Assembly: GCA_030616165.1 (NCBI GenBank)
Contig: JAUWXV010000001.1
Coordinates: 17,843 to 81,842, forward strand
From: a bacterium
GTDB lineage: Bacteria > SM23-31 > JAUVVT01
Reading direction: 5' to 3'
Length of the DNA: 64,000 nt
Shown here: in pieces, positions 1 to 64,000 of the stretch
Layout: the number at the start of each line of letters is the position of its first letter
How positions within the stretch are numbered: the stretch's first letter is position 1
The notes under the pieces: model-generated
Databases searched by the model: none
What the model was told of the DNA's origin: nothing
Seen by the model: the letters and a program-made list of their open reading frames with translations, nothing else
Program-made: the position numbers and the translations under genes

Positions 1-121
1 CGAAAATTTTTTGGAAATTTTTTAAAAAAGTTGCTAATTTGAAAATCTGTCAATGGTTTGTGAAATAAAATAGTTACAGAATATATTAAATATTAATTTC
101 AAATTAAAATATCGATAAAAA

Positions 122-1096
122 ATGAGAGCAATAATACCTGCGGCTGGAGTCGGGTCAAGAATGAGACCTCATACTTATACCACAACAAAAATTCTTATAA
201 AGGTGGGTGAAAAGACAATTATTGATTACATATTCGAAAAACTTATAACTAACGGCATCGATGAAATCGCTATGATACTCAGTCCTGACGGCGATAGGGT
301 AAAATCATATATAAAAAACAGATATTCCGTAAAAACAAAGTTTTTTTTCCAATCCGAACTTAAAGGTATCGCCCACGCAGTGAGTATGGCATCAAATGAA
401 CTCAACAATGAACCAGTTTTGATAATTCTTGGAGATACTATATTTGAAGGTGATTTAAAAAAGTTACTAGAAAGTGAATACAGTAGTTTAGGTGTAAAAG
501 AAATAGAGAATCCAGAAAAATTCGGCGTAGCAGTTGTTGATGATAATGATTTTGTAAAAAGAGTTGAAGAAAAGCCCGATACTTTCGTTAGCAACCTTGC
601 TCTGATTGGAATATATTTTTTCAAAAATGGGGCTAAACTAAAAAATTCTATTAAATATTTGATTAAAAATAATATCACTACCAAAGGTGAATACCAGATT
701 ACAGATGCAATCCAAAATATGATTGAAAATGGTGAAAAAATCACTGCATTCAAAATCGAAGACTGGTATGATTGTGGAAATCCTAAAAACATTCTCTCAA
801 CAAACAGGTATATCCTTACAAAATATCCCAAAAAATCTTTCACAACTAATTCAGCAGTTATTGACCCATGTTATATTTCTCCAAATGCGGAAATCATTAA
901 TTCAGTTATTGGACCTTATGTAACAATCGGAGATGGAACAAAAGTTATTAATTCAATTATTAAAGACTCAATTGTTGGAGAGAATTCTCATATAGAATAT
1001 TTGATTCTTAAAGATTCAATCATAGGAAATAACGCATTCATAAAAAGTAAAGAATCATCACTAAATATAGGCGATACTACTAAAATTACTTTTTGA
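122..1096 (+). CDS. sugar-1-phosphate nucleotidyltransferase with C-terminal left-handed beta-helix (hexapeptide repeat) domain
   Basis: N-terminus MRAIIPAAGVGSRMRP is the canonical NTP-transferase G-x-G-x-R loop. The C-terminal third has I/V-G hexapeptide periodicity (IGPYVTIGDGTKVINSIIKDSIVGENS). Confidence 0.7.
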   Translation: MRAIIPAAGVGSRMRPHTYTTTKILIKVGEKTIIDYIFEKLITNGIDEIAMILSPDGDRVKSYIKNRYSVKTKFFFQSELKGIAHAVSMASNELNNEPVLIILGDTIFEGDLKKLLESEYSSLGVKEIENPEKFGVAVVDDNDFVKRVEEKPDTFVSNLALIGIYFFKNGAKLKNSIKYLIKNNITTKGEYQITDAIQNMIENGEKITAFKIEDWYDCGNPKNILSTNRYILTKYPKKSFTTNSAVIDPCYISPNAEIINSVIGPYVTIGDGTKVINSIIKDSIVGENSHIEYLILKDSIIGNNAFIKSKESSLNIGDTTKITF

Positions 1097-1172
1097 AAAA
1101 GTTTTTAAATACCAGAACATTTAAAAAAGATAATATTAAACAAACACCACCAAACTATTACAGGAGTGAACA

Positions 1173-2309
1173 ATGTCTTCATTTGTCTTTACTTCCGAAT
1201 CAGTAACTGAAGGACATCCAGACAAGATAGCGGATCAAATTTCAGATGGTGTTTTGGATGCTGTTCTAAAAGAGGACAGCTTCGGAAGAGTTGCCTGTGA
1301 AACTTTTGTCACAACAGGATTAGTTATGATTGGGGGAGAAATAACTACAAAAGCACATCTTGATATTTCAAAAATTGCAAGGGATATTATAAAAGATATT
1401 GGCTATACAAACGGAAAGTGGGGATTAGACTACGAAAGCTGTGCAATTATTCAGAGTATAAACCAACAATCTCCCGACATAGCATTAGGCGTTGACAAAG
1501 AGGGCGCAGGAGATCAAGGACTGATGTTTGGATATGCCACAGATGAAACCAGAGAACTTATGCCTCTTCCGATATTATTAGCCCATAAATTAGCAAAAAG
1601 ACTCTCGGTTGTGAGAAAAAATAAAATCATTCCATACCTCCGTCCAGATGGGAAAACCCAGCTCTCTATTCGATACCAGGATGATAAAGCAGTTCGTATA
1701 GAAAATGTCGTGATTGCTGCACAGCATGAACCAGATATTGACCAGGAGCAAATTCAAAAGGATATAAAAGAGAAGGTAATTTTTGAAATCCTTCCAAAAG
1801 ACCTTACAGGTGAAAATGAAGTAATTTGTCATATTAATTCAACGGGAAAATTTGTTATAGGAGGTCCTCAAGGTGATGCAGGTTTGACAGGCAGAAAAAT
1901 TATGGTTGATACTTATGGAGGATATGGCAGACATGGGGGAGGGTGCTTTTCTGGAAAAGATCCCACCAAAGTTGATAGGTCAGGCTCTTATGCTGCAAGA
2001 TGGGCTGCGAAAAACATCGTTGCAAGCGGACTCGCAAAAAAATGTGAACTCCAGATTGCCTATGTTATAGGGGAGAAAGAACCTGTTTCAATTATGGTTA
2101 ATACATACGGAACAGGTCTAATTAGCGATAGAGAAATTACAAATCTGGTTAAAAAAACATTTGATTTTACACCAGGAGGTATCATAGAAAGACTAAAACT
2201 TAGAAGACCCATATACCGGAAAACAGCCGTTTATGGACATTTCGGGAGAGAAGAAGAAGATTTCACCTGGGAGAAGACCGACCGAGTCGAAGACCTTAAA
2301 CACACATAA
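1173..2309 (+). CDS. metK: S-adenosylmethionine synthetase
   Basis: [21 protein letters not shown]-terminal signature and [16 protein letters not shown] motif; 378 aa; SD-like GGAG upstream. Confidence 0.95.
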
Positions 2310-2318
2310 CTCTTATAA

Positions 2319-3623
<1,305 letters not shown>

Positions 3624-3650
3624 TTTCTTTTTTAAATTATTACTAAAAAA

Positions 3651-3680
3651 AAAGAGAACATAAATGTTCTCTTTTTTTCA
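3651..3680 (+). terminator. Rho-independent terminator after ahcY
   Basis: agagaacat..atgttctct hairpin followed by a T7 run. Confidence 0.55.
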
Positions 3681-3724
3681 TTTTAAATTTCAAACTATCT
3701 CTTTCGTAAAAATAAGGAACTATA

Positions 3725-4525
3725 ATGGCAGAGTGTTTGTATATATTCGATAATCTTGAAGAAATATCAAGGAAAATAAAATCATCCGAAAAGATACTAT
3801 TAGGGATGGACCATGATGGGACTCTTGCAGAAATTATAACAACAATGCAGGAAGCAAGAATGACTGAACAAATGAAAAATGTTGTCCATTCTCTATGCAA
3901 AAATCCTAAAATACATATTGCAATTGTGAGCGGAAGGAAAATTAGTAATCTAAAAGATGTTGTAAAAATAGAAATTAAAAATATCTTTTACGTTGGGAAT
4001 CATGGTTTCGAGATTGAAGGATATGGAAAAGATTACACTTTTGAAGACAAAAGTATTTTAAAAAAAATAAAAAAAATTGCTCAAGATATAGAAAAACCAT
4101 TTAAGGATATTGATGGTTTTGATATAGAAAAAAAGGGATGTACAACCAGTTTTCATTTTAGAAAAGTAAAACCAGGAGACCAGGATTTTGTCAGAAATGA
4201 GATTTTAAGGGCACTTAAAAAATATAAAGATATCAGAATAGTCGAAGGCAAAAAACTATTCAATATCCGCCCTGATGTAAATATTAATAAAGGGATTGCT
4301 GTTAACATTATTGGTAATCATTTTTATAAAAATGATTGGAGAAAACACATTACCGTAATATATATCGGCGATGATAATTCCGATGAAGATGCATTCAAAA
4401 TCCTTGAAGATAAAGACATTGGAATAGTAGTTAATAAAAGCCCGCCAGAAGATACAAATGCAAAATATTACTTAAAAAGTGTAAAAGAGGTGGAAGATTT
4501 TCTTAAGTTGGTGAATGAAATTTAA
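3725..4525 (+). CDS. otsB: HAD-family trehalose-6-phosphate phosphatase-like hydrolase
   Basis: LLGMDHDGTL (DxDGT motif I) and IYIGDDNSDEDAF (motif IV) are typical of the T6PP subfamily. Confidence 0.6.
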   Translation: MAECLYIFDNLEEISRKIKSSEKILLGMDHDGTLAEIITTMQEARMTEQMKNVVHSLCKNPKIHIAIVSGRKISNLKDVVKIEIKNIFYVGNHGFEIEGYGKDYTFEDKSILKKIKKIAQDIEKPFKDIDGFDIEKKGCTTSFHFRKVKPGDQDFVRNEILRALKKYKDIRIVEGKKLFNIRPDVNINKGIAVNIIGNHFYKNDWRKHITVIYIGDDNSDEDAFKILEDKDIGIVVNKSPPEDTNAKYYLKSVKEVEDFLKLVNEI

Positions 4526-4531
4526 TGTTTT

Positions 4532-5476
4532 TTATTTTTGCTCTGGAGTTGTAATAAATTTATGTTCTAATTTAATAAATGCTTTTCCTTTATGATTTTC
4601 TATAATTTTAACTGCATCTGTACCTATGAATGTATGAGTAGTCGCGTGGAAAATAGATAGATATAAATCTTGGATTTTGGGATTGGATTCCAAATTTTCT
4701 ATTTTTAATTTCATTTCTTTTGCCTGTTCTCTAGATATATGGCGAGAATGACTTTTTAAATCAGACCGAGATAATTCTTCTGAAATTTCATTTGCCTTTT
4801 TTGATGCGTCTTTTTCACCCTTAAACATATAATTTTCTAACCAATTTTTTAATAAGTCTTTAGACAAATTTATTGCATTTTTACATTCCATTAATAATGA
4901 AGGACCATATTGAGGAAGAATTGGTATCCAAACCCCTAACATATCAGGATTTTTGCATTCTTCTACTGCAAAATTAAATTGATCTAATATAGCATTAGCT
5001 GGTACTAATATATTTCCAAATTGAGTAGGAATAACCATTTGTGGGTCTATAGGTCCAATAAATGAATGTTTGCCCATTATAATGATATCTGAACCACAGG
5101 CAAGCATTGTTGCAGCTGACATTGCTAAATTAGGTATAATAACTCGAATATGAGTATATTTTGTTCGTAAATAACTCAATATAGCTTCAGCAGACTCTGC
5201 GCTTCCTCCAGGACTGTGAATTATCAAATCTAAATTCGAGCCCTTTAAACCATGCATTACTTCCATTAATCCCTGAATATCTTCATCATTAATACTGATA
5301 AATTCAGGGTTGTCAACTTTACCTTGAGTAAATTTTGAAGCATAAAGAATTGTATCTCGTTTAGTCTCTCTGTAAACATTACTTAAGTATTTGCGTCTTA
5401 ATCTATCATATGGAGCTGGATCTTTATCATCTATTAATTTTTTAATTTCATTAAGAATTTCACTCCATGTTGGCAT
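4532..5476 (-). CDS. ClpP-fold serine protease of the S49/SDH (serine dehydrogenase proteinase) family
   Basis: IHSPGGSAESAEAI motif around the catalytic Ser, similar to the SppA/SDH families. Confidence 0.5.
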   Translation of the reverse strand: MPTWSEILNEIKKLIDDKDPAPYDRLRRKYLSNVYRETKRDTILYASKFTQGKVDNPEFISINDEDIQGLMEVMHGLKGSNLDLIIHSPGGSAESAEAILSYLRTKYTHIRVIIPNLAMSAATMLACGSDIIIMGKHSFIGPIDPQMVIPTQFGNILVPANAILDQFNFAVEECKNPDMLGVWIPILPQYGPSLLMECKNAINLSKDLLKNWLENYMFKGEKDASKKANEISEELSRSDLKSHSRHISREQAKEMKLKIENLESNPKIQDLYLSIFHATTHTFIGTDAVKIIENHKGKAFIKLEHKFITTPEQK

Positions 5477-5837
5477 CTATAATAAAATTCCTTATATTTA
5501 ATGAATAATATTTCAAATACCAAAAATCAGTTTTTATATGAAAATAATCTATTATTATGTTGAAGAAGAGTTTTGAATTCTAGATCTATTTTTATAATAT
5601 TGGTACATAATTTTAAAATAAGAATTATATTTAAAATTAATTTTAGAATATTTATTATAAATATCCATATAATCAGCAACACCCGGGTTTTTCATTGCCT
5701 CATCTAACATTCTTTCTTCTTCATTTTCTATTTTAGATTTAGTTATTTTATTTTTCATTTTAGACCTTTAATTAATTTTAATAATTTAAATTCAATAATT
5801 TAATATATTATAATATCGACAAAAATCAAAGAGTTTT

Positions 5838-6692
5838 TTAAAATTTTATAAAATAAGATTGAAAACTATGATTCAATTTCTTCATAAAAATCACCATGGT
5901 GCTGTACATAACATAACATTCAATTGCAAATACTGGAAATCCTAAATATCCAACAACCGGCATTTCAAAAATCTTAACATCGCCCCAATAAGGTACAGTG
6001 TAAATCCACTTTGTATACGCCCAGAAATTCCAGAACTCCCATAGTATCCCGCATATAATCCCTGCGGTGAAGTGTGTGAGAAATTTCTGACTGCTTCCAC
6101 TCTTTAACTCCCTTATAAAAGAACCTCCATTTAATAAATAATTGATAGGTTCAAGGAAAAATATAAAACCAGTCCAGACAATTGGTGCGTAATATTCAGA
6201 AGGATTTACAAATGGTAAAATAAGAAATATGAAACCAATAAAAATAATTACAATTAACCATAATCTTTTAGGTTCAAATTCACGGAAAGAACAATTCTTA
6301 AAAATACCAAAACTCTCAAGCAGGTCTCTTGTCTCAAATATGGCAGGATAAATAGTGGAAAATGACCAGCAGTAGCCAATATACCTTATAGGCAGATTTT
6401 CAGGAAGATTTACATAATGCCAGTTTTTAATAAAAAGATTGTATCCTTCAAATATAAGCCAGAATCCAACAGATAGAAAAAGCAGAATTACAAATTCTTT
6501 AAAATGATGTGATATAAAAGATTCCCCCTTATTTCTATATATTATACTGTCGATAAAAAGTATATATCCCGACCAAACCAATGGAGTAAACCAGACTCCA
6601 ATGATTTGATTATCAAAAAATAAAGCAATCTCGGCAAATATTATAATAAATAAACCAGCAAAACCGTAAATGTAAACAATCCTTTTTTTCAT
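5838..6692 (-). CDS. polytopic integral membrane protein (function unknown)
   Basis: Multiple hydrophobic helices and an aromatic-rich sequence. Lies 6 bp downstream of the kinase gene on the same strand. Confidence 0.45.
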   Translation of the reverse strand: MKKRIVYIYGFAGLFIIIFAEIALFFDNQIIGVWFTPLVWSGYILFIDSIIYRNKGESFISHHFKEFVILLFLSVGFWLIFEGYNLFIKNWHYVNLPENLPIRYIGYCWSFSTIYPAIFETRDLLESFGIFKNCSFREFEPKRLWLIVIIFIGFIFLILPFVNPSEYYAPIVWTGFIFFLEPINYLLNGGSFIRELKSGSSQKFLTHFTAGIICGILWEFWNFWAYTKWIYTVPYWGDVKIFEMPVVGYLGFPVFAIECYVMYSTMVIFMKKLNHSFQSYFIKF

Positions 6693-6697
6693 TTATC

Positions 6698-8059
6698 CTA
6701 TTTGATGTTTTTTTCCGCAGCCAGAATCAAGTTCTTAACAATCTTATTAGAGGGATCTTTTTCAAGCACGCTCTTCCATTCTCTAACCGCTTCACTGTAT
6801 ATATCAGCCTGAAAATACATTTTACCAAGGTTAATTTTATATTCTAAGTTATCTGGGTTAAGCCTGACCGCAATCTCCCAGGAAATTATGGATTTATCAA
6901 GCATTCCCAATTCAGAGTATATCCTACCAAGATAAGGATATGCCCTTGGATTATCCGGTTTGAGTTTTACTGCCTTTTCTAAAAATATTCTCGCCTGATT
7001 ATACTCTCCGTAACCTAAATTAAAAAGTTCCACACCCTTCTGTAGCAGTTCTTCCTGATTCTCACTCCTTTTGAAAAACTCTATACTTCTAAACCTCTGA
7101 TAAATACTTAAAAATTCATCCTTTTTCAAATATCCGATAGTAATGATAAAAACAAATAATAAAAAGGCAAAAGTAACTTTTAATGAAGTTCGAGATTTCT
7201 TAACTCTTTTTATTTTGAATTTTGAGATTTTGGATTTTTGGTAAAGTTTTTTCAAATCATTTTTTAACTGATTAATATCTTTATAGCGGGATGAAGGAAC
7301 GATTTCCGTCGATCTTTTTATAATATGAGTAAAATTCTCAGACCAGGGGCAATCTAAATATTTTTCAGGGAGTTCGGTTATCTGACCACCTGGTGGGGGC
7401 ACAATCTTGGTAATCGTTGTATAAATTGTTTTTCCAAGCGAGTATATATCGACCTGAGAGGTGATTGGTTTAGATTTGCTTATCTGTTCGGGGGCGGCGT
7501 ATGCAGGAGCTCCAACAACTGAAGAAATCATATCTTCATCAGAATAAAACTTTGCTATGCCGAAATCGACAATCTTAACAATCTTCCCCTCATACACAAG
7601 AATATTATCGGGTTTAATATCCCTGTGAATTATCTTATTTTTATGAAGAAATGCAAGCCCCTCACATACCTGAAGGCTGAAGTTTATATGCTGGTTGAAT
7701 GTATATTCTTTACTCAGAATATTACCATGAGGAATAAACTCAGTAATAAGATAAAAACTGGGCATACCATCTACGTCAACAATAGTTCCAAAATCCTCAA
7801 TCTTTATAATATACCTGTGATTAAGTTCCATCAATATTTTTATCTCAGCCTGAAAATCGTTTATAACCCTATCGAACTTTCTAATAATACTGGGTTTCAG
7901 AACCTTTACTGCAAATTTCTTTCTGGTCTTTGCCTTAACTGCAAGATATACCTCAGCAAAAGTATTTCTTATATCTCTACTCAGCGGTGTGCTTTTCAGT
8001 ATCATGTATTCGTCGTGCTCGCCAAATATAAATCCTGCTGGAAAATTTAACTCAGTCAT
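6698..8059 (-). CDS. Ser/Thr protein kinase (Hanks-type) with a transmembrane segment and C-terminal TPR repeats
   Basis: HRDIKPDNILV catalytic loop, DFGIAK, APE motif. TM helix FAFLLFVFIITIGYL, followed by TPR-like repeats (ARIFLEKAVKLKPDNPRAYPYLGRIYSELG...). Confidence 0.9.
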   Translation of the reverse strand: MTELNFPAGFIFGEHDEYMILKSTPLSRDIRNTFAEVYLAVKAKTRKKFAVKVLKPSIIRKFDRVINDFQAEIKILMELNHRYIIKIEDFGTIVDVDGMPSFYLITEFIPHGNILSKEYTFNQHINFSLQVCEGLAFLHKNKIIHRDIKPDNILVYEGKIVKIVDFGIAKFYSDEDMISSVVGAPAYAAPEQISKSKPITSQVDIYSLGKTIYTTITKIVPPPGGQITELPEKYLDCPWSENFTHIIKRSTEIVPSSRYKDINQLKNDLKKLYQKSKISKFKIKRVKKSRTSLKVTFAFLLFVFIITIGYLKKDEFLSIYQRFRSIEFFKRSENQEELLQKGVELFNLGYGEYNQARIFLEKAVKLKPDNPRAYPYLGRIYSELGMLDKSIISWEIAVRLNPDNLEYKINLGKMYFQADIYSEAVREWKSVLEKDPSNKIVKNLILAAEKNIK

Positions 8060-8081
8060 AAATATATTTTTTTAAAATCTT

Positions 8082-8801
8082 TTATTTATTATCAATTAGT
8101 TCAGGTTTGGGTGACTTTGAGATTACTTCAAATTCCCCGATAAAAAGGTATTCTCCCGTTTTTTCCTTATACTCTTCATGAATTACATTTTTCAATCCCA
8201 CAGATTTTTCCATTACTGTTAATCTCCTGAAATCTTTAATAAGATTAATATTTTTAAGGATTGTTTCTGATTCAAAACTAATTCCTGCCTGAATAGATGC
8301 ATTTTCTATAGCATTCCTGATTGCTTCATCTCTGTCTGCCATTCTGCCGTTTTTCCTTTCATCAGAATACCCCTTTGCAATAACAATTTTCACATTGTCA
8401 GTGGGCTCTTTGGTTAGAGAATGAATCTTCTTCTGATCTGTTGTGATGAGTTCCGAATCTCCTATAAAGGGGGTAAAATTTACGGTGCAGCCCTCGGGTG
8501 GGAACTTCAAACCTTTATGAAGGCATATCCCTTTTATTGTTTTTTCTACCGTCTGATTTGGTGGTATAATAACAAACCCAGCCCCTGATGTAATAATTAT
8601 ACTCTGATAATAAGAGGCATCAACCTTTGCTATCTCAAGAATTCTTCCTTTTTCGAGATTTAACTTTTTCCAGTTATTTGAGTTATTCTTAAATGTTATA
8701 GTCAGAGTAAAATCGGTTGCATGGATACCTTTTAAAGGGGAAAAAGACAATATAATAATTAAAATAAATATTTTTTTAAAAAACATATATGTTCCCTTCA
8801 T
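8082..8801 (-). CDS. secreted hypothetical protein
   Basis: N-terminal signal peptide (FFKKIFILIIILSFSPLKG). ATGA overlap with the upstream HEAT-repeat gene. Confidence 0.45.
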   Translation of the reverse strand: MKGTYMFFKKIFILIIILSFSPLKGIHATDFTLTITFKNNSNNWKKLNLEKGRILEIAKVDASYYQSIIITSGAGFVIIPPNQTVEKTIKGICLHKGLKFPPEGCTVNFTPFIGDSELITTDQKKIHSLTKEPTDNVKIVIAKGYSDERKNGRMADRDEAIRNAIENASIQAGISFESETILKNINLIKDFRRLTVMEKSVGLKNVIHEEYKEKTGEYLFIGEFEVISKSPKPELIDNK

Positions 8802-9757
8802 TTTAACACGACTTTATCGACGATGACATTTATTTCAACATCATCATCAATTTTATTAATAGCCTGATTTGCAGCCGAACTTTCTTTGAGACTGAATTTA
8901 ATCCTCATTGCAGAAAGGTTCGGAAAAATCAGTTTTTCCCCATCGGTCTCTAACTCCATTAAATCAACCCTGCGTTCCATATCAAGGGATATAAAATTAT
9001 GCTTTCTCCAGAATGCGAGTATTGTATTCATACCCGCTTTTTTGAATTCGGGAGCGGAATATACCCTGTAAGCAACTTCTCCGTAAGTATCTCCAAAAAA
9101 CGTAGGCAGACTAATAGTAGTAGGATATCTACTTTGAGCCCCATCTGGCAGAAGGTAATCCTTCTTAAAATCCTGAATACGCTTGATACGTTCCTTTATT
9201 AATTGATTAATCTTTTTAACTCCAGTAGAATATCCAGGAACAGTCTTAACTTTAAAAACAGGAGTTCCAAAATATACTATAAGTAATAAAGAAATAATAA
9301 ATAATAAAGAAATACCAATTATGACAAGCAGTGGTGATTTTTTCTGGTAAGGATAGAACTCCTCTTCAAGTAAATCTTCTGTTTTTTCTTTTTCAGGTAA
9401 CTCAATCTCCTTTTTATATACCTTTTCTATAATTTCGTTCTTGATTTTTGACTTCAATTCCTGATATGAAACCTTCTTAAAATTTTCAAAAGCAATAGAA
9501 GCAGCAACCCTCACACCTTTATCTTTATCAAATCCCTTTAACTTGCCTATTTTTTTAAGGGCTTTTTCATTTCCCATAACACCCAGTACCATTACCGCAT
9601 TTAATCTTACTTCGGGATTTTTATTTTTAAGGAGTGACATAACCTCCTTTACAAATTCAATTTCACTGCTTACACAAATTAAAGTTCCTGCCCTCTCCAT
9701 GGATTCTTTGTCTCCAGAGCCAAGTTCGTCCACCAAAAATTTAATTCTCTTATCCAT
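8798..9757 (-). CDS. HEAT-repeat (PBS-lyase-like) protein with a single TM helix
   Basis: NPEVRLNAVMVLGVMGNEKALKKI...DKDKGVRVAASIAF HEAT-like repeats; central hydrophobic helix LLVIIGISLLFIISLLLIVYF. Confidence 0.5.
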   Translation of the reverse strand: MDKRIKFLVDELGSGDKESMERAGTLICVSSEIEFVKEVMSLLKNKNPEVRLNAVMVLGVMGNEKALKKIGKLKGFDKDKGVRVAASIAFENFKKVSYQELKSKIKNEIIEKVYKKEIELPEKEKTEDLLEEEFYPYQKKSPLLVIIGISLLFIISLLLIVYFGTPVFKVKTVPGYSTGVKKINQLIKERIKRIQDFKKDYLLPDGAQSRYPTTISLPTFFGDTYGEVAYRVYSAPEFKKAGMNTILAFWRKHNFISLDMERRVDLMELETDGEKLIFPNLSAMRIKFSLKESSAANQAINKIDDDVEINVIVDKVVLK

Positions 9758-9857
9758 AATAATTTTCTTCCTTTTTAATTTTACTTTCTCTTGAAAAAGA
9801 ACCTGCTTTCTTTGAAAAAAAATAGGCTCCGCTTAAGGCGGATAAGAAACTTTATGC

Positions 9858-11177
9858 TCATTTCCTCAAGTACTCTTGTGATGAATGAGAAATGGTTAAA
9901 TTTTTTTCCATCTCAGAAGCAGCCATAATAAATCCAACCATAAAAGAGAAAGTCAGGTAAGCAAATCCTCCTTTACTTAAGAAGGGGAGTGGAATCCCTG
10001 TCAAAGGTATCAAATTTATCACACCTCCAATGTTAACAAAAGTTTGAATACCGATAATAATACTGAAACCCAAAACACAATACCTGACAAAATTATCACT
10101 GCATTTGAATCCTGTTATTAATCCCGAAATCAACAAAGAAAAATATATCAAAATTAAAGAAAGTGTTCCAATAAATCCTATTTCTTCTGCATGAACATAA
10201 TAAATGAAATCAGTGCTGGATTTCGGTTTTAAATCAGTATAACCCATCCCAAAACCGACTCCAAATAAGCCACCCGAATGAACCGCAAATAGAGAATTTA
10301 ACGGCTGATATATCCTGCTGAACCATTCAGTGGATGGAAATCCATTCCAGAAGTCAGTCCAGATTTCAAATCGTGCAACTACATATTCAGGCAAAAACCT
10401 GTATAAAAATGGAATTATATAAATAATAAAAAATATAAACAAAACACCACTAAAAAAATATACAAACTTTCCAGATACAGCAAAAAACAAAAATAAAATA
10501 AATAAACTAAATATTATAATCTGCCCCAAATCTCCCATCGCTATAAACAATATCTGTGGAATAATCCATAAAAGAAAAATAGGACAAATTATAATCAAAA
10601 TCAAAACAAAAAAATTGTTTTTCTTAATAAAAATTATCGAATATTCACTTAAAAACCCTCCTATTACAAAAACTATCGGAATCTTTGCAAGTTCCCAGGG
10701 CGTTCTCGAAAAAAGAAATTTTTCTCCGATTATATTGGAAATGATTGACCAAATAAATAAACACAAAATAGTTGTACCAAATAAAAGATAATATCTCCTT
10801 TTTAATTTTGCAATCCAATTATTTCTAAAATAAAAAATAATAATCGGTATAAATAAAATACCAAGAATCAGGGATATAATAAAAGTAGAAAATAATCGAG
10901 TGGATGGAGAAGATAGAGCAAATCTGTAATTTAATGAGAGATTTATTCCAGTTAAAAAAGATATCACAATTAATGGTATGTAATTACCTTTAAACTTCAT
11001 AACCTTTAAAACAGCATAGACAATTAAGAATAACAGCATTATTGAAATATTTCTTATAAAGGGCGGAGTGCTCGCGAAGTTCCCAGTCAGAAAGGCTGAA
11101 TAATAAATCTCAAAATGTGCGAGAACAGTCATCATAATCGAGAGTATAATTAAGTATAATTCACATCTGTTTTTCAT
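9858..11177 (-). CDS. SEDS-family peptidoglycan glycosyltransferase (FtsW/RodA/SpoVE)
   Basis: About 10 TM helices. Conserved SEDS block HSGGLFGVGFGMG...DFIYYVHAEEIGFIGT. Confidence 0.75.
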   Translation of the reverse strand: MKNRCELYLIILSIMMTVLAHFEIYYSAFLTGNFASTPPFIRNISIMLLFLIVYAVLKVMKFKGNYIPLIVISFLTGINLSLNYRFALSSPSTRLFSTFIISLILGILFIPIIIFYFRNNWIAKLKRRYYLLFGTTILCLFIWSIISNIIGEKFLFSRTPWELAKIPIVFVIGGFLSEYSIIFIKKNNFFVLILIIICPIFLLWIIPQILFIAMGDLGQIIIFSLFILFLFFAVSGKFVYFFSGVLFIFFIIYIIPFLYRFLPEYVVARFEIWTDFWNGFPSTEWFSRIYQPLNSLFAVHSGGLFGVGFGMGYTDLKPKSSTDFIYYVHAEEIGFIGTLSLILIYFSLLISGLITGFKCSDNFVRYCVLGFSIIIGIQTFVNIGGVINLIPLTGIPLPFLSKGGFAYLTFSFMVGFIMAASEMEKNLTISHSSQEYLRK

Positions 11178-11495
11178 ATTTTTAATTTTAAGTTTTCTTT
11201 GCCACTTTCTTTTTTAAAAGAAAGTAGCATATTTAATAAAAATTAACTAAAGTCTATTAATTTAATCAACAGAACTTTGATAAATTTCTACTGTAGATAA
11301 TTCGAAACATTCTGAAACAAATAAAGGCTGACTGTCATGCTGAATCCTGTGCTGAACTTGATTCAGTATTATTTCAGCATCTTAGCAATTAATAAACAAT
11401 AGATTCCGTCCCTTGTAGGGGCGGTTCGTGAACCGCCCTTACCTGTGCTTTTGTGAATTAATAGAACCAATATATTTACAAAAAATAACAATTTT

Positions 11496-13061
11496 TCAAA
11501 ATTTATCAGAGTTTTGTTTATCAAAATAACCCTGATTTTTAGCTTCGATTAAAATTTTTTTAGCAATTGAAGCAGCATCCTCACCGCCATACCCTCCATT
11601 CTCAACAACCACCGCAAGGGCAATTCGTGCATTATTATATGGAGCAAACGCAGTAAACCAACTGATATTTCCCATTCCCGCCTTTTCAGCGGTTCCAGTC
11701 TTTCCAGCAACCTCAAGACCAGAGATATTTACCCGAAAACCAGTTCCATTTTTCACAACATTTCTCAAAATATCTTGTAGCCTTTTCGCAGTAGATTTTT
11801 TAATTAACCTCCAACCTTTTTTATCTTTTTTATTTTTTTCGATTTTTGGATACACCAGAATCCCGTCATTTGCAATAGCGGCTGTAAAAAGTGCTACCTG
11901 CATTGGTGAAACAAGAACTCTTTGCTGACCGATAGATGCCCAGGCTAAATCAGATTCAGAAATATCTTCATACTCGGAGAAAAAACCCGTATTGATAGAA
12001 AAATCCTTTTTGAATAAATCATTAGTAGAATTCCATTTAAGTTTTTGGTTAAATCCGAATTTTTCTGCATACTTTTTAATAGTCTCTCTCCCAAGTGCAA
12101 CACCAAGTTTGGAAAAATATACATTGCTCGATTTTTCCATTGCACTCTCTAAATCCAAATATCCATGCCCTTTCCATATCTTTCCCTTTTTTTCATAAAT
12201 TCTCTTTTCAATGTCAAATATTCTTCTTTTCGTTCCAGATGGTAGATAGCCCTCTGGTGCACAGTAAAACCTTCTATTAAAATTATTTTCAATTGCAGCA
12301 GCGGCAGTTACAATTTTAAAAACCGATCCGGGGGGATATCTACCCTTCAAAGCCCTGTTAAACATTGGTGCTTCTTCTGAATTATTAATTATGCTCATCC
12401 AGGTCTGCTCATCGGAAATGTCATTCGTCGGAAAACCCGGAGAACTCACGAGACACAGCACTTCCCCGGTTTTTGGAATCAAAACAACAGCAGCCCCGCA
12501 CCTTTCTCCAAAAGAAGAATATGCCTCATGCTGAAGTTTACTATCTATTGTCAGATGGAGATCTTTTCCCTTTTGCTTTTTCATTGAAAAGTAGTTTAAA
12601 AAATTAAATTCTTTACCAACCAAAAAATCGTGATAACACCTTTCTATTCCTGCACCACCCCTCTCAATATCCCAATATCCAACAAGATGTGATGCCGCCT
12701 TACCTAATGGATATATTCTTTTCTTCTGATTATTAATCCTGATGCTTAATGCCAAATTTTCCCCCCCTGTTCTATCTAAAATTTTTCCCATTTCTACTCT
12801 TTCATCCTTGAGCCATTCCCTTCTGTCAAAAAGCCTGATGCTCTGATTCATCCTCTCGTCCTTGCAAAACAACTGCCACTTTGATTGATATATCAGAACG
12901 GATAAAAATAAAAGGAAAAAAAACAATGCGGTCGAAAAAAATATAATTCCTGATTTTACCTCTCTTGTTATATGTCTTGCAGTTGCAATTAAAATATTTA
13001 TACTTGCCACCGTCAATCCAAAAATATAAATGAATTTCAAAAATATGTATAATATCTTCAT
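11496..13061 (-). CDS. class B penicillin-binding protein (PBP2-type transpeptidase)
   Basis: N-terminal TM anchor. SxxK (GSVFK), SxN (KSSNVYF) and KTG(T) (AGKTGTAE) transpeptidase motifs. Confidence 0.85.
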   Translation of the reverse strand: MKILYIFLKFIYIFGLTVASINILIATARHITREVKSGIIFFSTALFFFLLFLSVLIYQSKWQLFCKDERMNQSIRLFDRREWLKDERVEMGKILDRTGGENLALSIRINNQKKRIYPLGKAASHLVGYWDIERGGAGIERCYHDFLVGKEFNFLNYFSMKKQKGKDLHLTIDSKLQHEAYSSFGERCGAAVVLIPKTGEVLCLVSSPGFPTNDISDEQTWMSIINNSEEAPMFNRALKGRYPPGSVFKIVTAAAAIENNFNRRFYCAPEGYLPSGTKRRIFDIEKRIYEKKGKIWKGHGYLDLESAMEKSSNVYFSKLGVALGRETIKKYAEKFGFNQKLKWNSTNDLFKKDFSINTGFFSEYEDISESDLAWASIGQQRVLVSPMQVALFTAAIANDGILVYPKIEKNKKDKKGWRLIKKSTAKRLQDILRNVVKNGTGFRVNISGLEVAGKTGTAEKAGMGNISWFTAFAPYNNARIALAVVVENGGYGGEDAASIAKKILIEAKNQGYFDKQNSDKF

Positions 13062-13143
13062 AAATCTCGCAAATTTTTATTTTCTATTTAAAATTTTTGT
13101 ATTGCAACTTTTTTGTAAAAAAAGTTGCGTAAAAAACTTTAAA

Positions 13144-13845
13144 CTATATTTCCATTAATTCCAGCACTACAGTTCTTTTTCTGCCGAGATATATCTTATC
13201 ACCTGGAATAATATAAACACCATTTTTTACAGGAATTAAGTCATCATTTAAATACGTTCCGTTTTTGCTTTTGCAGTCCGAAATCTTTATATCACCAGAA
13301 GAAGATAAAACCAAGTTTGCATGACATGCAGAAACATACGGATTATCAATGTGAATGTATGCCTCCATTTTTCTACCAATTTCATATTCCCCGGGTCCAT
13401 CAATTATCCACATTTTACCTTCCTCATTAAGAAGTTTTAAATAATAACTTTTTTCTTTAATTATTGTGTCTTCCTCATTTGAAGAAAAGCAGAGTAACTT
13501 AATTTCATAATCTTTCAAGTATGACAAAGGATAAAAATCTATTATAATTTTCTCATTTCTTAACCGACAGCCAAGAAATAAAAAATATTCTTCAATTTCC
13601 TTCTTTAAGCAAAATATCAGTATTTCTTTTTTCTTTTCTATCTTTCTATATGTTTTTTGACTCACACAAATCAAGAACCTATAAGGAACAGATTTAATAT
13701 CTTTTCTGTTGTTAACAAAAAAACTATTTATTTTTTCTACAATATGAAAGTATAATCTATCCTTATGGTCTGATGGAATCAAACACCAGAACGGAAAAGT
13801 CACTAAATTTTTAATTTTTTTATTTAAATTTGTTGTAATTCCCAT
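13144..13845 (-). CDS. FHA-domain protein
   Basis: C-terminal FHA signature EYEIGRKMEAYIHIDNPYVSACHANLV...KSKNGTYLND...IPGDKIYLG. Confidence 0.7.
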   Translation of the reverse strand: MGITTNLNKKIKNLVTFPFWCLIPSDHKDRLYFHIVEKINSFFVNNRKDIKSVPYRFLICVSQKTYRKIEKKKEILIFCLKKEIEEYFLFLGCRLRNEKIIIDFYPLSYLKDYEIKLLCFSSNEEDTIIKEKSYYLKLLNEEGKMWIIDGPGEYEIGRKMEAYIHIDNPYVSACHANLVLSSSGDIKISDCKSKNGTYLNDDLIPVKNGVYIIPGDKIYLGRKRTVVLELMEI

Positions 13846-13877
13846 CCTTACTTAAAAACCAGTTTTTTCAAAATTTA

Positions 13878-13990
13878 ACCACAGAGAACACCCACAGGGC
13901 AGGCAGAGTCCGACTGTGGCGGAAATATCAATGAGTTAAGGGAAATACTATTCTCTCCTCTCTGCCTGCCCTGTGGGTGGTCTCTGTGGT
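13878..13990. repeat. long near-perfect inverted repeat (about 32-bp arms, about 48-nt loop)
   Basis: aaccacagagaacacccacagggcaggcagag ... ctctgcctgccctgtgggtggtctctgtggtt. Located between the two FHA genes. Confidence 0.6.
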
Positions 13991-14028
13991 TTCATATTTT
14001 ATCCTCGTTTTTCATAGAACTTTTGACA

Positions 14029-14916
14029 CTACCTAAAAACCAATAATTTTAATTCGAAAGTATAATCTCCCATTTTAATCTGGTCTTTAATAAAAATTTC
14101 TCTTTTCTTTCCGAGTTCCAGCTTTTCTTCATTCAAATATGTACCATTAATCCCAAGGGGCATGACAAATATCTTGTCATTTTCCATGATTAATTCAATA
14201 TGCCTTCGAGAAATTTTATGGTCGGTGCTTTTAAGACAAATATCACATCTTTCACTTCTCCCAACAGTATAAACTCCATCCTCGAGGTCAATGTATTTTT
14301 CTTCATCATTATAAGAAATTTTCAAGATGTAAATCCTATTCTTGTCTTTATCAAAAGAGGTCTTGTTCTCTTGTATTATCTTTATTGCATCATCTGATAT
14401 CAGCGGCAAAAACTTCCTTTCCGCGTTCAACAAAGGATTATTATCATTTTCCAGGTCAAATTTGTCCTCGATTAATGTCTGCTGTAATGAACTAACTCTC
14501 TCCGAAAATTTATTTTCTCCCGTTTTTAAGATACTTCTGTCCAGTGAACATTCAATATAAAATTCTCCCGGCTTTAAATCGTCATCTGATTGGATTTCTA
14601 CATAAAAATGTTCTATATTACGATTATTCCATTCCTTAGAAAGATTGTATAATTCTTCTTCAAGTTCACTTTTCAGTATGTCTTCGATATCACGGCGCAT
14701 ATTTCTATCAAACTGGCTGAAAAATATCTCGAATCTATTCGGTATAACTACTTTTTTACCAATTTCATCGATGTTTTCTTCTATTGCACATTTTAGTTTT
14801 TGGGAAATCTTTGAAAATGGTATTTTTCTGCTTTTAGAAAATCCACTTTTATCGAAATTGGATAAATTAAGCAAAAAACTTTTGAATGCTTCAAAAAAAT
14901 TATTTAATGTCATCAT
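14029..14916 (-). CDS. FHA-domain protein (N-terminal uncharacterised domain plus C-terminal FHA)
   Basis: YTVGRSERCDICLKSTDHKISRRHIELI...LGINGTYLNEEKL...IKMGDYTFELK. Confidence 0.75.
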   Translation of the reverse strand: MMTLNNFFEAFKSFLLNLSNFDKSGFSKSRKIPFSKISQKLKCAIEENIDEIGKKVVIPNRFEIFFSQFDRNMRRDIEDILKSELEEELYNLSKEWNNRNIEHFYVEIQSDDDLKPGEFYIECSLDRSILKTGENKFSERVSSLQQTLIEDKFDLENDNNPLLNAERKFLPLISDDAIKIIQENKTSFDKDKNRIYILKISYNDEEKYIDLEDGVYTVGRSERCDICLKSTDHKISRRHIELIMENDKIFVMPLGINGTYLNEEKLELGKKREIFIKDQIKMGDYTFELKLLVFR

Positions 14917-14945
14917 AATTTCTCCAGGTTGTTTTTTTATAAATA

Positions 14946-15149
14946 TTATTGATTTTTTCTCATTTTTTCTTCAATTATCCTCTTGATTTCAGCAACATTT
15001 TCATCATTAAAAACCCTCCATCCCCTCCAATCCTTTTTTACTTTAGAAATCTTTCCCTCTTTTTCCCATGTAAATAGAGTCTTTTTGGTAACATCAAACA
15101 TTTTACAGATTTCGTGAGCAGTGTATTTCTTCTTATGTGCTTTTTCCAT
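14946..15149 (-). CDS. small MerR/excisionase-type HTH DNA-binding protein
   Basis: HEICKMFDVTKKTLFTWEKEGKI helix-turn-helix. Start chosen at internal ATG 15149, which is preceded by an AAGGAG RBS. The longer ORF-track N-terminus is AT-rich junk. Confidence 0.5.
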   Translation of the reverse strand: MEKAHKKKYTAHEICKMFDVTKKTLFTWEKEGKISKVKKDWRGWRVFNDENVAEIKRIIEEKMRKNQ

Positions 15150-15565
15150 TGATAAACTCCTTATATATAATAAAAATAATATAATAACTATAATTTCTAT
15201 AATTACTATAGTAAATATAATAATTAATTTTCTGTTTGTCAAGGAAAAAATTAATTTTTTGTAAATTTTTTTAATTTAGTTTAATTTTACATTATGGCAG
15301 GAGATATTCACAGAATTTTTATTGTAATATGTAGGGGCGGTTCTCGAACCGCCCTTATAAAAATTATATTATAATATTGTTTTGCTAATCATGGATTTGC
15401 TCACCAATTTTTTGGATTTTCCTTACCCGATTCCCATTCTAATGGACTATTAATGGGGCATTCGCGAATTAGGTGTAAGGACGAAGCATTTAACTAAATA
15501 GTTTTCAAAAAATTTACAGCATAGACAAAAAAATGCTTCGCCCTTACTGATTTTGGTTTCATTTA

Positions 15566-17005
15566 TTAGATATGGACAACCTTTATCCCTGCGAGCTCGC
15601 AGTATGCTTTGAATGGAATCTCCAGGTCGCTGTAAATAAAGAGCTGGTGGAATCCCTTCGTGTCACGGACATCAGGGACACCGTCCACCTCAATCTCCAT
15701 GGATGTACGGCAGCCACCTGCAGGTGGAGTATCGATATTGCGAAGTACCCGACCTGTGCCGAGAAGTATGGAATCTGGTCTGGTGAACTGCATTATTGTA
15801 ATCTTTTGGCCAACGCGCCAGAGAACCTGTGGTGAGACTCCGAGTTCAGACTCATTATGGTTGCGGAGGATGAAGGGCTCGTGGGACCTGTTAAAACCGT
15901 CGAGTCTGGTGGGGCTGGTGCAATGGGCAGCCATCAGTGTATTATTGACTGTGTTAGGCGCGGGATCTTGCATGAAGCCTGGTCGGTCGAAGAGAAGGCT
16001 CGTGAGACGCTGGGATATGGTGTGGTTCACGCTGGCTTCGCAGGTCCCGACATAGCCTTCGTCGAGGAGCCGTAGCAAGGCTATGCAGGGTGGACACGGG
16101 ATCTGGCGGTCACCAACCAAACCCAGGCAGTCCATTGAGATGCCATGGCAGTTCTCGGCTTCCATGATTCTGCGGGAAACAATGTAATTCTTCGCTGCAT
16201 TTATCCTGTCACCTCTGTTCGGCTCAACGATCCTCTCACTCCTGGATTCGTAGTAGTCGGCGATTGCTCGAATCTCTTCGGTTGTCTCCGTCTTTTTGAA
16301 TTCCTCTGAAAAGCGGTTGCGGGGGATATAGTGAATCGTCGTGCCGATGGTATCGAGCTGCCGGTCATAAGTCTTATTGCCTCGCATGATGCATATGCGG
16401 GTGTGTTTCATCTGCCATATGGTATTGAGCATCCGCATAGCGAAGTTGAGCCAGCTGACATCCTGAGTGGCACCAACCGTGACACCTGTGATATTTCGGG
16501 TTCCCTGGAGGTGTTGGGTAAAGGAAGTTCCCATCTGGCTGAACACAACCATCGGGATTTCTCCATGGTTCTCGGCAATGTGATTAATGTTACCCCAGGC
16601 TGGGTCGTTGAGGCTCATTGAGACAATCACGATGCCGTCTGGCGGAGCCTTCTCGAGGCTCTCGAGGAATGCGCTGATGGTATTGGAATCATGCAGTGGC
16701 GCCTCGATTATCTCAAGGTCAATTCCAAACTTCTTGGCAGCATCTGTCAGCACCTTCGTATACTGAACCTGGTGACCTTTAATGTCGAAGGAGGCTCCCG
16801 GCCAGCCCATCCAGTATTTCTCGACATCTGGACGAACAAATGCTGCCCGAACCAGAGGCTTCCTCGATGTCTTGACTTGCACAGCTGAGTTCGGCGCGTC
16901 GAAATCGACAAATCCTCTATCCAAATTTATCTTTGGCAGTACTGCAGCTGCACTTACACCAGCAGTAAACTTCTTTAAAACTTCTCTCCTTGTTATTTTC
17001 TTCAT
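15566..17005 (-). CDS. Tat-signal secreted protein of unknown function, on a GC-rich island
   Basis: MKKITRREVLKKFTAGVSAAAVL twin-arginine signal. The body is about 50% GC against about 33% in the surroundings. Flanked by palindromic repeats. Confidence 0.5.
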   Translation of the reverse strand: MKKITRREVLKKFTAGVSAAAVLPKINLDRGFVDFDAPNSAVQVKTSRKPLVRAAFVRPDVEKYWMGWPGASFDIKGHQVQYTKVLTDAAKKFGIDLEIIEAPLHDSNTISAFLESLEKAPPDGIVIVSMSLNDPAWGNINHIAENHGEIPMVVFSQMGTSFTQHLQGTRNITGVTVGATQDVSWLNFAMRMLNTIWQMKHTRICIMRGNKTYDRQLDTIGTTIHYIPRNRFSEEFKKTETTEEIRAIADYYESRSERIVEPNRGDRINAAKNYIVSRRIMEAENCHGISMDCLGLVGDRQIPCPPCIALLRLLDEGYVGTCEASVNHTISQRLTSLLFDRPGFMQDPAPNTVNNTLMAAHCTSPTRLDGFNRSHEPFILRNHNESELGVSPQVLWRVGQKITIMQFTRPDSILLGTGRVLRNIDTPPAGGCRTSMEIEVDGVPDVRDTKGFHQLFIYSDLEIPFKAYCELAGIKVVHI

Positions 17006-17148
17006 TTTAATTTTCCTTTCTATACTTTTATGAAATTATATTTTCTAACCTGAATAATTCATAAAATTCTTTATTTTATTAGGCATATTTTTGATATTAT
17101 TAAAATTGCTATAGAATTACCTTAAAACAATGTTGAGTGTCGCTACTA

Positions 17149-17260
17149 TTGTCATCCTTAACCCTGTGCTGAACTTGATTCAGTATTGTTTCAGGATCTA
17201 ATATTAAATCTGAAGATAGATTCCGAAGATCCTGAACATGTTTCAGGATCGGAATGACAG
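17149..17260. repeat. MITE-like element with TGTCAT terminal inverted repeats
   Basis: ttgtcatcc...ggaatgaca ends. The internal 30-bp core cctgtgctgaacttgattcagtatt.tttcag is also present at 11347-11378. Confidence 0.5.
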
Positions 17261-17481
17261 TCGGTGTTTCGGAATGATAAAAACAGGATTTACGAATAAA
17301 TCAGGCTAATTAATAGAAATATTTTTTACAAGGTTATGTTAAAATATAAAAAAAATATTACAATTTTCAAAAATATTTTCTAAAATTAAAAAATATTTTT
17401 CTCTTGACAAAGATTTTAAAAAAGGGTAAATTCCTAACACATTGAAAGTATTTTATTTATGGTTAAACAATTAAAGATAAA

Positions 17482-19044
17482 TTGAAAAAGGTAATTTTTA
17501 CAATTTTTTTATTTATAATAATTATCATCCCTATTAACGGGCAATACGTCAATCTACCAATTGACCATTGGGCATACCTTTTTCTTGATAGACTTGAAAC
17601 AAAAGGTTTTATTGATAATCTCTATTACCGTTCAAAACCTTTTACTAGAAGCGAGTTTTCTGAGATAATAATTCAAATTTCTAAGAAAATAGAAAGTGGT
17701 ATGATTCCACTTTCAGAAACAGATATGGCTCTTTTTGAAAAACTGAAAGGGGAATTCTTTGATGAGTTAAAAAATAAAAATATTGATATAAACTCCAAAG
17801 AAAGAGAACCGCACCTGTTTAGTTGGGGCGAAAAAAAGAGCATGTTGCATTATGACGGATATTTAATAGAAGATGCAAAGTATCTTCCTCAAAATGAAAA
17901 TTCCAATTATTCTTCAAGATTTACATTGGGTTCAATTATTAGAGGTGTAGTTGAGGATAAGATACACTTTTATCTTGACTTTAGAAACACCCTGATAAAA
18001 GGTGAAAAGGATTTGGAAAAAAATTACGACCCTTCGATGGGACCTCCCATTACTGTTGCTGGAAGAAACATTTACAGTGATCAGGCAACTGCATATTTTG
18101 TTTATAAATTTTCGTGGTGTGAATTCTCTGTGGGAAGGGACAATTTTAACTGGGGACCGGGATATCGGGGAAGTCTGGCACTTTCTAAAAACAGTGAAGT
18201 CATCGACATGTTCAGGATAAAAGTTGAATACAAACGATTTAAATTCATTGGGATGTCAGGTTTTTTGAATTCCGGATTGGGTAAAAAAAACATAGCCGCT
18301 CACAGAATAGAGGTCAGAATATTACCAAATTTAATACTTGGTGGAAATGAAACTGTTATTTATGGCAAAAGGGGACTTGAACTTATATATGTCAATCCCA
18401 TTATGCCGTATCATATAGCAGAACATTATCAGCAGGATAAAGATAATAATACTATGGGATTTGACCTCATCTATCTTCCTTTTAATAATATCAAGTTTTA
18501 CTCTGAACTTTTCATCGATGATTTTAACTCATCAAAAAATCCTTTTAAATACTACGGTAATAAATTTGCATTTCTTACAGGATTACATTGGACTGACCCG
18601 TTAAAAATAAAAGATACAGATTTCAGAGCAGAATACACAAGGATTGAACCTTATGTTTATACCCATACATATCCCATAAACATATACACCAACTACGACC
18701 GAATTATTGGACACTGGCTGGGTCCCAATTCAGATAACCTTTTCACAGAGTTCGCATACCAGTATAACCGGTATTTCAGAATTACAGCATCATTCGAACA
18801 GTTCAGAAGGGGGGAGGGAGATGTTAATACACCACATAAGGACGAAGACGGAGAAGAAAAGCATTTTCTCAATGGAATTGTTGAAAACAAAAAATCTTTC
18901 CGCTTGGGATTTTCTTATGAAATCAAAAGGGATGTCTATATTTCTCTCGATTATAAAATCACCCAGACAAAAAATACTGATAGAATCCTAAATAAAAATA
19001 ATAGAAATAATGAATTATATTTTATTTTCTGGATTAATAGATAA
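17482..19044 (+). CDS. putative outer-membrane beta-barrel protein (possibly Wzi-like)
   Basis: Signal peptide, followed by amphipathic beta-strand patterning throughout. The family assignment is tentative. Confidence 0.4.
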   Translation: MKKVIFTIFLFIIIIIPINGQYVNLPIDHWAYLFLDRLETKGFIDNLYYRSKPFTRSEFSEIIIQISKKIESGMIPLSETDMALFEKLKGEFFDELKNKNIDINSKEREPHLFSWGEKKSMLHYDGYLIEDAKYLPQNENSNYSSRFTLGSIIRGVVEDKIHFYLDFRNTLIKGEKDLEKNYDPSMGPPITVAGRNIYSDQATAYFVYKFSWCEFSVGRDNFNWGPGYRGSLALSKNSEVIDMFRIKVEYKRFKFIGMSGFLNSGLGKKNIAAHRIEVRILPNLILGGNETVIYGKRGLELIYVNPIMPYHIAEHYQQDKDNNTMGFDLIYLPFNNIKFYSELFIDDFNSSKNPFKYYGNKFAFLTGLHWTDPLKIKDTDFRAEYTRIEPYVYTHTYPINIYTNYDRIIGHWLGPNSDNLFTEFAYQYNRYFRITASFEQFRRGEGDVNTPHKDEDGEEKHFLNGIVENKKSFRLGFSYEIKRDVYISLDYKITQTKNTDRILNKNNRNNELYFIFWINR

Positions 19045-19300
19045 ATTATTGTTTTCTTTGAGAAATTATAAGACAGATAGTTTGTCAAGCGAATTTAAAT
19101 AAAGTTTTTGTTTTTGAAAAATGTAATTTTCATTATCAGATTCATCAGTAATATCCAAAACACAATGCCATTCAGTATTGAACGTGATTATAAATTCATC
19201 CTTTATTTTCTTTTTTTAGTGCATAAATTTTTTTTATTATTTTCAATTACAGACCTATTTTAAAATAAACTTTTTAAAAATTTGATTAAGAGGTTTTAAG

Positions 19301-21709
19301 ATGAAAAGAATAGTATTGTTATTCATTAATGTCTTATTTAGTATTCATTTTATAGTATTTCAGGTTTCTTTATTTGCAAGTGATGAATTTGCTACTGCTC
19401 TGCAAACTGACGAGTTGGAGATTCTGCAAGACACGAAACCTTTAACCTGGGAGGGTGACCTGTCGAAAAGAATGATGGACGGCGCCCATCGGTATATTGA
19501 GCGGAAAATCGACGAGTCAGTTACAGTCCGCCAGAAATACTGGAAGCGGGATCTCTCGTCACGAACTGCATATGAAAAATCCATCGAGCCGAACCGCAAG
19601 CGCTTCATGAAATGCATCGGTTTAGTGGGCGAGCGCGTGCCGGTTGTGATGCAGCGTCTTTGTGAAGATGCTAACCCAGAACTGGTTGCCGATACGGATA
19701 AATATAGCGTGTATCAGGTTCGCTGGTCGGTGCTGGATGGAGTGTTTGGCGAGGGGCTTTTGCTCGAGCCGAAGGTCAAGCCTACTGCTTATGTCGTGGC
19801 AGTTCCCGACGCGGGTCAGACTCCCGAACAAATTGTCGGCTTGGCAAGCGGCGTACCGAAAGAAGCACAGTATGCACGCCGCCTTGCCGAAAACGGCTTC
19901 CAGGTCGTGGTGCCGGTGATTATCAGCAGGTCTTCGGATTTTTCCGGGCACCAGGACCAGACACACCGTGAATGGATTTATCGCCAGGCGTTTCATATGG
20001 GCCGGCACATTATCGGCTACGAAATGCAGAAGGTGCTTGCAGTTGTGGACTGGTTCAAGAAAATAGCCGGAGAGGAGGCGAAGATAGGTGTTGTCGGATA
20101 CGGTGAGGGAGGATTGATAGCGTTTTATGCCGCGGCAGTGGACACACGGATAGATGCAGCACTGGTCAGCGGTTATTTCCAATCGCGTCAGGGTGTGTGG
20201 AATGAGCCGATATACCGTAATGTGTGGGCGCTGCTGCATGAGTTTGGAGATGCCGAAATCGCCACTCTGATTGCTCCACGTCCATTAGTAGTTGAATACA
20301 GCAGAGTGCCAGAGGTTGACGACTATGCAGAGAGGTTGCGGAGGAACCCTTATGTCACGAGTGGTTTTACTGTCGACGGGTATAAGGGCCAACTGCGCAC
20401 TCCGTCGTTTGAATCTGTCAGGGAGGAATTCAACCGAATTGACATACTGACGAAGCCGTCTTTTCAGCCGAAGAGCCTAATCAGCGGCAAGAACGGCTCT
20501 ACTGTGGCCCCCGGCTCGGTACAAGCGATGCGGGAATTTGCCCAATTGTTTGGAGTCCGATCGTCTATGACGCTGTCAATCGACCTGCCCATTGATCGCC
20601 GCAAGTCGCTCGATTCTGCCGAATTGCAACACCGGCAGCTCAAAGAGCTTGAATACCATGTGCAGCGGCTGATTCGCGATGCAGATTATGTCCGTGACCA
20701 ATTCTTCATGTACAAGGTGATGCCCGAATTTGCAAAAAAGAGGTGGAGCACCGCACAGCGACACGAGACATATCCATCGCAGAAGTTCATAGAAGGAACA
20801 AAGGAGTACCGTCAATACTTCTGGGAGGAAGTGATAGGTAAGTTCGATGAGCCAATGCTTCCGATGAATCCGCGAGCAAGGAAAATTTATGACGAACCGA
20901 AATGGGCAGGCTACGAAGTGGTGCTGGACGTGTTTCCGGATGTGTTTGCCTGGGGCATCCTGCTGGTTCCGAAAGACCTGAAAGCCGGTGAGAAGCGACC
21001 ATTGGTGGTATACCAGCACGGACGCAATGGTCTGCCCAGGAACTCCATCAAGGGAGGGCGGGAAGTTGCAGCGAAACTGGCTGACCGAGGATTTATCACC
21101 TTTTCACCGCACAACCTTTACCGTGGTGAGGATCGGTATCGCTTTCTTGACCGCAAGGCTAATGGAGTTAAGGCATCATTGTTTTCTTTCATCCTCGCTC
21201 AACACGAGCAGATTCTAAACTGGCTTGAAAAACTGCCGTTTGTGGATAGTAAGCGAGTAGGATTCTACGGGATTAGCTATGGGGGTGAGACGGCGGTGCG
21301 TGTGCCGCCGTTGCTTGAGCGATATTGTCTGTCAATCTGCTCAGCCGACTTTAACGACTGGGCGCGCAAGGTTGCCAGCACTCACCCTCAAGGCAGATAC
21401 AGTTTTATGTACACTATTGAATGGGAGATGCCGTACTTTGACATGGGCAGTACGTTCAACTATGCAGAGTTGGCATACCTGATGGTGCCGCGTCCGTTCA
21501 TGGTCGAGCGTGGCCACCACGACACTGTTGCACCTGATGAGTGGGTTGCTTATGAGTATGCAAAAGTGCGCTGGCTGTATGCACAACTGGGGCTTGCTGA
21601 TAAAACAGAAATAGAATACTTTAACGGCGGACACGCCATTAACTTCAGCGGTACATTCAAGTTTCTGCACAAACACCTGAACTGGCCGGAGCCTGCGGGG
21701 CAAGAATAA
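19301..21709 (+). CDS. secreted alpha/beta-hydrolase family protein (tandem hydrolase folds; esterase/peptidase-like)
   Basis: Signal peptide. GxSxG nucleophile elbows (VVGYGEGG and GISYGGE). GC-rich body. Confidence 0.5.
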   Translation: MKRIVLLFINVLFSIHFIVFQVSLFASDEFATALQTDELEILQDTKPLTWEGDLSKRMMDGAHRYIERKIDESVTVRQKYWKRDLSSRTAYEKSIEPNRKRFMKCIGLVGERVPVVMQRLCEDANPELVADTDKYSVYQVRWSVLDGVFGEGLLLEPKVKPTAYVVAVPDAGQTPEQIVGLASGVPKEAQYARRLAENGFQVVVPVIISRSSDFSGHQDQTHREWIYRQAFHMGRHIIGYEMQKVLAVVDWFKKIAGEEAKIGVVGYGEGGLIAFYAAAVDTRIDAALVSGYFQSRQGVWNEPIYRNVWALLHEFGDAEIATLIAPRPLVVEYSRVPEVDDYAERLRRNPYVTSGFTVDGYKGQLRTPSFESVREEFNRIDILTKPSFQPKSLISGKNGSTVAPGSVQAMREFAQLFGVRSSMTLSIDLPIDRRKSLDSAELQHRQLKELEYHVQRLIRDADYVRDQFFMYKVMPEFAKKRWSTAQRHETYPSQKFIEGTKEYRQYFWEEVIGKFDEPMLPMNPRARKIYDEPKWAGYEVVLDVFPDVFAWGILLVPKDLKAGEKRPLVVYQHGRNGLPRNSIKGGREVAAKLADRGFITFSPHNLYRGEDRYRFLDRKANGVKASLFSFILAQHEQILNWLEKLPFVDSKRVGFYGISYGGETAVRVPPLLERYCLSICSADFNDWARKVASTHPQGRYSFMYTIEWEMPYFDMGSTFNYAELAYLMVPRPFMVERGHHDTVAPDEWVAYEYAKVRWLYAQLGLADKTEIEYFNGGHAINFSGTFKFLHKHLNWPEPAGQE

Positions 21710-21776
21710 GAGGAAAAGGTATTTTTGATAAAATAATTTCACATTATCTCAATAGAACTACAATATTCTCTACATA

Positions 21777-23504
21777 TTAAAGCACGGGATGTTTTAAATG
21801 AAAATCGGTTGAATCCTGATAAACCTTTGCCAGAGCAAGCATTTCTGCCTCGCCGTAAAGTCTTCCAGTGAATGTGATGCTTGTAGGAGTGCCTTTTTTT
21901 GTAAATCCATTGGGCATAACTACAGCAGGATGTCCGGTCAGATTGGTTAAAAGAAGGTTGTTATTACCGCGAGTAGGTACCACGTAAACGTCAATATCAG
22001 ACATCAATTCAGCCATAGCCTTCATAATTATAGTGCGAAATCGATTGGCTTGAATATATTCAACAGCGGGAACCATTCGGGCAAGTCGGAAAGTATTTGG
22101 CCAGGCACCTCTATTTTGTCGAACAAGAAGGTCATCTTTGTTACTTCTCGTAAGTTCATCAAAGGCAGCAGCCGCTTCAACTCTTAAGATGAAGTTTATT
22201 GCATTGATAGGATAATCAGGTAACTCGATAGGTATGAGGTTGATACCAAGGGAACGCAGCTTTTCAAGAGTGGCTTTATCGTTTGCTTTCCATTCTTTGT
22301 CTTTTCGCTCATTCTCGAATGCGCTTTTTATATATCCTACACGCAAATTTTTTATACCTGAATTACTATCCCAGTTGAACGGGATGTCCACAACGGTTCC
22401 ATCTTTTCCATCTGGACCATAAATGGTGTTTAAAACCAGAGCGCAGTCTTCCACACTCCTGCACATAGGTCCGATTTTATCCATACTCCAACTCAAAGCC
22501 ATAGCACCATACCGACTTATCCGCCCGAATGTAGTGCGCAGTCCTGTAACACCACATCTGGTTGACGGGGAAATAATAGAACCCAAAGTTTCTGTTCCAA
22601 TGGAAAATCCAACTAAGCCTCCTGCTGTGGCTGCTCCCGGACCGGCTGAAGAACCGCTTGAACCCTGTTCGGGATTCCAGGGATTTTTCGTTTCGCCTCC
22701 AAACCATACATTTCCCATAGCGAGCGCACCGCTGGTTAATTTTGCAACTAACACCGCACCTGCCTCTTCAAGACGCTTGACGACTGTCGCATTATCATCG
22801 ATTACCTGGTCTTTGTAAGGCATTGCTCCCCATGTGGTTTTATATCCTTTCGTGGAAAAAAGGTCCTTAACTCCCCAGGGAATCCCGTGCAGTGCCCCTC
22901 GATACCGGCCTTTGGCAATTTCATCACCTGCTTTTTTCGCCTGCTCTATGGCTAATTCTTCTGTCAGAGTAACTATGCACTGGAGTTTGGGACCGTACTT
23001 TTTCAATCTCGACAGATACATTCTTGTAAGTTCTCCAGAACTTACCTTTCCTGATTTGATGAACCGAGATAAATGCGTTACTGGCAAAAAAGCCAGTTCT
23101 TCAAGATTTGAAGGAATTTGAGATATCTGTACATTGCTTATTTTAATAGGTTTAGATTTTTTCTCAAAAGACATTCCGGGCAAGATTGGATTAAACTGAA
23201 GAGCAGGAGCCACGCTGTTTCCTAATGGAATCTTTCGAAGTTCTTCATATTTTTTAAGGTAATCATTTAATCCATCAACCATTAATTCCCGCTCTTCGTC
23301 GGTAAATTCTAAACCGGCTAACCCTTCAGCCTCTTTAAGCATATTTTTGGTAATCTTCTCATCTTTCTTACCCTGACATCTTACAAAGAGTATGCCCGGA
23401 AGGAGAGTAGAAGACAATCCAATGCCGGTAAAATAAGACAGAAAGAGGCGGCGGGTTAAATCTCTGTCTTTAGATGAATTTTTTGATTGTAAAAGATTCG
23501 GCAT
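21777..23504 (-). CDS. amidase-signature-family amidase with Tat-like signal
   Basis: GSSGSSAGPGAATAGG...GTETLGSIISPS amidase signature; N-terminal TRRLFLSYFTGIGLS. Confidence 0.8.
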   Translation of the reverse strand: MPNLLQSKNSSKDRDLTRRLFLSYFTGIGLSSTLLPGILFVRCQGKKDEKITKNMLKEAEGLAGLEFTDEERELMVDGLNDYLKKYEELRKIPLGNSVAPALQFNPILPGMSFEKKSKPIKISNVQISQIPSNLEELAFLPVTHLSRFIKSGKVSSGELTRMYLSRLKKYGPKLQCIVTLTEELAIEQAKKAGDEIAKGRYRGALHGIPWGVKDLFSTKGYKTTWGAMPYKDQVIDDNATVVKRLEEAGAVLVAKLTSGALAMGNVWFGGETKNPWNPEQGSSGSSAGPGAATAGGLVGFSIGTETLGSIISPSTRCGVTGLRTTFGRISRYGAMALSWSMDKIGPMCRSVEDCALVLNTIYGPDGKDGTVVDIPFNWDSNSGIKNLRVGYIKSAFENERKDKEWKANDKATLEKLRSLGINLIPIELPDYPINAINFILRVEAAAAFDELTRSNKDDLLVRQNRGAWPNTFRLARMVPAVEYIQANRFRTIIMKAMAELMSDIDVYVVPTRGNNNLLLTNLTGHPAVVMPNGFTKKGTPTSITFTGRLYGEAEMLALAKVYQDSTDFHLKHPVL

Positions 23505-23583
23505 ATTGTTATCCTTTCTTATTATGATTTTATTAAAAGTCTGATTAAGAATAATAAATAATGTATTTAAATTGACATAAAGT

Positions 23584-23640
23584 TAATTTGTCATTGCGAG
23601 TGAAGTCTCCCGAGTACTCGGGGGATGAAGCGTGGCAATC
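23584..23640. repeat. partial copy of a TTTGTCAT-ended hairpin element
   Basis: Shares aatttgtcattgcgag and the tctcccgagtactcggggga palindrome with the element at 23778-23914. Confidence 0.45.
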
Positions 23641-23777
23641 TCAACAATTGAATATATTAGTGATTTAAATAAAAGATTTTAATTTTCAGAGTTTGCCAAA
23701 TTTATTTAATATAAAATATTAGTCAGTATTTTTCAATATAATTTATCTGACCTATTTATAAAATTTTAGAGTAGGAT

Positions 23778-23914
23778 AATTTGTCATTTCGACCGGAGTC
23801 TCCTGAGTACTCAGGGGACAAAGTGTCCTCCGAAGGCGGATCCGCCTTTGGCGGAGAGAAATCTCAAAAGACGAGATGTCTCGTCCCGACGGTTCGGGTT
23901 AAACATGACAAATT
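23778..23914. mobile_element. 137-bp MITE-like element with perfect 10-bp TIRs (AATTTGTCAT/ATGACAAATT) built from nested hairpins
   Basis: TIRs read directly from the sequence. Internal palindromes ctcctgagtactcagggga and ccgaaggcggatccgcctttggcgg. Confidence 0.55.
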
Positions 23915-24076
23915 GAGATATGCACAATTACTTGTATTTATACGAGTTCATGCAAGGCGAGGTGTTCTTCAAATCGCCACTTTCAAATTTTCAAGAAGTT
24001 TTAACTATTTTTTAAAAAACTGGAGGATATAATATTATGAGTTTGAATCGGCGAAATTCTTCTCATCCCATATCTC

Positions 24077-25489
24077 TTAATTTCCAAATCGGGGATTTAC
24101 AACATTGCTGTAAATAGACCCGAATGTGTATCTCAATCCTATTGAAAAATAGTAACTATATTGAGTGGCAAGTTGTTTCTGACGCAGCAGAATTTCCTCT
24201 TCCGTTGCACCCTTCTTGGGTAATGACAATTGGTCGTGAATCCTCGATGCGCTTCCTAATAAACTCAGGGAGAATCCTTCAAAGAGACGCAGGGATAAAT
24301 TACTAAATAATACTAATCTGTTTTTGCTGAAATCGTGAGAATAGTGTGAACCCGCTAATGTGGTACTCACAGAGCCCCATCTTTCCTTAACCTCATACGT
24401 AGCGGAAAGACTTTCACTAACTAAGTTCTCTCTGAGTTTTTCATAAATAGTTTCTTCGTCGTAGCGAATGTTAGTATTACCCACTCTGTAAAGAAAACGA
24501 AATTCTCTTCGTGTGGATTGAGCGTATGGAAATACATTGTATTCAATGGCAGGTGCAACATTGAAAGAAAATTTAGTATTAGTATAGATTGATGATAGTG
24601 CATCCCCATATACTCCAATCGACCAGTGTCCACCAAGACTTTTAACGAGTAACCCACGAAATGAGTGAGACCTTATAAAACTGGAGATTGTATTATCACC
24701 TATTTTGTAATTGGTTTCATTATAATTTGTACTAAAAGAAAGGCTTGTTTTCCAGTCGGGTGCTACTCTATCTGCAGAAACAGACCCATAAATCGACATA
24801 CTTTTTATGGATTCCTCTCCATTAAAAAAACCCCTGATACTGCTATTAAATACCCAGTAGTCCCATTTGTCCACCACAGCACCCGGGTCTGTCCTCTTCC
24901 TGTAATTAATAGAAATATATTCGGCAAGAGGAGTTTTAGATACATAAGGCATTAAGCCCATTTTAAGAATCCTCACAATCCCGCTCCTGCGGATTTCTTG
25001 TGTGTCTGTTTGTCTTGATACGTACTTTAGCGTATCATTCTGATTAACAAAGTTTTGCTGCCCGGTAAGAGTCAGTGTGTATTCTAATCCTCCGGCACCA
25101 GTCCTCTGAGTTGTCAGCATTATATAGACCTGTGCTTGTTTCCTGTCCCGCACGTAATTCACGAAAGGGATTTCCCTTTTAATGTGATCCTGATAGGAAG
25201 ACAATCTGTCGAGGAAGATTCTTACGGCACTCTCCTGCAGTTCTGTACTGTCACTTTCGACCTCTTGTGAATAAGATTGGGGAATTGAAATAAAACAAAT
25301 CAAAAATAGTATGGTGCTGAGATAAAGAAAAGTCAATGACAGGGCAGTTCTAAAGCGAGAAATGACTGCAGTCATTGAGGGGAATACCATCACAAAACGC
25401 TGTTTGTAGTTTTTATTCATACAACTAAGTGAGCGCTTTGAATTACCGAACAATACAAAACAAGAAAAAATGCGAATAAATTGATTCAT
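24077..25489 (-). CDS. predicted outer-membrane beta-barrel protein, paralog A
   Basis: Signal-anchor followed by alternating hydrophobic beta-strand pattern. About 75% identical to the downstream paralog. Confidence 0.5.
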   Translation of the reverse strand: MNQFIRIFSCFVLFGNSKRSLSCMNKNYKQRFVMVFPSMTAVISRFRTALSLTFLYLSTILFLICFISIPQSYSQEVESDSTELQESAVRIFLDRLSSYQDHIKREIPFVNYVRDRKQAQVYIMLTTQRTGAGGLEYTLTLTGQQNFVNQNDTLKYVSRQTDTQEIRRSGIVRILKMGLMPYVSKTPLAEYISINYRKRTDPGAVVDKWDYWVFNSSIRGFFNGEESIKSMSIYGSVSADRVAPDWKTSLSFSTNYNETNYKIGDNTISSFIRSHSFRGLLVKSLGGHWSIGVYGDALSSIYTNTKFSFNVAPAIEYNVFPYAQSTRREFRFLYRVGNTNIRYDEETIYEKLRENLVSESLSATYEVKERWGSVSTTLAGSHYSHDFSKNRLVLFSNLSLRLFEGFSLSLLGSASRIHDQLSLPKKGATEEEILLRQKQLATQYSYYFSIGLRYTFGSIYSNVVNPRFGN

Positions 25490-26019
25490 AGTGAATTACT
25501 CCCTGAGTTTATATTTAAAAGGTATTTCGACTAACTTGTTATTTAAGATGACACGGCAAAAAGTAAAAATTAAGGAGTTTAATGATGGGTTCAATAAATA
25601 AATTCTATTGTAAATTAAGAACTTATACACCAGACTGTCATTCCCGCGAAAGCGGGAATCCACCTTTTGCCGCTTCGTCATTTGAAGAATATGGATTATG
25701 ATAGTATATGTTCAATTTTTCAGTCCTATAAATATATGACTATCTAAATTTGTTAATAGTTTTACTAAATTTAATATGCGGAGTTCCTTATTAATACAAT
25801 GTTAGGACGGATTACGCTGGTGTTAATCTCTGTAGTTCTGTAATTTTTATAAAAAGGATTATAAGAAAAAAGACAATTATTCCCCCATCTAATCATTTTC
25901 CAATTTTTATTTCTTTTATATATTTAAATATAATAAAATCAAATAAATTAGTCAAGGTATTCTTTAAGTTTTATGTAAAAATTTATCACATTGAATATTA
26001 ATCAAAGAATAAAAAAGCC

Positions 26020-26060
26020 CATTGCATTAACAATCTGTAATGGGCAAAAATATTTGTTAT
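26020..26060 (-). terminator. putative terminator downstream of paralog B
   Basis: gcccatt...aatgggc hairpin with a T-run on the minus strand. Confidence 0.4.
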
Positions 26061-26145
26061 TATTTTATCAACTATTGGTGGAAGGGCCCTTTTTATTCGT
26101 ATTATAAATGCAGTCTGAACAACTTCTAATCCATGTCACTTAATC

Positions 26146-27603
26146 TCAACGAAATCCACCTCCTCCTCCACCCCCACCACCTCTACCTCGAGGACTTCCA
26201 AATCGAGGATTTACAACGTTGCTGTAAATAGACCCAAATGTGTATCTAAATCCCACTGAAACCATGTAGTCATATTGAGTGGCAAGTTGCCTCTGACGCA
26301 GCAAGATTTCCTCATCCGTTGCCTCCTCCATAGGTAATGATAATTGGTCATGAATCCAGGATACGTTTGCGAATATAGTTATGGAAAGTCCTTCAAAAAG
26401 GCGAAGGGATAAATTACTGCGTAATTCTAAACGCTTTTTCCTGAAATCGTGAAAGTAGTGTGAACCTTCCAATGTGGATGTCACAGAGCCCCATCTTTCC
26501 TTAACCTCATACGTAGCAGAAAGACTTTCATTAAATAAGTTCTCTCTGAGTTTTTCATAAACGGTTTCTTCGTCATAGCGAATGTTAGTATCGCCTATTC
26601 TGTAAAGAAAACGAAATTCCCTTCTCGTAGATTCAGCATAGGGGAACACATTGTATTCAATTGCAGGTGCCACACTGAAAGATAATTTAGTGTTAGCATA
26701 GATTGATGATAGTGCAGACCCATATCCTCCAATCGACCAATGTTCACCAAGACTTTTGACAATCAACCCCTGAAATCTCTGAGACCTTCTATAACTGAGA
26801 ATAGTACCGTCTTCTGTTACGTAACGGCCTTCATCATAGTCTGTGTCTATACCAAAGTTTATTTTCCAGTAAGGGGTTACACGGTCAATAGAAAAAGAGG
26901 CATCAATTGAATAGCTTTTTCTCTTCTCTTCTCCATTAGTGCGACCGCTGATATTGGTATTGAAAACCCAATAGTCCCACTTATCCACCACAGCAGTTGG
27001 CTCTGCCCTCAGCCTGTAATTAACAGAAATATAATCACCAAGCGGAGTTTTAGACACATAGCGTACCAAGCCCATCTTAAGAATCCGTACAAGCCCGCTC
27101 CGAATGATTTCCTGGGTATCTGCTTGTTTTGATACATACTTCAATGTATCGTTCATGCCGACAAAATTTTGCTGTCCGATGAGTGTTATTGTGTATTCCA
27201 TTCCTCCAGCGCCGGTCCTCTGCTGTGTTAGCATCACATAAACCTGCGCTTGTTTCCTGTCCCGAACATAATTCACGAAAGTAATCTCCCTTTTGACATG
27301 ATCTTGATAAAGACGCGATACGTCAAGGAAAATTTTTACGGCACTCTCTCGCAATGCTGTGGTATCACTTTTTGCTTCCTGAGAATAAGAGTGAGGAACC
27401 GAAATAAAACAAATCAAAAATAGTATGGCACCTAAATAAAGAAGGGTCAATGACAGGACAGTTTTAAAGCGAGAAATTGGTGCCGTCATTGAGGAAAATA
27501 CCATCAGAAAACGGTGTTTATAGTTTTTATTCATACAACTAAGTGAACGCTTTGGACCTCCGAACAATAAAAAACAAGATAAAATGCCAACAAATCGTTT
27601 CAT
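26146..27603 (-). CDS. predicted outer-membrane beta-barrel protein, paralog B, with C-terminal poly-Gly tail
   Basis: Same architecture as 24077-25489. Extra C-terminal SPRGRGGGGGGGGGFR encoded by a GGN repeat. Confidence 0.5.
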   Translation of the reverse strand: MKRFVGILSCFLLFGGPKRSLSCMNKNYKHRFLMVFSSMTAPISRFKTVLSLTLLYLGAILFLICFISVPHSYSQEAKSDTTALRESAVKIFLDVSRLYQDHVKREITFVNYVRDRKQAQVYVMLTQQRTGAGGMEYTITLIGQQNFVGMNDTLKYVSKQADTQEIIRSGLVRILKMGLVRYVSKTPLGDYISVNYRLRAEPTAVVDKWDYWVFNTNISGRTNGEEKRKSYSIDASFSIDRVTPYWKINFGIDTDYDEGRYVTEDGTILSYRRSQRFQGLIVKSLGEHWSIGGYGSALSSIYANTKLSFSVAPAIEYNVFPYAESTRREFRFLYRIGDTNIRYDEETVYEKLRENLFNESLSATYEVKERWGSVTSTLEGSHYFHDFRKKRLELRSNLSLRLFEGLSITIFANVSWIHDQLSLPMEEATDEEILLRQRQLATQYDYMVSVGFRYTFGSIYSNVVNPRFGSPRGRGGGGGGGGGFR

Positions 27604-28064
27604 TGTAGATCTCTCCTTAAGTTCAGGTTAAAGTGGATACTTATATAACTCGTTTATATTCAAGGTATTTCGGATTTCTATTACTGTAAATTTATTGTTT
27701 TCCTTATTATTTCATTATCTACTTGAGTTTTTAATCTTGCTTTATATACATTTTTTATCCAAAATAATTCAAAAAAGAATTTTATTTATTAAAAAATTTT
27801 GTTTTATATTAACTTAAGAATTAAAAAAAACAAAATCGGAGACTGGTGAAAAAGTTTTATGAAATAAGTTGAATCTGATTTTTAAAACGGAGAAATAACA
27901 TCAAATCATGTTCCACCATCTAATCATTTTCCAATTTTTATTACTTTTATATGCATAAATATAATAAATTCAAGGACATTAGTCAAGTTATTCTGAAAGT
28001 TTTATAAAATTTTTTTTTTTTAAAAATCTGGCATTTTTAATTTTGTAACCTGATAAAATTTTAA

Positions 28065-28111
28065 TAAAAAAGCCCATTAATAAAAATTATTAATGGGCTT
28101 GGGTGTTTTTT
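28065..28111. terminator. bidirectional Rho-independent terminator
   Basis: aagcccattaat..attaatgggctt 12-bp stem flanked by A-run and T-run. Confidence 0.55.
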
Positions 28112-28176
28112 ATTTCTGCAGAGTATGAATTATATTCCCCAACTATATATATTTACATAATTTTTATTTAAAAATA

Positions 28177-28602
28177 TCACTTATTAGATTCAGCGGTAGA
28201 AGTTTGACAACTTGGACAACTGCTTCCTGACTCAGCAGTCTTTGAATCCTGTAATTTCAAATCAGTGAAATTAACTTTTTTGGATACCGGGCAGATATAA
28301 CCGCTTACTTCTACATTTTTCCCCACATAATTCTCAAGAGTTGAAACTTTCTTTGCTTCTTCGTTAAAAAGATGGATTTTCCCATCTGATGTCTTAAGAG
28401 CATATTTATGATTACATGATTCACCTTCACTCTTCTCAGGATGGGTGGAAGCACAGTCGCCGCTGCATTCTTTTCCTTCTTCGTTAATAAGAACTACTGC
28501 TCCTTTTAACGACTTTGAGGAATCATCGGCTGCAATTGAAGTTGAGACAAAAAATAAAAATAACGCAAGAAACAATGACACTATCAAATTTTTTGAATTC
28601 AT
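28177..28602 (-). CDS. small secreted Cys-containing protein
   Basis: Signal peptide MNSKNLIVSLFLALFLFFVSTSIAA. Eight Cys including a CPSC pair. Confidence 0.4.
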   Translation of the reverse strand: MNSKNLIVSLFLALFLFFVSTSIAADDSSKSLKGAVVLINEEGKECSGDCASTHPEKSEGESCNHKYALKTSDGKIHLFNEEAKKVSTLENYVGKNVEVSGYICPVSKKVNFTDLKLQDSKTAESGSSCPSCQTSTAESNK

Positions 28603-28772
28603 AGCACACTCCTTAACTGTTAAAATGATTATTAAGTGCATTTCATATTTTTTGTATTAGAAAAACTGCGAGAAGTTTTAAATATCTAACATAAAATATT
28701 TTTTTAAAGTTCCCTCATCTAAAAAATTTATTAAAAAAAATTCGAAAAAGGGTATTCAGTCAGCGAAGGAAT

Positions 28773-29051
28773 TTATTTCTTATCTTTCCAGTTCCACCAT
28801 TTTAGAAGTTTCGGGTTGTGTTTTTTGTTGGATGCATAATAGACAGCACAGCGGAATACATAAAGCATACATCTGTCTATATGTGTGCCCTTTTGATGTG
28901 AAAGTTTGAAGTAAAGTTCTTCAGGGTTCCGGTTTTTAAAATCTTGAACTTAACGGAAACCCAGGTTCCACAAACCTTTGGCGATTTTTTTACCGACACC
29001 GGAAATCTGCTGTAAATCTTTCAATACGGATTGTTTTTTAGATTTTGTCAT
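28773..29051 (-). pseudogene. Cdd1/pathogenicity-locus-type helix-hairpin-helix small protein gene interrupted by an in-frame TAA
   Basis: Minus-strand translation MTKSKKQSVLKDLQQISGVGKKIAKGLWNLGFR*VQDFKNRNPEELYFKLSHQKGTHIDRCMLYVFRCAVYYASNKKHNPKLLKWWNWKDKK. HhH motif LQQISGVGKKIA. One frame throughout, with a stop at 28950-28952. Confidence 0.45.
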
Positions 29052-29062
29052 ATAATCCTGTA

Positions 29063-30046
29063 CTATATAAATTTCCAGTCGTTAAAGATAATTTCTTCTA
29101 TACTGGCAACTTCCCGTCCAGTTTCGCCGTTAACGGCAGGATTGTAGTCGTCAAGCACAGCCTGAGTAAAATCCTCAATTAAGGGCTGGTGAAAGTTTGC
29201 TTCAGGCGGGTGCTCTTCGGTGCGGTCTCCGGTTTGTGTCCTTACGGTCATATAACCTGCGTTAAGGACCGGAACATGAATTGAACCCTTATCGCCGAAT
29301 ATATCCATCGTGTCCTGAGGTTCGTATGCCGCATGAGTTATGTTCAAGATAGCGTTTGGTCCGGAGTTAAAAGAGAAAAATGCAGTAGATGTGTCTTCCA
29401 CTTCCCTATCAAAAAGAACTCTACTGATAAAGCCCTTTGTATATTTCACCGGACCAAATATGTTAAGCAGTACCTCTATACGATGGCATCCGAAATCAAA
29501 CATCGGACCTCCGCCTGCCTGTTCTTTCCTTAGGAACCAGTATTGGCTGTCGGTGGGTAGCGGATTGAAATACTCGAATGCATTTATCTGGGAGAAGACA
29601 ACTTGACCTATTTCACCGGAAGCGATGATTTCTTTTATGCGGTCGATGACAGGATAAAAATTACGGTAATATGCAATTCCAAGTTTAACGTTGTTGGCAC
29701 GGCAGGCAGATATCATCCTGTCGCACTCGGCAACTGTCAATGCCATTGGCTTCTCGCACAGCACTTGTTTGCCTGATTCTGCGGCGGCGATAGTCTGCGG
29801 GCAGTGAAGATTCACCGGCGTTGCTACATATACTGCGTCAATTTCATCATCGGTAACCAGTTCCTGCCAGGTTTTGTGCCATTTTCGGGCACCGAATTCA
29901 GAAGCAAAGGATTCAGCCAGTTCGTAATTTGCCCTGTTTATTGCAAAAAACTCGCAGTTGGGCAAATCTCTTAAAGCAGGCGCAACACGTTTTCTCGAGA
30001 TGTCCCCGCAGCCAATAAGTCCCCATTTTAGTTTTTTCATTGTCAA
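29063..30046 (-). CDS. Gfo/Idh/MocA-family NAD(P)-dependent oxidoreductase
   Basis: LKWGLIGCGDISRKRVAPAL Rossmann N-terminus; GC-rich. Confidence 0.85.
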   Translation of the reverse strand: MTMKKLKWGLIGCGDISRKRVAPALRDLPNCEFFAINRANYELAESFASEFGARKWHKTWQELVTDDEIDAVYVATPVNLHCPQTIAAAESGKQVLCEKPMALTVAECDRMISACRANNVKLGIAYYRNFYPVIDRIKEIIASGEIGQVVFSQINAFEYFNPLPTDSQYWFLRKEQAGGGPMFDFGCHRIEVLLNIFGPVKYTKGFISRVLFDREVEDTSTAFFSFNSGPNAILNITHAAYEPQDTMDIFGDKGSIHVPVLNAGYMTVRTQTGDRTEEHPPEANFHQPLIEDFTQAVLDDYNPAVNGETGREVASIEEIIFNDWKFI

Positions 30047-30147
30047 AGAAACTCCCCGAAAATATTAATAGATTTACTTGTACAAACAGAATAAATTAAA
30101 TATATTAATGGATAATATTAATGTCAATGTTTTAATTGGAAGAAAAG

Positions 30148-30177
30148 TAGGGGCGAAGCATTTTTTTGTCTATGCTC
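30148..30177. repeat. GTAGGGGCG-type palindromic repeat (copy of 15519-15548 in reverse orientation)
   Basis: gtaggggcgaagcatttttttgtctatgct matches the reverse complement of 15519-15548. Confidence 0.55.
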
Positions 30178-30405
30178 TGAATTTTTCGAAAACTCTTTAA
30201 TTGAATGCTTTGCCCACACTACTTTTTTTTAAACTCAAGCATTTTCTTAATTTATGATGCTTTTTTAAATACTCTTTAAAAAAATACTTGACAGGGAATT
30301 TTTGTTTTTGTATATTTCCTACTAATTTGATAGGAATAGTTGGAATAATATTTTGAATCAAGTATAAGTTTAAATTAAATATTCGGATAGAAGGGGTGAT
30401 GGCTA

Positions 30406-30849
30406 ATGATGAAACTTTCTACAAAAGGACGATATGGCGCGAGGTTAATGTTGGACCTTGCCATACACTATGATGATGGATTTGTTTTGTTAAAGGATAT
30501 TGCTAAAAGGCAGGATATATCTGAAGGATATATGGAGCATCTTCTTCCTCATCTCAAGGCGGCAGGACTGATAAATTCATTGCGAGGTGCACGAGGTGGT
30601 TATAAACTGGCTAAAGCCCCTTCTGAAATATCTCTTAAAGAAGTAGTTCAATCTCTGGAAGGACCATTAACTCCAGCAGAATGTGTTGTTGCTCCTTCTG
30701 TTTGTAAGAGAGTTAGTTTTTGTGTTACACGGGATATATGGAAAGAAGTAGGAGAAAAAATCTCTCAGACTTTAGAATCAGTAACTCTGAAAGATATGGT
30801 TGAGATGCAAAAGAATAAAGGAAAGGCATCTCTCACATATAACATTTAA
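30406..30849 (+). CDS. Rrf2-family (IscR/CymR-like) transcriptional regulator with three-Cys cluster ligands
   Basis: [18 protein letters not shown] winged-helix N-terminus; C-x6-C-x5-C ([14 protein letters not shown]). Confidence 0.85.
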
Positions 30850-30874
30850 CAATTTAAGAAAGGAGGATAATATA

Positions 30875-31711
30875 ATGAAAAGATTTATTAATGTTTCAGA
30901 AAAGCAGATTACAAGAGCGATTGTGAATGAATTTTGTAAGGATTTTCTTGATAATATCTACACAGAAGTTATCATTGTGGGTGCGGGGCCCAGTGGGCTT
31001 ATAGCTGGGAGAGAATTGGCAAAGGAAGGATTCAAAGTGCTAATTATAGAGGCTAACAACTATCTAGGTGGTGGCTTCTGGCTTGGTGGTTATTTGATGA
31101 ATGGACTTACGGTAAGAGAACCTGCGAATGAAGTGCTTGATGAATTAGCGATTCCTAATGAAAAAGTGGAAAAAGGCTTATATTTTGCAAATGGGCCCCA
31201 TGCTTGTTCAAAACTCATAGCTGCAACATGTGATGAGGGAGCAAAGATTTTGAATATGACTAAATTCGATGATGTTGTGCTCCGGGAAAATAATCGCGTA
31301 AGTGGGGTGGTAATTAATTGGACTCCAGTATCAAGTTTACCGAGGCAGATTACATGTGTGGACCCCGTTGCTCTTGAATCCAGAATTGTTATTGATGCTA
31401 CGGGACATGATGCGTGTGTAGCTAACTCCTTAGCACAGAGAAATCTACTTAAGATTAAAGGATTTGGGGGTATGTGGGTAGAAAAATCTGAGGATTTGGT
31501 GGTAGAAAAGACCGGTGAGGTTCACCCTGGCTTAATCGCTACGGGAATGGCTGTAGCAACTATCTTTGGAATCCCAAGAATGGGACCGACCTTTGGAGGA
31601 ATGCTGCTTTCAGGAAAGAAAGCTGCCGAGGAAGCAAAGAAACTGCTAACCAAGGAGAAAGTGGATTTAGAATCTTTAACTATTGAAATAAAAGAAGAAA
31701 TTGCAGTTTAA
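30875..31711 (+). CDS. Thi4-family thiazole synthase-like flavoprotein
   Basis: [28 protein letters not shown]...GGGFWLGG dinucleotide-binding motif typical of Thi4. Start at ATG 30875 with an AAGGAGG RBS. Confidence 0.65.
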
Positions 31712-31771
31712 AAGAGTTTTACTTTTTAATTTTTTAGCTATTTTAAATTTAACCAATATAGGAGTAAAAAA

Positions 31772-32704
31772 ATGGCAAAGATAGCGGATGATATAACAAA
31801 ATTAATAGGGAATACCCCATTAGTCAGGCTAAACAGAATAGGAACTGGGTTAGAAGCGACTCTAATAGCTAAACTTGAAAGTTTTAATCCTTTATCGAGT
31901 GTGAAGGATAGGATTGGAGTTTCTATGATTGAAGAAGCAGAAAAGGAAGGATTTATTAAAAAGGATACAGTAATCATAGAACCTACCAGCGGCAACACCG
32001 GGATATCACTGGCTTTTGTCTGTGCAGCAAAGGATTATCGTTTAATATTAACGATGCCGGATACTTTTTCAATTGAACGCAGACAACTATTATCAGTATT
32101 TGGAGCAGAGGTTGTCTTAACCCCTGGTCAGGAAGGGATGCCGGGAGCGGTGAGAAAGGCAGAAGAACTTTTAGAGAATACTCCTAATTCTTTTATGCCG
32201 CAGCAATTTAAAAATCCTGCAAATCCAAAGATACATAGGGAAACCACTGCGGAAGAAATATGGCAGGATACGGATGGCAAGGTAGATATTTTGGTGAGTG
32301 GTGTAGGTACGGGTGGCACAATCACAGGAGTTGCTGAAGTAATAAAAGAAAGGAAACCTGAGTTTAAGGCAATTGCTGTTGAACCTATAGATTCGCCTGT
32401 TCTTTCGGGAGGGCAACCTGGTTCACATAAGATTCAGGGAATTGGAGCAGGATTTATACCCGATGTTTTGAGAATGGAACTGGTTGATGAAGTAATAAAA
32501 GTTACTAATGATGACGCCGGAGAGTTTGCAAGGAGATTGGCAAAAGAGGAGGGAATACTCGCAGGTATATCCTCTGGTGCTGCTGTACGTGCGGCAGTTG
32601 AGGTGGCAAAAAGAAAAGAAAACAAAGATAAACTTATTGTAGTCGTTTTACCGGATACTGGTGAGCGATATCTAACTACCTGGCTCTTCCAGGAGCTTTA
32701 TTAG
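31772..32704 (+). CDS. cysK: cysteine synthase A (O-acetylserine sulfhydrylase)
   Basis: [25 protein letters not shown] (PLP lysine region), [10 protein letters not shown]. Confidence 0.9.
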
Positions 32705-32741
32705 GGAGCAACGGCTATATAAAAGGACAAAATGAATTTTA

Positions 32742-32963
32742 ATGGAGGATGACATAACAGGAGAACCAGAAATAAATGTTGATGAACTAAGAAAAAGTGG
32801 CGTAGTAAAACTAAAAGATAAAGATATGTTTTTCCTATGGATTAAAACAACGTGTTCTAATCTAAACTCAAAGTGGTTGAGGAAACTCGCTGATAATGTA
32901 AAAGAAGAACTTGGCGAAGTTTATTTATCATTAGACCGCTGTGATGTGAATAGGAAAAGATAG
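32742..32963 (+). CDS. small hypothetical protein
   Basis: 73-aa ORF between cysK and the sulfite reductase gene; no recognisable motif. Confidence 0.3.
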   Translation: MEDDITGEPEINVDELRKSGVVKLKDKDMFFLWIKTTCSNLNSKWLRKLADNVKEELGEVYLSLDRCDVNRKR

Positions 32964-33027
32964 TAAGTATGCTGAACAAACATTCATAATGAAATCAATA
33001 AAGTTAATTGAATAATCAGGAGGAGAA

Positions 33028-33984
33028 TTGGACGTAGAACAGAAACGAGAAGCTCGCCGTTTGAAGTTGGATTTTGAGGCACTCAAAAGCGGGGGATTTA
33101 TCAAACAAACCCAGGAGAACCTCTTTACGGTGAGGTTGCGATGCCCAGGTGGGAAATTGACATCACGACAATTGCGGAAGGCTGCCGAGCTTGCTGAGAA
33201 GTATGGGAAAGGAGAGATTCATAATTCGGTTCGACAGTCAATAGAAATCCCTTATGTTCACTATCAGTACTTCGATGATATTACGGACGAACTGAAGGAA
33301 ATTGGTTGGTTGGTCGCATCTTGTGGCCCTCGCATAAGGGTGCCAACTGCATGTGCTGGATGCACATGGAACCCTAATGGTCTTATGGATTCACAGTTAA
33401 TGTGTCAGATGGTAGATAAACGATATTTTGGAAGAACCACAGGTCACCATAAATTTAAAATTTCCTTTTCTGGGTGTCCAATAGATTGTGCCCGAACCAG
33501 GGGGATGGACTTGGGCTTTCAAGGAATTGCTGAGCCAGAATTAGTAGAGGAATTATGTAACGGATGTGGACTCTGTATTTCAAGCTGTAGTGAAAATGCA
33601 CTTACCTTAGTGAATGACCTCCCTGTAAGGGATTGCAGTAAGTGTATCTATTGTGGTGATTGTATCAAAGTCTGTCCGATAGATGCTATAGTGGTGGGGA
33701 GGAAGGGATGGCTCGTTCGTGTGGGTGGTAAGCATGGTAAACACCCTATCTATGCCTATGAGGTAGCTAAGTTCGTTTCTGATGAGAAATGTTTCCTACT
33801 TATTGAGAAAACCATGGAATGGTACCAGGTCAATGGTGAAGGTAGAGAAAGAATCGGAACAGCAATTGTTCGGTTAGGTCTCTCCAAATACCTTGATGAA
33901 GTTGTAAAACCATTGAGTCTGGAGATTATCGATAAGTCTGAAGAGAGAAGAAAGTTCTGGACTGAAGGGAACCTGTATGTCTGA
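33028..33984 (+). CDS. small sulfite reductase (NIR_SIR ferredoxin-like and sirohaem domains plus inserted 2x[4Fe-4S] ferredoxin; AsrC/Dsr-like)
   Basis: TTG start 7 nt after AGGAGGAG. Sirohaem/FeS Cys pattern (TACAGC...SGCPIDCA). Two CxxCxxCxxxCP ferredoxin motifs (CNGCGLCISSC, CIYCGDCIKVCP). Confidence 0.7.
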   Translation: MDVEQKREARRLKLDFEALKSGGFIKQTQENLFTVRLRCPGGKLTSRQLRKAAELAEKYGKGEIHNSVRQSIEIPYVHYQYFDDITDELKEIGWLVASCGPRIRVPTACAGCTWNPNGLMDSQLMCQMVDKRYFGRTTGHHKFKISFSGCPIDCARTRGMDLGFQGIAEPELVEELCNGCGLCISSCSENALTLVNDLPVRDCSKCIYCGDCIKVCPIDAIVVGRKGWLVRVGGKHGKHPIYAYEVAKFVSDEKCFLLIEKTMEWYQVNGEGRERIGTAIVRLGLSKYLDEVVKPLSLEIIDKSEERRKFWTEGNLYV

Positions 33985-34051
33985 TGAAGTTGCATATTGA
34001 GCGAAATATAGCTAATGATTATTATTAGAAAATATAAAAGGATTGTTAAAA

Positions 34052-34777
34052 ATGGAAAATAAAATTGAGCATGCCAAAAGATTGATTGAAGAGGCAATAA
34101 AAAACTATCCAAGGGTGGGGGTAGCATGCTCTTTTGGGAAAGACAGTATAGTAACGGTTCATCTGGCAAGAGAGGTAGACCCAAATATAGAGGTTTTCTC
34201 AATAATGACCCAGTACAAACCAAAAGAAACTTTTGAGTACCTCAGGTTAATGAATAAAAAGATGAATCTTAGAATCACTGTTTATATGGTAGCTGATAGC
34301 GTTCCGGAGGCTCTTAAGGATGGTTCTCTAAAAGTAAGACTGTTACCAACTGATGAATTTCACCAAAGAACATCTGAAATAAAGACTCAAACCGGCAAAA
34401 AAATTTATGAAATAAATCCGGATGAATGCTGCCGACTACTTAAAGTAGAGCCGGCCAAAGTAGCTGTGAGCAATCTTGACGCTTGGATATGTGGCTTAAG
34501 AAACACTGAAGGCAGAATAAGAGAAAATTATCAGGAAGTAGAAAATAAGGGTGGGCTTATCAAGATAAACCCAATTCTAACATTTACCGAAGCCGAGATA
34601 TGGAGATATATAGCCACCAGAGGTATTGAACCACATACCTGGTATAGGAAAGGTTATCGGTCTCTCGGCTGTGCGCCTTGCTCGCGAGCAGGAGGAGAAC
34701 TTGAGCGAGACGGTAGATGGAAAGATACAAGCAAATGTGGAGGGGAGTGCGGCATACACACTCAAATATTAAAATGA
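34052..34777 (+). CDS. cysH: phosphoadenosine-phosphosulfate (APS/PAPS) reductase
   Basis: PP-loop SFGKDS and C-terminal ...CGGECGIH (the CysH ECG[LI]H hallmark). Confidence 0.8.
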   Translation: MENKIEHAKRLIEEAIKNYPRVGVACSFGKDSIVTVHLAREVDPNIEVFSIMTQYKPKETFEYLRLMNKKMNLRITVYMVADSVPEALKDGSLKVRLLPTDEFHQRTSEIKTQTGKKIYEINPDECCRLLKVEPAKVAVSNLDAWICGLRNTEGRIRENYQEVENKGGLIKINPILTFTEAEIWRYIATRGIEPHTWYRKGYRSLGCAPCSRAGGELERDGRWKDTSKCGGECGIHTQILK

Positions 34778-35994
34778 TAAATCAAGAAAAATATTCAGAA
34801 AACAGAAGACAGGGTAAAGAATTAGACCATCAATTAAGGGTCTATTCTGATATAACACAACTAATAGCCAGTCCACAGAATCCGACACCATTAGTTAGAT
34901 TAAATAGAATCAACCCTGATAAGGATTTTCAAATTTATATTAAACTGGAAAGATATAATCCATTTGGTTCAGTTAAAGATAGGATTGTTTATGAAATGCT
35001 AAAGGCATTGGAAGTAAGGGATAGAACAGTGGTTGAGCCATCATCGGGAAATACGGGGATTGCGTTAGCTTGTGTTGCCAATGCATTGGGAATACCGGTT
35101 GAGATTGCTGTTCCAGAGAGAATTCCTGATGAAAAAAAGGTAATGCTAAAATTTTTAGGGGCTAAGGTAACAGAAGCTGATGACGCACTGTGCCCTTTAT
35201 TTCCTACTGAAGGAGCCAGGGGTTTAGTAAACGCCTTGATAAAAAGCCCGGCTACTAAAAATAGCTATGTTAGCCCCAATCAATACGAGAATGAATTGAA
35301 TGTTCAAGCCCATTACCAAACCACGGGACCAGAAATATGGAAGCAAACACAAGGTAAAATCGATTATTTCTTTGCTGGATTTGGCACCTGTGGCACAATA
35401 ACTGGTGTCGGTAGATATCTCAAAGAGCAAAATCCAAAAATAAAGATTATTGGCGTAGAACCTTCTTCCCCCAACCATAAATTGCCCGGGATGAAGAGAA
35501 TAACCGGGTTAGATGAGGAGTTTATACCGAAAATTCTAGACCGCTCATTAATCGATGATATCGTATCAGTAACCGATGAAGAAGGTTATAGAACTGCTAT
35601 AAAATTAGCCAGAAAAGATGGAATTCCTGTTGGTCCTACCACGGGGGCTATACTTTGTATTGCCTTAAATTATGCCAAACTAAATAGAGGTTTAGCTGTT
35701 GTTATATCACCTGATGACGCATTCAAATACGCAAGTTACTACAAGGTTATCTTGGAAACAGGATTCAGAGAAATTAAGGAAAAAGAGTATGATTTGTGTG
35801 GTTTAGTTTGCCCTCTATCAAAGATAAAAGCGATAGAATTATTAGATAATCTTGGTGAAGGAGAAACTGCAAGAGTAATACTAGGAGATAGCGAATCTCT
35901 CAAAAGCGTGGTGCAAGAATTAAAAACCAGAGGAATAAAACCAGGTTTTGAACAAGAGAGCGAAAGTAGATTTATATTGACTATTACTATATGA
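34774..35994 (+). CDS. cysteine synthase (CysM/CysK-fold PLP enzyme) fused to a C-terminal TusA-like sulfur-carrier domain
   Basis: SSGNTGIALACV and GFGTCGTITG PLP-fold motifs. C-terminal about 75 aa with CGLVCPLSKIKAIELL resembles the TusA CPxP motif. ATGA overlap with cysH stop. Confidence 0.7.
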   Translation: MINQEKYSENRRQGKELDHQLRVYSDITQLIASPQNPTPLVRLNRINPDKDFQIYIKLERYNPFGSVKDRIVYEMLKALEVRDRTVVEPSSGNTGIALACVANALGIPVEIAVPERIPDEKKVMLKFLGAKVTEADDALCPLFPTEGARGLVNALIKSPATKNSYVSPNQYENELNVQAHYQTTGPEIWKQTQGKIDYFFAGFGTCGTITGVGRYLKEQNPKIKIIGVEPSSPNHKLPGMKRITGLDEEFIPKILDRSLIDDIVSVTDEEGYRTAIKLARKDGIPVGPTTGAILCIALNYAKLNRGLAVVISPDDAFKYASYYKVILETGFREIKEKEYDLCGLVCPLSKIKAIELLDNLGEGETARVILGDSESLKSVVQELKTRGIKPGFEQESESRFILTITI

Positions 35995-36050
35995 TAAGAT
36001 TATATTAACAGAGCAAACAGAACTAAAAATAAATTTAAAAGTGGATTTGA

Positions 36051-36278
36051 ATGGAAAGCCACAAAAGAAGCATCATAAAAGCTATTACTTGGCGGGTTAT
36101 TGCTTCTCTAATTATATTCGTAATTGCTTATTTATTTACAAAAGAAGTAGTATTATCAGTGGGTATAGGCATTTCCGATACAATTGTAAAAATTGTTACT
36201 TATTACTTTCATGAAAGGATGTGGAATAAAATAGATTTTGGAAGAGAGAAAAGAGATGAAGAAGATTATTCGATATAA
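36051..36278 (+). CDS. small two-helix membrane protein (DUF2061-like)
   Basis: KAITWRVIASLIIFVIAYLFT...ISDTIVKIVTYYFHERMWN. Confidence 0.4.
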   Translation: MESHKRSIIKAITWRVIASLIIFVIAYLFTKEVVLSVGIGISDTIVKIVTYYFHERMWNKIDFGREKRDEEDYSI

Positions 36279-36332
36279 GGATTAAATCGAAATTGGTAGA
36301 GACTATTCGAATAATAAATACAGGAGAATAAA

Positions 36333-37001
36333 ATGAGAAGTCTTATGTTTAAGACATTGAAGGAAGATATTCAAACAGTTTTCAGTAAAGACCCGGCTGC
36401 CAAAAGCGTGATAGAGGTTATCTTTTGCTATCCTGGACTCCATGCCATTTGGATGAATAAAATTGCACATTTCTTCTGGATGCATAAGTTTCTCTTTATT
36501 GGAAGGTATATTTCCCATGTTAATCGCTGGCTGACGGGGATTGAGATTCACCCGGGAGCAAAGATTGGGAGAAGATTTTTTATTGACCATGGAATGGGAG
36601 TAGTAATAGGAGAAACTGCCGAGATTGGTGATGATGTTTTGCTTTATCAGGGCGTGGTTTTAGGTGGCAGAAGTTTCGAAAAGAAGAAACGGCATCCTAC
36701 TCTCGGAGATAATGTTGTTGTTGGAGCAGGGGCTGTTATTTTAGGTCCAGTAAATATCGGGGAAGGTGCAAAAATAGGGGCAGGGAGTGTGATACTTCAG
36801 GATGTTCCTTCGGGTGCAACAGCAGTTGGTGTTCCAGGGAAGATTAAAATGGGATTATCAGCTAAATTGATGGAGGATTTGGAACATGGGAAAATACCAG
36901 ACCCTATTTTCAGTACTATTCAGTTTATGATAGAGGAACAGGAAAAACTTGCAAAAAGGGTAAAAGTGTTAGAGTCTCAAGGCAGCAACTTTTCGAATTA
37001 G
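36333..37001 (+). CDS. cysE: serine O-acetyltransferase
   Basis: N-terminal SATase helical domain plus hexapeptide region [44 protein letters not shown]. Confidence 0.9.
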
Positions 37002-37074
37002 AAAAGAATTTGCAAAGAAAAAAAAAGGATAAAGAGAAGAAAAACTCTTAATAAAATAAAGTATCTGTATTATT

Positions 37075-37179
37075 GAGATTGCCACGCTTCATCCCCCCGC
37101 TGAAAGCAGGGGGACTTCGCTCAACACGATAAATTAACTGCAAAGAGAGGAGCGACGCCTGCGCAGGCGTGGCAATCTC
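37075..37179. mobile_element. about 105-bp MITE-like element with perfect 13-bp TIRs GAGATTGCCACGC/GCGTGGCAATCTC
   Basis: TIRs read directly. The right end GGGGGATGAAGCGTGGCAATCTC is shared with the 23584-23640 element. Confidence 0.55.
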
Positions 37180-37248
37180 ATACAAATTTGCAAATGTTTT
37201 GTAATTTAAAAAAATAACAAGGATTTTATCTTTTTAACAGACTAAATA

Positions 37249-38430
37249 ATGAAAGATAAATTGAAATCGTCAACCAGGTGTGTTCACTATGGTGAGAATA
37301 GAAAAGAACCGTATTATTCTGTTATCACACCAATTGTCAATTCGGCTCCATATAGATTTAGTTCCAGCAAAGAATTATTGGATTTTGTTACAGGTAAATC
37401 ATCAAGAACCCAGCCAGAATATGGGCGAATGGGAAATCCCACGGTTACATCCGTTCAGGAAAAACTTGCAAGGTTAGAGGGTGGGAAAAATGCACTGCTT
37501 TTTGCAAGTGGAATGTGTGCAATTACGACAGCATTATTTGTACTTTTGAAAAAGGGTGATCATATTGTCATAACCAATGATTCATACCGTCGGACAAGAG
37601 ACTTTGTTTTAAATTTTCTTCCAAAGTTCGGGATTAAATCAACAATAACAAAATCGACTTCATCTGATATTAAGAAAGCATTAAGGAAAACAACAAAAAT
37701 AATCTTTTCAGAATCCCCGACAAATCCTTACCTTCATGTTTTAGATTTGAAAGCAATTGCTGATATTGGAAAGCAGAATAATATTATAACTATTATAGAC
37801 AGCACTCTTGCCACTCCTGTAAACCAGAAGCCATTACAATATGGGATTGACCTTGTCATACACTCGGCTACAAAGTATTTGGGAGGGCATAACGACCTGA
37901 TTGCAGGCGTTTTAATTGGTTCAGATAAACTGGTTCAGCCGATTGCTGAATTATTAATGACCATAGGAGGTATTTGTGACCCCAATACGTCGTATTTAAT
38001 CGAAAGAGGTTTAAAAACGCTCGATTTGCGAGTAAAAAGACATAATGAAAATGGGCAAAAAGTAGCACAATTTCTTGAGAAGCATCCAAAAGTTTTAAAG
38101 GTTTTTTATCCGGGTTTAAAAAGCCATCCAGACCATAAGATTGCAAAACGTCAAATGAAAGGATTTGGAGGATTACTTTCTTTTTTACTCCAAACCGATT
38201 TTAAGGGAGCAATGAAATTTATTGATAGCTTAACAATTCCCCAGATTGCTCCAAGTTTTGGTGGACCCGAATCGCTTATTGAACAACCTGCGCTGATGTC
38301 TTTTATGGATATCAAAAAAAAGGAAAGGGAGAGAATAGGAGTTTTTGATAATTTAGTACGATTATCTCTCGGTCTTGAGGACAGTGAAGATATCATCGAA
38401 GACCTGAAGAGAGGTCTGGAAAAACTATAG
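37249..38430 (+). CDS. Cys/Met-metabolism PLP enzyme (cystathionine gamma-synthase/beta-lyase/O-acetylhomoserine sulfhydrylase family)
   Basis: IHSATKYLGGHNDLIAGVL (PLP-lysine motif), NPT N-terminal motif. Confidence 0.85.
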   Translation: MKDKLKSSTRCVHYGENRKEPYYSVITPIVNSAPYRFSSSKELLDFVTGKSSRTQPEYGRMGNPTVTSVQEKLARLEGGKNALLFASGMCAITTALFVLLKKGDHIVITNDSYRRTRDFVLNFLPKFGIKSTITKSTSSDIKKALRKTTKIIFSESPTNPYLHVLDLKAIADIGKQNNIITIIDSTLATPVNQKPLQYGIDLVIHSATKYLGGHNDLIAGVLIGSDKLVQPIAELLMTIGGICDPNTSYLIERGLKTLDLRVKRHNENGQKVAQFLEKHPKVLKVFYPGLKSHPDHKIAKRQMKGFGGLLSFLLQTDFKGAMKFIDSLTIPQIAPSFGGPESLIEQPALMSFMDIKKKERERIGVFDNLVRLSLGLEDSEDIIEDLKRGLEKL

Positions 38431-38653
38431 ATTTGCTTTTACTCTGCTGTTATTCGTTCTCACCTATATATACTATTAAGAAAAGCATATATCAATAATG
38501 CAGGATTTTTTAATAAATAATATTGTCATTAACCAAGTATAGATTATATAACAGTAGAAAAACAAGACATAGATTTATTTAAGATATTTTTCTCCTTTTC
38601 AATAAGGAATCATTTGAACTAATTTTAAATTAGACTAATAGGCGCGCATCGAA

Positions 38654-41254
38654 ATGGACTTATTTTTACAAGATGGGGCGAGGGTAGGAATTATAGGTGG
38701 GGGTCCCTCTGGGAGTTTTACGGCTATTCATTTATTGAGCATTGCAGCTTCGCTTAACAAAAAAATTAAGGTATTCATCTTTGATAAAAAAGATTTTACA
38801 TCTGGTTTAGGGTGTAATTTTTGTGCAGGCATTCTTTCTAATACACTAATTAAAGAGTTAGTCCAATATAATATTATTATCCCGCCAGAGATAATCCAAA
38901 GAGAGATTAAAGGATACTATTACGAGACGAGAGAGGGGACAGCATATTTCCCAAAGCCATCTACTTCATCAATTTTCAGTGTGTTCCGAGCAAATGGACC
39001 TTGCAGCTCAAAAGAATTATATAACGTTAGTTTTGACTATTTTCTTCTACAAGAAGCGATTAAAAGGGGAGCAAACAAAATAGACACCAATATCAATGAA
39101 GTCATTTTTCCTTCCACTCCACAGGATCGAGTATCACTTTACTCACAGGAGCAAAATACATATTATGAATTTGAACTGGTATTCGGTGCATTTGGAATAA
39201 ATACTCCTTTTATTAAAGAATTAGAAAAATCAGGAATCGGATACAAAGCCCCAAAATACCTGCATTCTGGTCAGGCTGAGATCCCCTACGATATATCTTT
39301 GAATAAAAAGTTTCATGACAATGTCACTGTTTTTCTTATTCCTCTCAGGAATTTATACTTCTTTTCCTTTACACCAAAAGCAGAGTATTTAACGGTTACC
39401 GCTATTGGTCCTCATGTTACAAAAGCAATGCTGGAGGAAATATTTACCATTCCGCAGGTTATGAAATATTTTCCAGACAAATGGCAGTTCCCATTGGAGT
39501 ATTGTCACTGTCATCCAAGAATATCTGTTACTATTGCGGAAAATTTCTTCTATCACCGTTTTGTGGTTGTCGGAGATGCTTGTTGGTCAAGGTATCTCAA
39601 GGATGGTATTGCATCTGCATTTTATACCTCAAAATTCGGAGTTGAATGTGCTTTCAAATATGGGATTTCACGTAATGCGTTCCGGGACAGATACTTTAGG
39701 GAAATTACTCGGATGGATAAAGATAATACTGTAGGAAAAATTTTATTTAAAATCCATAATAGATTGAAAAGGTCGCAGACTGTGCGGGGCTCTCTTTTTT
39801 CGATGACCAGAGATTACTATCATAAAACAATTCAGGAAAATGTACGATATATCCTATGGGGTTTATTTACAGGTGATTACTCTTATAAGAAGATAATGAG
39901 AAAATCTTTTAGGATTTCATTTATCGTGCCCTTTATTATAAATATTATTAATGCATACCTGAAGATTATCTTTAATAATCTGTCAAAAATTAATAAAAAA
40001 ACAAAATTAAGACCAATAAAAAATCAGAGCAGTAATGTAACAGTGTCAAATTTAGTAAACGGAGATACAATTATTGTTATTGGTGGGGGACCAGCAGGCA
40101 CTTCTTGTGCAATACATGCAAAAAAACTTGCTGTAAATAATAATATAGACTTGTCAGTCATATTAATCGAACCTAAAACTTTTAGCATACATTACAATCA
40201 GTGTGTTGGTGTTCTTTCCCCTAGGATAAAACAATTGATGGGAGATATAGGTATAGACTTCCCGGAACATTTAATTCAAACAAAAATTCCAGGGTATTAT
40301 TTGAATGCAAATGGTGAAGAAATATATCTTCCTTCTGATAAACATAACGATATTGGACTTGCTTTAAGGCGGAATGAGTTTGATGCTTTTATGATAGAGC
40401 AGGCTTTGCGGAACGGAGTACAAGTTGTCCGGGGAGAAGTTGTGACATTCGATTATTCAAAAAATGACAAAAAGAATAAATTCATTGTTTATTGCAATTC
40501 CGGCACTTATAAGTGCAATTTTATTGTAGGTGCTTTTGGTGTCGGGAATGGGATTGCCCTTGATTTTTTTAAAACTTTCCGGTACCGACCTCCACATATT
40601 CTTCAATCAATTGTTTCCAAAATTCATCCTCTGGATAATTTATATATTGATGAAATTTTTGGAAATAATATCCATACTTATCTCCCTAAATATAAAGCAA
40701 TTGAATTTGGAGCAATAACTCCAAAGGGCAACCATTTAACAGTCAATATCGCCGGTGAAAAAATCAGTTTTAAAGATATGGAATATTTTCTAATGATAGA
40801 TGAAGTAAAAAAATGGATTCCCCCCCATAAAGAACGAACTTACTTTAAAGGTCAATTCCCAACAAGTCCTGCACATCGATTCTATGGAGATAATTACTTG
40901 ATCATAGGTGATGCGGCTGGTTTAGTTCGGCCATTTAAAGGAAAAGGTGTAAATTCAGCAATTCTCTCAGGTAAAATTGCTGCTGAAACTATCGTGAATT
41001 ATGGCACAACGGCTCTTGCAATAAAACGAAACTTTGTACAACATCCACAGATACAAAAAATATTAATCGATTATAAATATGGAAAAATTATAAGAAAATT
41101 AACTATTCAGGCTTCACATCATAATCTTTTAAAATATATAATTAATTATGCAAAAAGAAATAAAACGTTCGAAACCGCTCTATATAATGCTGTCTCTGCT
41201 AACAGACTTTATAAGGATATTATTTTATGTACTTTAAGAAACTTAGTGAGTTAA
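38654..41254 (+). CDS. internally duplicated FAD-dependent oxidoreductase (two geranylgeranyl-reductase-like halves)
   Basis: Two GxGxxG dinucleotide motifs (VGIIGGGPSGSFTA at residue 10; IIVIGGGPAGTSCA at about residue 470), separated by a hydrophobic linker. Confidence 0.6.
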   Translation: MDLFLQDGARVGIIGGGPSGSFTAIHLLSIAASLNKKIKVFIFDKKDFTSGLGCNFCAGILSNTLIKELVQYNIIIPPEIIQREIKGYYYETREGTAYFPKPSTSSIFSVFRANGPCSSKELYNVSFDYFLLQEAIKRGANKIDTNINEVIFPSTPQDRVSLYSQEQNTYYEFELVFGAFGINTPFIKELEKSGIGYKAPKYLHSGQAEIPYDISLNKKFHDNVTVFLIPLRNLYFFSFTPKAEYLTVTAIGPHVTKAMLEEIFTIPQVMKYFPDKWQFPLEYCHCHPRISVTIAENFFYHRFVVVGDACWSRYLKDGIASAFYTSKFGVECAFKYGISRNAFRDRYFREITRMDKDNTVGKILFKIHNRLKRSQTVRGSLFSMTRDYYHKTIQENVRYILWGLFTGDYSYKKIMRKSFRISFIVPFIINIINAYLKIIFNNLSKINKKTKLRPIKNQSSNVTVSNLVNGDTIIVIGGGPAGTSCAIHAKKLAVNNNIDLSVILIEPKTFSIHYNQCVGVLSPRIKQLMGDIGIDFPEHLIQTKIPGYYLNANGEEIYLPSDKHNDIGLALRRNEFDAFMIEQALRNGVQVVRGEVVTFDYSKNDKKNKFIVYCNSGTYKCNFIVGAFGVGNGIALDFFKTFRYRPPHILQSIVSKIHPLDNLYIDEIFGNNIHTYLPKYKAIEFGAITPKGNHLTVNIAGEKISFKDMEYFLMIDEVKKWIPPHKERTYFKGQFPTSPAHRFYGDNYLIIGDAAGLVRPFKGKGVNSAILSGKIAAETIVNYGTTALAIKRNFVQHPQIQKILIDYKYGKIIRKLTIQASHHNLLKYIINYAKRNKTFETALYNAVSANRLYKDIILCTLRNLVS

Positions 41255-41320
41255 ATTTATCTACTAATAAAAAATCAGCATATGAATATAAAATTAAACT
41301 AATTTAAGGAAAATTTTATT

Positions 41321-42829
41321 ATGACAAGGAAATTGCCACCCTTATTGTTAAATCCTATTAGTTTAATAGGGATTCTTATTGCTTTGACCAGTTTCATTGC
41401 CATTATAATTCTCTTTTTTGCTCATATTTTTTTAGCACCTGATAATCCATATATTGGAATAGTCACTTACCTGATTTTCCCAATCTTTTTAATAATAGGA
41501 TTACTTATAATTCCCTTCGGTATGTTTATTGAGAGACGGCAACAATTAAAAAGAAAAGGAATAAAAGAACGGCGTCTTCCAATTATCGATTTTAACCAGC
41601 AAGATCAGAGAAACGCTTTTATACTCTTTTTGATAGTTTTAATTATTTTTATGATATTGAGTGCTGTTGGAAGTTACAGAGCTTATGTTTTCACCGATTC
41701 AGTAGTTTTTTGTGGGAAAATCTGCCATTCTATAATGCATCCTGAATATATTACTTACATGGAGAGCCCTCATGCCCGGGTGTCATGTGCTGAGTGTCAT
41801 GTTGGAACAGGAGCCAACTGGTATGCCAAATCAAAGCTTTCCGGTGCATATCAGGTTTATGCTACAATAGCACAAAAATATCCTAAGCCTATTCCAACAC
41901 CTATCAAAAATTTACGACCAGCTCAGGAAACCTGTGAGCAGTGTCACTGGCCAGGGCAATTTTTTGGTGGGAAACAGAAAATATTTACTTATTATTTAAG
42001 TGATGAAGAAAACACCAAGTATGAAATTAATATGTTAATGAAGGTTGGTGGCGGAAATCCAAAATCCAGTAGAACTTCGGGTATTCACTGGCATATGAAT
42101 ATTCAGAATAAGATAGAATTTATATCAACGGATAATAAAAACAAAATTATTCCTTGGATTCGTTCTACTAACCTATTAACTGGGGAAGTAAAAACATTTA
42201 CTGATGAAGAGAACCCACTATCAGAAGAATTATTGTCAAAGAGTAAGCCTCATGTAATGGATTGTATGGATTGTCATAACCGACCAACTCATATCTTTAA
42301 GTCTCCAAGTCTTTCCGTTAATGAAAAAATTCTATTAAATCGAATTAATAAATCATTACCTGAGGTTAAATATATATCTGTTGAACTTCTTTCAGATGAT
42401 TATGAAACAACTGATATTGCAGTGAACACAATTGCCGAAGAGATTTGGAAATTTTACAGAGAAAATTATCCCAAGGTTTTTGAAAAGGAAAGGGATAGTA
42501 TAAAACAATCAATCAGAGAATTGCAGGAGATTTATCAGAGGAATATTTTTCCAGAAATGGGTGTAAAGTGGTCAGTTTATCCTGACCACATTGGACATCT
42601 TGATTTCCCGGGTTGTTATAGATGTCATGATAATAAACATATTACGGAATACGGAGACCGACTGGCGAATGATTGTAATCAATGTCACACAATTTTGTCG
42701 CAGGAGTTTGGAGGCGAAAAAGAAGAGACTCTCGACCCAAAAGGAATAAAATTTAAACATCCAGTTGATATTGGAGATGACTGGAAATTAGTAGGATGCC
42801 ATGAATGTCATACAGGATTAAATCCTTAA
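41321..42829 (+). CDS. inner-membrane heptahaem c-type cytochrome, ImcH-like (NapC/NirT-related quinol dehydrogenase)
   Basis: Three N-terminal TM helices. Seven haem motifs (CGKICH, CAECH, CEQCH, CMDCH, CYRCH, CNQCH, CHECH). Confidence 0.7.
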   Translation: MTRKLPPLLLNPISLIGILIALTSFIAIIILFFAHIFLAPDNPYIGIVTYLIFPIFLIIGLLIIPFGMFIERRQQLKRKGIKERRLPIIDFNQQDQRNAFILFLIVLIIFMILSAVGSYRAYVFTDSVVFCGKICHSIMHPEYITYMESPHARVSCAECHVGTGANWYAKSKLSGAYQVYATIAQKYPKPIPTPIKNLRPAQETCEQCHWPGQFFGGKQKIFTYYLSDEENTKYEINMLMKVGGGNPKSSRTSGIHWHMNIQNKIEFISTDNKNKIIPWIRSTNLLTGEVKTFTDEENPLSEELLSKSKPHVMDCMDCHNRPTHIFKSPSLSVNEKILLNRINKSLPEVKYISVELLSDDYETTDIAVNTIAEEIWKFYRENYPKVFEKERDSIKQSIRELQEIYQRNIFPEMGVKWSVYPDHIGHLDFPGCYRCHDNKHITEYGDRLANDCNQCHTILSQEFGGEKEETLDPKGIKFKHPVDIGDDWKLVGCHECHTGLNP

Positions 42830-42910
42830 AGCAAGTTTTAATAAAAATATAATTTACAATTTTTTATAAATATTATATATCGGACTCGATGTTTATCTGT
42901 CAATTAGATT

Positions 42911-44137
42911 TTATTGAGAAGATTCCTTTGCAATAGAAGACAGAGGTGTTGTTGCAGCTTCAGGCCATGGCGGAAGGATTTTTATGATTATATACAATAC
43001 GAATAGTGGAAGAAATAATAATGCAATGGATATCAAAAGACCTTCGATTCCTAAAAGTTCCATCTTATAATGGGTTAGTCCTCGAAGGCTTTTCGAGAAT
43101 AATTGACCACCTATCACGACGTTCCACCTTGTGCTGAATATCCCAATTTGAACTAAAATTGCCGCTCCAAAATAGATTAACCTACGTAACTCATCGGGGA
43201 GCCGGAATAGTTTTACAGATGCTAATGAACCCAAAGGCAGTAAAGTTCCCAGGAGTATTTGAATTACAACAAGACTTATAAACAATTTTTGTGATATCAA
43301 CTGGCCTAAAATGTGGATGGATTCAACAGACTCATACATCCGGTGGATAAAATCCAGGGTCTCGAGAGAAATATCAAGTATCATCGCATACAGCAGAAAT
43401 GACGCCAGTTTGTCCATGCATGCCATATCGATTGGTTTCCAACGAAAAAGGGTTGTTACACCATATATCAGGATCATCAACGCGATTCCTGAAACAATAG
43501 CCGAAAACAGAAATACAATAGGCATCAACACGCTGCTCCACCAGGGATTTGCCTTCACGGAGCCAAAAATAAAACCTACATATCCATGCAGTAAAAATGC
43601 TGACGGGATACCGATTATGGTAATAAACTTTCCTGCTTTACGGTCAAATCGTATTGCCTTTTCGGACAGGTCCAGTGAGCCTAATGAAAGAAGATAGTAC
43701 ATATACTTTCGCCATCCTTTTTTACTCCGAGCCCAATAAACGATGTCCTTCCTATAATCAAACCATATTTCGAGCATTAACACTATCATCAAGTACCAGG
43801 CGTAAACAAATCCGAACATTGCCATTGCTGACTTTAATTGAGGAGTGAGAAAAATTTCAATTGACCGTTCGGGGTAACTAAGGTGTGCAAGGAGCGGAAG
43901 TGGGGCTATGATCAGAAATGCCAGCGCAGTCAACATAGACAGGCGGTATGTAGGTTGAACTTCTTTTACTTCAAAAACACGCTCCAGTGAAGCAAGGATG
44001 AATGCCCCTGCGACAAGCCCTGTGATATATGGATATACGACTATCAAAATCCCCCAATGGAGTTCCACCTCGTTTGGATAAATATACCCAACCACTTGTT
44101 TTAAGATTGGCTGTAGTTGTTCGATTAAATTTTCCAT
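42911..44137 (-). CDS. NrfD/PsrC-type polytopic quinone-interacting membrane subunit
   Basis: About 10 TM helices with NrfD-like organisation; 2 bp downstream of the FeS subunit gene. Confidence 0.75.
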   Translation of the reverse strand: MENLIEQLQPILKQVVGYIYPNEVELHWGILIVVYPYITGLVAGAFILASLERVFEVKEVQPTYRLSMLTALAFLIIAPLPLLAHLSYPERSIEIFLTPQLKSAMAMFGFVYAWYLMIVLMLEIWFDYRKDIVYWARSKKGWRKYMYYLLSLGSLDLSEKAIRFDRKAGKFITIIGIPSAFLLHGYVGFIFGSVKANPWWSSVLMPIVFLFSAIVSGIALMILIYGVTTLFRWKPIDMACMDKLASFLLYAMILDISLETLDFIHRMYESVESIHILGQLISQKLFISLVVIQILLGTLLPLGSLASVKLFRLPDELRRLIYFGAAILVQIGIFSTRWNVVIGGQLFSKSLRGLTHYKMELLGIEGLLISIALLFLPLFVLYIIIKILPPWPEAATTPLSSIAKESSQ

Positions 44138-44139
44138 AA

Positions 44140-44898
44140 TTATCTCACTTCCCCATCCAAGTTAGCGTAATAAATTTTTGGTTCCGTATTAAGATGAGGT
44201 TTCAGAACCTGGACTTTGTTGAAACGCATGAATCGGGCTAATAGGCTGCTGCGCAAACCGATCTCGCCAAATATCCTCGCTTCGGTTGGACAAACTTCAA
44301 CACAAGCGGGCTTTAGACCCCGGGATAAACGATGATAGCAGAATGTACATTTTTCCGCCGTACTGGTCACAGGGTTAAGAAACCTTGCTCCGTACGGACA
44401 TGCCTGAATACAATAACGACACCCGAGGCAGTAATCTTTATCGATCAATATCACTCCATCCTTAGTGATAAATGTAGCACCTACCGGACATACCTGCACG
44501 CATGGTGGATTAGCACACTGGTTGCACAATTTTGGCACAAAGAAGGTCCGCATGATCTCATTTTCGGCAACCATTTCAGGAAAACCCTCACTTCCCCCAT
44601 TTGGGCTATCAACCTGTGCTGTCCCATCAATAAGAATTATGTACCGCTCAACCCAAGTCCGGAAAAAGAATGGTTCACGAGGTACATCATTTTCCCGCTT
44701 ACATGCATCTACACACTGTCCACAACCGATGCACTTGTCGACCTGAATTCCCATCCCGTATTGATGTATTGGTTCATTATCATTTGATGAATCAGAATCT
44801 TCTGAAGCAGGAGACCCGAATAATAACAGTACGGTTCCTACAAGTGTGCTTTCCCGTAGAAACTCTCGGCGATTCATCAATTCACGTTTCTTTTTCAT
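44140..44898 (-). CDS. Tat-exported 4x[4Fe-4S] ferredoxin subunit (NrfC/PsrB/DsrO-like)
   Basis: MKKKRELMNRREFLRESTLVG Tat signal. Four CxxCxxCxxxCP clusters. Start set at ATG 44898 (ATGA overlap with the upstream cytochrome stop). Confidence 0.85.
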   Translation of the reverse strand: MKKKRELMNRREFLRESTLVGTVLLLFGSPASEDSDSSNDNEPIHQYGMGIQVDKCIGCGQCVDACKRENDVPREPFFFRTWVERYIILIDGTAQVDSPNGGSEGFPEMVAENEIMRTFFVPKLCNQCANPPCVQVCPVGATFITKDGVILIDKDYCLGCRYCIQACPYGARFLNPVTSTAEKCTFCYHRLSRGLKPACVEVCPTEARIFGEIGLRSSLLARFMRFNKVQVLKPHLNTEPKIYYANLDGEVR

Positions 44899-45764
44899 CA
44901 GCGCACCTCCGGATAATGTGGATAATGACATTGCCAGCACGCATGATCAGGCTCATGTGACTGAAGGTCCACCCGCGGTATTTCCCCGGCACTTTCTGCA
45001 TTTTCTCCATGACAACCACCGCAAAATGTTCTCTTCCGTGGTTTACTGGGACGAAATGACCGGGGATCTTTTTTATGTGCTTCAGGAGCAGAGTGACACT
45101 GGGTACACTCCAGGGCAGCATGGTGTGAGACAGCTTTTGTCCGCGCAATTTCCCCGTGACATGCTCCACATTCCTCAGGGGGTTGCGGAGGTTTGGGATC
45201 ATGGGGTTCGTGACAAGACATACAGGGTTCTAAAGGATTATGTGTGACTATATTAATTTGGGGGAATCCCGTTGGCTTGGACGCATTATATATATGACAG
45301 AGGGGACATAAACCCCGCTGACGTGGAGCCGAAGGAGTATTTTCGCTGGGATCCTCAACATGGTTTGCACCTGGCCCATGGCATACTTCGCAGGCAACAT
45401 TCTGATGATAAGATGTTTGTTTTAACGCTACATATTCATCGTGACACTCTGAACACGCTTCCTGCCCAGCATAATGGATTGGAAGAGCTAATATAGAATC
45501 TATGGCAGCTGCTCGGTAGTGTCCCTCTTTTACAAAGGTGGGCGGCATTAAGTAATTCCGGACGGTAATGAGCATTATCACTAAAATAATAAAAATAATA
45601 AGTAAGCGTTTTATTTGGTCTGGAAAAGGAATTGATTTCCAGCCCGGCATTCTTAATTCTGGACGAAATCGAAAATTTAACATGTTTTTTGTCTGAATCA
45701 GCTTTTTAATATCAATTAAGTAATGAAAAACGAGATAATGAAAAATTTCATGGAATTTTAACAA
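44898..45764 (-). CDS. membrane-anchored octahaem c-type cytochrome
   Basis: TM helix LLIIFIILVIMLITV. Eight CxxCH motifs (CSECH, CEVCH, CPLCH, CMSCH, CGACH, CTQCH, CGGCH, CWQCH). The true start is probably an internal Met. Confidence 0.8.
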   Translation of the reverse strand: MLKFHEIFHYLVFHYLIDIKKLIQTKNMLNFRFRPELRMPGWKSIPFPDQIKRLLIIFIILVIMLITVRNYLMPPTFVKEGHYRAAAIDSILALPIHYAGQEACSECHDEYVALKQTSYHQNVACEVCHGPGANHVEDPSENTPSAPRQRGLCPLCHIYNASKPTGFPQINIVTHNPLEPCMSCHEPHDPKPPQPPEECGACHGEIARTKAVSHHAALECTQCHSAPEAHKKDPRSFRPSKPRKRTFCGGCHGENAESAGEIPRVDLQSHEPDHACWQCHYPHYPEVR

Positions 45765-46047
45765 ATTCAGTAAAATGAGAAAATCTATACGAATTTGGAA
45801 CTTATATCACTTGACTATTGTTAATCATTTGAAATTGTAATTTTCAATAAAAGATTTATATTTTGAAAAAAATATGGAGAAATTTTGAAAATTGTTAAAA
45901 AATTTGACATACAACCCCAAATGAAAATATGTATTATCAATCCCTTTTTATAATTGTATAAATTATATAAATAATATAAAATATTTTAAATTAAATATCA
46001 ATAATTTTTTTATTAATATTTTTTATAATTTATATATTTTATTTATC
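45765..46047. promoter_or_regulatory. AT-rich divergent intergenic region between two respiratory operons
   Basis: About 280 bp at under 20% GC, with multiple TATAAT-like and TTGACA/TTGACT hexamers in both directions. Confidence 0.35.
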
Positions 46048-46110
46048 TTGACTTTTTTAAAAAAAAATTATATTATTAAGAAAAATTTCATACTTAATAA
46101 CCAAACGATA

Positions 46111-46551
46111 ATGGAAGAGAGAAACACATCAAGAAAGAGTTTTATTAATTACCTGTTAGGCGGTGGTTTTACTCTTGTCGCAGCTTCTTTCTTATATCCA
46201 ATAGTGAGGTTCGTGCTCCCTCCAAAATCGACCGAAGCAGAACCTATGGCAGTATCTGCTGGCAAGGTTGGCGAGATGCATTTAAATTCTGGGAAGATAT
46301 TTAAATTTGGAAGAAAACCTGGTCTGCTTATTTATACAGAACAGGGTGAATATCAGGCATTTATGGCAACCTGTACACATCTTGACTGCATTGTGCAATT
46401 CCGAAATGATTCTGAAAGCATCTGGTGTGCTTGCCATAATGGATATTATGACCTTAATGGAAATAATATATCTGGTCCGCCCCCAAGACCCTTAGAAAGA
46501 CTGAATGTTTTTATAAAAGATGATGATATAATGGTTTCAAAAATTACTTAA
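46111..46551 (+). CDS. Rieske [2Fe-2S] iron-sulfur protein
   Basis: CTHLDC...CACHNG Rieske boxes and N-terminal TM/Tat-like anchor. Start at ATG 46111. Confidence 0.85.
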
Positions 46552-46552
46552 A

Positions 46553-47626
46553 ATGAAGACCTACACAACCAATCTCATTAATTGGCTTGATAAAAGATAC
46601 AACATAAAAGAAATAATAGGATTTATTACAGAAAAGAAGGTCCCTATTTACAAACACACTATCTGGTATTATATGGGAGGGATAACCCTTCTTTTTTTTA
46701 TCATTCAGGTTTTAACTGGCATACTTCTTCTTCTCTATTACCGACCTACTCCTGAGGAGGCATTTGAAAGTGTTCAATTTATTATGACACAGGTTCACTA
46801 CGGATGGCTTATCCGCTCTATTCACAGTTGGTCAGCAAATCTTATGATTCTTTTTGCATTTATACATATGTTCAGTGTATTACTCCTGAAATCTTACAGA
46901 CCTCCACGTGAACTAACATGGGTAACCGGTGTGCTGTTAATGTATATATCTCTTGCTTTTGGCTTCACGGGTTATCTCCTTCCGTGGAATGAATTGTCCT
47001 TTTTTGCCACAAAAGTTGGTACTGACATAGCGGGAGTTATTCCTTTTATTGGAAAATTCATTATTAGATTCCTGAGAGGTGGAGAAGACGTTACAGGAGC
47101 GACCTTGACGAGACTCTTTGGATTTCATGTTGCTGTCCTTCCAGGAGTAATCATTGTGATTTTGGTTATACATTTATTGATGGTTCAACGACAGGGAATG
47201 AGCAAACCGATAGGCTTAAAAGAAGTGAAGAAGGGGATGCTATTTTTCCCGGACTTTTTTTTAAGAGACCTTTTAGGATGGCTATTTGCAGTTGGGATTC
47301 TTGCAGCTCTGGCTGCTATCTTTCCCTGGGAACTGGGGCAGAAGGCAGACCCATTTTCATCTGCTCCAGAAGGCATCGCGCCTGAATGGTATTTTTTATT
47401 TATGTTTCAAACATTAAAATTCTTCCCCGCAAGAATATTAATTTTAGACGGCGAAGTGATTGCAGTCTTTATTTTCGCAGCACTCGGAATATTCTGGATT
47501 CTAATCCCATTTCTTGATACTAAAGCCAGAAGGGAACAAAAAAGCCCGATATTTACAACTATAGGTATTTTTGCAATTCTATACGTGGGGATAATTACTA
47601 TACTTTCTTATTTTGTATTTAAGTAA
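46553..47626 (+). CDS. cytochrome b (fused b6/subunit IV-type) of a Rieske/cyt b complex
   Basis: [38 protein letters not shown] (haem-ligating His helices), PEW motif region. Confidence 0.9.
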
Positions 47627-48933
47627 TGTATTCGCATAATCTTATGAAAAATATTATTAGACATTTCAACATTATTTACATACTATTTTTATTTATTTTT
47701 CTCTTCCCCGCTATATATTTATTTCCACAAGAAAGGCACAATAATTGTATCGAATGCCACAGTAAATTCGAAGAAGAAGAGACATCGCCAACCATTGAAT
47801 TTAAAAATGATATCCATAATACAAGTGGTATGTTATGTTCTGACTGTCATGGTGGAGACCCGGAAATAAATGCAGGTGGAAATCAAGAACTTGCTATGAA
47901 TCCTAAAAAAGGATATAAACCACCTCCGGGTCATAACGAAATCCCCGAATTCTGTGCAAGATGCCATTCTGATTTTGAATATATGAAAAAATTTAATCCC
48001 AATATAAGAGTAGACCAATATGAAAATTATTTAACAAGTCAACACGGGAAATTACTGGCAAAGGGAGATGATAAAGTAGCTAATTGTGTTAGTTGTCATA
48101 AAACCCACGGGATTCGAAAAAAAACAAACCCTGCCTCAGCCGTTTTTGCAAACAAAATTCCGGAAACTTGTAGTAAATGCCACTCAGACCCGGAATATAT
48201 GAAGGAATATAAAATCCTGACTAACCAGTTGGAAATGTATAAAAAAAGTGTTCACGGGGAATTTTTATTGGAAAAAGGGGACTTAAATGCTCCTGCTTGC
48301 AATGACTGCCACGGAAATCACGGTGCCGCTCCCCCGGGTGTCGAATCTGTACACAATGTCTGCGGAGTATGTCACTCAGGAAATAATCAGTTGTTCTTAA
48401 AAAGTTCTCATAAAAAATACTTTGATGAATTTGGCTTTCCAGAATGTGCATCATGTCATGAACATCATTTAATAAAAAAACTTACAGAAGAATCTCTCGG
48501 GGTTGGAGACCAATCTGTTTGCGGAATTTGTCATACACAAGAAGATGAAGGAGGTATAATCGCTGTTGAAATGAAAAATATTATCGAAAATTTTTCTGCA
48601 CTGCGGGATACTTGCCAAATATTGTCCGAAGAGGTAGAAAGGAAGGGTATGCCCGTTAATGAAATAAAATACCAGATGAACAATGTTGACTCTGAACTGT
48701 TAAAAGCAAGAAATATAGTGCATAGTTTTTCTCTGGAAAATATAAAACAAATAACTGAAGAAGGAACAAAACTTGCCATCTCTGTAAAAAAAATGGCAAA
48801 TGATGAATTAAAAGAATATCAAATTAGGAGAATAGGACTGGCTGTCTCGCTTTTCTTTATTTTTTTAGCGGGAACCGCCCTCTATTTGAAAATCAAGAAG
48901 ATAGACAAAAAAAATATAATAAATTCTTTTTAA
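47626..48933 (+). CDS. nonahaem c-type cytochrome with N- and C-terminal membrane anchors (cytochrome c subunit of the Rieske/cyt b complex)
   Basis: Nine CxxCH motifs. C-terminal TM IGLAVSLFFIFLAGTALYL. 1-bp overlap with the cyt b stop. Confidence 0.8.
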   Translation: MYSHNLMKNIIRHFNIIYILFLFIFLFPAIYLFPQERHNNCIECHSKFEEEETSPTIEFKNDIHNTSGMLCSDCHGGDPEINAGGNQELAMNPKKGYKPPPGHNEIPEFCARCHSDFEYMKKFNPNIRVDQYENYLTSQHGKLLAKGDDKVANCVSCHKTHGIRKKTNPASAVFANKIPETCSKCHSDPEYMKEYKILTNQLEMYKKSVHGEFLLEKGDLNAPACNDCHGNHGAAPPGVESVHNVCGVCHSGNNQLFLKSSHKKYFDEFGFPECASCHEHHLIKKLTEESLGVGDQSVCGICHTQEDEGGIIAVEMKNIIENFSALRDTCQILSEEVERKGMPVNEIKYQMNNVDSELLKARNIVHSFSLENIKQITEEGTKLAISVKKMANDELKEYQIRRIGLAVSLFFIFLAGTALYLKIKKIDKKNIINSF

Positions 48934-49298
48934 CTATAAATTGATGGTATAACAAATTTAAAAATAAAATCTTAAAATTTTGTGCACTTAATCAGAGATG
49001 CAATATATAAGTTTCAGAAAAAATATTTGACAATTAAAAATATTTTGTTATATTATCATAATATATAATTAATATAATTATTATAATCAATATATTTTAT
49101 ATCTTTTCAATACCTAAATCGAATAATTTTAATTATTTATATAAATATTTCTTTCTGGTATAAATATGATAAAAATGCTGAAATAATATGCGTAAATACC
49201 TAATTCTCTGTTCTTCTATTACCTATTTTTTTAATCCAAATTCTCATATAAAATAATTTTTATAAATATGAGAATAGAATTTTTATTAGGAGGATTCA

Positions 49299-52076
49299 AT
49301 GAAATCAAGACTTTTAGCTTTAATTGCGATAAGTATTCTCAGTATGTTTATAATCAAAATATTAATTGCCCAAAGTTCTGAACCAACTGCAAAGATTAAA
49401 CTCGATTTTGTTACCTCGCATAAGATTGACGTTGATACGGCTTTGACATCCACAGGGAAAGCCTCAGGGCTGAATAATGTAGGTGTCGGTGAAACTGTTT
49501 ATCCGGTGGGTGTTGCTACCGGTACGAATATTACTTATCAGTGGTCTATTGATGGACCGACAGGTTCTTCAGCAACTTTAAGCAGTACTATCGAAGACAG
49601 TATACACTTTCAGCCGGACGTAGAAGGGATTTATATATTAACTCTCACGGTTACTGCTGATGAAGGAACAGCAACTTCCTCAATCAAGGTTCAGGCGGCG
49701 AAATATATAGGTGTTGGAAAAATTGATGGTCTTAAGTCTGAATTTCCTCAGTGTGGCATAGGATGCCATTATACTATTTATGACAAATGGATTCAAACAG
49801 GACATGCTACAGCATTCAGCAGGAAACTGGATGAAGAAGGCGGACATTTCGGTTCAAATTGTATAGATTGTCATTCAATAGGTTATAATACACTTACTAA
49901 TGCGGTTAATAATGGATTTGATGATATAGCAAGTAGCCTTGGATGGACCTTCCCTGATACCTTAAAATCGGGAAATTGGCAGAATATGATAAACAATTAT
50001 CCCTCACTTGCCCAGAGAGCAAATATACAATGTGAAAATTGCCATGGTCCAGGCAGCGGTCATAATTTTAAAGATGGTCCAATTGAAGAATCCGGTATCG
50101 GTAAGACCTATGAGCCTGGTATTTGTGCATATTGTCATGATGCTCCTACTCACCATGTGTATTTTCCTGAGTGGGAAAAAAGCGGTCATAATACAGTAGA
50201 TGATCACATGAATAGTTCATCATGTGCCAAATGCCATACAGGGAAGGGTTTTGTAATCCAAAATATAAGAGGTGAGGCATCTGAAGCACCTTATGTTGAG
50301 GGTGCGGCTGTTACTTGTGCAGCCTGTCATGACCCTCACGATGCTACAAATGAACATCAATTACGGAAAGTTTCGAATGTTACACTTAATGATGAAACAA
50401 CAGTGGTTTCTGAAGGAGGATTGGGAAAACTTTGTATGAACTGCCATCTTTCAAGAAGAGATGCAGAAGAATATGTAACTAAATATCATAGTCATTTTGG
50501 CCCTCATCACTCGAATCAAACAGATATGTTAGTTGGTGCAAATGCTATAGAGTTCGGGCTCTCCATGCCGGAGACTGGACATATCAAAGCAGTTGAAGAT
50601 GCTTGTGTCACATGTCACATGGCAGAACAGCCAAAAGAAAATAAAGATGAAGGTATATCCAAGGTTGGTTCGCATACTTTCAGTATGGTTAGCACCGTTG
50701 GAACTGATACAACTTACAATGTTGAGATATGTCAGGGCTGTCACGGCAGTGAAATTGAAAAATTTGAAGATGTAAAAGCATCTTCGGATTATGATGGTGA
50801 TGGCACGATAGAAGGAGCTGTAGCGGAAGTTGAAGGTTTAATGCATCAATTGGGAATGCTTCTTCCACCATTAGATGAGCCTGGAGTTTCTGTAGCTAAA
50901 GATTATACTCCTGTACAGCTTAAGGCTGCGTATAACTATGAATTCGTTGATGATGATGCAAGCCATGGAGTTCACAATACATCTTATACAGTTGCAATTT
51001 TGAAGGCTGCAATTCAGGCAATTTCTACTGGAGATATTGGAGCGGGCAGTATTATAGCAATTGATGATGTTCCTAACGACCAGGGGAAACAGGTACGAAT
51101 ACGTTGGAATCGTTTTTCGGGAGATGGAAAATTAGACAATCCTATTGGGAAGTACGGAATATGGCGGCGTATCGATGATATGAGTTTGGCAAAGAATGCT
51201 AATACTGTTTCATCTTATGAGGATATGTTCAATAGTCTGGAAAAAATTTCTGAAGGAAGTCAATTCGTGGTCACTGAAAGCGGAGAACTCTGGGATTTTG
51301 AAAAAGAAGTCTCTGCAGTCGGGGAAGACAAGTACAGCACAATTACTGCTACGCTTTTTGATTCTACAATTACAGATGGCATGCACTGGTCTGTTTTTTA
51401 CATTTCTGGTCATTCACTCGAAGGTGGATTAGTTGTGAAATCTGCTGTGGACAGTGGTTATTCAGTTGATAATTTGGCACCTGCAGTACCTGTTCTAAAG
51501 ATAGCATCAAAAACAGCCGGTATGGTTACTGTAGAATGGGATGCTCCTGTGGATGAGGACTTCAAATACTTCAATGTATATCGGGGAACAGAGCAGGGGT
51601 TTGACCCTGCGACTGTTGAGCCAATTTTGAGAAGGGTAGATGCTGAATTCACCGAAAATCTTTCTGCTGTTGGTGAAAAATATTATTACAGGATTAGTGC
51701 TGTGGATTTCAGTGGGAACGAATCAGGATTTTCACTGGAAATTTCTGAGGATAACGTAATAACCAGTCTTGAACTTGGTAATATCAGTAGTATCCCAGGA
51801 AAGTTCGCTCTGGAACAGAATTATCCGAACCCATTTAACCCGATAACACATATACGTTATCAACTGCCAAAAAGTACTAATGTCACTCTACATATATATG
51901 GTATCACCGGTAATCTGATTCGTACTCTTGTCAGCGAATACCAGCACCAAGGTTTTATAGAGGTTGAATGGAATGGAAAGGATGATTTTGGTAGCTCGGT
52001 AGCATCTGGAATTTATATTTATAGAATTACAGCAGGGAAGTTCTCGGATAGCAGAAAAATGATTCTCATAAAATAA
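49299..52076 (+). CDS. secreted nonahaem c-type cytochrome with beta-sandwich region and T9SS C-terminal sorting domain
   Basis: Signal peptide. Nine haem motifs (CGIGCH, CIDCH, CENCH, CAYCH, CAKCH, CAACH, CMNCH, CVTCH, CQGCH). C-terminus LEQNYPNPFNPITHIRYQLPKSTNVTLHIYGITGNLIRTLV...GIYIYRITAGKFSDSRKMILIK matches the Por/T9SS CTD consensus. AGGAGG RBS. Confidence 0.8.
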   Translation: MKSRLLALIAISILSMFIIKILIAQSSEPTAKIKLDFVTSHKIDVDTALTSTGKASGLNNVGVGETVYPVGVATGTNITYQWSIDGPTGSSATLSSTIEDSIHFQPDVEGIYILTLTVTADEGTATSSIKVQAAKYIGVGKIDGLKSEFPQCGIGCHYTIYDKWIQTGHATAFSRKLDEEGGHFGSNCIDCHSIGYNTLTNAVNNGFDDIASSLGWTFPDTLKSGNWQNMINNYPSLAQRANIQCENCHGPGSGHNFKDGPIEESGIGKTYEPGICAYCHDAPTHHVYFPEWEKSGHNTVDDHMNSSSCAKCHTGKGFVIQNIRGEASEAPYVEGAAVTCAACHDPHDATNEHQLRKVSNVTLNDETTVVSEGGLGKLCMNCHLSRRDAEEYVTKYHSHFGPHHSNQTDMLVGANAIEFGLSMPETGHIKAVEDACVTCHMAEQPKENKDEGISKVGSHTFSMVSTVGTDTTYNVEICQGCHGSEIEKFEDVKASSDYDGDGTIEGAVAEVEGLMHQLGMLLPPLDEPGVSVAKDYTPVQLKAAYNYEFVDDDASHGVHNTSYTVAILKAAIQAISTGDIGAGSIIAIDDVPNDQGKQVRIRWNRFSGDGKLDNPIGKYGIWRRIDDMSLAKNANTVSSYEDMFNSLEKISEGSQFVVTESGELWDFEKEVSAVGEDKYSTITATLFDSTITDGMHWSVFYISGHSLEGGLVVKSAVDSGYSVDNLAPAVPVLKIASKTAGMVTVEWDAPVDEDFKYFNVYRGTEQGFDPATVEPILRRVDAEFTENLSAVGEKYYYRISAVDFSGNESGFSLEISEDNVITSLELGNISSIPGKFALEQNYPNPFNPITHIRYQLPKSTNVTLHIYGITGNLIRTLVSEYQHQGFIEVEWNGKDDFGSSVASGIYIYRITAGKFSDSRKMILIK

Positions 52077-52127
52077 AAAGATCTTGAAAATTTTGCCATA
52101 ACATAATGAATAACAACAGTTTGTTAA

Positions 52128-52164
52128 AAAGAAAACAGTTCTTTGTGAGCTGTTTTCTTTTATT
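52128..52164 (+). terminator. Rho-independent terminator
   Basis: gaaaacag/ctgttttc 8-bp stem followed by TTTTATT. Confidence 0.5.
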
Positions 52165-52184
52165 AAGAAAGTAAAAATATCATA

Positions 52185-53288
52185 ATGAGTACGAATAAAT
52201 TACGAAAGTTATTACTGTGTATCTCATTAATAGGATTAGGAGCATTCTCATGCAGTGAGTTAGATATTAATAATCCTTTAACATATATAAATGATAAAAT
52301 ATCTTATGAAAAAGATATAAAACCTATTTTTGCGAATAGATGTATAGATTGTCATAGTGGAAGTTCGCCTGCAGGAAATTATAACCTTTCTTCCATATTA
52401 ACGATTATGGGGAACGGTACAGACTTGAAACCGAATGTAATTATCGGAAGTCCATATAGTCTTCTTCTGATGAAGATTATTATAGGGGACGATAACCACC
52501 GTGAGTGGATAGGCTCTGAAGAAAACACTCAAAAATTGTATAAATGGATAGTTGAGGATAGTTTGAGCATCAGTGAGCCGATTGTGCATCTTGCTGGACC
52601 TATGGATGTGGATTCACCAAATTTTCATGGACAGGATATTAGAAATAAAGCGTGGTCTATGGAATCATGTAAGCTCTGTCATGGAACTGACTATAATGGG
52701 GGTTCCTCAGAGGGTTCCTGTAACAAATGTCACGATCCAAACCCGGAGGAATGCACTACTTGTCATGGTTTTGGTATGCTTGATAATCATTTGGGAGCAC
52801 CACCTCCTGATCTGAGTAACAACATCGAGACTTCTTTTAGAGGAGTTGGCGCTCACACAATACACATGACAGAGGGCGATAATTCCGATGGTATTGAATG
52901 TGAATCCTGTCACATTGTTCCCCAAAATTTGTACGATGATGGTCATATTTTTTCTGAAGAGCCTGCAGAAGTTGTTTTTAGTTATCTTGCACATAATTTA
53001 GGAGCAGAACCAATCTGGGACACTGAAACCCTGACCTGTAAAGATGTTTACTGTCATGGAAATTTCCCTTCAGGAAACAAGGAGAATGCTCCAAAATGGA
53101 CTGGCTTTGATCCGAATCCACCGAGTTGTTCTCCTGCCTGCCACCAGTTTCCTCCTGTTGGTAAAACACGAACCGGTTTTAAACACTCTCCCAGTGTTTC
53201 TCAATGCTGGTACTGCCATTCCAATCTTGATAATAAATATAATTTTATTGATAAGTCAACTCATATTAATGGAATTATTGAAAGATGA
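52185..53288 (+). CDS. octahaem c-type cytochrome, probable lipoprotein (OmaB-like periplasmic component)
   Basis: Signal peptide ending GAFSC. Eight haem motifs including CxxxCH/CxxxxCH variants (CIDCH, CKLCH, CNKCH, CTTCH, CESCH, CKDVYCH, CSPACH, CWYCH). Confidence 0.7.
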   Translation: MSTNKLRKLLLCISLIGLGAFSCSELDINNPLTYINDKISYEKDIKPIFANRCIDCHSGSSPAGNYNLSSILTIMGNGTDLKPNVIIGSPYSLLLMKIIIGDDNHREWIGSEENTQKLYKWIVEDSLSISEPIVHLAGPMDVDSPNFHGQDIRNKAWSMESCKLCHGTDYNGGSSEGSCNKCHDPNPEECTTCHGFGMLDNHLGAPPPDLSNNIETSFRGVGAHTIHMTEGDNSDGIECESCHIVPQNLYDDGHIFSEEPAEVVFSYLAHNLGAEPIWDTETLTCKDVYCHGNFPSGNKENAPKWTGFDPNPPSCSPACHQFPPVGKTRTGFKHSPSVSQCWYCHSNLDNKYNFIDKSTHINGIIER

Positions 53289-54580
53289 ATAAACTCATAA
53301 GTGTTAAAATTATTTTGTTATATTTAATCTTTACAATTCTGCCATTATATGAGAATTATGGTCAGGTTATTACGGGAAGAGTGTCATCGTATATGTACAG
53401 CTGGCAAATTCAGGACCAACAGTCAGGTTCCTCTGAACATATTCGTTTGTATCAAACCCTTGTTATGAATGTTAAAAATGTTGGGAGCCCAAAAGTCTCT
53501 TTGCATACCAATATACGCTATACGAAGGACTTCATTAATGATAGCGATTACAATCACAATTGGAAATTTCAATATTTTTATGGACAGGTAAAAAAGGTTC
53601 TTCAAGTAGCAGATATTAAATTTGGTCGGCATTATGTATATTCTGGCGTTGGCAATGGTTCAATTGACGGGATTTCTACAAAGATAAAAGTAAAAGAAAT
53701 TGCTGATTTTGAATTTTATGGCGGAATGCCTGTTTCATGGTATCATGAAATAAAGGTCCAGAAATGGAACGAGAGTAGAATGTATGGATTACGAATACAG
53801 CCGAGAATGTTCTTGAATACATTGGTGAGTATAAGTTATGTTCAAAAAAAGATGAATCCCCTCCCTTATAAGATTCCTGGGAAGTTTACTTTCAAAAAAT
53901 GGGATATAACTTCTGATGCAGTGGAATTTGTTGGATTGGATTTCTATACTCAATGGTCTGAAAAAACGAGCGCGTATGGCCGCCTCGATTGGGATATGAC
54001 GTATGATGACATTTATCGGATAAATTTTTATTATAACAGGTCGCTCTTCAATAAATTTTCTCTCAGTGCTGAATACTACTATAGAAAACCGCGGATTTAT
54101 AATAATTCGATTTTTAGTGTGTTTGCTCAGCACGATAACCGAGAATACTGGTTTCGAATTTATTATAATATTAAAGAAAATCTGTCTGTATCCGGCGGAA
54201 CATCAATTGTTATTTATTCGGGAGATAAGGGATATCGACATAATGTAAGTATATATTCAAATCGTTTTAGTATTGGCTATAATCATACAAGCGGTTACAG
54301 CGGTAGATTGGATGGATTAACAGGAAGCGTTAATTATCCGATAAGAAATAATATATGGCTGAAGGGCGGTACAAATATTTCACGATACAAGCTGTTTGAA
54401 CATCTTGAAGACTTTGAAAATGTGTTAAGTACGTTTGCAGGAATTTCAATAATGCCCAAAAAAACTTGTACGCTGGATATCGAAGGGCAGGGATTACATA
54501 ATTATAATCACAGCAGTGATTTTCGGATACTTTTGAGAGCTAACTGCTGGTTTTCATTTGGTAAAATACGGAAAAATTAA
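53285..54580 (+). CDS. outer-membrane beta-barrel (porin-like) protein embedded between cytochrome genes
   Basis: Signal peptide. Dyad-repeat beta-strand pattern, aromatic girdle residues, no Cys/haem motifs. 4-bp overlap with the upstream cytochrome gene. Confidence 0.55.
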   Translation: MNKLISVKIILLYLIFTILPLYENYGQVITGRVSSYMYSWQIQDQQSGSSEHIRLYQTLVMNVKNVGSPKVSLHTNIRYTKDFINDSDYNHNWKFQYFYGQVKKVLQVADIKFGRHYVYSGVGNGSIDGISTKIKVKEIADFEFYGGMPVSWYHEIKVQKWNESRMYGLRIQPRMFLNTLVSISYVQKKMNPLPYKIPGKFTFKKWDITSDAVEFVGLDFYTQWSEKTSAYGRLDWDMTYDDIYRINFYYNRSLFNKFSLSAEYYYRKPRIYNNSIFSVFAQHDNREYWFRIYYNIKENLSVSGGTSIVIYSGDKGYRHNVSIYSNRFSIGYNHTSGYSGRLDGLTGSVNYPIRNNIWLKGGTNISRYKLFEHLEDFENVLSTFAGISIMPKKTCTLDIEGQGLHNYNHSSDFRILLRANCWFSFGKIRKN

Positions 54581-54592
54581 GGTGTTTATTAC

Positions 54593-55771
54593 ATGACACA
54601 TGTGAAAATAATCAAAACTGTTAAATGGGTTTTTTTCTTTTTTATTGTTTATTATGGAAGTTATTACTCTATAATTGCTGCTCAAAAAAATTCTATTATT
54701 TTTTCTCATAAACTGCATATCGAAGATATAGGAGCAGAATGTGTTGATTGTCATTCAACCATCCCGGAAAGTCAGGAAATGGATGATAAAAATCTACCAA
54801 AACATGAAGAATGCTTTATGTGTCATGATGATGATATAGCATCTCAAAAATGCGGTACTTGTCATTCTGATCCGGATAATCCCGAACCGTTGGAAAATCC
54901 AATTCGTGAATTTTATTTCAACCATGTATTTCATATCAAGGAACAAAATATGGAATGCGATAATTGTCATCAGGGATTGGAAAAAGTTGACTATGCACAG
55001 AAAGAAAATCTCCCGAGTATGGAACAATGTTATCAATGTCATGATGGTGTGACAGCATCGCAAAGATGTGAAGATTGTCATACACCTACAGCTCGCCTGA
55101 TTCCAATGACTCACACCCCTGACTGGAAATTAATTCATAAGCATTCATCAAATTTAATAGAATCAGAATGCATGACATGCCACCAAGAGAATTATTGTGA
55201 AGATTGTCATACGGGAACACGATTGCTGGAAATTGGAAATGAAGATAAAGACTATGTTAATCCCAACATTCCTTCGAGTGAAGGGAAAAAGAATATGGTT
55301 CTTCAAAGGGTGCATGAACTTAATTATCGTTACACACATGGAATTGATGCTAACGATAAAAAACTGAATTGTTCTTTTTGCCATCAAGAAACACAATTTT
55401 GCGTTAGATGTCATCAAGAAGAAGAAAAGATAAATATTTTAAAACCTTCCTGGCATTCAGGACCGGAATGGGGTGCTATTGTTGAAGCAGTGGGTTCAGG
55501 GGGAGGAAGGCATGCTCGGCTTGCCAGGAGAGACATTGAAAGATGTGCAGCCTGCCATGATTCACAGGGAGAAGACCCTGTTTGTCTTATGTGTCATAGA
55601 GATTTTCTTCCAGGAAGAGGAAATGATTTAAGAACACATTTTATAGGAATGTTTTCTGGGGCAGGAGAGGGAGCATGGCATGTTGATGAAGGTTCTATAT
55701 GTTTTAATTGCCATGTAAATTCTATGACACCCGGTGTGGGATTTTGCGGATACTGTCATAGCATCAAATGA
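54593..55771 (+). CDS. 14-haem c-type cytochrome (OmcB-like outer component)
   Basis: N-terminal signal/anchor; 14 CxxCH motifs in 392 aa. Confidence 0.8.
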   Translation: MTHVKIIKTVKWVFFFFIVYYGSYYSIIAAQKNSIIFSHKLHIEDIGAECVDCHSTIPESQEMDDKNLPKHEECFMCHDDDIASQKCGTCHSDPDNPEPLENPIREFYFNHVFHIKEQNMECDNCHQGLEKVDYAQKENLPSMEQCYQCHDGVTASQRCEDCHTPTARLIPMTHTPDWKLIHKHSSNLIESECMTCHQENYCEDCHTGTRLLEIGNEDKDYVNPNIPSSEGKKNMVLQRVHELNYRYTHGIDANDKKLNCSFCHQETQFCVRCHQEEEKINILKPSWHSGPEWGAIVEAVGSGGGRHARLARRDIERCAACHDSQGEDPVCLMCHRDFLPGRGNDLRTHFIGMFSGAGEGAWHVDEGSICFNCHVNSMTPGVGFCGYCHSIK

Positions 55772-55897
55772 TGACACACATTAGATAATGAAGATAATAT
55801 TATAGATTTTATAGGATTTATCATAAACGGCTCATTTGTAATTTATTTAAAAGGATTGTTTAATTGGGATAAATATAAAAAGTAAAGGAATAACATT

Positions 55898-57559
55898 ATG
55901 AAATTAAGCACCTCTAAATCAAAAAAGAAAGCAGATGCAGAAGATAGTCAAATTGAAATTTTTGGTAAAATGCTTACAGCAATAGAATATATTGAAAGAT
56001 GCCACGAATTTGCAAGTCTTATTCCTGAGGTAAGGAGTAATTTGGTTTATGCAAAACTAAATCCGCAGTCGCCTGAAGACGTTGCAGGGATTGATGGACG
56101 TATAACTGTAGTTAATGATAAGCCATATCCTGCAGGAAGACCTAAATTTGGTGCATCGAGCCATATGGCACGGCTTATAATCGAAATAAGAAAAATAGAT
56201 CCAAAAATTCGTGCAGGTATTAATTTTGTATGTAATCCTGAACTGGAAAAGTGGTTGGAGAATTACTGCAGAGAAAAAGGATGGATATTCAGTAAGATTG
56301 ACCGCTCAAAAGAGCCGGAAAAGGTTACAAAGAGAGAGGGAGCATCGATGCCCTGGAAGATAAACGAAGCTGTAAAATCTGCCGGCAATAAAGTACCGAA
56401 GATTTTTTATGAGACGGGAGCTGTAGGAAAAGAAGAAGTTGCGGTACTTATAGGAGAAGACCCGGTCGAGGTTGCAAAGGAAGTTTGTGAGATTGCAAGG
56501 TTATATATCCAGAGTCAACACCCAAAACCTAAAGTAGGTAAGGTGGATCTTGATACTTTTGAATCATTTATCCAACCCCGCCTTGGTAAAAAAGATAAGA
56601 CTGTTATTGTTCCGCCATTTACCGGGATTGATGCTGGTGTTATTGCTGTAGATGATAAAAAGGTACTAATCATTGCAGAAGACCCGATATTTTCTATACC
56701 AAAACAACCGTTAGAAATGTTCGGCTGGTATGCTGTTCACATTGGAGCAAGTGATGTTGCCGTGATGGGTGTCAAGCCGAGATATATGACATATACCCTT
56801 TTAATGCCGCCTGAAACACCCGAAAAACATTTCCGGAGTATTATCGAATCTATTCATAGAACAGCATCTGAACTCGAAATAGCAATAGTCGGAGGACATA
56901 CAGGATATTATCCCGGATTCGCGGCACCCACGATTGGAGGCATAACTGTATTTTCATTCGCCGATAAGCAGAGTTACGTCACTCCGGGTGGCGCAAAACC
57001 GGGTGACGATGTTATCCTTACAAAAGGTCCTGCGATAGAGACTGCGGGGATATTAGCGGTTCTACGTGAAAAAGAACTTCTTGAAAAATATCCTTCAACA
57101 CTTGTTGAAAAGGCAAAATCTCTTTGTAAACAAATGACCGTGGTAGAAGATGCCTTGACTGCAATGGAAGCAGGTGGTGTTACTGCAATGCATGATGCGA
57201 CTGAAGGGGGTGTTATGGGAGGACTCTTTGAAGTTGCGAATGCCAGTGGTGTCGGTATGGAAATTAATGAAAATTCTTTCATCTATCCTGAAGAGGTTAA
57301 AGTAGTCTGCGAAACATTCAACATTGACACGGTGAAAGCAATTGCTGAAGGTTCTCTGATTATCACTGCAAAATCAACTAATTCAAATCAGATAATACGC
57401 AAGTTGAAAGAAAGAGGTATTAATGCGTCTGTTATAGGTAAAGTTACCGGCAATCCTGATAAAAGGACGATAAAAAGACTTAACGGTAAAACTATTCCAT
57501 TAGCCATTCCTGAACAGGACCCATTCTGGCAAATTTTCTTTGAAAGCCTGGAGAGTTAA
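55898..57559 (+). CDS. PurM-like (AIR-synthase-related; ThiL/HypE/SelD superfamily) protein with an N-terminal uncharacterised domain
   Basis: C-terminal half contains FTGIDAGVIAVDDKKVLIIAEDP and GGHTGYYPG, MHDATEGG PurM-fold motifs. Confidence 0.5.
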   Translation: MKLSTSKSKKKADAEDSQIEIFGKMLTAIEYIERCHEFASLIPEVRSNLVYAKLNPQSPEDVAGIDGRITVVNDKPYPAGRPKFGASSHMARLIIEIRKIDPKIRAGINFVCNPELEKWLENYCREKGWIFSKIDRSKEPEKVTKREGASMPWKINEAVKSAGNKVPKIFYETGAVGKEEVAVLIGEDPVEVAKEVCEIARLYIQSQHPKPKVGKVDLDTFESFIQPRLGKKDKTVIVPPFTGIDAGVIAVDDKKVLIIAEDPIFSIPKQPLEMFGWYAVHIGASDVAVMGVKPRYMTYTLLMPPETPEKHFRSIIESIHRTASELEIAIVGGHTGYYPGFAAPTIGGITVFSFADKQSYVTPGGAKPGDDVILTKGPAIETAGILAVLREKELLEKYPSTLVEKAKSLCKQMTVVEDALTAMEAGGVTAMHDATEGGVMGGLFEVANASGVGMEINENSFIYPEEVKVVCETFNIDTVKAIAEGSLIITAKSTNSNQIIRKLKERGINASVIGKVTGNPDKRTIKRLNGKTIPLAIPEQDPFWQIFFESLES

Positions 57560-58084
57560 AGAAGTTGGCAGGCAGGCAAACAAGACTATTAAATTATAAT
57601 TGGTTTTATCTCATTGAAGCGGAAAAATAAATTTTGGGTCTTTCTGATTTTTTGTGATAATTAACTAATTTCATTTAAGAATTTTTTATTTATATAAAAT
57701 TCTAATACAATTTTCAAGATTTAAATTACCCTGATAATTTCCAATCCCCGCTTTAATATATAAAATTAACAATATTTGTCAAACAAAATCGAATTGAACA
57801 ATTAAGAGAGCAAATACAAGAATGTAAAAAACTACACCCTAATCCCAATCAATTTTTGCTGTTTGAAGGACAATAATTTTTTTTCCGGAGAAAATAATAC
57901 TTGACCTTCATTTTTAAAAAATTATATTATATGTTAAATTGTTGATGAATAACTTTATCAAATTATAACTATAGGTTCTTTTCATATTTACCTGAAGCAG
58001 TATTTTCATCGACTAAGTTCGAATAACTCGCGGAGTTTTTCTTCTCTGAAATTGTTTAATATTATTAAATATGGAGGTTTACAA

Positions 58085-59512
58085 ATGCATTTTTATTTTA
58101 AAGGAATTTGTGTTGAGTATATTTTTCTAATGGGATTCGCCTTTATTTTTTTCTTCGCTGGCTGTGAGCGCGGTGATGTGAGTGATACATCTCGGAGCAT
58201 AGAGGGGAAACAAGCCCTGCACCGCTTCATGGTTATGGACCCGGGACATTTCCATGCAGCCCTGGTATTTAATCGTCCGGGTTATGAAGGGGTCTCGTCC
58301 GATGTAGGGATTTATGCTCCTATTGGTGATGATTTTGTTGACCACATGAGCAGGGTAGTTCCTTTCAATACTCGGAAGGAGAATCCTGCCTCCTGGAACT
58401 ACCATATACGCCTTGGTCCTGACTATCAGGAACGCATGTTTGAGGAAAGATTCGGAGATGTGGTTGTTCTTTCTGGGCAAAATCAACTGAAGATCGATAG
58501 AATTTTGGCTTGCGTGCGCGCAGGTTTCAACGTGTTTTCAGACAAGCCCCTGGTCATCGATCCTGAGAAATTTAATACTTTGGAGTCAGCATTAAGTGAA
58601 GCCGAGAAGGCTGGGCTTATAGTCTTGGATTTTATGACTGAGCGATACGAAATCACATCTATTTTACAAAGGTTGATTGTAGCCGAGGAGTCCATTTTCG
58701 GAAAGATAACCAGCGGGACACCTGAAGACCCTGCTGTTATTAAGGAAAGTGTACACCATTTTTACAAACTCGTTGCAGGTCGTCCCAATAAAAGGCCATG
58801 GTGGTATTTTGATACCTCTGTTCAAGGAGAGGGTCTTGTAGATGTTACCACTCATTTGGTAGACCTGGCTTTCTGGATACTATATCCGGAGCGTCCTATC
58901 GACTACAAAAAGGATACGAAAGTGCTTTCCGCAAACCACTGGCCCACGCTCATTGATCCTCAACAGTTTGAAAAGGTAACCGGGTTTAGTGAATTCCCTC
59001 CGCAGTTCGAATTGAATAAACAGGGGAAATTTCCTTGTTACAGCAATGGAGAAATTGTCTTTCTTGTGGACGATGTCAATGTCAAGGTTAGTGTAGTGTG
59101 GAACTTCCAGGCACCAGAAGGTGGGGGAGACACTCACTACTCTATTATTAAAGGTACAAGGGCTAATGTTATTATACTTCAGGGAAAAGAACAGGGTTAC
59201 AAGCCCGAACTTTATTTGGAACCCGCATCAGGTACTGACTTTCAGGCATTGGGAACAGCGCTTACTTCATTTATCAACAATCTTGCCAGCGGTGAATATC
59301 CTGGACTTACAGTCTCAAAAGAAGGAAAATACTGGAAAATTGAAATTCCAGATCGATACCGTGTAGGACACGAGGCTCACTTCGGACAGGTGACCGATGC
59401 ATTCCTGGAGTATCTCGGAGGCAAACCCTTACCTCGATGGGAACAACCTAACATGCTTGCCAAATACTATGTTACTACTCGTGCACTTGAGATATGTAAG
59501 CAGGGAAATTAA
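58085..59512 (+). CDS. lipoprotein, putative NAD-binding oxidoreductase-like protein
   Basis: Start at ATG 58085 with a GGAGG RBS. Lipobox FFFAGC. LHRFMVMDPGHFHAALV motif. Confidence 0.4.
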   Translation: MHFYFKGICVEYIFLMGFAFIFFFAGCERGDVSDTSRSIEGKQALHRFMVMDPGHFHAALVFNRPGYEGVSSDVGIYAPIGDDFVDHMSRVVPFNTRKENPASWNYHIRLGPDYQERMFEERFGDVVVLSGQNQLKIDRILACVRAGFNVFSDKPLVIDPEKFNTLESALSEAEKAGLIVLDFMTERYEITSILQRLIVAEESIFGKITSGTPEDPAVIKESVHHFYKLVAGRPNKRPWWYFDTSVQGEGLVDVTTHLVDLAFWILYPERPIDYKKDTKVLSANHWPTLIDPQQFEKVTGFSEFPPQFELNKQGKFPCYSNGEIVFLVDDVNVKVSVVWNFQAPEGGGDTHYSIIKGTRANVIILQGKEQGYKPELYLEPASGTDFQALGTALTSFINNLASGEYPGLTVSKEGKYWKIEIPDRYRVGHEAHFGQVTDAFLEYLGGKPLPRWEQPNMLAKYYVTTRALEICKQGN

Positions 59513-59761
59513 AATCAACATACTGTTCCTTATTAACTGTCAGGTTATTAAATATGATAAAAGCCCTTTATGACCAACTTGTCGTAAAGGGCTTATTGCT
59601 TTCCGTTTCAATTTATAAAGTATTTCCCATATACTCCGAACAGTGCAATTTTTTAAAATTAATTTCTTTACACTATAATTGTATCTTTAAAGTGTGTTGA
59701 TGACAACACCAGCTCAAAGGGCAAGCACACAACATACTTTTCTTGGTTAGTGCGAAAGTGA

Positions 59762-60703
59762 TTATTTTTCAGTTTTGGCTGACCTTGGGAAAAAGACCCA
59801 CACATTCGGATGCATGGTATAAAGCCTGTATTGTGTTCCGTCATGTACCAGGATACCGCTGGACTTATCACCTCCACTAACAATAGGGTTTTTCGGATAT
59901 TTTTTCCAGTGAATCAGGTCATTAGAAACTGCAACATTAGTAGTCCAGTCGCTCCATGGCTGGTTAGAACAAGCATGGTAATTGCAGTAATACCTGCCTT
60001 TGTATTTTATAATCTGGTTCATCGCAACAGCTTCTTTGTCGTATTGTTCTGGTCCCCTAACAATTACGGGGTCGTTCTGAACGTTGGTCCAGATTTTAAG
60101 GTCTGTAGAGGTAGCCAACCAGATGCCACGGTCACTGCGTTCGTAAAAAAGGAACCATTTTTCATCTTCAATCCAGATTGTAGGGGTGCCGTAAGGGCCC
60201 GGGCTTAGTGATTCGCCGTTTGTGTAGCGGATATCAAGACTTCCATGGTCTTTCCAATGGATTCGGTCTTTGGAGGTCATCATATGGGCAATATCGTTTA
60301 GCCCTTCGGCAAACATGTAATAAGTATCGCCATGCTTGATAACGCACATATCCTCGACCCAGGATTCAGTAAATATGGGATTGTCGGGATAGCGGGTCCA
60401 GTTGAAACCATCTTGTGATGTCCCGTATCCCAGATACAATGTCCTTGATAGTTTTCTGTTATAACCTGTATACCAAATATGATATATGTCACCTTCCCGA
60501 AGAATGTATCCCCGCTCGCGGATGTTTCTATCCCATGTATCCGTACCAGTCCCTGCAAAGACCGGATTATTCTCATACGGAACAAAGTCCACCATTTCGG
60601 GAGGAAATTCTTCTAAGATAGTTTTGTCCACTTCCCTGCCGGGTGCCTCTTTTTTACTGCATCCCACTGCTGTGGCTAATAACGATATCATCAGAATATA
60701 CAA
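59762..60703 (-). CDS. lipoprotein, five-bladed beta-propeller glycoside hydrolase-like (GH43/GH32/GH130 clan)
   Basis: Lipobox LLATAVGC. Repeated W/Y-rich blade motifs (DIYHIWYTGY, DTYYMFAEG, EKWFLFYER). Confidence 0.45.
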   Translation of the reverse strand: MYILMISLLATAVGCSKKEAPGREVDKTILEEFPPEMVDFVPYENNPVFAGTGTDTWDRNIRERGYILREGDIYHIWYTGYNRKLSRTLYLGYGTSQDGFNWTRYPDNPIFTESWVEDMCVIKHGDTYYMFAEGLNDIAHMMTSKDRIHWKDHGSLDIRYTNGESLSPGPYGTPTIWIEDEKWFLFYERSDRGIWLATSTDLKIWTNVQNDPVIVRGPEQYDKEAVAMNQIIKYKGRYYCNYHACSNQPWSDWTTNVAVSNDLIHWKKYPKNPIVSGGDKSSGILVHDGTQYRLYTMHPNVWVFFPRSAKTEK

Positions 60704-60787
60704 TGCCTTTTACATTCATAATTCTCCCATATTTATTGTAGATAATTAAACTGTATTTTTCATATGGATATTTTAATGAATTTTCAT

Positions 60788-60958
60788 TTCAACCAAATGT
60801 GGGGGCGAACCCGTGTGTTCGCCCTCTTTATTTTCTTCCTTGCCCTTCGGGTCTGCGTCCTTGCCATTTGAATCTGCGGTTTATTATAATTGTTTTAATT
60901 TTTTTCTTTAGCCAAATGTAGGGGCGAACCCGTGTGTTCGCCCTCTTTGTTTTCCAAC
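60788..60958. repeat. two direct copies of a GTAGGGGCGAACCCGTGTGTTCGCCCTC hairpin repeat
   Basis: 60797-60830 and 60915-60947 are nearly identical. A related copy lies at 61575-61602. Confidence 0.6.
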
Positions 60959-60973
60959 AACTAACATCTGCAT

Positions 60974-61441
60974 TTAAGCCAATATGTTCGGAGTGACCAT
61001 CCAGCGGATTGACCAACTGCCCGATTTCTCCGTTCCGAGACAGACAATACTGCCCATCTGAAATTCAACCACCTCCTTATCTGCATCTTGACATAGCAGA
61101 AGTGCGGCCAATTTACTTAGGTGGGGGAGATGACCCACTAATATAATGTCTTCGGTTCGATTAGCCAGGCGTTCCGCCCAGATAGATGGCTCGTCCAGAG
61201 GTTTTAGGCCTTCGGTTTCGCCGATTTCAATTGAAGAACTCAACTGCTCAGCCAGTACTTCGACTGTCTGTTTTGCCCTCGTCTTTCCACTATGAAAGAT
61301 ATCTTTCACACTGATATCGCCTTTTTGGGCAATAAAATCTGCCACTTTTTTAATATCTGACCATCCCTTTTCAGAGAGAGGCCTTTCCGGGTCTTCTTGT
61401 TCCGTTTTTGCCTGAGCATGCTGTACCAAATATACATTCAT
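60974..61441 (-). CDS. sixA: phosphohistidine phosphatase SixA-like (histidine phosphatase family)
   Basis: VYLVQHAQA (RHG-type motif variant) and ...ILVGHLPHLS. Confidence 0.7.
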   Translation of the reverse strand: MNVYLVQHAQAKTEQEDPERPLSEKGWSDIKKVADFIAQKGDISVKDIFHSGKTRAKQTVEVLAEQLSSSIEIGETEGLKPLDEPSIWAERLANRTEDIILVGHLPHLSKLAALLLCQDADKEVVEFQMGSIVCLGTEKSGSWSIRWMVTPNILA

Positions 61442-62001
61442 ATATAGTACCTCACTTAATATATTCCTTTAATGCAACCAGCCTGTCAATTTTCATATCC
61501 TCCACCTTATAAACCACAAACATCCCACCTTCACCAAGTGTAGGGTTTTGCCAATCATATAGATAAACCTGTTTTTAAATTACCGTAGGGGCGAATGGCA
61601 TTCGCCCTATTTATTATATTATTTTTTTTTGCCGACTTGTCCGCCGTCTTTTTGGAGGATCATTTTTCCAACCCCGCTTTTTTCAGCAGCGCCTTAAACC
61701 TCGGTTCATCAGGAATACGCCAGCTATCAATTGGAAAGACTCTAAACCAAGGGATAAACCTTTTCCAACTCTCGTTCCCAAACTCTGTTTGGGAACGAGA
61801 GTGGCTGAGAAACTCCGTTTCTCAAAAACTTCGATTAAACTAATATCTCATCTATTTTTATATAACTCTAAAATAAAGAAAGTATTTTAATCTTTACCCG
61901 CATTATTTTGGATTAGTCCTTAAATTATTAAATGAGCAATTAAAAAATTCATCATTCGTAAATCGTAAATCGTAAAGTTAATATGGAACAATAATACTAT
62001 T

Positions 62002-62274
62002 TTATTCTTTCCCCCAGAATTCATCGGCTTCTTTTTCCATCTTTTCAAGTCTGTCATAGTAATCTGGAAACTCATTTAAATGTGCCAGGGCAATTTTACC
62101 AGTCATTATTGAATCATCATTTGTAACGTTAGTAACTTCATCATGTGTGCCATGTTCTAACTCCACATTTATACCTATCATAAACTGATTCACATCAAAT
62201 TTATCCCATTTAATCCCCAATTTTTCGCCGATTTCTTTTGCTTCTTCTTCAGTAATATTTTTTTTAATTTCCAT
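62002..62274 (-). CDS. small hypothetical protein
   Basis: 90-aa acidic ORF; no recognisable domain. Confidence 0.35.
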   Translation of the reverse strand: MEIKKNITEEEAKEIGEKLGIKWDKFDVNQFMIGINVELEHGTHDEVTNVTNDDSIMTGKIALAHLNEFPDYYDRLEKMEKEADEFWGKE

Positions 62275-62872
62275 TTTTATAACTCCTGAATCTAATAATT
62301 AAATAAGTCTTAATTATGGTTGAAACTCCTTTTTATTATGACCTTGGTCATCTCATGTCAAAATATATTATTTCATAAAGTTCCTATCAATAAATCAATT
62401 TTTATTTAAAGGTATAAATAAATACTCCGATAATCAACTAAAAAATAAAATTAATTATAAATCATATCTCTCATATTAACAATAAAAAAGCCCTGGGGAA
62501 TTCCCTTCTGGTCTTTATGTACATTAGATTGGATTCGAAATATAAACTTGTGTTTAACAATCTATAAATTTGTTAAAAAAATACAGACAGGGGGTCATTT
62601 AATTTTCTCTTTGATTAAATTTTACTTGCTTTTATATAGATTATTTATTACCTATTTTATATATAAACTTCTTTACTTACAATAGTATCCGTTTTATATC
62701 CCCAGAAGATACTGTTTGCTTTTTTGCAATTGACCAGTGCCATGTTAAATAACATATATTCTTTTTTGTAATTTTTATAAAAAAAGTTGACCGGAGTTAA
62801 GCACTTTTTTAATGAGAAAATAAAAAAGTTACTTAATTTTTATATTTGTATAATTTTCAAAAATATGTTAAC

Positions 62873-62971
62873 GGACAGAACATTGCCTGCACACTGTGTT
62901 CTATCCCCACATAATAATCATTTGTGATTAAATATATTGTAGGGACAGGACATTGTCCTGTCCTTCTGTTC
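62873..62971. repeat. pair of GTAGGG-type hairpins upstream of the sulfatase gene
   Basis: ggacagaacattgcctgcacactgtgttctatcccc and gtagggacaggacattgtcctgtcc. Confidence 0.5.
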
Positions 62972-63126
62972 TTATTATTTCTCTATTTCAAGAAATGTCA
63001 GGAAAATATATATCGTTTATTATTTAACAAGGCACAGGTTAGGACCGAAAAAAGAAACTCAAGAACAAATGTAAGCAAAAGGGTGGGAAAGCCCGAATAG
63101 GATTGAATGAACGAAAGGAGTAATTT

Positions 63127-64000
63127 ATGAATCGACGCAATTTTATAAAAACCGTTGGCTTGGGTACAGCATCGCTGGCAATACCCGGATACATGAGCGT
63201 CCCTCAACTGTTTGCAGGGGAAACACTCGAGAATAACCCCAACATCGTCTTTATCCTCGCGGACGACCTTGGCTGGAAGGACGTGGGTTATCATGGCAGT
63301 GATATCAAGACGCCCAACATCGATAGGCTCGCATCTGAGGGAACGAGGCTTGAACAGTTCTATGTTCAACCAGTCTGCTCGCCGACTCGTTCGAGCCTGA
63401 TGACAGGAAGATATCCAATACGTTACGGATTGCAAGTAGGCGTAGTCCGACCATGGGCAAAACATGGGCTGCCTTTAGAAGAACGAACACTGGCGCAGGC
63501 ACTCAGGGAAGTGGGCTACGTCACGGCTGTCCACGGCAAATGGCACCTCGGTCACCTGAGCTCTGAATACCTGCCTACTTCCAGGGGTTTTGTTCATCAG
63601 TATGGTCACTACAACGGTGCGCTCGATTACTTTACCCATATTCGCGATGGTGGGTTGGACTGGAACCGGGATGATAAACCGCTGCGTGAAGATGGCTACA
63701 CGACCAACCTGATTGGCAGCGAGTCCGTGCGCCTCATCGAACAGCACGACGTCTCCAGACCACTGTTCCTGTACGTATCTTTCAACGCTCCGCACTCACC
63801 GTTTCAGGCACCGCAGCCGTACCTGGACATGTACGCACACATCAAAGTCAAAAATCGGCGCGCATATGCCGCTATGGTTACGTGCATGGACGATGCAATC
63901 GGGCGGATCATCGCGGCACTGGACAAACGCAGCATGAGGCGCAGCACCCTTATCATTTTCTGCTCAGACAACGGCGGTGCGGAAAGGGTAGCAAACAACA
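63127..64000 (+). CDS. arylsulfatase (formylglycine-dependent), 5' portion; continues beyond the window
   Basis: Tat signal MNRRNFIKTVGLGTASLAIPG. IVFILADDLGWKDVGYHG. CSPTRSSLMTGR formylglycine motif. GC-rich. Absent from the ORF track because no stop falls inside the window. Confidence 0.85.
   Translation, partial: MNRRNFIKTVGLGTASLAIPGYMSVPQLFAGETLENNPNIVFILADDLGWKDVGYHGSDIKTPNIDRLASEGTRLEQFYVQPVCSPTRSSLMTGRYPIRYGLQVGVVRPWAKHGLPLEERTLAQALREVGYVTAVHGKWHLGHLSSEYLPTSRGFVHQYGHYNGALDYFTHIRDGGLDWNRDDKPLREDGYTTNLIGSESVRLIEQHDVSRPLFLYVSFNAPHSPFQAPQPYLDMYAHIKVKNRRAYAAMVTCMDDAIGRIIAALDKRSMRRSTLIIFCSDNGGAERVANN

Follow-up and report, generated by a model that had tools for sequence, protein, structure and literature searches.

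The stretch of DNA analysed here (hereafter the window) is 64 kb long, and 11 of its open reading frames occupy positions 41321-55771, where the first-pass annotation had counted nine genes. Six cytochromes encoded there carry 51 CXXCH, three CX3CH, and one CX4CH motif; the earlier figure of 55 c-type haem sites thus stands when the four atypical motifs are included, while the canonical ones alone amount to 51. A Rieske/cytochrome b pair, a FeS/NrfD pair, and a haem-free β-barrel had also been listed, and all are borne out by Pfam and NCBIfam matches and by a 22-strand barrel prediction. Domains were assigned by searches with Pfam and NCBIfam profiles against their curated cutoffs, and no cluster protein reaches an equivalog cutoff of NCBIfam. 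Stop/start overlaps link genes within 52185-54580, 46553-48933, and 44140-45764, and the inner and outer modules lie in separate operons and on different strands. The region is flanked upstream by a FAD oxidoreductase gene (38654-41254) and downstream by a ThiN/AIRS gene (55898-57559), both unrelated to the cluster.

The first gene (41321-42829, plus strand) encodes an ImcH-like inner-membrane heptahaem quinol:cytochrome c oxidoreductase of 502 aa with six CXXCH motifs and one CX3CH. Three hydrophobic helices can be read from its sequence (residues ~13-35, 45-70, and 99-121), the CX3CH motif lies beside them at residue 131, and the protein matches both PF03264 NapC/NirT (31.8 bits, cutoff 24.1) and NrfH (2j7a_C, E 5e-4). 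In length, helices, haem motifs, and NapC/NirT region it agrees with the architecture defined for the ImcH family (PMC4251993; PMC6295460), so that its naming as an ImcH-like quinol dehydrogenase was upheld. All seven haem motifs are invariant across eight homologues with 42-48% identity. The imcH gene of Geobacter is monocistronic (Levar et al.), and homologues were predicted earlier in Ignavibacteriae, Bacteroidetes, and Calditrichaeota, in papers covering ImcH and porin-cytochrome predictions (PMC4245776; PMC6295460; PMC7399161).

The following operon is on the minus strand. Its first gene (44898-45764, true start probably at ATG 45683 or 45650) encodes an octahaem cytochrome c with eight CXXCH motifs, Cytochrome_C7 and c3_2 domains, and a single hydrophobic helix N-terminal to the haem domain; the protein, described initially as periplasmic, is thus membrane-anchored and belongs to the FeS/NrfD operon. 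The second gene (44140-44898) encodes a TAT-exported four-cluster FeS subunit of the NrfC/DsrO/TtrB-like type (PF13247, 93 bits) with a twin-arginine motif, MNRREFL, read from the sequence. Its NCBIfam matches to TtrB (201 bits) and DsrO (180 bits) are each under the equivalog cutoff. Translation most likely begins at 44898, giving ~252 aa, because this ATG and the upstream TGA share one base and a GGAGG is located 6 nt upstream. The third and last gene (42911-44137) encodes an integral membrane, quinone-interacting subunit of the NrfD family (408 aa; PF03916, 117.9 bits) with weak NCBIfam matches to DsrP and NrfD.

On the plus strand, a Rieske 2Fe-2S subunit with an N-terminal membrane anchor (46048-46551; PF00355; 78 bits with the b6f-type PetC model; cluster motifs CTHLDC...CACH read from the sequence) is followed by a 357-aa cytochrome b (46553-47626), in which a b6-like N-terminal half (PF00033, 190.6 bits) is joined to a subunit IV-like C-terminal half (PF00032, 33 bits). 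Among NCBIfam models, this cytochrome b scores 244 bits with cytochrome b6 and 219 bits with the ExtP-type cytochrome b. In the Geobacter ext region, a Rieske/cytochrome b operon (Cbc6/ExtM-Q) lies beside the outer-membrane conduit extHIJKL, a precedent with which the ExtP match agrees. The third gene (47626-48933), the start of which overlaps the cytochrome b stop, encodes a cytochrome c with an N-terminal signal, nine CXXCH motifs, and a C-terminal hydrophobic helix as membrane anchor; this nonahaem protein replaces cytochrome c1/f. Both operons, the NrfD module and the Rieske/cytochrome b module with its nonahaem subunit, are intact, as had been proposed.

The next gene (49299-52076, plus strand) encodes a predicted T9SS-sorted surface cytochrome of 925 aa with eight CXXCH motifs and one CX3CH. 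From the N-terminus, it displays a signal peptide, a PKD/Ig domain, an OcwA-like nonahaem domain with a three-helix bundle, a stalk made of a β-sandwich and Fn3, and a type A sorting domain (residues 842-922). The sorting domain exceeds the cutoffs of TIGR04183 (38.2 bits versus 23) and PF18962 (28.0 versus 27), matches the CTD of PorU itself in the PDB, and has an NxPNPFNP motif invariant in 81 of 81 orthologues, so the earlier claim of a T9SS CTD on the terminal cytochrome holds. All nine haem motifs, together with nine histidines outside the motifs, are kept across the same 81 orthologues, and the distal histidines aligned with those of OcwA are conserved at 95% (H286) and 100% (H403). OcwA and OmhA, two surface iron reductases that have been characterised (PMC6703420; PMC7829351), are homologues of the haem domain, and NrfA and c554 are distant relatives of it. 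At least 120 relatives of near full length (query coverage of 94% or more in most) were found among the matches listed, which include KSB1, Calditrichota, Rhodothermia, and Melioribacteraceae. Orthologues adjoin an iron regulator in two loci, namely Fur in L024 and a DtxR-type repressor in L026. Neither a gene for T9SS machinery nor a second CTD protein is present within the 64-kb window, hence the "T9SS-positive" character of the host and covalent anchoring of the cytochrome remain inferred. In other bacteria, part of the type A CTD cargo is set free instead of being anchored. The T9SS may be present in Ignavibacteriota, Rhodothermota, and other FCB phyla (PMC11285876).

Three further plus-strand genes complete the region. 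An outer-membrane lipoprotein cytochrome of 367 aa (52185-53288) combines six CXXCH with one CX3CH and one CX4CH motif, contains a TIGR01904 CxxxxCH/CxxCH domain (36.6 bits, cutoff 27), and has a signal peptide ending in ..FSC-SE.., a site of the form x-[GSA]-C-[ST]-[DEKQT] that recurs in 14 homologues. Its stop overlaps the start of the gene for the haem-free outer-membrane β-barrel (53285-54580; 431 aa), which presumably sheathes the conduit. The presumed wire inside this barrel is a periplasmic cytochrome of 392 aa (54593-55771) with a Sec signal, 14 CXXCH motifs, and c7-type repeats (Cytochrome_C7, 72.7 bits), whose PDB matches are to c7-type domains, those of ACIII ActA (8k9e and 6f0k) and GSU1996 (3ouq).

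Gene order was compared across 20 related genome loci retrieved by a search with the barrel. Homologues of the 14-haem cytochrome (34-72% identity) are found directly 3' of the barrel in 16 of them, as well as in L022, L025, L028, and L029, and the lipoprotein cytochrome has a homologue in 14 of the 20. This co-occurrence in relatives sustains the porin-cytochrome conduit proposed in the first-pass annotation. The T9SS cytochrome gene is located directly upstream of the barrel module in five genomes, i.e., the window, L025, L022, L028, and L029 (identity 42-80% in four of the five, a figure that leaves out L028). As for the inner-membrane modules, ImcH homologues are present in seven of the 20 barrel loci and, counting all loci, adjoin the barrel module or the T9SS cytochrome in L008, L010, L011, L015, L016, L018, L022, L024, and L027, the neighbour in L024 and L027 being the T9SS cytochrome orthologue. 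CbcL-like cytochrome c/b fusions occur in L010, L015, L016, and L022; the Rieske/cytochrome b/multihaem set accompanies the barrel module in three loci (L004, L005, and L015), with cytochrome b at 57-58% identity followed by 11-haem homologues of the nonahaem protein; and the multihaem cytochrome/FeS/NrfD trio adjoins it in one (L007). In the near relative L025, which has both flanks in common with the window at 87-92% nucleotide identity, the four outer genes (T9SS cytochrome, lipoprotein cytochrome, barrel, and 14-haem cytochrome) are kept, and only short remnants are left of ImcH, the octahaem/FeS/NrfD operon, and the Rieske/cytochrome b/nonahaem operon. Since the outer genes persist there without intact inner modules, the latter are not obligatorily coupled to the conduit. 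The "supercluster" is thus modular: the four outer genes would be the conserved functional core, and the inner-membrane modules would be exchangeable.

It is probable, judging from homology, structure models, and gene order, that the region encodes a modular and complete extracellular electron transfer (EET) pathway, by which respiratory electrons would leave the inner membrane and reach the cell surface. Domain tests, structure models, and synteny in ~30 related loci speak for this reading, and each layer named at the outset withstood the domain, model, and synteny tests applied to it. The host would be an uncultured bacterium of low GC content from the FCB group, related to Bacteroidota. Three alternative inner-membrane modules, namely the monocistronic ImcH-like heptahaem protein, the octahaem/FeS/NrfD complex, and the Rieske/cytochrome b complex with its membrane-anchored nonahaem subunit, would oxidise the quinol pool and pass the electrons to multihaem cytochromes facing the periplasm; by analogy with ImcH, CbcL, and CbcBA in Geobacter, each may serve a different acceptor potential. 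The 14-haem cytochrome would thread the barrel and reduce the outer-face lipoprotein cytochrome, in a conduit of the IALB_1837-1840 type. The 925-aa cytochrome would receive its haems in the periplasm, cross the outer membrane folded via the T9SS, stay at the surface once the sorting domain is removed, and, as the terminal reductase, deliver electrons to acceptors that are insoluble or of high molecular weight (Fe(III)/Mn(IV) oxides, humics, or electrodes, for example).

Rieske/cytochrome b complexes and multihaem conduits can operate in either direction, and the former make up the classic uphill branch of acidophilic iron oxidisers, which speaks for an inward current. Fe(II), a cathode, or a syntrophic partner would then be the electron donor to the surface cytochrome and conduit, with the Rieske/cytochrome b and NrfD modules feeding the quinone pool or driving reverse electron flow. 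Mtr-like conduits are indeed bidirectional, CbcL/MtoC-type proteins occur in reducers and oxidisers alike (PMC6295460), and Fe-oxidation markers such as Cyc2 are found elsewhere in Ignavibacteriaceae MAG genomes (PMC6344600). However, ImcH homologues are so far known only from Fe(III) reducers (PMC6295460), and among characterised proteins those nearest to the surface cytochrome (OcwA and OmhA) act as terminal reductases (PMC6703420; PMC7829351). Motif and Pfam/NCBIfam searches of the region also detected no Cyc2-like fused monohaem porin, oxidase, or carbon-fixation genes, and this direction is accordingly unlikely. OcwA, in which the coordination of two haems is open, can reduce both nitrite and hydroxylamine in vitro (PMC6703420), so the window cytochrome could have a soluble substrate. 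It might thus be an enzyme for soluble or colloidal compounds supplied by the conduit, serving nitrite/hydroxylamine detoxification or the reduction of selenite, tellurite, or polysulfide, rather than a mineral reductase. The conserved H286 and H403, the distant kinship with NrfA and c554, and the match of cytochrome b to ExtP, a model named for a Geobacter selenite/tellurite-reduction operon, would fit such a role, which we nevertheless judge quite improbable: the motif scan detected no CXXCK or other dedicated catalytic motif in the surface cytochrome, the nitrite kcat of OcwA (~1 per minute) is far below that of a true NrfA (PMC6703420), a soluble substrate requires neither a trans-outer-membrane wire nor a stalked surface protein, and the Fur and DtxR-type regulators beside orthologues point to iron.

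The region could also be a neighbourhood of respiratory genes and not one system, three independent quinol oxidoreductases for other periplasmic reductases happening to adjoin a four-gene outer unit. The state of L025 and the separate operons on different strands would agree with this, as would the many acceptors served by Rieske/cytochrome b and NrfCD complexes (PMC5317091; PMC3534657). Yet ImcH-like, CbcL-like, Rieske/cytochrome b/multihaem, and multihaem/FeS/NrfD genes recur right beside the barrel module in Ignavibacteria, Bacteroidota, KSB1, and Calditrichota, which are independent lineages, as expected from adjacency of functional partners, and both complexes have a multihaem wire as c-subunit instead of a monohaem c1 or a catalytic subunit; chance neighbourhood is thus very unlikely.

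Regarding known systems, ImcH homologues and porin-cytochromes of the I. album type had already been predicted in the same phyla (PMC4245776; PMC6295460; PMC7399161), and of the EET architecture only the T9SS-sorted cytochrome and the particular combination appear to be undescribed. In the literature searched, no paper links the T9SS to multihaem cytochromes, and an OcwA-like surface cytochrome with a T9SS tag appears to be new. The predicted porin-cytochrome cluster IALB_1837-1840 of Ignavibacterium album (Shi et al., 2014, PMC4245776), a distant relative of Geobacter OmaB/OmbB/OmcB for which the literature searched yielded no experimental characterisation, shares with the window a haem-free barrel, an adjacent ~400-aa periplasmic cytochrome with 14 haem motifs, and an outer-membrane cytochrome bearing atypical CX3-4CH motifs. 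The 14-haem cytochrome equals IALB_1838, the "largest" periplasmic cytochrome of such clusters, in size and haem count (PMC4245776), and the likeness of the barrel to IALB_1839 is one of haem-free character and gene layout. The Ignavibacteria loci retrieved with the window barrel (L004-L018) have exactly the IALB_1837-1840 four-gene layout. In contrast, the lipoprotein cytochrome is 5' of the barrel and not 3' of the 14-haem gene in the window, L001, L003, L022, and L025, the small periplasmic tetrahaem protein (IALB_1840 type) is missing in the window, and a T9SS cytochrome precedes the window-type module, whereas none of the 20 barrel-search loci has one within 10 kb.

The inner-membrane protein resembles Geobacter sulfurreducens ImcH (GSU3259) feature by feature in its architecture, but the organisms are unrelated (FCB group versus Desulfobacterota). 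The CbcL-type fusion of Geobacter, carried by relatives of the cluster, is replaced in the window by the octahaem/FeS/NrfD and nonahaem Rieske/cytochrome b complexes. OcwA of Thermincola potens and OmhA of Carboxydothermus ferrireducens (PDB 6I5B and 6QVM) reside on the wall/S-layer of monoderm Firmicutes, while the window protein comes from a diderm, adds an N-terminal PKD, a β-sandwich/Fn3 stalk, and a T9SS sorting domain, and is operonic with a trans-outer-membrane conduit. OcwA groups with Gram-negative nonahaem proteins whose architecture and sorting were not described (Gavrilov et al., 2021). Shewanella MtrCAB follows the same logic of a periplasmic multihaem wire in a barrel with an outer lipoprotein cytochrome, and MtrC/OmcA are likewise taken to the surface as folded holo-cytochromes by a dedicated secretion system, the type II system, whose role the T9SS would fill here. 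Finally, the T9SS type A cargo of Bacteroidota (RgpB, CAZymes, and adhesins) has the same Sec signal, passenger, Ig/Fn3 spacers, and C-terminal seven-strand Ig-like sorting domain (TIGR04183/PF18962), but in the window the passenger is a nine-haem redox protein for which cytochrome c biogenesis is needed before export.

The cluster at 41321-55771 contains 11 tightly packed ORFs, six of which carry c-type haem motifs. The first-pass annotation had counted nine genes and 55 haem sites; the haem count stands, with 51 canonical and four atypical sites, and the gene count becomes eleven. An ImcH-like gene (start 41321; six CXXCH and one CX3CH) stands alone. A minus-strand operon joins an octahaem cytochrome (c8, start 44898; eight CXXCH) to FeS and NrfD genes, with a one-base stop/start overlap and a GGAGG before the FeS gene, and a plus-strand operon joins Rieske, cytochrome b and nonahaem cytochrome genes (c9, start 47626; nine CXXCH); neither c8 nor c9 has an atypical motif. 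Also on the plus strand are a T9SS-sorted cytochrome (49299-52076, 925 aa; eight CXXCH and one CX3CH), a lipoprotein cytochrome (52185-53288, 367 aa; six CXXCH, one CX3CH and one CX4CH), a haem-free barrel (53285-54580) and a 14-haem cytochrome (c14, start 54593; 14 CXXCH, no atypical motif). Among the parts that are not c-type cytochromes, Pfam and NCBIfam models identify a Rieske protein, a cytochrome b of fused b6/subunit-IV type, an FeS protein with four clusters and a membrane subunit of the NrfD family. The genes flanking the cluster are unrelated to it (an FAD oxidoreductase on one side, ThiN/AIRS on the other) and the remainder of the 64-kb window consists of housekeeping genes. An Rfam search of the whole window found no RNA families, and promoter and terminator scans gave counts not above those of shuffled sequence. 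The nearest named relatives of individual window proteins are from KSB1 and Calditrichota (31-46% identity).

Regarding the inner-membrane modules, the 502-aa cytochrome matches, as judged from its translation, the published ImcH definition feature for feature (PMC4251993; PMC6295460). Its length lies within the family range of about 495-519 aa (Levar 2014; Zhong & Shi 2018), and hydrophobic stretches at residues ~13-35, 45-70 and 99-121 give the three N-terminal helices typical of the family, a layout that recurs in seven homologues. The CX3CH motif, CGKICH at 131-136, directly follows the membrane domain, with CXXCH motifs at 156, 205, 315, 432, 452 and 493; all seven are invariant in eight homologues from related loci (42-48% identity). 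Residues 98-187 correspond to the NapC/NirT region (PF03264, 31.8 bits against a cutoff of 24.1), and the protein matches NrfH (2j7a_C, E 5e-4). ImcH homologues have been reported from Ignavibacteriae (three), Bacteroidetes (one) and Calditrichaeota (one) (PMC6295460). The octahaem/FeS/NrfD trio, whose four-cluster FeS protein bears a twin-arginine signal, is a molybdopterin-free member of the NrfCD/DsrOP/TtrBC kind, complexes that have been proposed to supply periplasmic multihaem cytochromes in Melioribacter (PMC3534657). The Rieske/cytochrome b complex has both domains (a PF00355 match; PF00033 at 190 bits) and the CTHLDC and CACH motifs, and is a variant in that a membrane-anchored nonahaem, the third gene of the operon, replaces c1 or f. 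Against the NCBIfam model of Geobacter ExtP, the cytochrome b reaches 219 bits. All three modules had been proposed in the first-pass annotation, and their domains, motifs and gene arrangement bear it out.

The same annotation had described a T9SS-sorted cytochrome, and the predicted sorting tag agrees with this. The protein combines a Sec signal peptide with a C-terminal sorting domain (CTD), as T9SS type A cargo does; the domain occupies residues 842-922 of 925 and scores above both model cutoffs (TIGR04183, 38.2 bits against 23; PF18962, 28.0 against 27). An AF2 model (pLDDT 88.6) begins with the signal peptide and a PKD/Ig domain; a largely helical haem domain follows, closed by three long helices, and after it come two or three beta-sandwich/Fn3 domains, a disordered linker and a 7-strand sorting domain (850-923). 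A homologue search returned 1603 matches, the best 120 of which are 38-100% identical, mostly near full length (about 880-950 aa) apart from a few fragments and a few longer fusions, and come from KSB1, Calditrichota, Rhodothermia and Melioribacteraceae; the only NCBI name among the listed matches is "T9SS type A sorting domain-containing protein". Across 81 aligned orthologues the nine haem motifs, nine further histidines and the sorting-domain motif NxPNPFNP are conserved, the last being invariant. Sequence and fold homology, the nine haem sites and the C-terminal three-helix bundle place the protein with OcwA and OmhA, which have been characterised as terminal reductases on the cell surface of iron-reducing Gram-positive bacteria (PMC6703420; PMC7829351). 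Gavrilov et al. mention in passing that OcwA clusters with nonahaems of Gram-negative bacteria, and a later evolutionary study kept the OcwA clade as Clostridial (PMC9250108). The 64-kb window encodes no T9SS machinery (PorK/L/M/N, SprA/Sov, PorU, PorV), and an HMM of 105 sorting domains, run against all window ORFs, found no second CTD protein in it.

The remaining outer genes form a module of barrel, c14 and lipoprotein cytochrome. The barrel matched no Pfam or NCBIfam model; a word-indexed search gave 37 family matches and a full profile scan of 1.84 billion representatives 999 members, and the named members sampled are all "hypothetical proteins" from FCB-group phyla. A 13-sequence barrel alignment retrieved 20 genome loci from Ignavibacteria, Bacteroidota, KSB1 and Zixibacteria. 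A c14 homologue lies directly downstream of the barrel in 16 of these 20, and a lipoprotein-cytochrome homologue occurs in 14 of the 20, in every case with a lipobox-type cysteine at the end of the signal peptide. The proposal of the first-pass annotation, a porin-cytochrome conduit (Pcc), is supported by the haem-free barrel, modelled with 22 strands where about 18-22 are a Pcc feature, by the Sec-exported c14, by the lipoprotein cytochrome and by synteny across taxa. The layout of the barrel loci is the same as in the Ignavibacterium album cluster IALB_1837-1840 (Shi et al. 2014, PMC4245776), which consists of an outer-membrane cytochrome with atypical motifs (IALB_1837), a periplasmic cytochrome of 400 aa and 14 haems (IALB_1838), a porin (IALB_1839) and a small periplasmic cytochrome (IALB_1840); the barrel is linked to IALB_1839 through its neighbourhood, which agrees in the cytochrome of 14 haems and ~400 aa. 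On this shared layout, the conduit would be a member of a Pcc type already predicted and, in the literature searched, never characterised.

Two assignments were rejected: MtrAB/PioAB/MtoAB, which require a 26-strand MtrB-family barrel and a decahaem MtrA, neither found here, and the Cyc2-type Fe(II) oxidases, as the barrel has no haem motif and the region holds no monohaem-porin fusion. In the lipoprotein cytochrome family (e.g., window 52185-52270), the lipobox cysteine is followed by S/T and an acidic residue in nearly all homologues (CSE, CSD, CTTD), a sequence which we take to resemble the Bacteroidota lipoprotein export signal for surface exposure.

Several kinds of inner-membrane module can be found beside the barrel module in relatives. 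ImcH-like genes adjoin it in seven related loci, Rieske/cytochrome b/multihaem operons in three and a multihaem cytochrome/FeS/NrfD trio in one. CbcL-like cytochrome c/b fusions adjoin both the ImcH-like gene and the barrel module in four relatives (L010, L015, L016, L022); they are proteins of 650-930 aa with 12-19 haem motifs and a fused Ni_hydr_CYTB-type cytochrome b domain (e.g., L015, 2566-4608), and no such fusion gene occurs in the window. Inner-membrane quinol modules are therefore recurrent companions of the conduit, with the choice of module varying. Ten genomic contexts of the T9SS cytochrome, window included, were compared. It lies directly upstream of the barrel module in the window, its close relative L025, the KSB1 loci L022 and L028, and L029; it adjoins an ImcH-like gene in L024 and L027, the latter also holding cytochrome-maturation genes; in L023 and L030 the contig ends soon after the gene; and in L026 its neighbours encode a DtxR-type iron repressor, a multicopper oxidase and a Zip transporter. 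Another CTD cargo (GH26) is encoded near the orthologue in L027. In L026 the stretch in question is 5502-8518, and the repressor carries a FeoA domain. L024 (12990-16871) has a Fur gene beside the orthologue, as well as a second T9SS-tagged multihaem cytochrome of 962 aa with an EB_dh/CBM9-like domain.

The L025 locus (ENA ERZ27275847) is 87-92% identical to the window in the nucleotide sequence of both flanks, and its four outer genes are intact. Its segment 9110-9986 corresponds to window 41735-49283 with patchwork deletions: only fragments matching window 41735-41935, 42542-42651, 45787-45883 and 46269-46711 are left. They are short and come from the ImcH gene, the intergenic stretch upstream of c8 and the Rieske/cytochrome b junction. 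Two ImcH-gene pieces form a 132-aa chimeric ORF, and no detectable match remains in L025 of the NrfD, FeS, c8 and c9 genes. These deletions may reflect decay of the genes, or variation between strains or assemblies. The pattern suggests that the four outer genes are a conserved core and that the inner modules are dispensable or replaceable.

Elsewhere in the window, L025 differs in lacking an assimilatory sulfur block at 32691-36345 (sulfite/nitrite reductase-like, 33028-33984; PAPS reductase, 34043-34777; a PALP enzyme fused to TusA, 34717-35994) from its otherwise collinear sequence. Directly upstream of the ImcH-like gene, 38654-41254 encodes an 866-aa protein with two FAD-dependent oxidoreductase halves; in L025, gene prediction splits the matching DNA into two genes (457 and 403 aa), and the gene may or may not be linked to the cluster. 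The minus-strand stretch 6698-14916 carries in order an FhaA-like FHA protein, a second FHA protein, a PBP transpeptidase, FtsW/RodA, two ORFs and a TPR-containing Ser/Thr kinase. This order is similar to that of the actinobacterial cluster for cell-wall regulation, fhaA-fhaB-pstP-rodA-pbpA-pknAB, and is unusual in an FCB-group genome. An 802-aa ORF with a dienelactone-hydrolase domain (19301-21709) lies in a block of GC 0.495, against ~0.35 in the window, and may be a horizontal acquisition. Three ORFs of 470-485 aa (15566-17005, 24077-25489 and 26146-27603) have no Pfam match at E<=1e-6. Two stretches just downstream of two of them, 25415-25536 and 27529-27825, both match a single L025 segment, a hint of repeated DNA in the vicinity of these ORFs.

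Taken together, the inventory of genes, the export signals predicted for them (Sec, TAT, lipoprotein and T9SS), the 22-strand barrel model, the OcwA homology and the conserved gene order are consistent with a pathway of extracellular electron transfer (EET). One of the three inner-membrane modules would oxidise quinol, each module perhaps suited to a different acceptor potential as in Geobacter, and electrons would pass to the c7-repeat wire of c14, threaded through the barrel, then to the lipoprotein cytochrome on the outer face and finally to the OcwA-like T9SS cytochrome as the last carrier. The latter would be loaded with its haems in the periplasm, leave it already folded by way of the T9SS and be kept at the surface on a stalk, where it could reduce minerals, humics or electrodes. 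The whole finding is computational.

Outward flow is favoured, because all reports of ImcH relatives so far concern reducers (PMC6295460) and because both OcwA and OmhA act as reductases; multihaem conduits being reversible, inward flow through the same conduit is conceivable though less likely. The surface cytochrome might instead have an enzymatic role, as suggested by the slow reduction of nitrite by OcwA and by histidines conserved at aligned distal sites: within an uncertain loop alignment, H286 (95%) and H403 (100%) fall at or next to the HH motifs of OcwA, the distal His-His of its penta-coordinate haems. The first histidine of each aligned pair is poorly conserved (H285, 14%; H404, 57%), and the model, being apo, gives no haem ligands. 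The cluster may also be a set of independent modules; L025 supports the separability of the inner ones, but inner modules recur across phyla.

EET-like cytochrome clusters, ImcH homologues and a Pcc cluster were already known from Ignavibacteria and relatives (PMC4245776; PMC6295460; PMC7399161; PMC6344600). What appears to be new is the recognition of a large conserved family of T9SS-tagged proteins as OcwA-like, its operonic coupling to this conduit and the part in EET that this implies for the T9SS. In the literature searched, which leaves most subscription journals outside, no paper was found that joins the T9SS with multihaem cytochromes or EET, and the multi-omics paper on M. roseus is silent on these genes. 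Ignavibacteria, Bacteroidota and KSB1 abound in anode biofilms, in iron-rich sediments and in humic waters, and to our knowledge the molecular details of EET have been worked out only in Shewanella, in Geobacter and in a few Firmicutes; should the model hold, the three former groups would gain a concrete and testable EET pathway. Redox proteins would likewise join a T9SS cargo repertoire of which we know only proteases, CAZymes and adhesins, and the OcwA scaffold, described as a Gram-positive solution, would be widespread in diderms. The T9SS cytochrome, lipoprotein cytochrome, barrel and 14-haem cytochrome would then provide a compact marker of EET potential in metagenomes, where the T9SS cytochrome and barrel families at present bear no labels beyond the sorting-domain name and "hypothetical protein".

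With slightly less than even confidence, we propose that across the FCB superphylum (KSB1, Calditrichota, Rhodothermia, Melioribacteraceae and the window's lineage) the T9SS is the dedicated surface route for terminal metal reductases, by which a folded nine-haem OcwA-type holo-cytochrome passes through the T9SS translocon, after which the sortase anchors it on a rigid Ig/Fn3 stalk immediately above the 22-strand porin-cytochrome conduit. Were this so, it would tie the Gram-positive OcwA lineage to a diderm origin and amount to a four-component outer-membrane EET machine without counterpart in Geobacter or Shewanella.

Follow-up and report, generated by a model that had tools for sequence, protein, structure and literature searches.

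Gene structure and haem motifs

The 64-kb window, the whole stretch of DNA that was analyzed, carries on its plus strand an imcH-like gene (41321–42829) that begins with an ATG and encodes 502 amino acids followed by a stop codon. A motif scan of the predicted protein identified seven haem-c motifs, the first of the form CX3CH and the remaining six CX2CH, starting at residues 131, 156, 205, 315, 432, 452 and 493. All 14 of the cysteines in the protein sit inside these motifs. Based on its composition (14 Cys and 19 His in 502 residues), simple arithmetic gave an expectation of ~0.015 CXXCH motifs in a random sequence of the same composition, so the motifs are not due to chance.

Haem motif 1, the atypical CGKICH (residues 131–136; 41711–41728, plus strand), follows directly after the third transmembrane (TM) helix and aligns with CGELCH at 132–137 of the Geobacter-type ImcH, corresponding to C132..H137 of the Geobacter protein. 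Among 50 relatives, C131, G132 and H136 were invariant and C135 was nearly so (≥90%). A first motif of the CX3CH type is a published hallmark of ImcH (PMC4251993, PMC6295460), a feature that an earlier reading of this DNA from its letters alone (hereafter, the sequence-only reading) had not spelled out. The other six motifs, all on the plus strand, were identified by the motif scan and by alignments: CAECH (motif 2, residues 156–160; 41786–41800), CEQCH (motif 3, 205–209; 41933–41947), CMDCH (motif 4, 315–319; 42263–42277), CYRCH (motif 5, 432–436; 42614–42628), CNQCH (motif 6, 452–456; 42674–42688) and CHECH (motif 7, 493–497; 42797–42811), the last of which likely binds the exit haem.

The N-terminus of the window protein, MT-RKLPPLLLNPISLIG, aligns with that of Geobacter ImcH, MTLRKTAGYLWNPISLIG. 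As the N-terminus of the Geobacter protein has been sequenced (bioRxiv 10.1101/2023.05.03.539133), this alignment supports the assigned ATG start codon. Scans for sigma-70 promoters and terminators around the imcH-like gene returned nothing that exceeded shuffled controls, and an Rfam scan of the whole 64-kb window identified no RNA family.

Membrane topology and fold

A Kyte-Doolittle scan of the protein revealed three hydrophobic segments (residues 4–43, 41–73 and 94–125), and the AlphaFold model has three long helices at 12–37, 43–78 and 94–125. Based on hydropathy and the model together, TM helix 1 was placed at residues 12–37 (41354–41431), TM helix 2 at residues 43–70 (41447–41530) and TM helix 3 at residues 98–121 (41612–41683), all plus strand, compared with published positions of 13–35, 45–67 and 100–122 in GSU3259. 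TM helix 3 is the equivalent of the single membrane anchor of NrfH. The sequence-only reading had described three TM helices followed by exactly seven haem motifs in a 502-residue protein, a description with which the open reading frame, the motif scan, the hydropathy and the AlphaFold model all agree.

That reading had also proposed a topology prediction, and this gave three helices with an N-in charge pattern. There are two Lys and Arg residues in the N-terminus, none in the 38–42 loop and nine in the 71–97 loop that follows TM helix 2. By the positive-inside rule, such a distribution fits an N-in orientation that places the haem domain outside. Fold searches with the AlphaFold model identified no meaningful structural neighbour, so the NrfH-like fold is based on sequence homology and the published Geobacter model.

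Homology to Geobacter ImcH

ImcH proteins are defined by three TM helices, a NapC/NirT-like region and seven haem motifs of which the first is CX3CH, and are 495–519 residues long in the Geobacter group (PMC4251993, PMC6295460). The reference for our comparisons was an ORF from a metagenome contig (L002), validated as G. sulfurreducens-type, that stands in for the PCA genome entry. It was found by scanning metagenome contigs with the published 194-aa fragment of G. sulfurreducens ImcH. The ORF is 507 residues long and starts with MTLRKT. Each of the 17 residues with a published number occupies that position, and primer 3259KHis1 of Levar et al. matches the ORF exactly. Searches of the genome contigs with the CompF primer and the 3'-junction 24-mer, also from Levar et al., gave 0 matches, and all of the proteins returned by a homologue search with the 194-aa fragment were of 340 residues or fewer. 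A second Geobacter-like contig (L001), superseded by L002, has a frameshifted imcH, where tblastn matched the C-terminal half in other frames.

The alignment with GSU3259 that the sequence-only reading had called for was run on this G. sulfurreducens-type reference. Globally, the two proteins aligned end to end, with 213 of 492 aligned positions identical (43%). Identity was 37% over residues 1–125, 59% over 126–215, 45% over 216–330, 29% over 331–415 and 48% over 416–502. BLASTP against the published G. sulfurreducens fragment (Fig. S2) gave 50% identity over 176 residues (E=6e-69), and a profile built from Geobacter-clade ImcH sequences (n=24) matched residues 4–498 of the window protein to profile positions 5–492 of 507 with a score of 583 bits. 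Homologues numbered at least 7,938, and among the best 120 nearly all were full-length, at about 500 residues. The closest named relative that was compared directly, a protein from candidate division KSB1, was 62% identical. Judged by its sequence, the window protein is a genuine member of the ImcH family.

The resemblance to GSU3259 extends to the arrangement of the protein. Both have three N-terminal TM helices, a CX3CH and six CX2CH motifs at nearly the same positions (132, 156, 205, 311, 428, 448 and 486 in the 507 residues of GSU3259; PMC6295460), and a NapC/NirT-like region over TM helix 3 and haems 1–3, and the window protein is of similar length (502 versus 507 residues). In addition, the 13 predicted axial histidines, the haem-1 glutamine and the lysine and tyrosine of the quinol pocket are all present. 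There are also differences. Two motif spacings are 110 and 41 residues in the window protein but 106 and 38 in Geobacter ImcH, and the Gly/Ala-rich C-terminal tail of ~11 residues in the Geobacter protein is missing here. Geobacter imcH has been described as monocistronic (PMC4251993), whereas the window gene is within a dense cytochrome island. Unlike Geobacter, the host is not a member of the Desulfuromonadales; it is an uncultured bacterium of low GC content (36.7%), its genome assembled from a metagenome, and it encodes a protein with a type IX secretion (T9SS) sorting signal.

The spacings of the window protein (24, 49, 110, 117, 20 and 41) are identical to those of the Draconibacterium sediminis ImcH homologue (WP_045033316.1), whose published motif positions are 122, 146, 195, 305, 422, 442 and 483 (PMC6295460). 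The same set was present in 37 of the 50 sequences of one alignment (A1), with the window protein counted. The homologues in Melioribacter roseus (WP_014855859.1), Caldithrix abyssi (WP_006929899.1) and Zixibacteria RBG-1 belong to the same family and have the same spacing type; these proteins and that of Draconibacterium, which were compared by published lengths and motif positions alone, are 488–490 residues long, versus 502 here. ImcH homologues, 71 of which are published in PMC6295460, have been reported in 12 phyla, and those published include members of the Ignavibacteriae, Bacteroidetes, Calditrichaeota and Zixibacteria. As homologues from many phyla had already been published, the window protein leaves the picture of the family unchanged and is a further example of a widespread one.

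Relationship to the NapC/NirT, NrfH, TorC and CbcL families

Residues 98–210 (41612–41950, plus strand) form a quinol-dehydrogenase region like that of NapC, NirT and NrfH, as identified by Pfam, NCBIfam and PDB matches. Pfam PF03264 (NapC/NirT) matched residues 98–187 with 31.8 bits against a cut-off of 24.1, in keeping with the claim of the sequence-only reading that the first motif pair, CGKICH...CAECH, is NapC/NirT-like. The NCBIfam NrfH model matched residues 104–209 and the NrfH chain 2j7a_C in the PDB matched residues 122–210 (E=4.9e-4).

The membrane helix and first haems of the window protein are homologous to those of NrfH of Desulfovibrio vulgaris (PDB 2J7A) and of NapC/NirT and CymA, and the lysine equivalent to K82 of NrfH is shared. 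The window protein probably carries out the same electroneutral oxidation of quinol at the periplasmic side as these proteins. However, they have one TM helix, four haems and about 150–200 residues, compared with three, seven and 502 here, and the first motif of the NrfH type is a CXXCHxM with Met ligation, in contrast to the CX3CH with a predicted His/Gln pair in the window protein.

Membership of the individual families was also considered. The NrfH model TIGR03153 gave 46.1 bits against a cut-off of 134.2, and instead of one helix and four haems there are three helices and seven motifs. The NapC/NirT model TIGR02161 gave 14.4 bits against 310.6. The TorC/DorC pentahaem models, for which five haems are expected, gave 15.7 against 455 (NF011606) and 14.0 against 478.2 (TIGR02162). 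For the CbcL/MtrH/MtoC group, there was no match to Ni_hydr_CYTB or any other cytochrome b domain, and the protein has only three helices, all of which are N-terminal.

These data bear on the possibility that the window protein is a quinol dehydrogenase of the NapC/NirT/NrfH type that feeds its own periplasmic reductase (for nitrite, nitrate, DMSO, TMAO, arsenate or the like) and not extracellular electron transfer, with a C-terminus that is a lineage-specific extension. The Pfam NapC/NirT and NCBIfam NrfH matches over residues 98–210 are what such a protein would be expected to have, the sole solved relative is NrfH, and many of the homologues are annotated as "NapC/NirT family cytochrome c". 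We nevertheless consider this explanation very unlikely, as the NrfH, NapC/NirT and TorC model scores are far under their cut-offs, homology to ImcH runs through the C-terminal 290 residues, where every ligand is kept, no terminal reductase gene adjoins the gene in the window or was seen in the loci of its relatives, and the neighbours are multihaem cytochromes. The preference of the sequence-only reading for ImcH over NapC or NrfH was borne out by the scores (583 bits for the Geobacter profile versus 46.1 for NrfH and 14.4 for NapC/NirT). Together with the low NrfH and NapC/NirT scores, the profile match indicates that the C-terminal half is ImcH-like and is not an unrelated extension. A tetrahaem protein with an unrelated C-terminal extension, the finding named beforehand as speaking against ImcH, is thus excluded, since residues 216–502 align with the corresponding part of the Geobacter-type ImcH at 29–48% identity and their ligands are conserved.

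The same reading had preferred ImcH to CbcL, and here too the result was in agreement, as the domain searches matched no cytochrome b domain in the window protein. CbcL (GSU0274) is, like ImcH, an inner-membrane multihaem protein that has been proposed as an exit for electrons from the quinol pool in extracellular electron transfer. It has nine N-terminal c-haems and a C-terminal six-helix HydC/FdnI-like dihaem cytochrome b domain (PMC6295460), a domain that is absent here. There is no CbcL-like fusion within the 64-kb window; one adjoins imcH in the KSB1 locus L082.

Predicted haem ligands and quinol pocket

All 13 predicted axial histidines are kept in the window protein (H136, H151, H160, H209, H256, H258, H319, H324, H426, H436, H456, H480 and H497). 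Q178 (41852–41854, plus strand), the predicted distal ligand of haem 1, corresponds to Q179 of Geobacter ImcH, and K172 (41834–41836, plus strand), in the quinol-site pocket, corresponds to K173 of ImcH and K82 of NrfH. Roles for the Q179 and K173 equivalents were proposed previously (bioRxiv 10.1101/2023.05.03.539133). Both residues are invariant in the 50 relatives, as are the His columns, at overall identities of 47–78%. Y187 (41879–41881, plus strand), equivalent to Y188 of ImcH, is the majority residue in these relatives but not invariant. D126 (41696–41698, plus strand) is the counterpart of E127 of Geobacter ImcH, which is protonatable and lies on TM helix 3. An acidic residue is therefore kept in this column with Asp for Glu, the majority residue in the 50 relatives being Glu (consensus FTES).

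The invariance of the ligand columns across 50 relatives of 47–78% overall identity indicates purifying selection. We found no point in favor of the window protein being a decayed or non-functional paralogue in which the motifs were retained by chance. The ORF is uninterrupted, none of the 14 Cys or 13 axial His has been lost, and a relative with 78% identity shares the local gene order, so that the likelihood of such decay is negligible.

Gene neighbourhood

The imcH-like gene sits in an island of multihaem cytochromes. Beside it is a convergent operon (42911–45764, minus strand) that was identified from Pfam and NCBIfam matches and haem counts as a cytochrome c/FeS/NrfD trio, comprising an 8-haem cytochrome c (44898–45764), a 4Fe-4S protein (44140–44940) and an NrfD-type membrane protein (42911–44137), all on the minus strand. 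This trio recurs beside imcH at many other loci; it is found in three orientations and across several clades, relatives of Geobacter among them. In the nearest relative (L087), ImcH is likewise followed by a convergent NrfD.

A Rieske protein, a cytochrome b and a 9-haem cytochrome (47626–48933) form a cluster at 46048–48933 (plus strand), as determined by Pfam/NCBIfam matches and haem counts. In three other loci (L083, L084 and L085) homologous Rieske/cytochrome b clusters lie directly upstream of imcH on the same strand, with imcH contiguous and co-directional with the Rieske/cytochrome b/multihaem genes. In the block at 49299–55771 (plus strand), a 925-residue, 9-haem cytochrome bearing a T9SS sorting tail is followed by a triplet that consists of a 7-haem cytochrome, a 431-residue beta-barrel-like protein and a 14-haem c7-repeat cytochrome (54593–55771). 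The triplet is porin-cytochrome-like. The genes of this block are conserved beside imcH in the candidate division KSB1 locus L082, and imcH travels with both the T9SS-signal surface cytochrome and the porin-cytochrome-like triplet. A search of the 64-kb window for an ORF encoding a PpcA-like small trihaem cytochrome found none.

Proposed function

We propose that the window protein is an inner-membrane cytochrome of the ImcH family that acts as an exit from the quinol pool for extracellular electron transfer, a reading to which we assign a probability of roughly 85%. Location in the cytoplasmic membrane, haem content and menaquinol oxidation have been demonstrated only for G. sulfurreducens ImcH (PMC4251993, bioRxiv 10.1101/2023.05.03.539133), which has seven haems, with haem 1 His/Gln-ligated, and which oxidises menaquinol with the release of protons at the periplasmic side and the transfer of electrons to PpcA (bioRxiv 10.1101/2023.05.03.539133). 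For the window protein, haem loading and menaquinol oxidation are inferred, as are its electron partners, the way in which electrons flow and a preference, if any, for high-potential acceptors. In genetic studies of G. sulfurreducens, ImcH is needed only for acceptors above about -0.1 V (PMC4251993, PMC5322298), and an entry-point role for high-potential extracellular acceptors, as in the sequence-only reading, would be inferred for the window protein.

The three N-terminal helices would anchor the protein in the cytoplasmic membrane. The N-terminus and the K/R-rich 71–97 loop would face the cytoplasm and the haem domain the periplasm. Based on homology with Geobacter ImcH and NrfH, menaquinol would be oxidised in a pocket at the periplasmic face beside haem 1, formed by the CX3CH motif, in which H136 would be the proximal ligand, together with Q178 as the distal ligand and the protonatable residues K172, Y187 and D126. 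Release of protons to the periplasm would make the quinol oxidation step electroneutral. Electrons would then run along seven closely packed haems to an exposed haem 7, which the Geobacter model suggests is a docking site for partners (bioRxiv 10.1101/2023.05.03.539133), and on to periplasmic multihaem cytochromes. The acceptors would most likely be products of the island, namely c7-repeat and other multihaem cytochromes, the porin-cytochrome-like triplet and the T9SS-signal cytochrome. By passing electrons from haem 7 to these cytochromes, the window protein would serve extracellular electron transfer as an exit from the quinol pool.

A member of the ImcH family could also work in reverse, reducing quinone during electron uptake from Fe(II) or a cathode, or could serve soluble or low-potential acceptors. 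The CymA and CbcL/MtoC families are thought to be bidirectional (PMC6295460), and the haems of Geobacter ImcH, at -150 to -358 mV, equilibrate reversibly with PpcA (bioRxiv 10.1101/2023.05.03.539133). The Rieske/cytochrome b complex that is also present in the island would suit such a role. Complexes of this type carry out uphill or downhill quinol-cytochrome reactions in some organisms. However, the quinol-site residues of the window protein are conserved, the island is laid out as an outward conduit with its T9SS-signal surface cytochrome and porin-cytochrome-like triplet, and the ImcH homologues reported to date all come from Fe(III) reducers (PMC6295460). We consider reverse flow or such other acceptors unlikely, and prefer the exit of electrons from the quinol pool to extracellular acceptors.

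ImcH is among the few known gates that move electrons from the quinol pool in metal- and electrode-respiring bacteria and is used as a marker gene to predict metal or electrode respiration. The well-validated ImcH homologue, within a cytochrome island that looks complete, lends support to the prediction that extracellular acceptors are respired by this organism, and the island provides a concrete, testable set of genes.

Two other quinone-interacting modules, the NrfD-type and the Rieske/cytochrome b, were observed beside the imcH-like gene. As these modules adjoin it, ImcH may not be the sole or main exit for quinol electrons. We offer as a tentative and rather doubtful suggestion that ImcH in this lineage and in KSB1, Zixibacteria and their allies is a component of a conserved hub of several modules, not a stand-alone exit. 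If the modules do cooperate, whether physically or energetically, for example as alternative or coupled quinol sites that supply a single periplasmic haem network, the architecture for extracellular electron transfer would be distinct from the Ppc/Pcc route of Geobacter.

Identification of the window protein as an ImcH-family member

The open reading frame at 41321..42829 (+) was found to be real, with an ATG start and a product of 502 residues. A motif scan identified seven haem motifs, the first of the CX3CH type (CGKICH, residue 131) and the others CX2CH (CAECH, 156; CEQCH, 205; CMDCH, 315; CYRCH, 432; CNQCH, 452; and CHECH, 493), and these hold 14 of the 14 cysteines in the protein. Chance alone, given the composition (14 Cys, 19 His), would yield approximately 0.015 CXXCH motifs. 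Three strongly hydrophobic segments N-terminal to the first motif corresponded to long helices in an AlphaFold2 model (residues 12-37, 43-78 and 94-125; mean pLDDT 79, pTM 0.69). The attachment of c-type haem requires a periplasmic location, and the distribution of lysine and arginine (two at the N-terminus, none in the short 38-42 loop and nine in the 71-97 loop) indicated, by the positive-inside rule, that the haem domain is periplasmic. The sequence-only reading, which had described three transmembrane (TM) helices ahead of seven haem motifs, was borne out in all particulars, the atypical CX3CH form of the first motif being the sole addition.

Levar et al. (PMC4251993) described ImcH as founding a new family, homologues of which occur in Acidobacteria and the Melioribacter group, and 71 homologues across 12 phyla were reported by Zhong and Shi (2018, PMC6295460). 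In that survey, ImcH proteins of the Geobacter group had 495-519 residues, all with three TM segments, one CX3CH and six CX2CH motifs. The Geobacter sulfurreducens ImcH, GSU3259 (507 residues), has motifs at 132, 156, 205, 311, 428, 448 and 486 and TM segments at 13-35, 45-67 and 100-122 (PMC6295460, Table S3); the motifs of the window protein lie at 131, 156, 205, 315, 432, 452 and 493, and its TM segments occupy the same places.

GSU3259 was not recovered from the genome collection with the Levar primers. A machine-read copy of approximately the first 280 residues of the G. sulfurreducens protein, taken from the supplementary alignment of a 2023 preprint, was 50% identical to the window protein over 176 residues (fragment residues 91-283, one single-residue gap, BLASTP E=6e-69). 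With this fragment we found a metagenome ORF of 507 residues (L002) that was 97% identical to it, began with MTLRKT, the N-terminus determined by experiment, contained an exact match to Levar primer 3259KHis1 and had 17/17 published ImcH residues at their exact published numbers. We took L002 as a valid stand-in for GSU3259, distinct from the PCA genome entry; its C-terminal residues, GHGKH, are slightly different from the PGKH implied by the primer.

In a global alignment the window protein and L002 were collinear with few short gaps, and 213 of 492 aligned positions were identical (43%). Identity was 37% in the TM region, 59% at residues 126-215, 45% at 216-330, 29% at 331-415 and 48% at 416-502. 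Pimenta et al. (2023, bioRxiv 10.1101/2023.05.03.539133) predicted axial histidines of ImcH at 137, 152, 161, 210, 256, 258, 316, 321, 423, 433, 453, 474 and 491, with Gln179 as the distal ligand of haem 1, and pointed to E127, K173 and Y188, close to the presumed menaquinol site, as conserved residues that can be protonated. All of the axial histidines were matched in the window protein (H136, 151, 160, 209, 256, 258, 319, 324, 426, 436, 456, 480 and 497), and Q179, K173 and Y188 were present as Q178, K172 and Y187, whereas E127 is replaced by Asp (D126). When the window protein was aligned with 49 closer relatives (47-78% identity), the axial histidines, Q178 and K172 were invariant. A profile HMM whose training set was limited to 24 sequences of the Geobacter clade, each sharing at least 65% identity with L002, matched residues 4-498 of the window protein as a single domain (583 bits, profile positions 5-492 of 507).

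The alternative to be weighed was a protein of the NapC/NrfH type. The Pfam NapC/NirT N-terminal region was detected at residues 98-187 (31.8 bits, cut-off 24.1), together with a cytochrome c7-like stretch at 418-457, and the only solved relative by sequence was NrfH (2j7a_C, E=4.9e-4, residues 122-210). Among NCBIfam models NrfH scored highest, with 46.1 bits (cut-off 134.2); TorC scored 15.7 (cut-off 455) and NapC/NirT 14.4 (cut-off 310.6). Together, these scores indicated that the N-terminal third is NrfH-like, yet that the protein lies outside the curated tetra- and pentahaem families, membership of which was rejected. Since the alignment with L002 ran end to end, the Geobacter profile extended through the C-terminal half and the ligands were invariant, the window protein is not a NapC/NirT tetrahaem protein to which an unrelated C-terminal part has been added. 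The earlier preference for ImcH over NapC/NrfH therefore held, and we put the probability that the window protein belongs to the ImcH family at about 95%. Homologues of ImcH had previously been recorded in Bacteroidetes, Ignavibacteriae, Calditrichaeota, Zixibacteria and other groups, so the window protein is a new member of a known family.

Position within the ImcH family

A search of a large protein collection returned at least 7,938 homologues; the best 120 of these were nearly all of approximately 500 residues, with query coverage of 97-100%. Named homologues among the matches listed came from KSB1, Zixibacteria, Latescibacterota, Krumholzibacteria, Eisenbacteria and Deltaproteobacteria, the closest being a KSB1 protein (62% identity). 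The window DNA, which belongs to a metagenome-assembled contig, has 36.7% GC. The T9SS sorting domain of a nearby cytochrome and the taxa of the named ImcH relatives, taken together, suggest that the source bacterium is allied to the Bacteroidota/Ignavibacteriota/KSB1 group. The motif spacing of the window protein (24, 49, 110, 117, 20 and 41 residues) was found in 37 of the 50 aligned sequences, itself included, and equals that derived from the published motif positions of the Draconibacterium sediminis homologue. The Geobacter clade, in contrast, has spacings of 24, 49, 106, 117, 20 and 38.

Longer variants were also observed among the retrieved homologues. Five (L040, L044, L046, L066 and L067; 691-692 residues) had a long C-terminal extension and 15-16 motifs in total, and a sixth (L041, 631 residues) also had a long extension and 10. 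The abstract of PMC6295460 gives a range of 6-10 motifs, which the counts of 15-16 exceed, and its Table S3 includes 13-motif variants.

Proposed role in electron transfer

By homology with Geobacter ImcH and NrfH, menaquinol would be oxidised in a periplasmic-side pocket beside haem 1 made up of H136, Q178, K172, Y187 and D126, and protons would be released into the periplasm, making the step electroneutral. Electrons would then travel along the seven-haem chain, leave at an exposed haem 7 and enter periplasmic multihaem cytochromes, the likely acceptors being those encoded in the same island. The protein is probably the quinol-oxidising entry to an extracellular electron-transfer chain. Its restriction to high-potential acceptors, as in G. 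sulfurreducens, is a more tentative proposal that we rate at somewhat below even odds; no sequence feature reports on it, and two other quinone modules are adjacent.

A methionine, M139 (41735-41737), lies three residues past the haem-1 histidine (CGKICHSIM) and was invariant in the 50 aligned sequences; Geobacter ImcH has the same residue (CGELCHVVM). In the HMMER alignment M139 falls opposite the NrfH methionine (CXXCHxM motif) that serves as proximal ligand of haem 1, whereas the published ImcH model has His/Gln ligation. The true haem-1 ligation of ImcH may therefore merit a second look.

The cytochrome island and its conservation

Counts of haem motifs per ORF delimited a cytochrome island at 41.3 to 55.8 kb of the window. 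Tail to tail with imcH is an operon (42911-45764, -) encoding an 8-haem cytochrome c, a 4Fe-4S protein and an NrfD-type membrane protein. Family models and motif counts identified a Rieske protein, a cytochrome b and a 9-haem cytochrome at 46048-48933 (+), a group of genes reminiscent of ExtMNOPQ within the Geobacter ext cluster; the cytochrome b was ExtP-like and b6-like, under equivalog cut-offs (219 bits, cut-off 290). A 925-residue cytochrome (49299-52076, +) has nine haem motifs and PKD, MtrC/MtrF-like, FlgD-Ig and T9SS C-terminal sorting domains, the last of which implies, from sequence, export to the cell surface by type IX secretion. The island ends with a triplet (52185-55771, +) arranged like a porin-cytochrome conduit and made up of a CxxxxCH/CxxCH-domain cytochrome with 7 haems, a 431-residue protein and a 14-haem cytochrome built from c7-type trihaem repeats. 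The 431-residue protein had no Pfam or family match; it has a signal peptide and a Tyr-rich, beta-barrel-like sequence. Neither a PpcA-like small cytochrome nor a CbcL-like cytochrome c/Ni_hydr_CYTB fusion was encoded within the window.

Parts of this island recurred around other imcH genes. In L087, the locus of the nearest relative (78% identity), the FAD protein gene upstream of imcH, imcH itself and a convergent NrfD gene were arranged as in the window. A KSB1 locus (L082) contained ImcH, ResB/CcsA-type cytochrome c maturation genes, the triplet (45%, 27% and 41% identity) and, adjoining imcH, a 37% homologue of the T9SS-tailed cytochrome. The island in L082 also encodes a CbcL-like fusion of multihaem cytochrome c and Ni_hydr_CYTB (4546-6462, 638 residues), mirroring the Geobacter ImcH/CbcL pairing.

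In three further loci, L083 (6852-11500), L084 (55% identity) and the Zixibacteria locus L085 (4991-9512; 52%), the Rieske, cytochrome b and multihaem cytochrome genes lay directly upstream of imcH, contiguous and on one strand, which suggests an operon. The cytochrome c/FeS/NrfD trio was present, at least in part, beside imcH in approximately 25 of 81 retrieved loci, which are non-independent samples with Geobacter-like and other ImcH and in which contig ends often cut the trio short, so that this linkage is an observation and not a statistic. These loci included L001, L007, L009, L012, L013, L015, L017, L026, L038, L042, L048, L049, L051, L069 and L087. The trio was divergent from imcH in Geobacter-clade loci, co-directional in L038 and L042 and convergent in the window; it was absent from L003 and L004, the two full-flank loci closest to G. 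sulfurreducens. Linkage of imcH with NrfD-type or Rieske modules is not discussed in bioRxiv 10.1101/2023.05.03.539133 or in the ExtI paper, and its recurrence is the only aspect of this locus that might lead further.

Other genes were observed near the island. The FAD protein, encoded 66 bp upstream of imcH on the same strand (38654-41254, +), has 866 residues in two FAD/Rossmann halves, with motifs near residues 13 and 472. Its counterpart in L087 occupies the same place as a single half of 462 residues, 82% identical to one half, suggesting a recent tandem fusion or duplication; it was not found beside imcH in the loci of other lineages. Just upstream of the island is a run of sulfur and cysteine/thiamine-related genes (30800-38430, +) encoding a Thi4-like protein, two PLP-dependent enzymes (one with TusA fused), a hexapeptide acyltransferase, a small sulfite/nitrite-reductase-like 4Fe-4S protein and a Cys/Met-metabolism PLP enzyme. 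A more distant cluster (6698-14916, -) combines a TPR-repeat Ser/Thr protein kinase and two FHA-domain proteins with a HEAT-repeat protein, a member of the FtsW/RodA family and a penicillin-binding transpeptidase, and looks like an FHA/kinase-regulated cell-wall module unrelated to imcH.

Follow-up and report, generated by a model that had tools for sequence, protein, structure and literature searches.

The three-gene cassette analysed here lies in a 64,000-nucleotide stretch of bacterial DNA (the window) and probably encodes a periplasm-facing inner-membrane menaquinol:multihaem-cytochrome c oxidoreductase that lacks a catalytic subunit; judging from sequence, we put the probability of this assignment at roughly 0.6. 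The identities of the subunits, their cofactor motifs and export signals, the lack of a catalytic partner, and the conservation and synteny of the genes are established. The three co-directional minus-strand ORFs, which the original prediction described as an octahaem cytochrome, a Tat-exported iron-sulfur (FeS) protein and an NrfD protein, each contain the matching motifs and Pfam domains:

44898..45683, minus strand: membrane-anchored octahaem c-type cytochrome, 261 aa from ATG 45683
44140..44898, minus strand: Tat-exported protein with four [4Fe-4S] clusters, CISM beta-subunit type, 252 aa from ATG
42911..44137, minus strand: NrfD/PsrC-superfamily integral membrane quinone-interacting subunit, 408 aa, about nine long helices, no cofactor motifs

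The genes are tightly packed. The stop codon of the cytochrome gene (TGA, 44900-44898) and the start codon of the FeS gene (ATG, 44898-44896) have one base in common, so that this junction is a 1-nt overlap (TGATG) and not the 4-nt ATGA overlap reported initially, whereas the 2-bp gap reported at 44138 is correct: the FeS stop codon (TAA, 44142-44140) is followed by TT (44139-44138) and the NrfD start codon (ATG, 44137). Because the -1/-4 and +2 junctions are found again in relatives from other phyla, this packing is conserved and not due to chance.

The cytochrome probably starts at ATG 45683, and the public copy of the contig calls a protein of the same length; the longest ORF (44898-45764) begins with a TTG codon at 45764. 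The protein contains exactly eight CxxCH motifs and a single N-terminal TM helix (residues 27-45), beyond which only about 215 aa remain, and matches the Pfam families Cytochrome_C7 and Cytochrom_c3_2. All orthologues (76/76; 240-269 aa) likewise have exactly eight CxxCH motifs. Outside these motifs, there are nine conserved histidines for the eight haems, eight of them invariant and one (H55) present in at least 90% of the sequences, which is the pattern expected of an electron wire in which every haem is bis-His and none is open for catalysis. Since residues 75-164 and 170-259 align at 37% identity over 90 aa, ungapped (E 6e-25), the octahaem protein is made up of a tetrahaem module duplicated in tandem. 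By its sequence, the duplicated unit is of the kind described for CbcS of Geobacter sulfurreducens, a tetrahaem module with a membrane anchor. Two sister cassettes (L087 and L088) carry a tetrahaem protein of about 150 aa, with an anchor, a linker and four CxxCH motifs, which matches the published layout of CbcS; in L087, the FeS and NrfD proteins are 55% and 56% identical, respectively, to those of the window. The cytochrome family comprises 1061 clusters at 90% identity, and the only labels given to its members are "hypothetical", "cytochrome c3 family" or "multiheme c-type cytochrome".

The combination of an octahaem cytochrome with FeS and NrfD subunits recalls MccACD (PMC8076601), and the cytochrome profile weakly matches octahaem nitrite reductases in their N-terminal parts (E 1e-10) as well as MccA (4rkm_A; E 1.3e-3, over 39 residues only), so that the octahaem protein might itself be a terminal reductase of the MccA/SirA or Otr/ONR type, with the FeS-NrfD pair as its quinol dehydrogenase. 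However, MccACD and SirACD contain a large, soluble, catalytic octahaem protein with an open haem, whereas the cytochrome of the window is membrane-anchored and has only 261 aa, compared with 732 residues in MccA and 495-525 in octahaem nitrite reductases. In addition, its nine conserved distal histidines leave no obvious open site among the eight haems, it consists of a duplicated electron-transfer module, and a Foldseek comparison of the cytochrome model with the PDB finds no significant match to such enzymes or to any other structure (best E 0.07, TM at most 0.21). A terminal reductase thus appears very improbable.

The FeS protein contains the Tat motif NRREFL (RRxF[LIVM] is present in 64 of the 80 orthologues), and its Pfam matches are confined to Fer4 domains (Fer4_11, E 1.3e-26). 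Every orthologue contains at least 16 cysteines, so that four clusters are possible. In NCBIfam, the scores stay under every cut-off: TtrB (201.7 against a cut-off of 416), DsrO (180.3 against 200), NrfC (159.7 against 377.6), ArrB (145.8 against 450), QrcC (97 against 400) and HmcB (97 against 420). The best PDB matches are PsrB (2vpw_B, E 4.3e-45), ArrB (E 4.2e-37) and ActB (E 5.3e-18), and the identity to E. coli NrfC is 37%. By these sequence comparisons, the FeS subunit is nearest to PsrB, NrfC and DsrO.

The membrane protein matches the Pfam family NrfD (PF03916) over residues 25-347 with 117.9 bits (cut-off 25.8, E 9.4e-34). Its NCBIfam scores are 36.2 for NrfD (cut-off 347.6) and 41.1 for DsrP (cut-off 350), with no match to QrcD. 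A PDB sequence search, with the protein or with a 41-sequence profile, gives no match even at E 10, and the placement of this subunit therefore rests on Pfam, on hhalign and on the predicted fold, which is nearest to ActC of ACIII (the model, predicted from an alignment of database proteins, has a pLDDT of 71.6, i.e., moderate confidence). Two residues that never vary within the family, H85 and S103, align with His74 and Ser92 of E. coli NrfD; in NrfD-like subunits, a His, Asp or Glu in TMH2 and a Ser about 18 residues further on are the conserved quinone-site positions (PMC8076601). Identity among the related loci is 65-79%, and the NrfD proteins form at least 8000 clusters at E 1e-5. Labels in use for this subunit are "polysulfide reductase" and "HybB-like"; the latter, a JGI label, was rejected, given an hhalign probability of 1.8% for E. 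coli HybB as opposed to 95.7% for E. coli NrfD.

The cassette was compared across 83 related loci (80 species genomes and 3 contigs). The cytochrome-FeS-NrfD order is the same in 79 of these, the other four ending at a contig edge; the loci span more than 15 phyla, and the haem count is always eight. The hosts include Acidobacteriota, Zixibacteria, Ignavibacteria, Calditrichota, KSB1, Latescibacterota, Gemmatimonadota and Marinimicrobia. The cassette family is thus very widespread and highly conserved; of the modules that link the quinone pool to periplasmic multihaem cytochromes, few appear to match it in either respect. The absence of a catalytic molybdopterin subunit, which had been noticed from the window sequence, holds throughout: a Pfam scan of every ORF of at least 500 aa in the 64-kb window detects no molybdopterin oxidoreductase, and none is found among 20 large neighbour proteins scanned in the relatives. 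A molybdopterin gene upstream of the cassette in a relative, which would have pointed to gene loss or an assembly gap, was looked for in the 83 loci wherever DNA upstream of the cassette is available, and none was found among the neighbours scanned. Given the conserved gene order and the lack of molybdopterin neighbours, the missing catalytic subunit is a property of the family. The best scores of the FeS subunit, to TtrB and PsrB, would suit a degenerate molybdoenzyme operon of the Psr/Ttr/Arr type in which the catalytic gene was lost or is missing by assembly error. This explanation is hardly credible in view of the cytochrome-first arrangement, the neighbours just described, the identical sequence on an independent assembly and the strong purifying conservation across the family; in Psr, Ttr, Arr and Dms, a catalytic alpha subunit is encoded together with beta and gamma, whereas the cassette has no alpha.

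Assemblies of a cytochrome, an FeS protein and an NrfD-like protein without a catalytic subunit are already known (NrfBCD, NetBCD, Cbc4 and the "NrfCD" cluster of Melioribacter roseus), and the cassette matches this kind. Cbc4 of G. sulfurreducens (CbcS-CbcT-CbcU, GSU0068-0070), compared here by its published description, consists of an anchored bis-His multihaem cytochrome, an FeS protein with four [4Fe-4S] clusters and a cofactor-less membrane subunit, and is proposed to be a menaquinol:cytochrome c oxidoreductase that feeds periplasmic cytochromes (bioRxiv 10.1101/2025.04.14.648717; PMC13591261). The cassette has the same set of three subunits, likewise with no catalytic one; however, the Cbc4 cytochrome is tetrahaem, whereas that of the window has eight haems in two tandem tetrahaem copies, and reports on Cbc4 do not mention the linkage to Rieske and cytochrome b genes described below. 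Neither a screen of tetrahaem homologues for the Tyr63/Tyr159 pattern that the preprint gives for CbcS nor a homologue search with a tetrahaem member identified a Geobacter protein. E. coli NrfBCD and Aeromonas NetBCD also combine a periplasmic cytochrome (NrfB or NetB) with a Tat-exported FeS protein and an NrfD protein, and NetBCD and the Shewanella SirCD are quinol dehydrogenases in extracellular and anaerobic electron transfer (PMC8805035, PMC11434368). The window proteins nevertheless stay far from the equivalog cut-offs of E. coli NrfC and NrfD; E. coli NrfD has 318 aa, compared with 408 aa and about nine long helices in the window protein; pentahaem NrfB aligns with the octahaem protein over 43 columns only (hhalign, 82% probability) and is otherwise unrelated; and no NrfA-type domain is detected by Pfam in any scanned protein of the window.

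With ACIII, the cassette shares a predicted membrane fold of the ActC/ActF kind. The ActB chains have 933-1039 residues and include a molybdopterin-like B1 domain, whereas the FeS protein of the window has 252 aa, lacks B1 and is nearer to PsrB, NrfC and DsrO than to ActB (ActB matches at E 5e-18 or weaker). ACIII further contains a pentahaem ActA, a monohaem ActE and a second NrfD-like protein, ActF, where the cassette has an octahaem cytochrome and a single NrfD; no ActD, ActE, ActF or other act-like genes are present in the cassette operon. In effect, the cassette amounts either to a minimal core resembling ACIII, with counterparts of ActA, of ActC and of the FeS half of ActB, or to a module of the Cbc4/NrfBCD/NetBCD type. 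In sulfate reducers, Qrc, Hmc/Nhc and DsrJOP likewise consist of a periplasmic multihaem cytochrome, an FeS protein and a menaquinone-interacting NrfD-like subunit. Qrc, however, has a molybdopterin-like QrcB that the cassette lacks; Hmc and Nhc have a 16-haem HmcA or a 9-haem NhcA (the HmcA chain matches the window cytochrome profile only at E 0.05), and HmcDEF partners are absent; DsrMKJOP includes DsrM, DsrK and a trihaem DsrJ, and there are no DsrMK-like genes beside the cassette. As far as the window shows, there is no sign of sulfate reduction by the hosts.

The same role has been assigned to the "NrfCD" cluster of M. roseus (Mros1571-1572; PMC3534657) and to cluster 2, of the same architecture, in an MBNT15 bacterium (PMC9386147), and menaquinone:cytochrome c oxidoreductase clusters with an NrfD-like subunit are described in Methanoperedenaceae (PMC7327174). 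Because the NrfD protein of a Melioribacter sp. MAG (L080) is 67% identical to that of the window, the M. roseus cluster probably belongs to the same family. The M. roseus and MBNT15 assignments are annotation remarks in which the octahaem partner, the duplication, the breadth of the family and the Rieske/cytochrome b linkage are not described, and the NrfCD cluster is not mentioned in the M. roseus multi-omics paper (PMC5492636).

The genes around the cassette form an island that, by sequence, looks like an extracellular electron transfer system. It includes a T9SS-sorted multihaem cytochrome; a trio consisting of a 6-haem probable lipoprotein, a haem-free Tyr-rich protein and a 14-haem cytochrome; and the convergent neighbour of the cassette:

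41321..42829, plus strand: NapC/NirT-related cytochrome, 502 aa, 3 TM, six CxxCH and one longer-spaced motif, Pfam Cytochrom_NNT

By comparison with the description of ImcH (bioRxiv 10.1101/2023.05.03.539133), this cytochrome is ImcH-like in architecture, and its homologues (40-48% identity) adjoin the cassette in 11 of the 83 loci.

The view that the cassette is a pure link between the quinone pool and periplasmic cytochromes, already put forward in the original prediction, agrees with the lack of molybdopterin neighbours in the 83 loci and with the nine conserved histidines that leave no open haem. Which way the electrons run, with which partners and to which acceptor in the cell, and whether NrfD translocates protons, are matters of inference, and the proposed path is as follows. 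Quinol would bind NrfD close to its periplasmic side, in a site to which the invariant His85 and Ser103 belong, and its two electrons would pass to the proximal [4Fe-4S] cluster of the exported FeS subunit and on through its four clusters. The cytochrome, kept next to NrfD by its N-terminal helix, would take them up into its chain of eight bis-His haems and could then pass them to further multihaem cytochromes of the island, both periplasmic and outer, probably in the service of extracellular electron transfer. Since metal reduction is not known from many of the hosts, this may not be the general role of the family, and a cbcS deletion in the analogous Cbc4 caused no phenotype in the reduction of Fe(III) or Mn(IV) (bioRxiv 10.1101/2025.04.14.648717).

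On the other side of an AT-rich spacer, a second operon is transcribed divergently:

45684..46110: AT-rich divergent intergenic region, GC 13-22%, presumably with both promoters
46111..46551, plus strand: Rieske [2Fe-2S] subunit, probable ATG 46111 (longest ORF from TTG 46048), Pfam Rieske and PetC TM anchor
46553..47626, plus strand: cytochrome b of the fused b6 + subunit-IV type, 357 aa, PEWY Qo motif, Cytochrome_B (E 3.2e-56) and Cytochrom_B_C
47626..48933, plus strand: nine-haem cytochrome, nine CxxCH, TM 16-34 (signal or TM) and C-terminal anchor 403-421

The Rieske protein stays under the cut-off of the b6f-type Rieske model, and its orthologues adjoining the cassette have 137-149 aa; those of cytochrome b are 52-61% identical. 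The nine-haem cytochrome occupies the place of cytochrome c1/f and is the conserved third gene of the trio. The AT-rich region of about 280 bp originally reported between the two operons was found again (45765-46047, 283 bp, about 13-22% GC); counted from the probable starts (ATG 45683 and ATG 46111), the spacer is about 427 bp. The shared regulation proposed on this ground could not be demonstrated: sigma-70-like sites are at the chance level (14 against 11.9 expected), and the spacer contains none of the Bacteroidetes-type promoters TTTG-N17-21-TAnnTTTG (3 in the window, 3.5 expected); Rfam gives no match in it, and its direct and inverted repeats are A/T low complexity only. The link between the two operons is instead found in synteny. 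An orthologous Rieske/cytochrome b pair lies within the fetched flanks in 24 of the 83 loci, and in 15 of these the six genes form a collinear array, with gaps of 13-256 bp in 14 loci and 1077 bp in one. The collinear loci bear about nine phylum-level names, and NrfD-to-Rieske gaps as short as 13-36 bp occur in Melioribacteraceae, Lentisphaeria, Marinimicrobia, Bacteroidetes and Ignavibacteriae. Gene order thus strongly supports a functional connection of the cassette with the Rieske/cytochrome b operon. The cassette also exists alone, as no orthologous cytochrome b is found within the fetched flanks of the other 59 loci, including 29 of the 39 with at least 5 kb on both sides.

Sequence does not tell which way the electrons flow, and this counts against the menaquinol-oxidase reading. 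The same complex could run in reverse, as a Qrc-like, possibly electrogenic cytochrome c:menaquinone oxidoreductase, with the Rieske/cytochrome b complex re-oxidising the quinol in a quinone loop; it would draw on periplasmic multihaem cytochromes that had received electrons from extracellular donors or from a periplasmic hydrogenase. A second quinol oxidase in the same operon would be superfluous, unlike the pairing of a reductase with an oxidase, and the trio is linked to the cassette in the loci just counted. Qrc, with related FeS and NrfD subunits, has been shown experimentally to work in this opposite direction, reducing menaquinone electrogenically (PMC6303296). Moreover, one relative (L012) encodes a NiFe hydrogenase large subunit 1.1 kb downstream of the cassette, and the higher conservation of NrfD (65-79%) than of cytochrome b (52-61%) hints at an active role. 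Nevertheless, the characterised three-subunit modules without a molybdopterin-like subunit (NrfBCD, NetBCD, SirCD) are all treated as quinol dehydrogenases, the ImcH-like quinol oxidase and the secreted cytochrome of the island are typical of outward flow, and no conserved donor-oxidising enzyme lies beside the cassette. The reverse direction accordingly appears unlikely.

The short NrfD-to-Rieske gaps in collinear loci, together with the membrane anchors of both the octahaem and the nine-haem cytochrome, would also be compatible with the cassette being a sub-complex of a hybrid "bc plus NrfD" supercomplex in which the Rieske, cytochrome b and nine-haem proteins take part and a common haem wire is used. 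The many loci without cytochrome b and the divergent transcription of the two units in the window argue against such an assembly, which is improbable. Slightly less doubtful, but still rather unlikely, is the broader proposal that cassette and trio are one conserved unit, either working as a quinone loop from periplasm to periplasm or joined physically in a supercomplex. Menaquinone would then be reduced by the NrfD module, as in Qrc, with electrons from low-potential periplasmic or extracellular cytochromes, and the bc module would re-oxidise the quinol by a Q cycle towards higher-potential extracellular acceptors; if so, energy would be conserved without any cytoplasmic redox site. No description of this pairing was found in the searchable literature.

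Whether a bacterium can respire minerals, electrodes or partner cells, and what share of the energy it retains, is decided by modules that connect the quinone pool with periplasmic multihaem cytochromes. Recognition of the cassette as a quinol:cytochrome c oxidoreductase free of a catalytic subunit, the reading preferred here, would avert false calls of polysulfide or hydrogen metabolism in metagenomes, and the recurrent coupling to Rieske/cytochrome b genes poses a testable question of energy conservation in extracellular electron transfer outside Proteobacteria. The higher GC of the cassette might point to horizontal transfer, but the difference from the neighbour genes in GC3 is modest (0.35-0.40 as against about 0.27-0.30), and in a neighbour-joining tree the members of the family cluster partially by phylum, with some mixing.

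The original prediction of an operon for a multihaem cytochrome, an iron-sulfur (FeS) protein and an NrfD protein is borne out, with two small corrections: the ORF listing and direct reading of the sequence show three co-directional minus-strand genes. This cassette (42911-45683) consists of the following genes:

44898-45683, minus strand, c-type cytochrome, 261 aa from the ATG at 45683; longest ORF from TTG 45764
44140-44898, minus strand, FeS protein, 252 aa; Fer4_11 (four-cluster domain), E-value 1.3e-26
42911-44137, minus strand, NrfD protein, 408 aa; Pfam NrfD, E-value 9.4e-34

The 261-aa length is also called in an independent public assembly of identical sequence. The cytochrome contains exactly eight CxxCH motifs and a single N-terminal hydrophobic helix (residues 27-45), and the FeS protein starts with MKKKRELMNRREFL, a twin-arginine signal. 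The predicted 2-bp gap before the NrfD ATG is present, but the proposed four-base overlap is not: the TGA of the cytochrome gene and the ATG of the FeS gene share one base (TGATG, 44900-44896).

A Pfam scan of every ORF of at least 500 aa in the 64 kb identifies no molybdopterin subunit, in agreement with the claimed absence of a catalytic partner. The database contains at least 8000 NrfD relatives at E 1e-5 or better, the best 120 of which are all at least 70% identical to the window protein. A scan of one genome per species yields 320 relatives; the best 80 (65-79% identity) come from MAGs labelled Glassbacteria, Latescibacterota, KSB1, Calditrichota, Ignavibacteria, Bacteroidota, Acidobacteriota, Gemmatimonadales, Zixibacteria, Krumholzibacteriia, Marinimicrobia, Fidelibacterota, Omnitrophota, Lentisphaeria, Aminicenantes and Deferribacteres, among others. 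ORF calling across all the fetched loci, with BLAST labels based on the window proteins, gives the order cytochrome, FeS, NrfD in 79 of the 83 loci, that is, in all with upstream DNA; the remaining four end at a contig edge. All 76 near-full-length cytochrome orthologues (240-269 aa) contain exactly eight CxxCH motifs, all FeS orthologues contain at least 16 cysteines, with the Tat motif RRxF[LIVM] in 64 of 80, and the -1/-4 overlap and the +2 gap recur across phyla. Twenty large proteins encoded no more than about 1.5 kb from the cassette across the loci were scanned against Pfam; they include tRNA synthetases, peptidases, transporters, the large subunit of a hydrogenase and DUF2339, and no molybdopterin enzyme is among them. 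The lack of a catalytic subunit is therefore a stable feature of the family rather than the result of gene loss or an assembly gap.

In an alignment of 37 orthologues, eight histidines of the cytochrome outside the haem motifs are invariant (H93, H108, H148, H161, H188, H203, H243 and H256), and a ninth, H55, is conserved in at least 90%. With these nine residues, each of the eight haems can have bis-His ligation, and so no open catalytic site is obvious. Residues 75-164 and 170-259 align without gaps (37% identity, E 6e-25), which indicates that the octahaem protein is a tandem duplication of a tetrahaem unit. Searching 1.84 billion representatives exhaustively retrieves 849 relatives; among the best 150, four haems are found in 73, eight in 14 and twelve in 2. 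The four-haem relatives, mostly of about 150 aa, align to the anchor and the first module. In both sister loci examined (L087, 2598-6448; L088, 6001-8394), such an anchored tetrahaem protein of about 150 aa replaces the octahaem one, with the FeS and then the NrfD gene downstream; the L087 FeS and NrfD proteins are 55% and 56% identical, respectively, to those of the window. The 12-haem anchored versions (362 aa; P0127 and P0144) comprise three modules. Given the existence of four- and 12-haem versions, the anchored cytochrome grows by module duplication. Within a broader family of "4n-haem anchor, FeS, NrfD" cassettes, that of the window falls in the eight-haem branch. The AF2 model of the cytochrome (pLDDT 82.6) has no significant fold match in the PDB, and sequence profiles share only short haem-motif stretches with OcwA, octahaem nitrite reductases and NrfH. 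The octahaem homologues are named "hypothetical protein", "cytochrome c3 family protein" or "multiheme c-type cytochrome"; a few JGI labels, e.g., "ribosomal protein S27AE", are plainly erroneous.

The best solved relatives of the FeS protein are PsrB (4.3e-45) and ArrB, with ActB far weaker; its identity with E. coli NrfC is 37%. The top NCBIfam models are TtrB, DsrO and NrfC, none of which reaches its curated cut-off, the nearest being DsrO (180.3 vs 200). The NrfD protein likewise scores below every curated subfamily cut-off (DsrP, 41.1 of 350; NrfD, 36.2 of 347.6) and has no sequence match in the PDB, even by profile search. An hhalign comparison of the family with E. coli NrfD gives a probability of 95.7% and aligns the family-invariant H85 and S103 with His74 and Ser92, positions described as conserved quinone-site residues of NrfD-like subunits by Calisto and Pereira (PMC8076601). 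The JGI label "HybB-like" is rejected (hhalign probability of 1.8% with E. coli HybB). The AF2 model of the NrfD protein (pLDDT 71.6) shows about nine long helices. Mean column identity across phyla is 69% for NrfD vs 59% for the cytochrome, and linked cytochrome b proteins are 52-61% identical to that of the window. The stronger conservation of NrfD would fit an active, possibly ion-translocating role, as already proposed for NrfD-like subunits (PMC8076601). The GC3 of the cassette (0.35-0.40) is modestly above that of its immediate neighbours (0.27-0.30), and in a neighbour-joining NrfD tree the window groups with KSB1 and Glassbacteria, the phyla being only partly separated; together these patterns suggest that some horizontal spread of the cassette may have occurred.

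The sequence shows a four-cluster protein with a Tat export signal, an octahaem cytochrome with a Sec-type anchor and all-bis-His ligation, and their conservation and synteny; NrfD, in addition, keeps the conserved periplasmic-side quinone residues. Along with the lack of a catalytic partner, these features support the original proposal of a link between the quinone pool and periplasmic cytochromes. Quinol would be oxidized at NrfD, and electrons would pass through the four clusters and the eight-haem wire to other cytochromes of the surrounding island.

Complexes of this kind are already established, namely, Aeromonas NetBCD and Shewanella SirCD (PMC8805035, PMC11434368) and, as a further example, E. 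coli NrfBCD; Geobacter Cbc4 is of the same kind (bioRxiv 10.1101/2025.04.14.648717; PMC13591261). The MK:cytochrome c oxidoreductase clusters of Methanoperedenaceae also combine an NrfD-like protein, an FeS protein and multihaem cytochromes (PMC7327174). For the "NrfCD cluster" of M. roseus (Mros1571-1572), which has no molybdopterin subunit, the same role as in the original proposal has been put forward (PMC3534657), and this is repeated in the MBNT15 paper (PMC9386147). Because a Melioribacter MAG (L080) carries the cassette, the M. roseus cluster probably belongs to the same family. In function the cassette appears akin to Cbc4 or NrfBCD, and in build it resembles an ACIII core stripped of its other parts, but it lacks at least one of the tested defining features of each named family, and is best described as an uncharacterised branch of the NrfD/FeS/multihaem quinol:cytochrome c oxidoreductases. 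The family is very widespread. In the incompletely covered literature, no description was found of the duplicated octahaem, of how broad the family is or of its six-gene linkage to Rieske/cytochrome b genes, which is weak evidence of novelty.

The predicted divergent operon is supported by ORF, domain, haem and TM evidence:

46111-48933, plus strand, Rieske protein, cytochrome b and nine-haem cytochrome with a C-terminal anchor

The cytochrome b is of the fused b6/subunit-IV type with a PEWY motif. The very AT-rich spacer, estimated originally at about 280 bp, measures 283 bp between mechanical ORFs (13-22% GC) and about 427 bp between likely start codons (45684-46110). Within it, promoter consensus matches are at chance level only, no Rfam family is matched, and the repeats are A/T low complexity. 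These results neither favour nor contradict the shared regulation suggested originally. An orthologous cytochrome b (at least 45% identity) is encoded in the fetched flanks of 24 of the 83 loci, and any cytochrome b in 36. All six genes are collinear in 15 loci (labelled Calditrichia, Zixibacteria, Glassbacteria, Terriglobales, Lentisphaeria, Melioribacteraceae, Bacteroidetes, KSB1, Marinimicrobia and Ignavibacteriae, plus three unclassified), with NrfD-to-Rieske gaps of 13-256 bp in 14 and 1077 bp in one. Since a genome normally carries few Rieske/cytochrome b genes, the linkage is far above chance, and it is not peculiar to the genome of the window; the divergent layout is one variant, shared by the window, L020 and L078. 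A Rieske/cytochrome b/multihaem trio comes right after the cassette in the Melioribacter sp. MAG (L080, 9250-12051), whereas the M. roseus genome paper states that cytochrome bc1 genes are absent (PMC3534657); perhaps a b6-type complex escaped notice there, or perhaps the type strain lacks it. With the bc complex in the same operon, a reductase/oxidase pairing is conceivable, and the reverse reaction has a precedent in Qrc (PMC6303296). The direction of flow is not decidable from sequence, and operation of the cassette as a quinone reductase appears unlikely; less probable still is joint action of the cassette and the bc trio as a single energy-conserving unit. Quinol oxidation stays the preferred reading. 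The setting of the cassette looks like an extracellular electron transfer island, made up of the Rieske/cytochrome b/nine-haem trio and the following genes:

41321-42829, plus strand (convergent), NapC/NirT-related cytochrome, 502 aa, three TM helices, seven haem motifs
49299-52076, plus strand, multihaem cytochrome, 925 aa, eight CxxCH and one variant motif
52185-55771, plus strand, three consecutive genes for a six-haem protein, a haem-free protein and a 14-haem cytochrome

The 502-aa cytochrome (six CxxCH and one longer-spaced motif) is likened, by architecture alone, to Geobacter ImcH, an inner-membrane quinol oxidase with the same reported architecture (bioRxiv 10.1101/2023.05.03.539133); homologues with 40-48% identity adjoin the cassette in 11 of the 83 loci. 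Directly upstream of this ImcH-like gene is one (38654-41254, plus strand) for an 866-aa protein with two FAD-dependent, geranylgeranyl-reductase-like halves (GG-red-SF, 132 bits vs a cut-off of 158.8; weak match to the menaquinone reductase MenJ), which might modify quinone side chains. The 925-aa protein has PKD-like and MtrC/MtrF-like domains and a C-terminal sorting domain of the T9SS, which makes it a candidate for a cytochrome brought to the cell surface by type IX secretion. The three consecutive genes resemble a porin-cytochrome conduit: the six-haem protein (367 aa, lipobox-like N-terminus) is a probable lipoprotein, the Tyr-rich haem-free protein (431 aa) matches no Pfam family and could be an outer-membrane beta-barrel, and the 14-haem cytochrome (392 aa) is of the c7 type.

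Elsewhere in the window (GC 0.367; GC3 of most genes 0.23-0.36), genes 15566-17005 (minus strand; product without a Pfam match) and 19301-21709 (plus strand; hydrolase with DLH and peptidase S9 domains) have a GC of 0.51 and GC3 of 0.56-0.59, and may be recent acquisitions. In Calditrichota, Ignavibacteria, Marinimicrobia and others, a gene on the same strand, for a protein of about 545-577 aa, directly precedes the cassette (L005, 4732-6378; L012, L019, L038, L046, L047, L056, L061, L069, L080, L082 and L083); the L005 member is a DUF2339 membrane protein, and the gene is absent from that position in the window. In a single Calditrichota MAG, the large subunit of a NiFe hydrogenase is encoded 1.1 kb downstream of the cassette (L012, 10359-12074, minus strand), which is relevant only if quinone reduction is within the reach of the cassette. 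In several relatives, a 17-haem cytochrome (about 665 aa) recurs next to the cassette (L006, 9438-11441; L030, 3050-5050; L065, 3437-5458; L071, 2439-4430; L078, 4166-6232; L081, 3448-5442; L085, 4418-6412).
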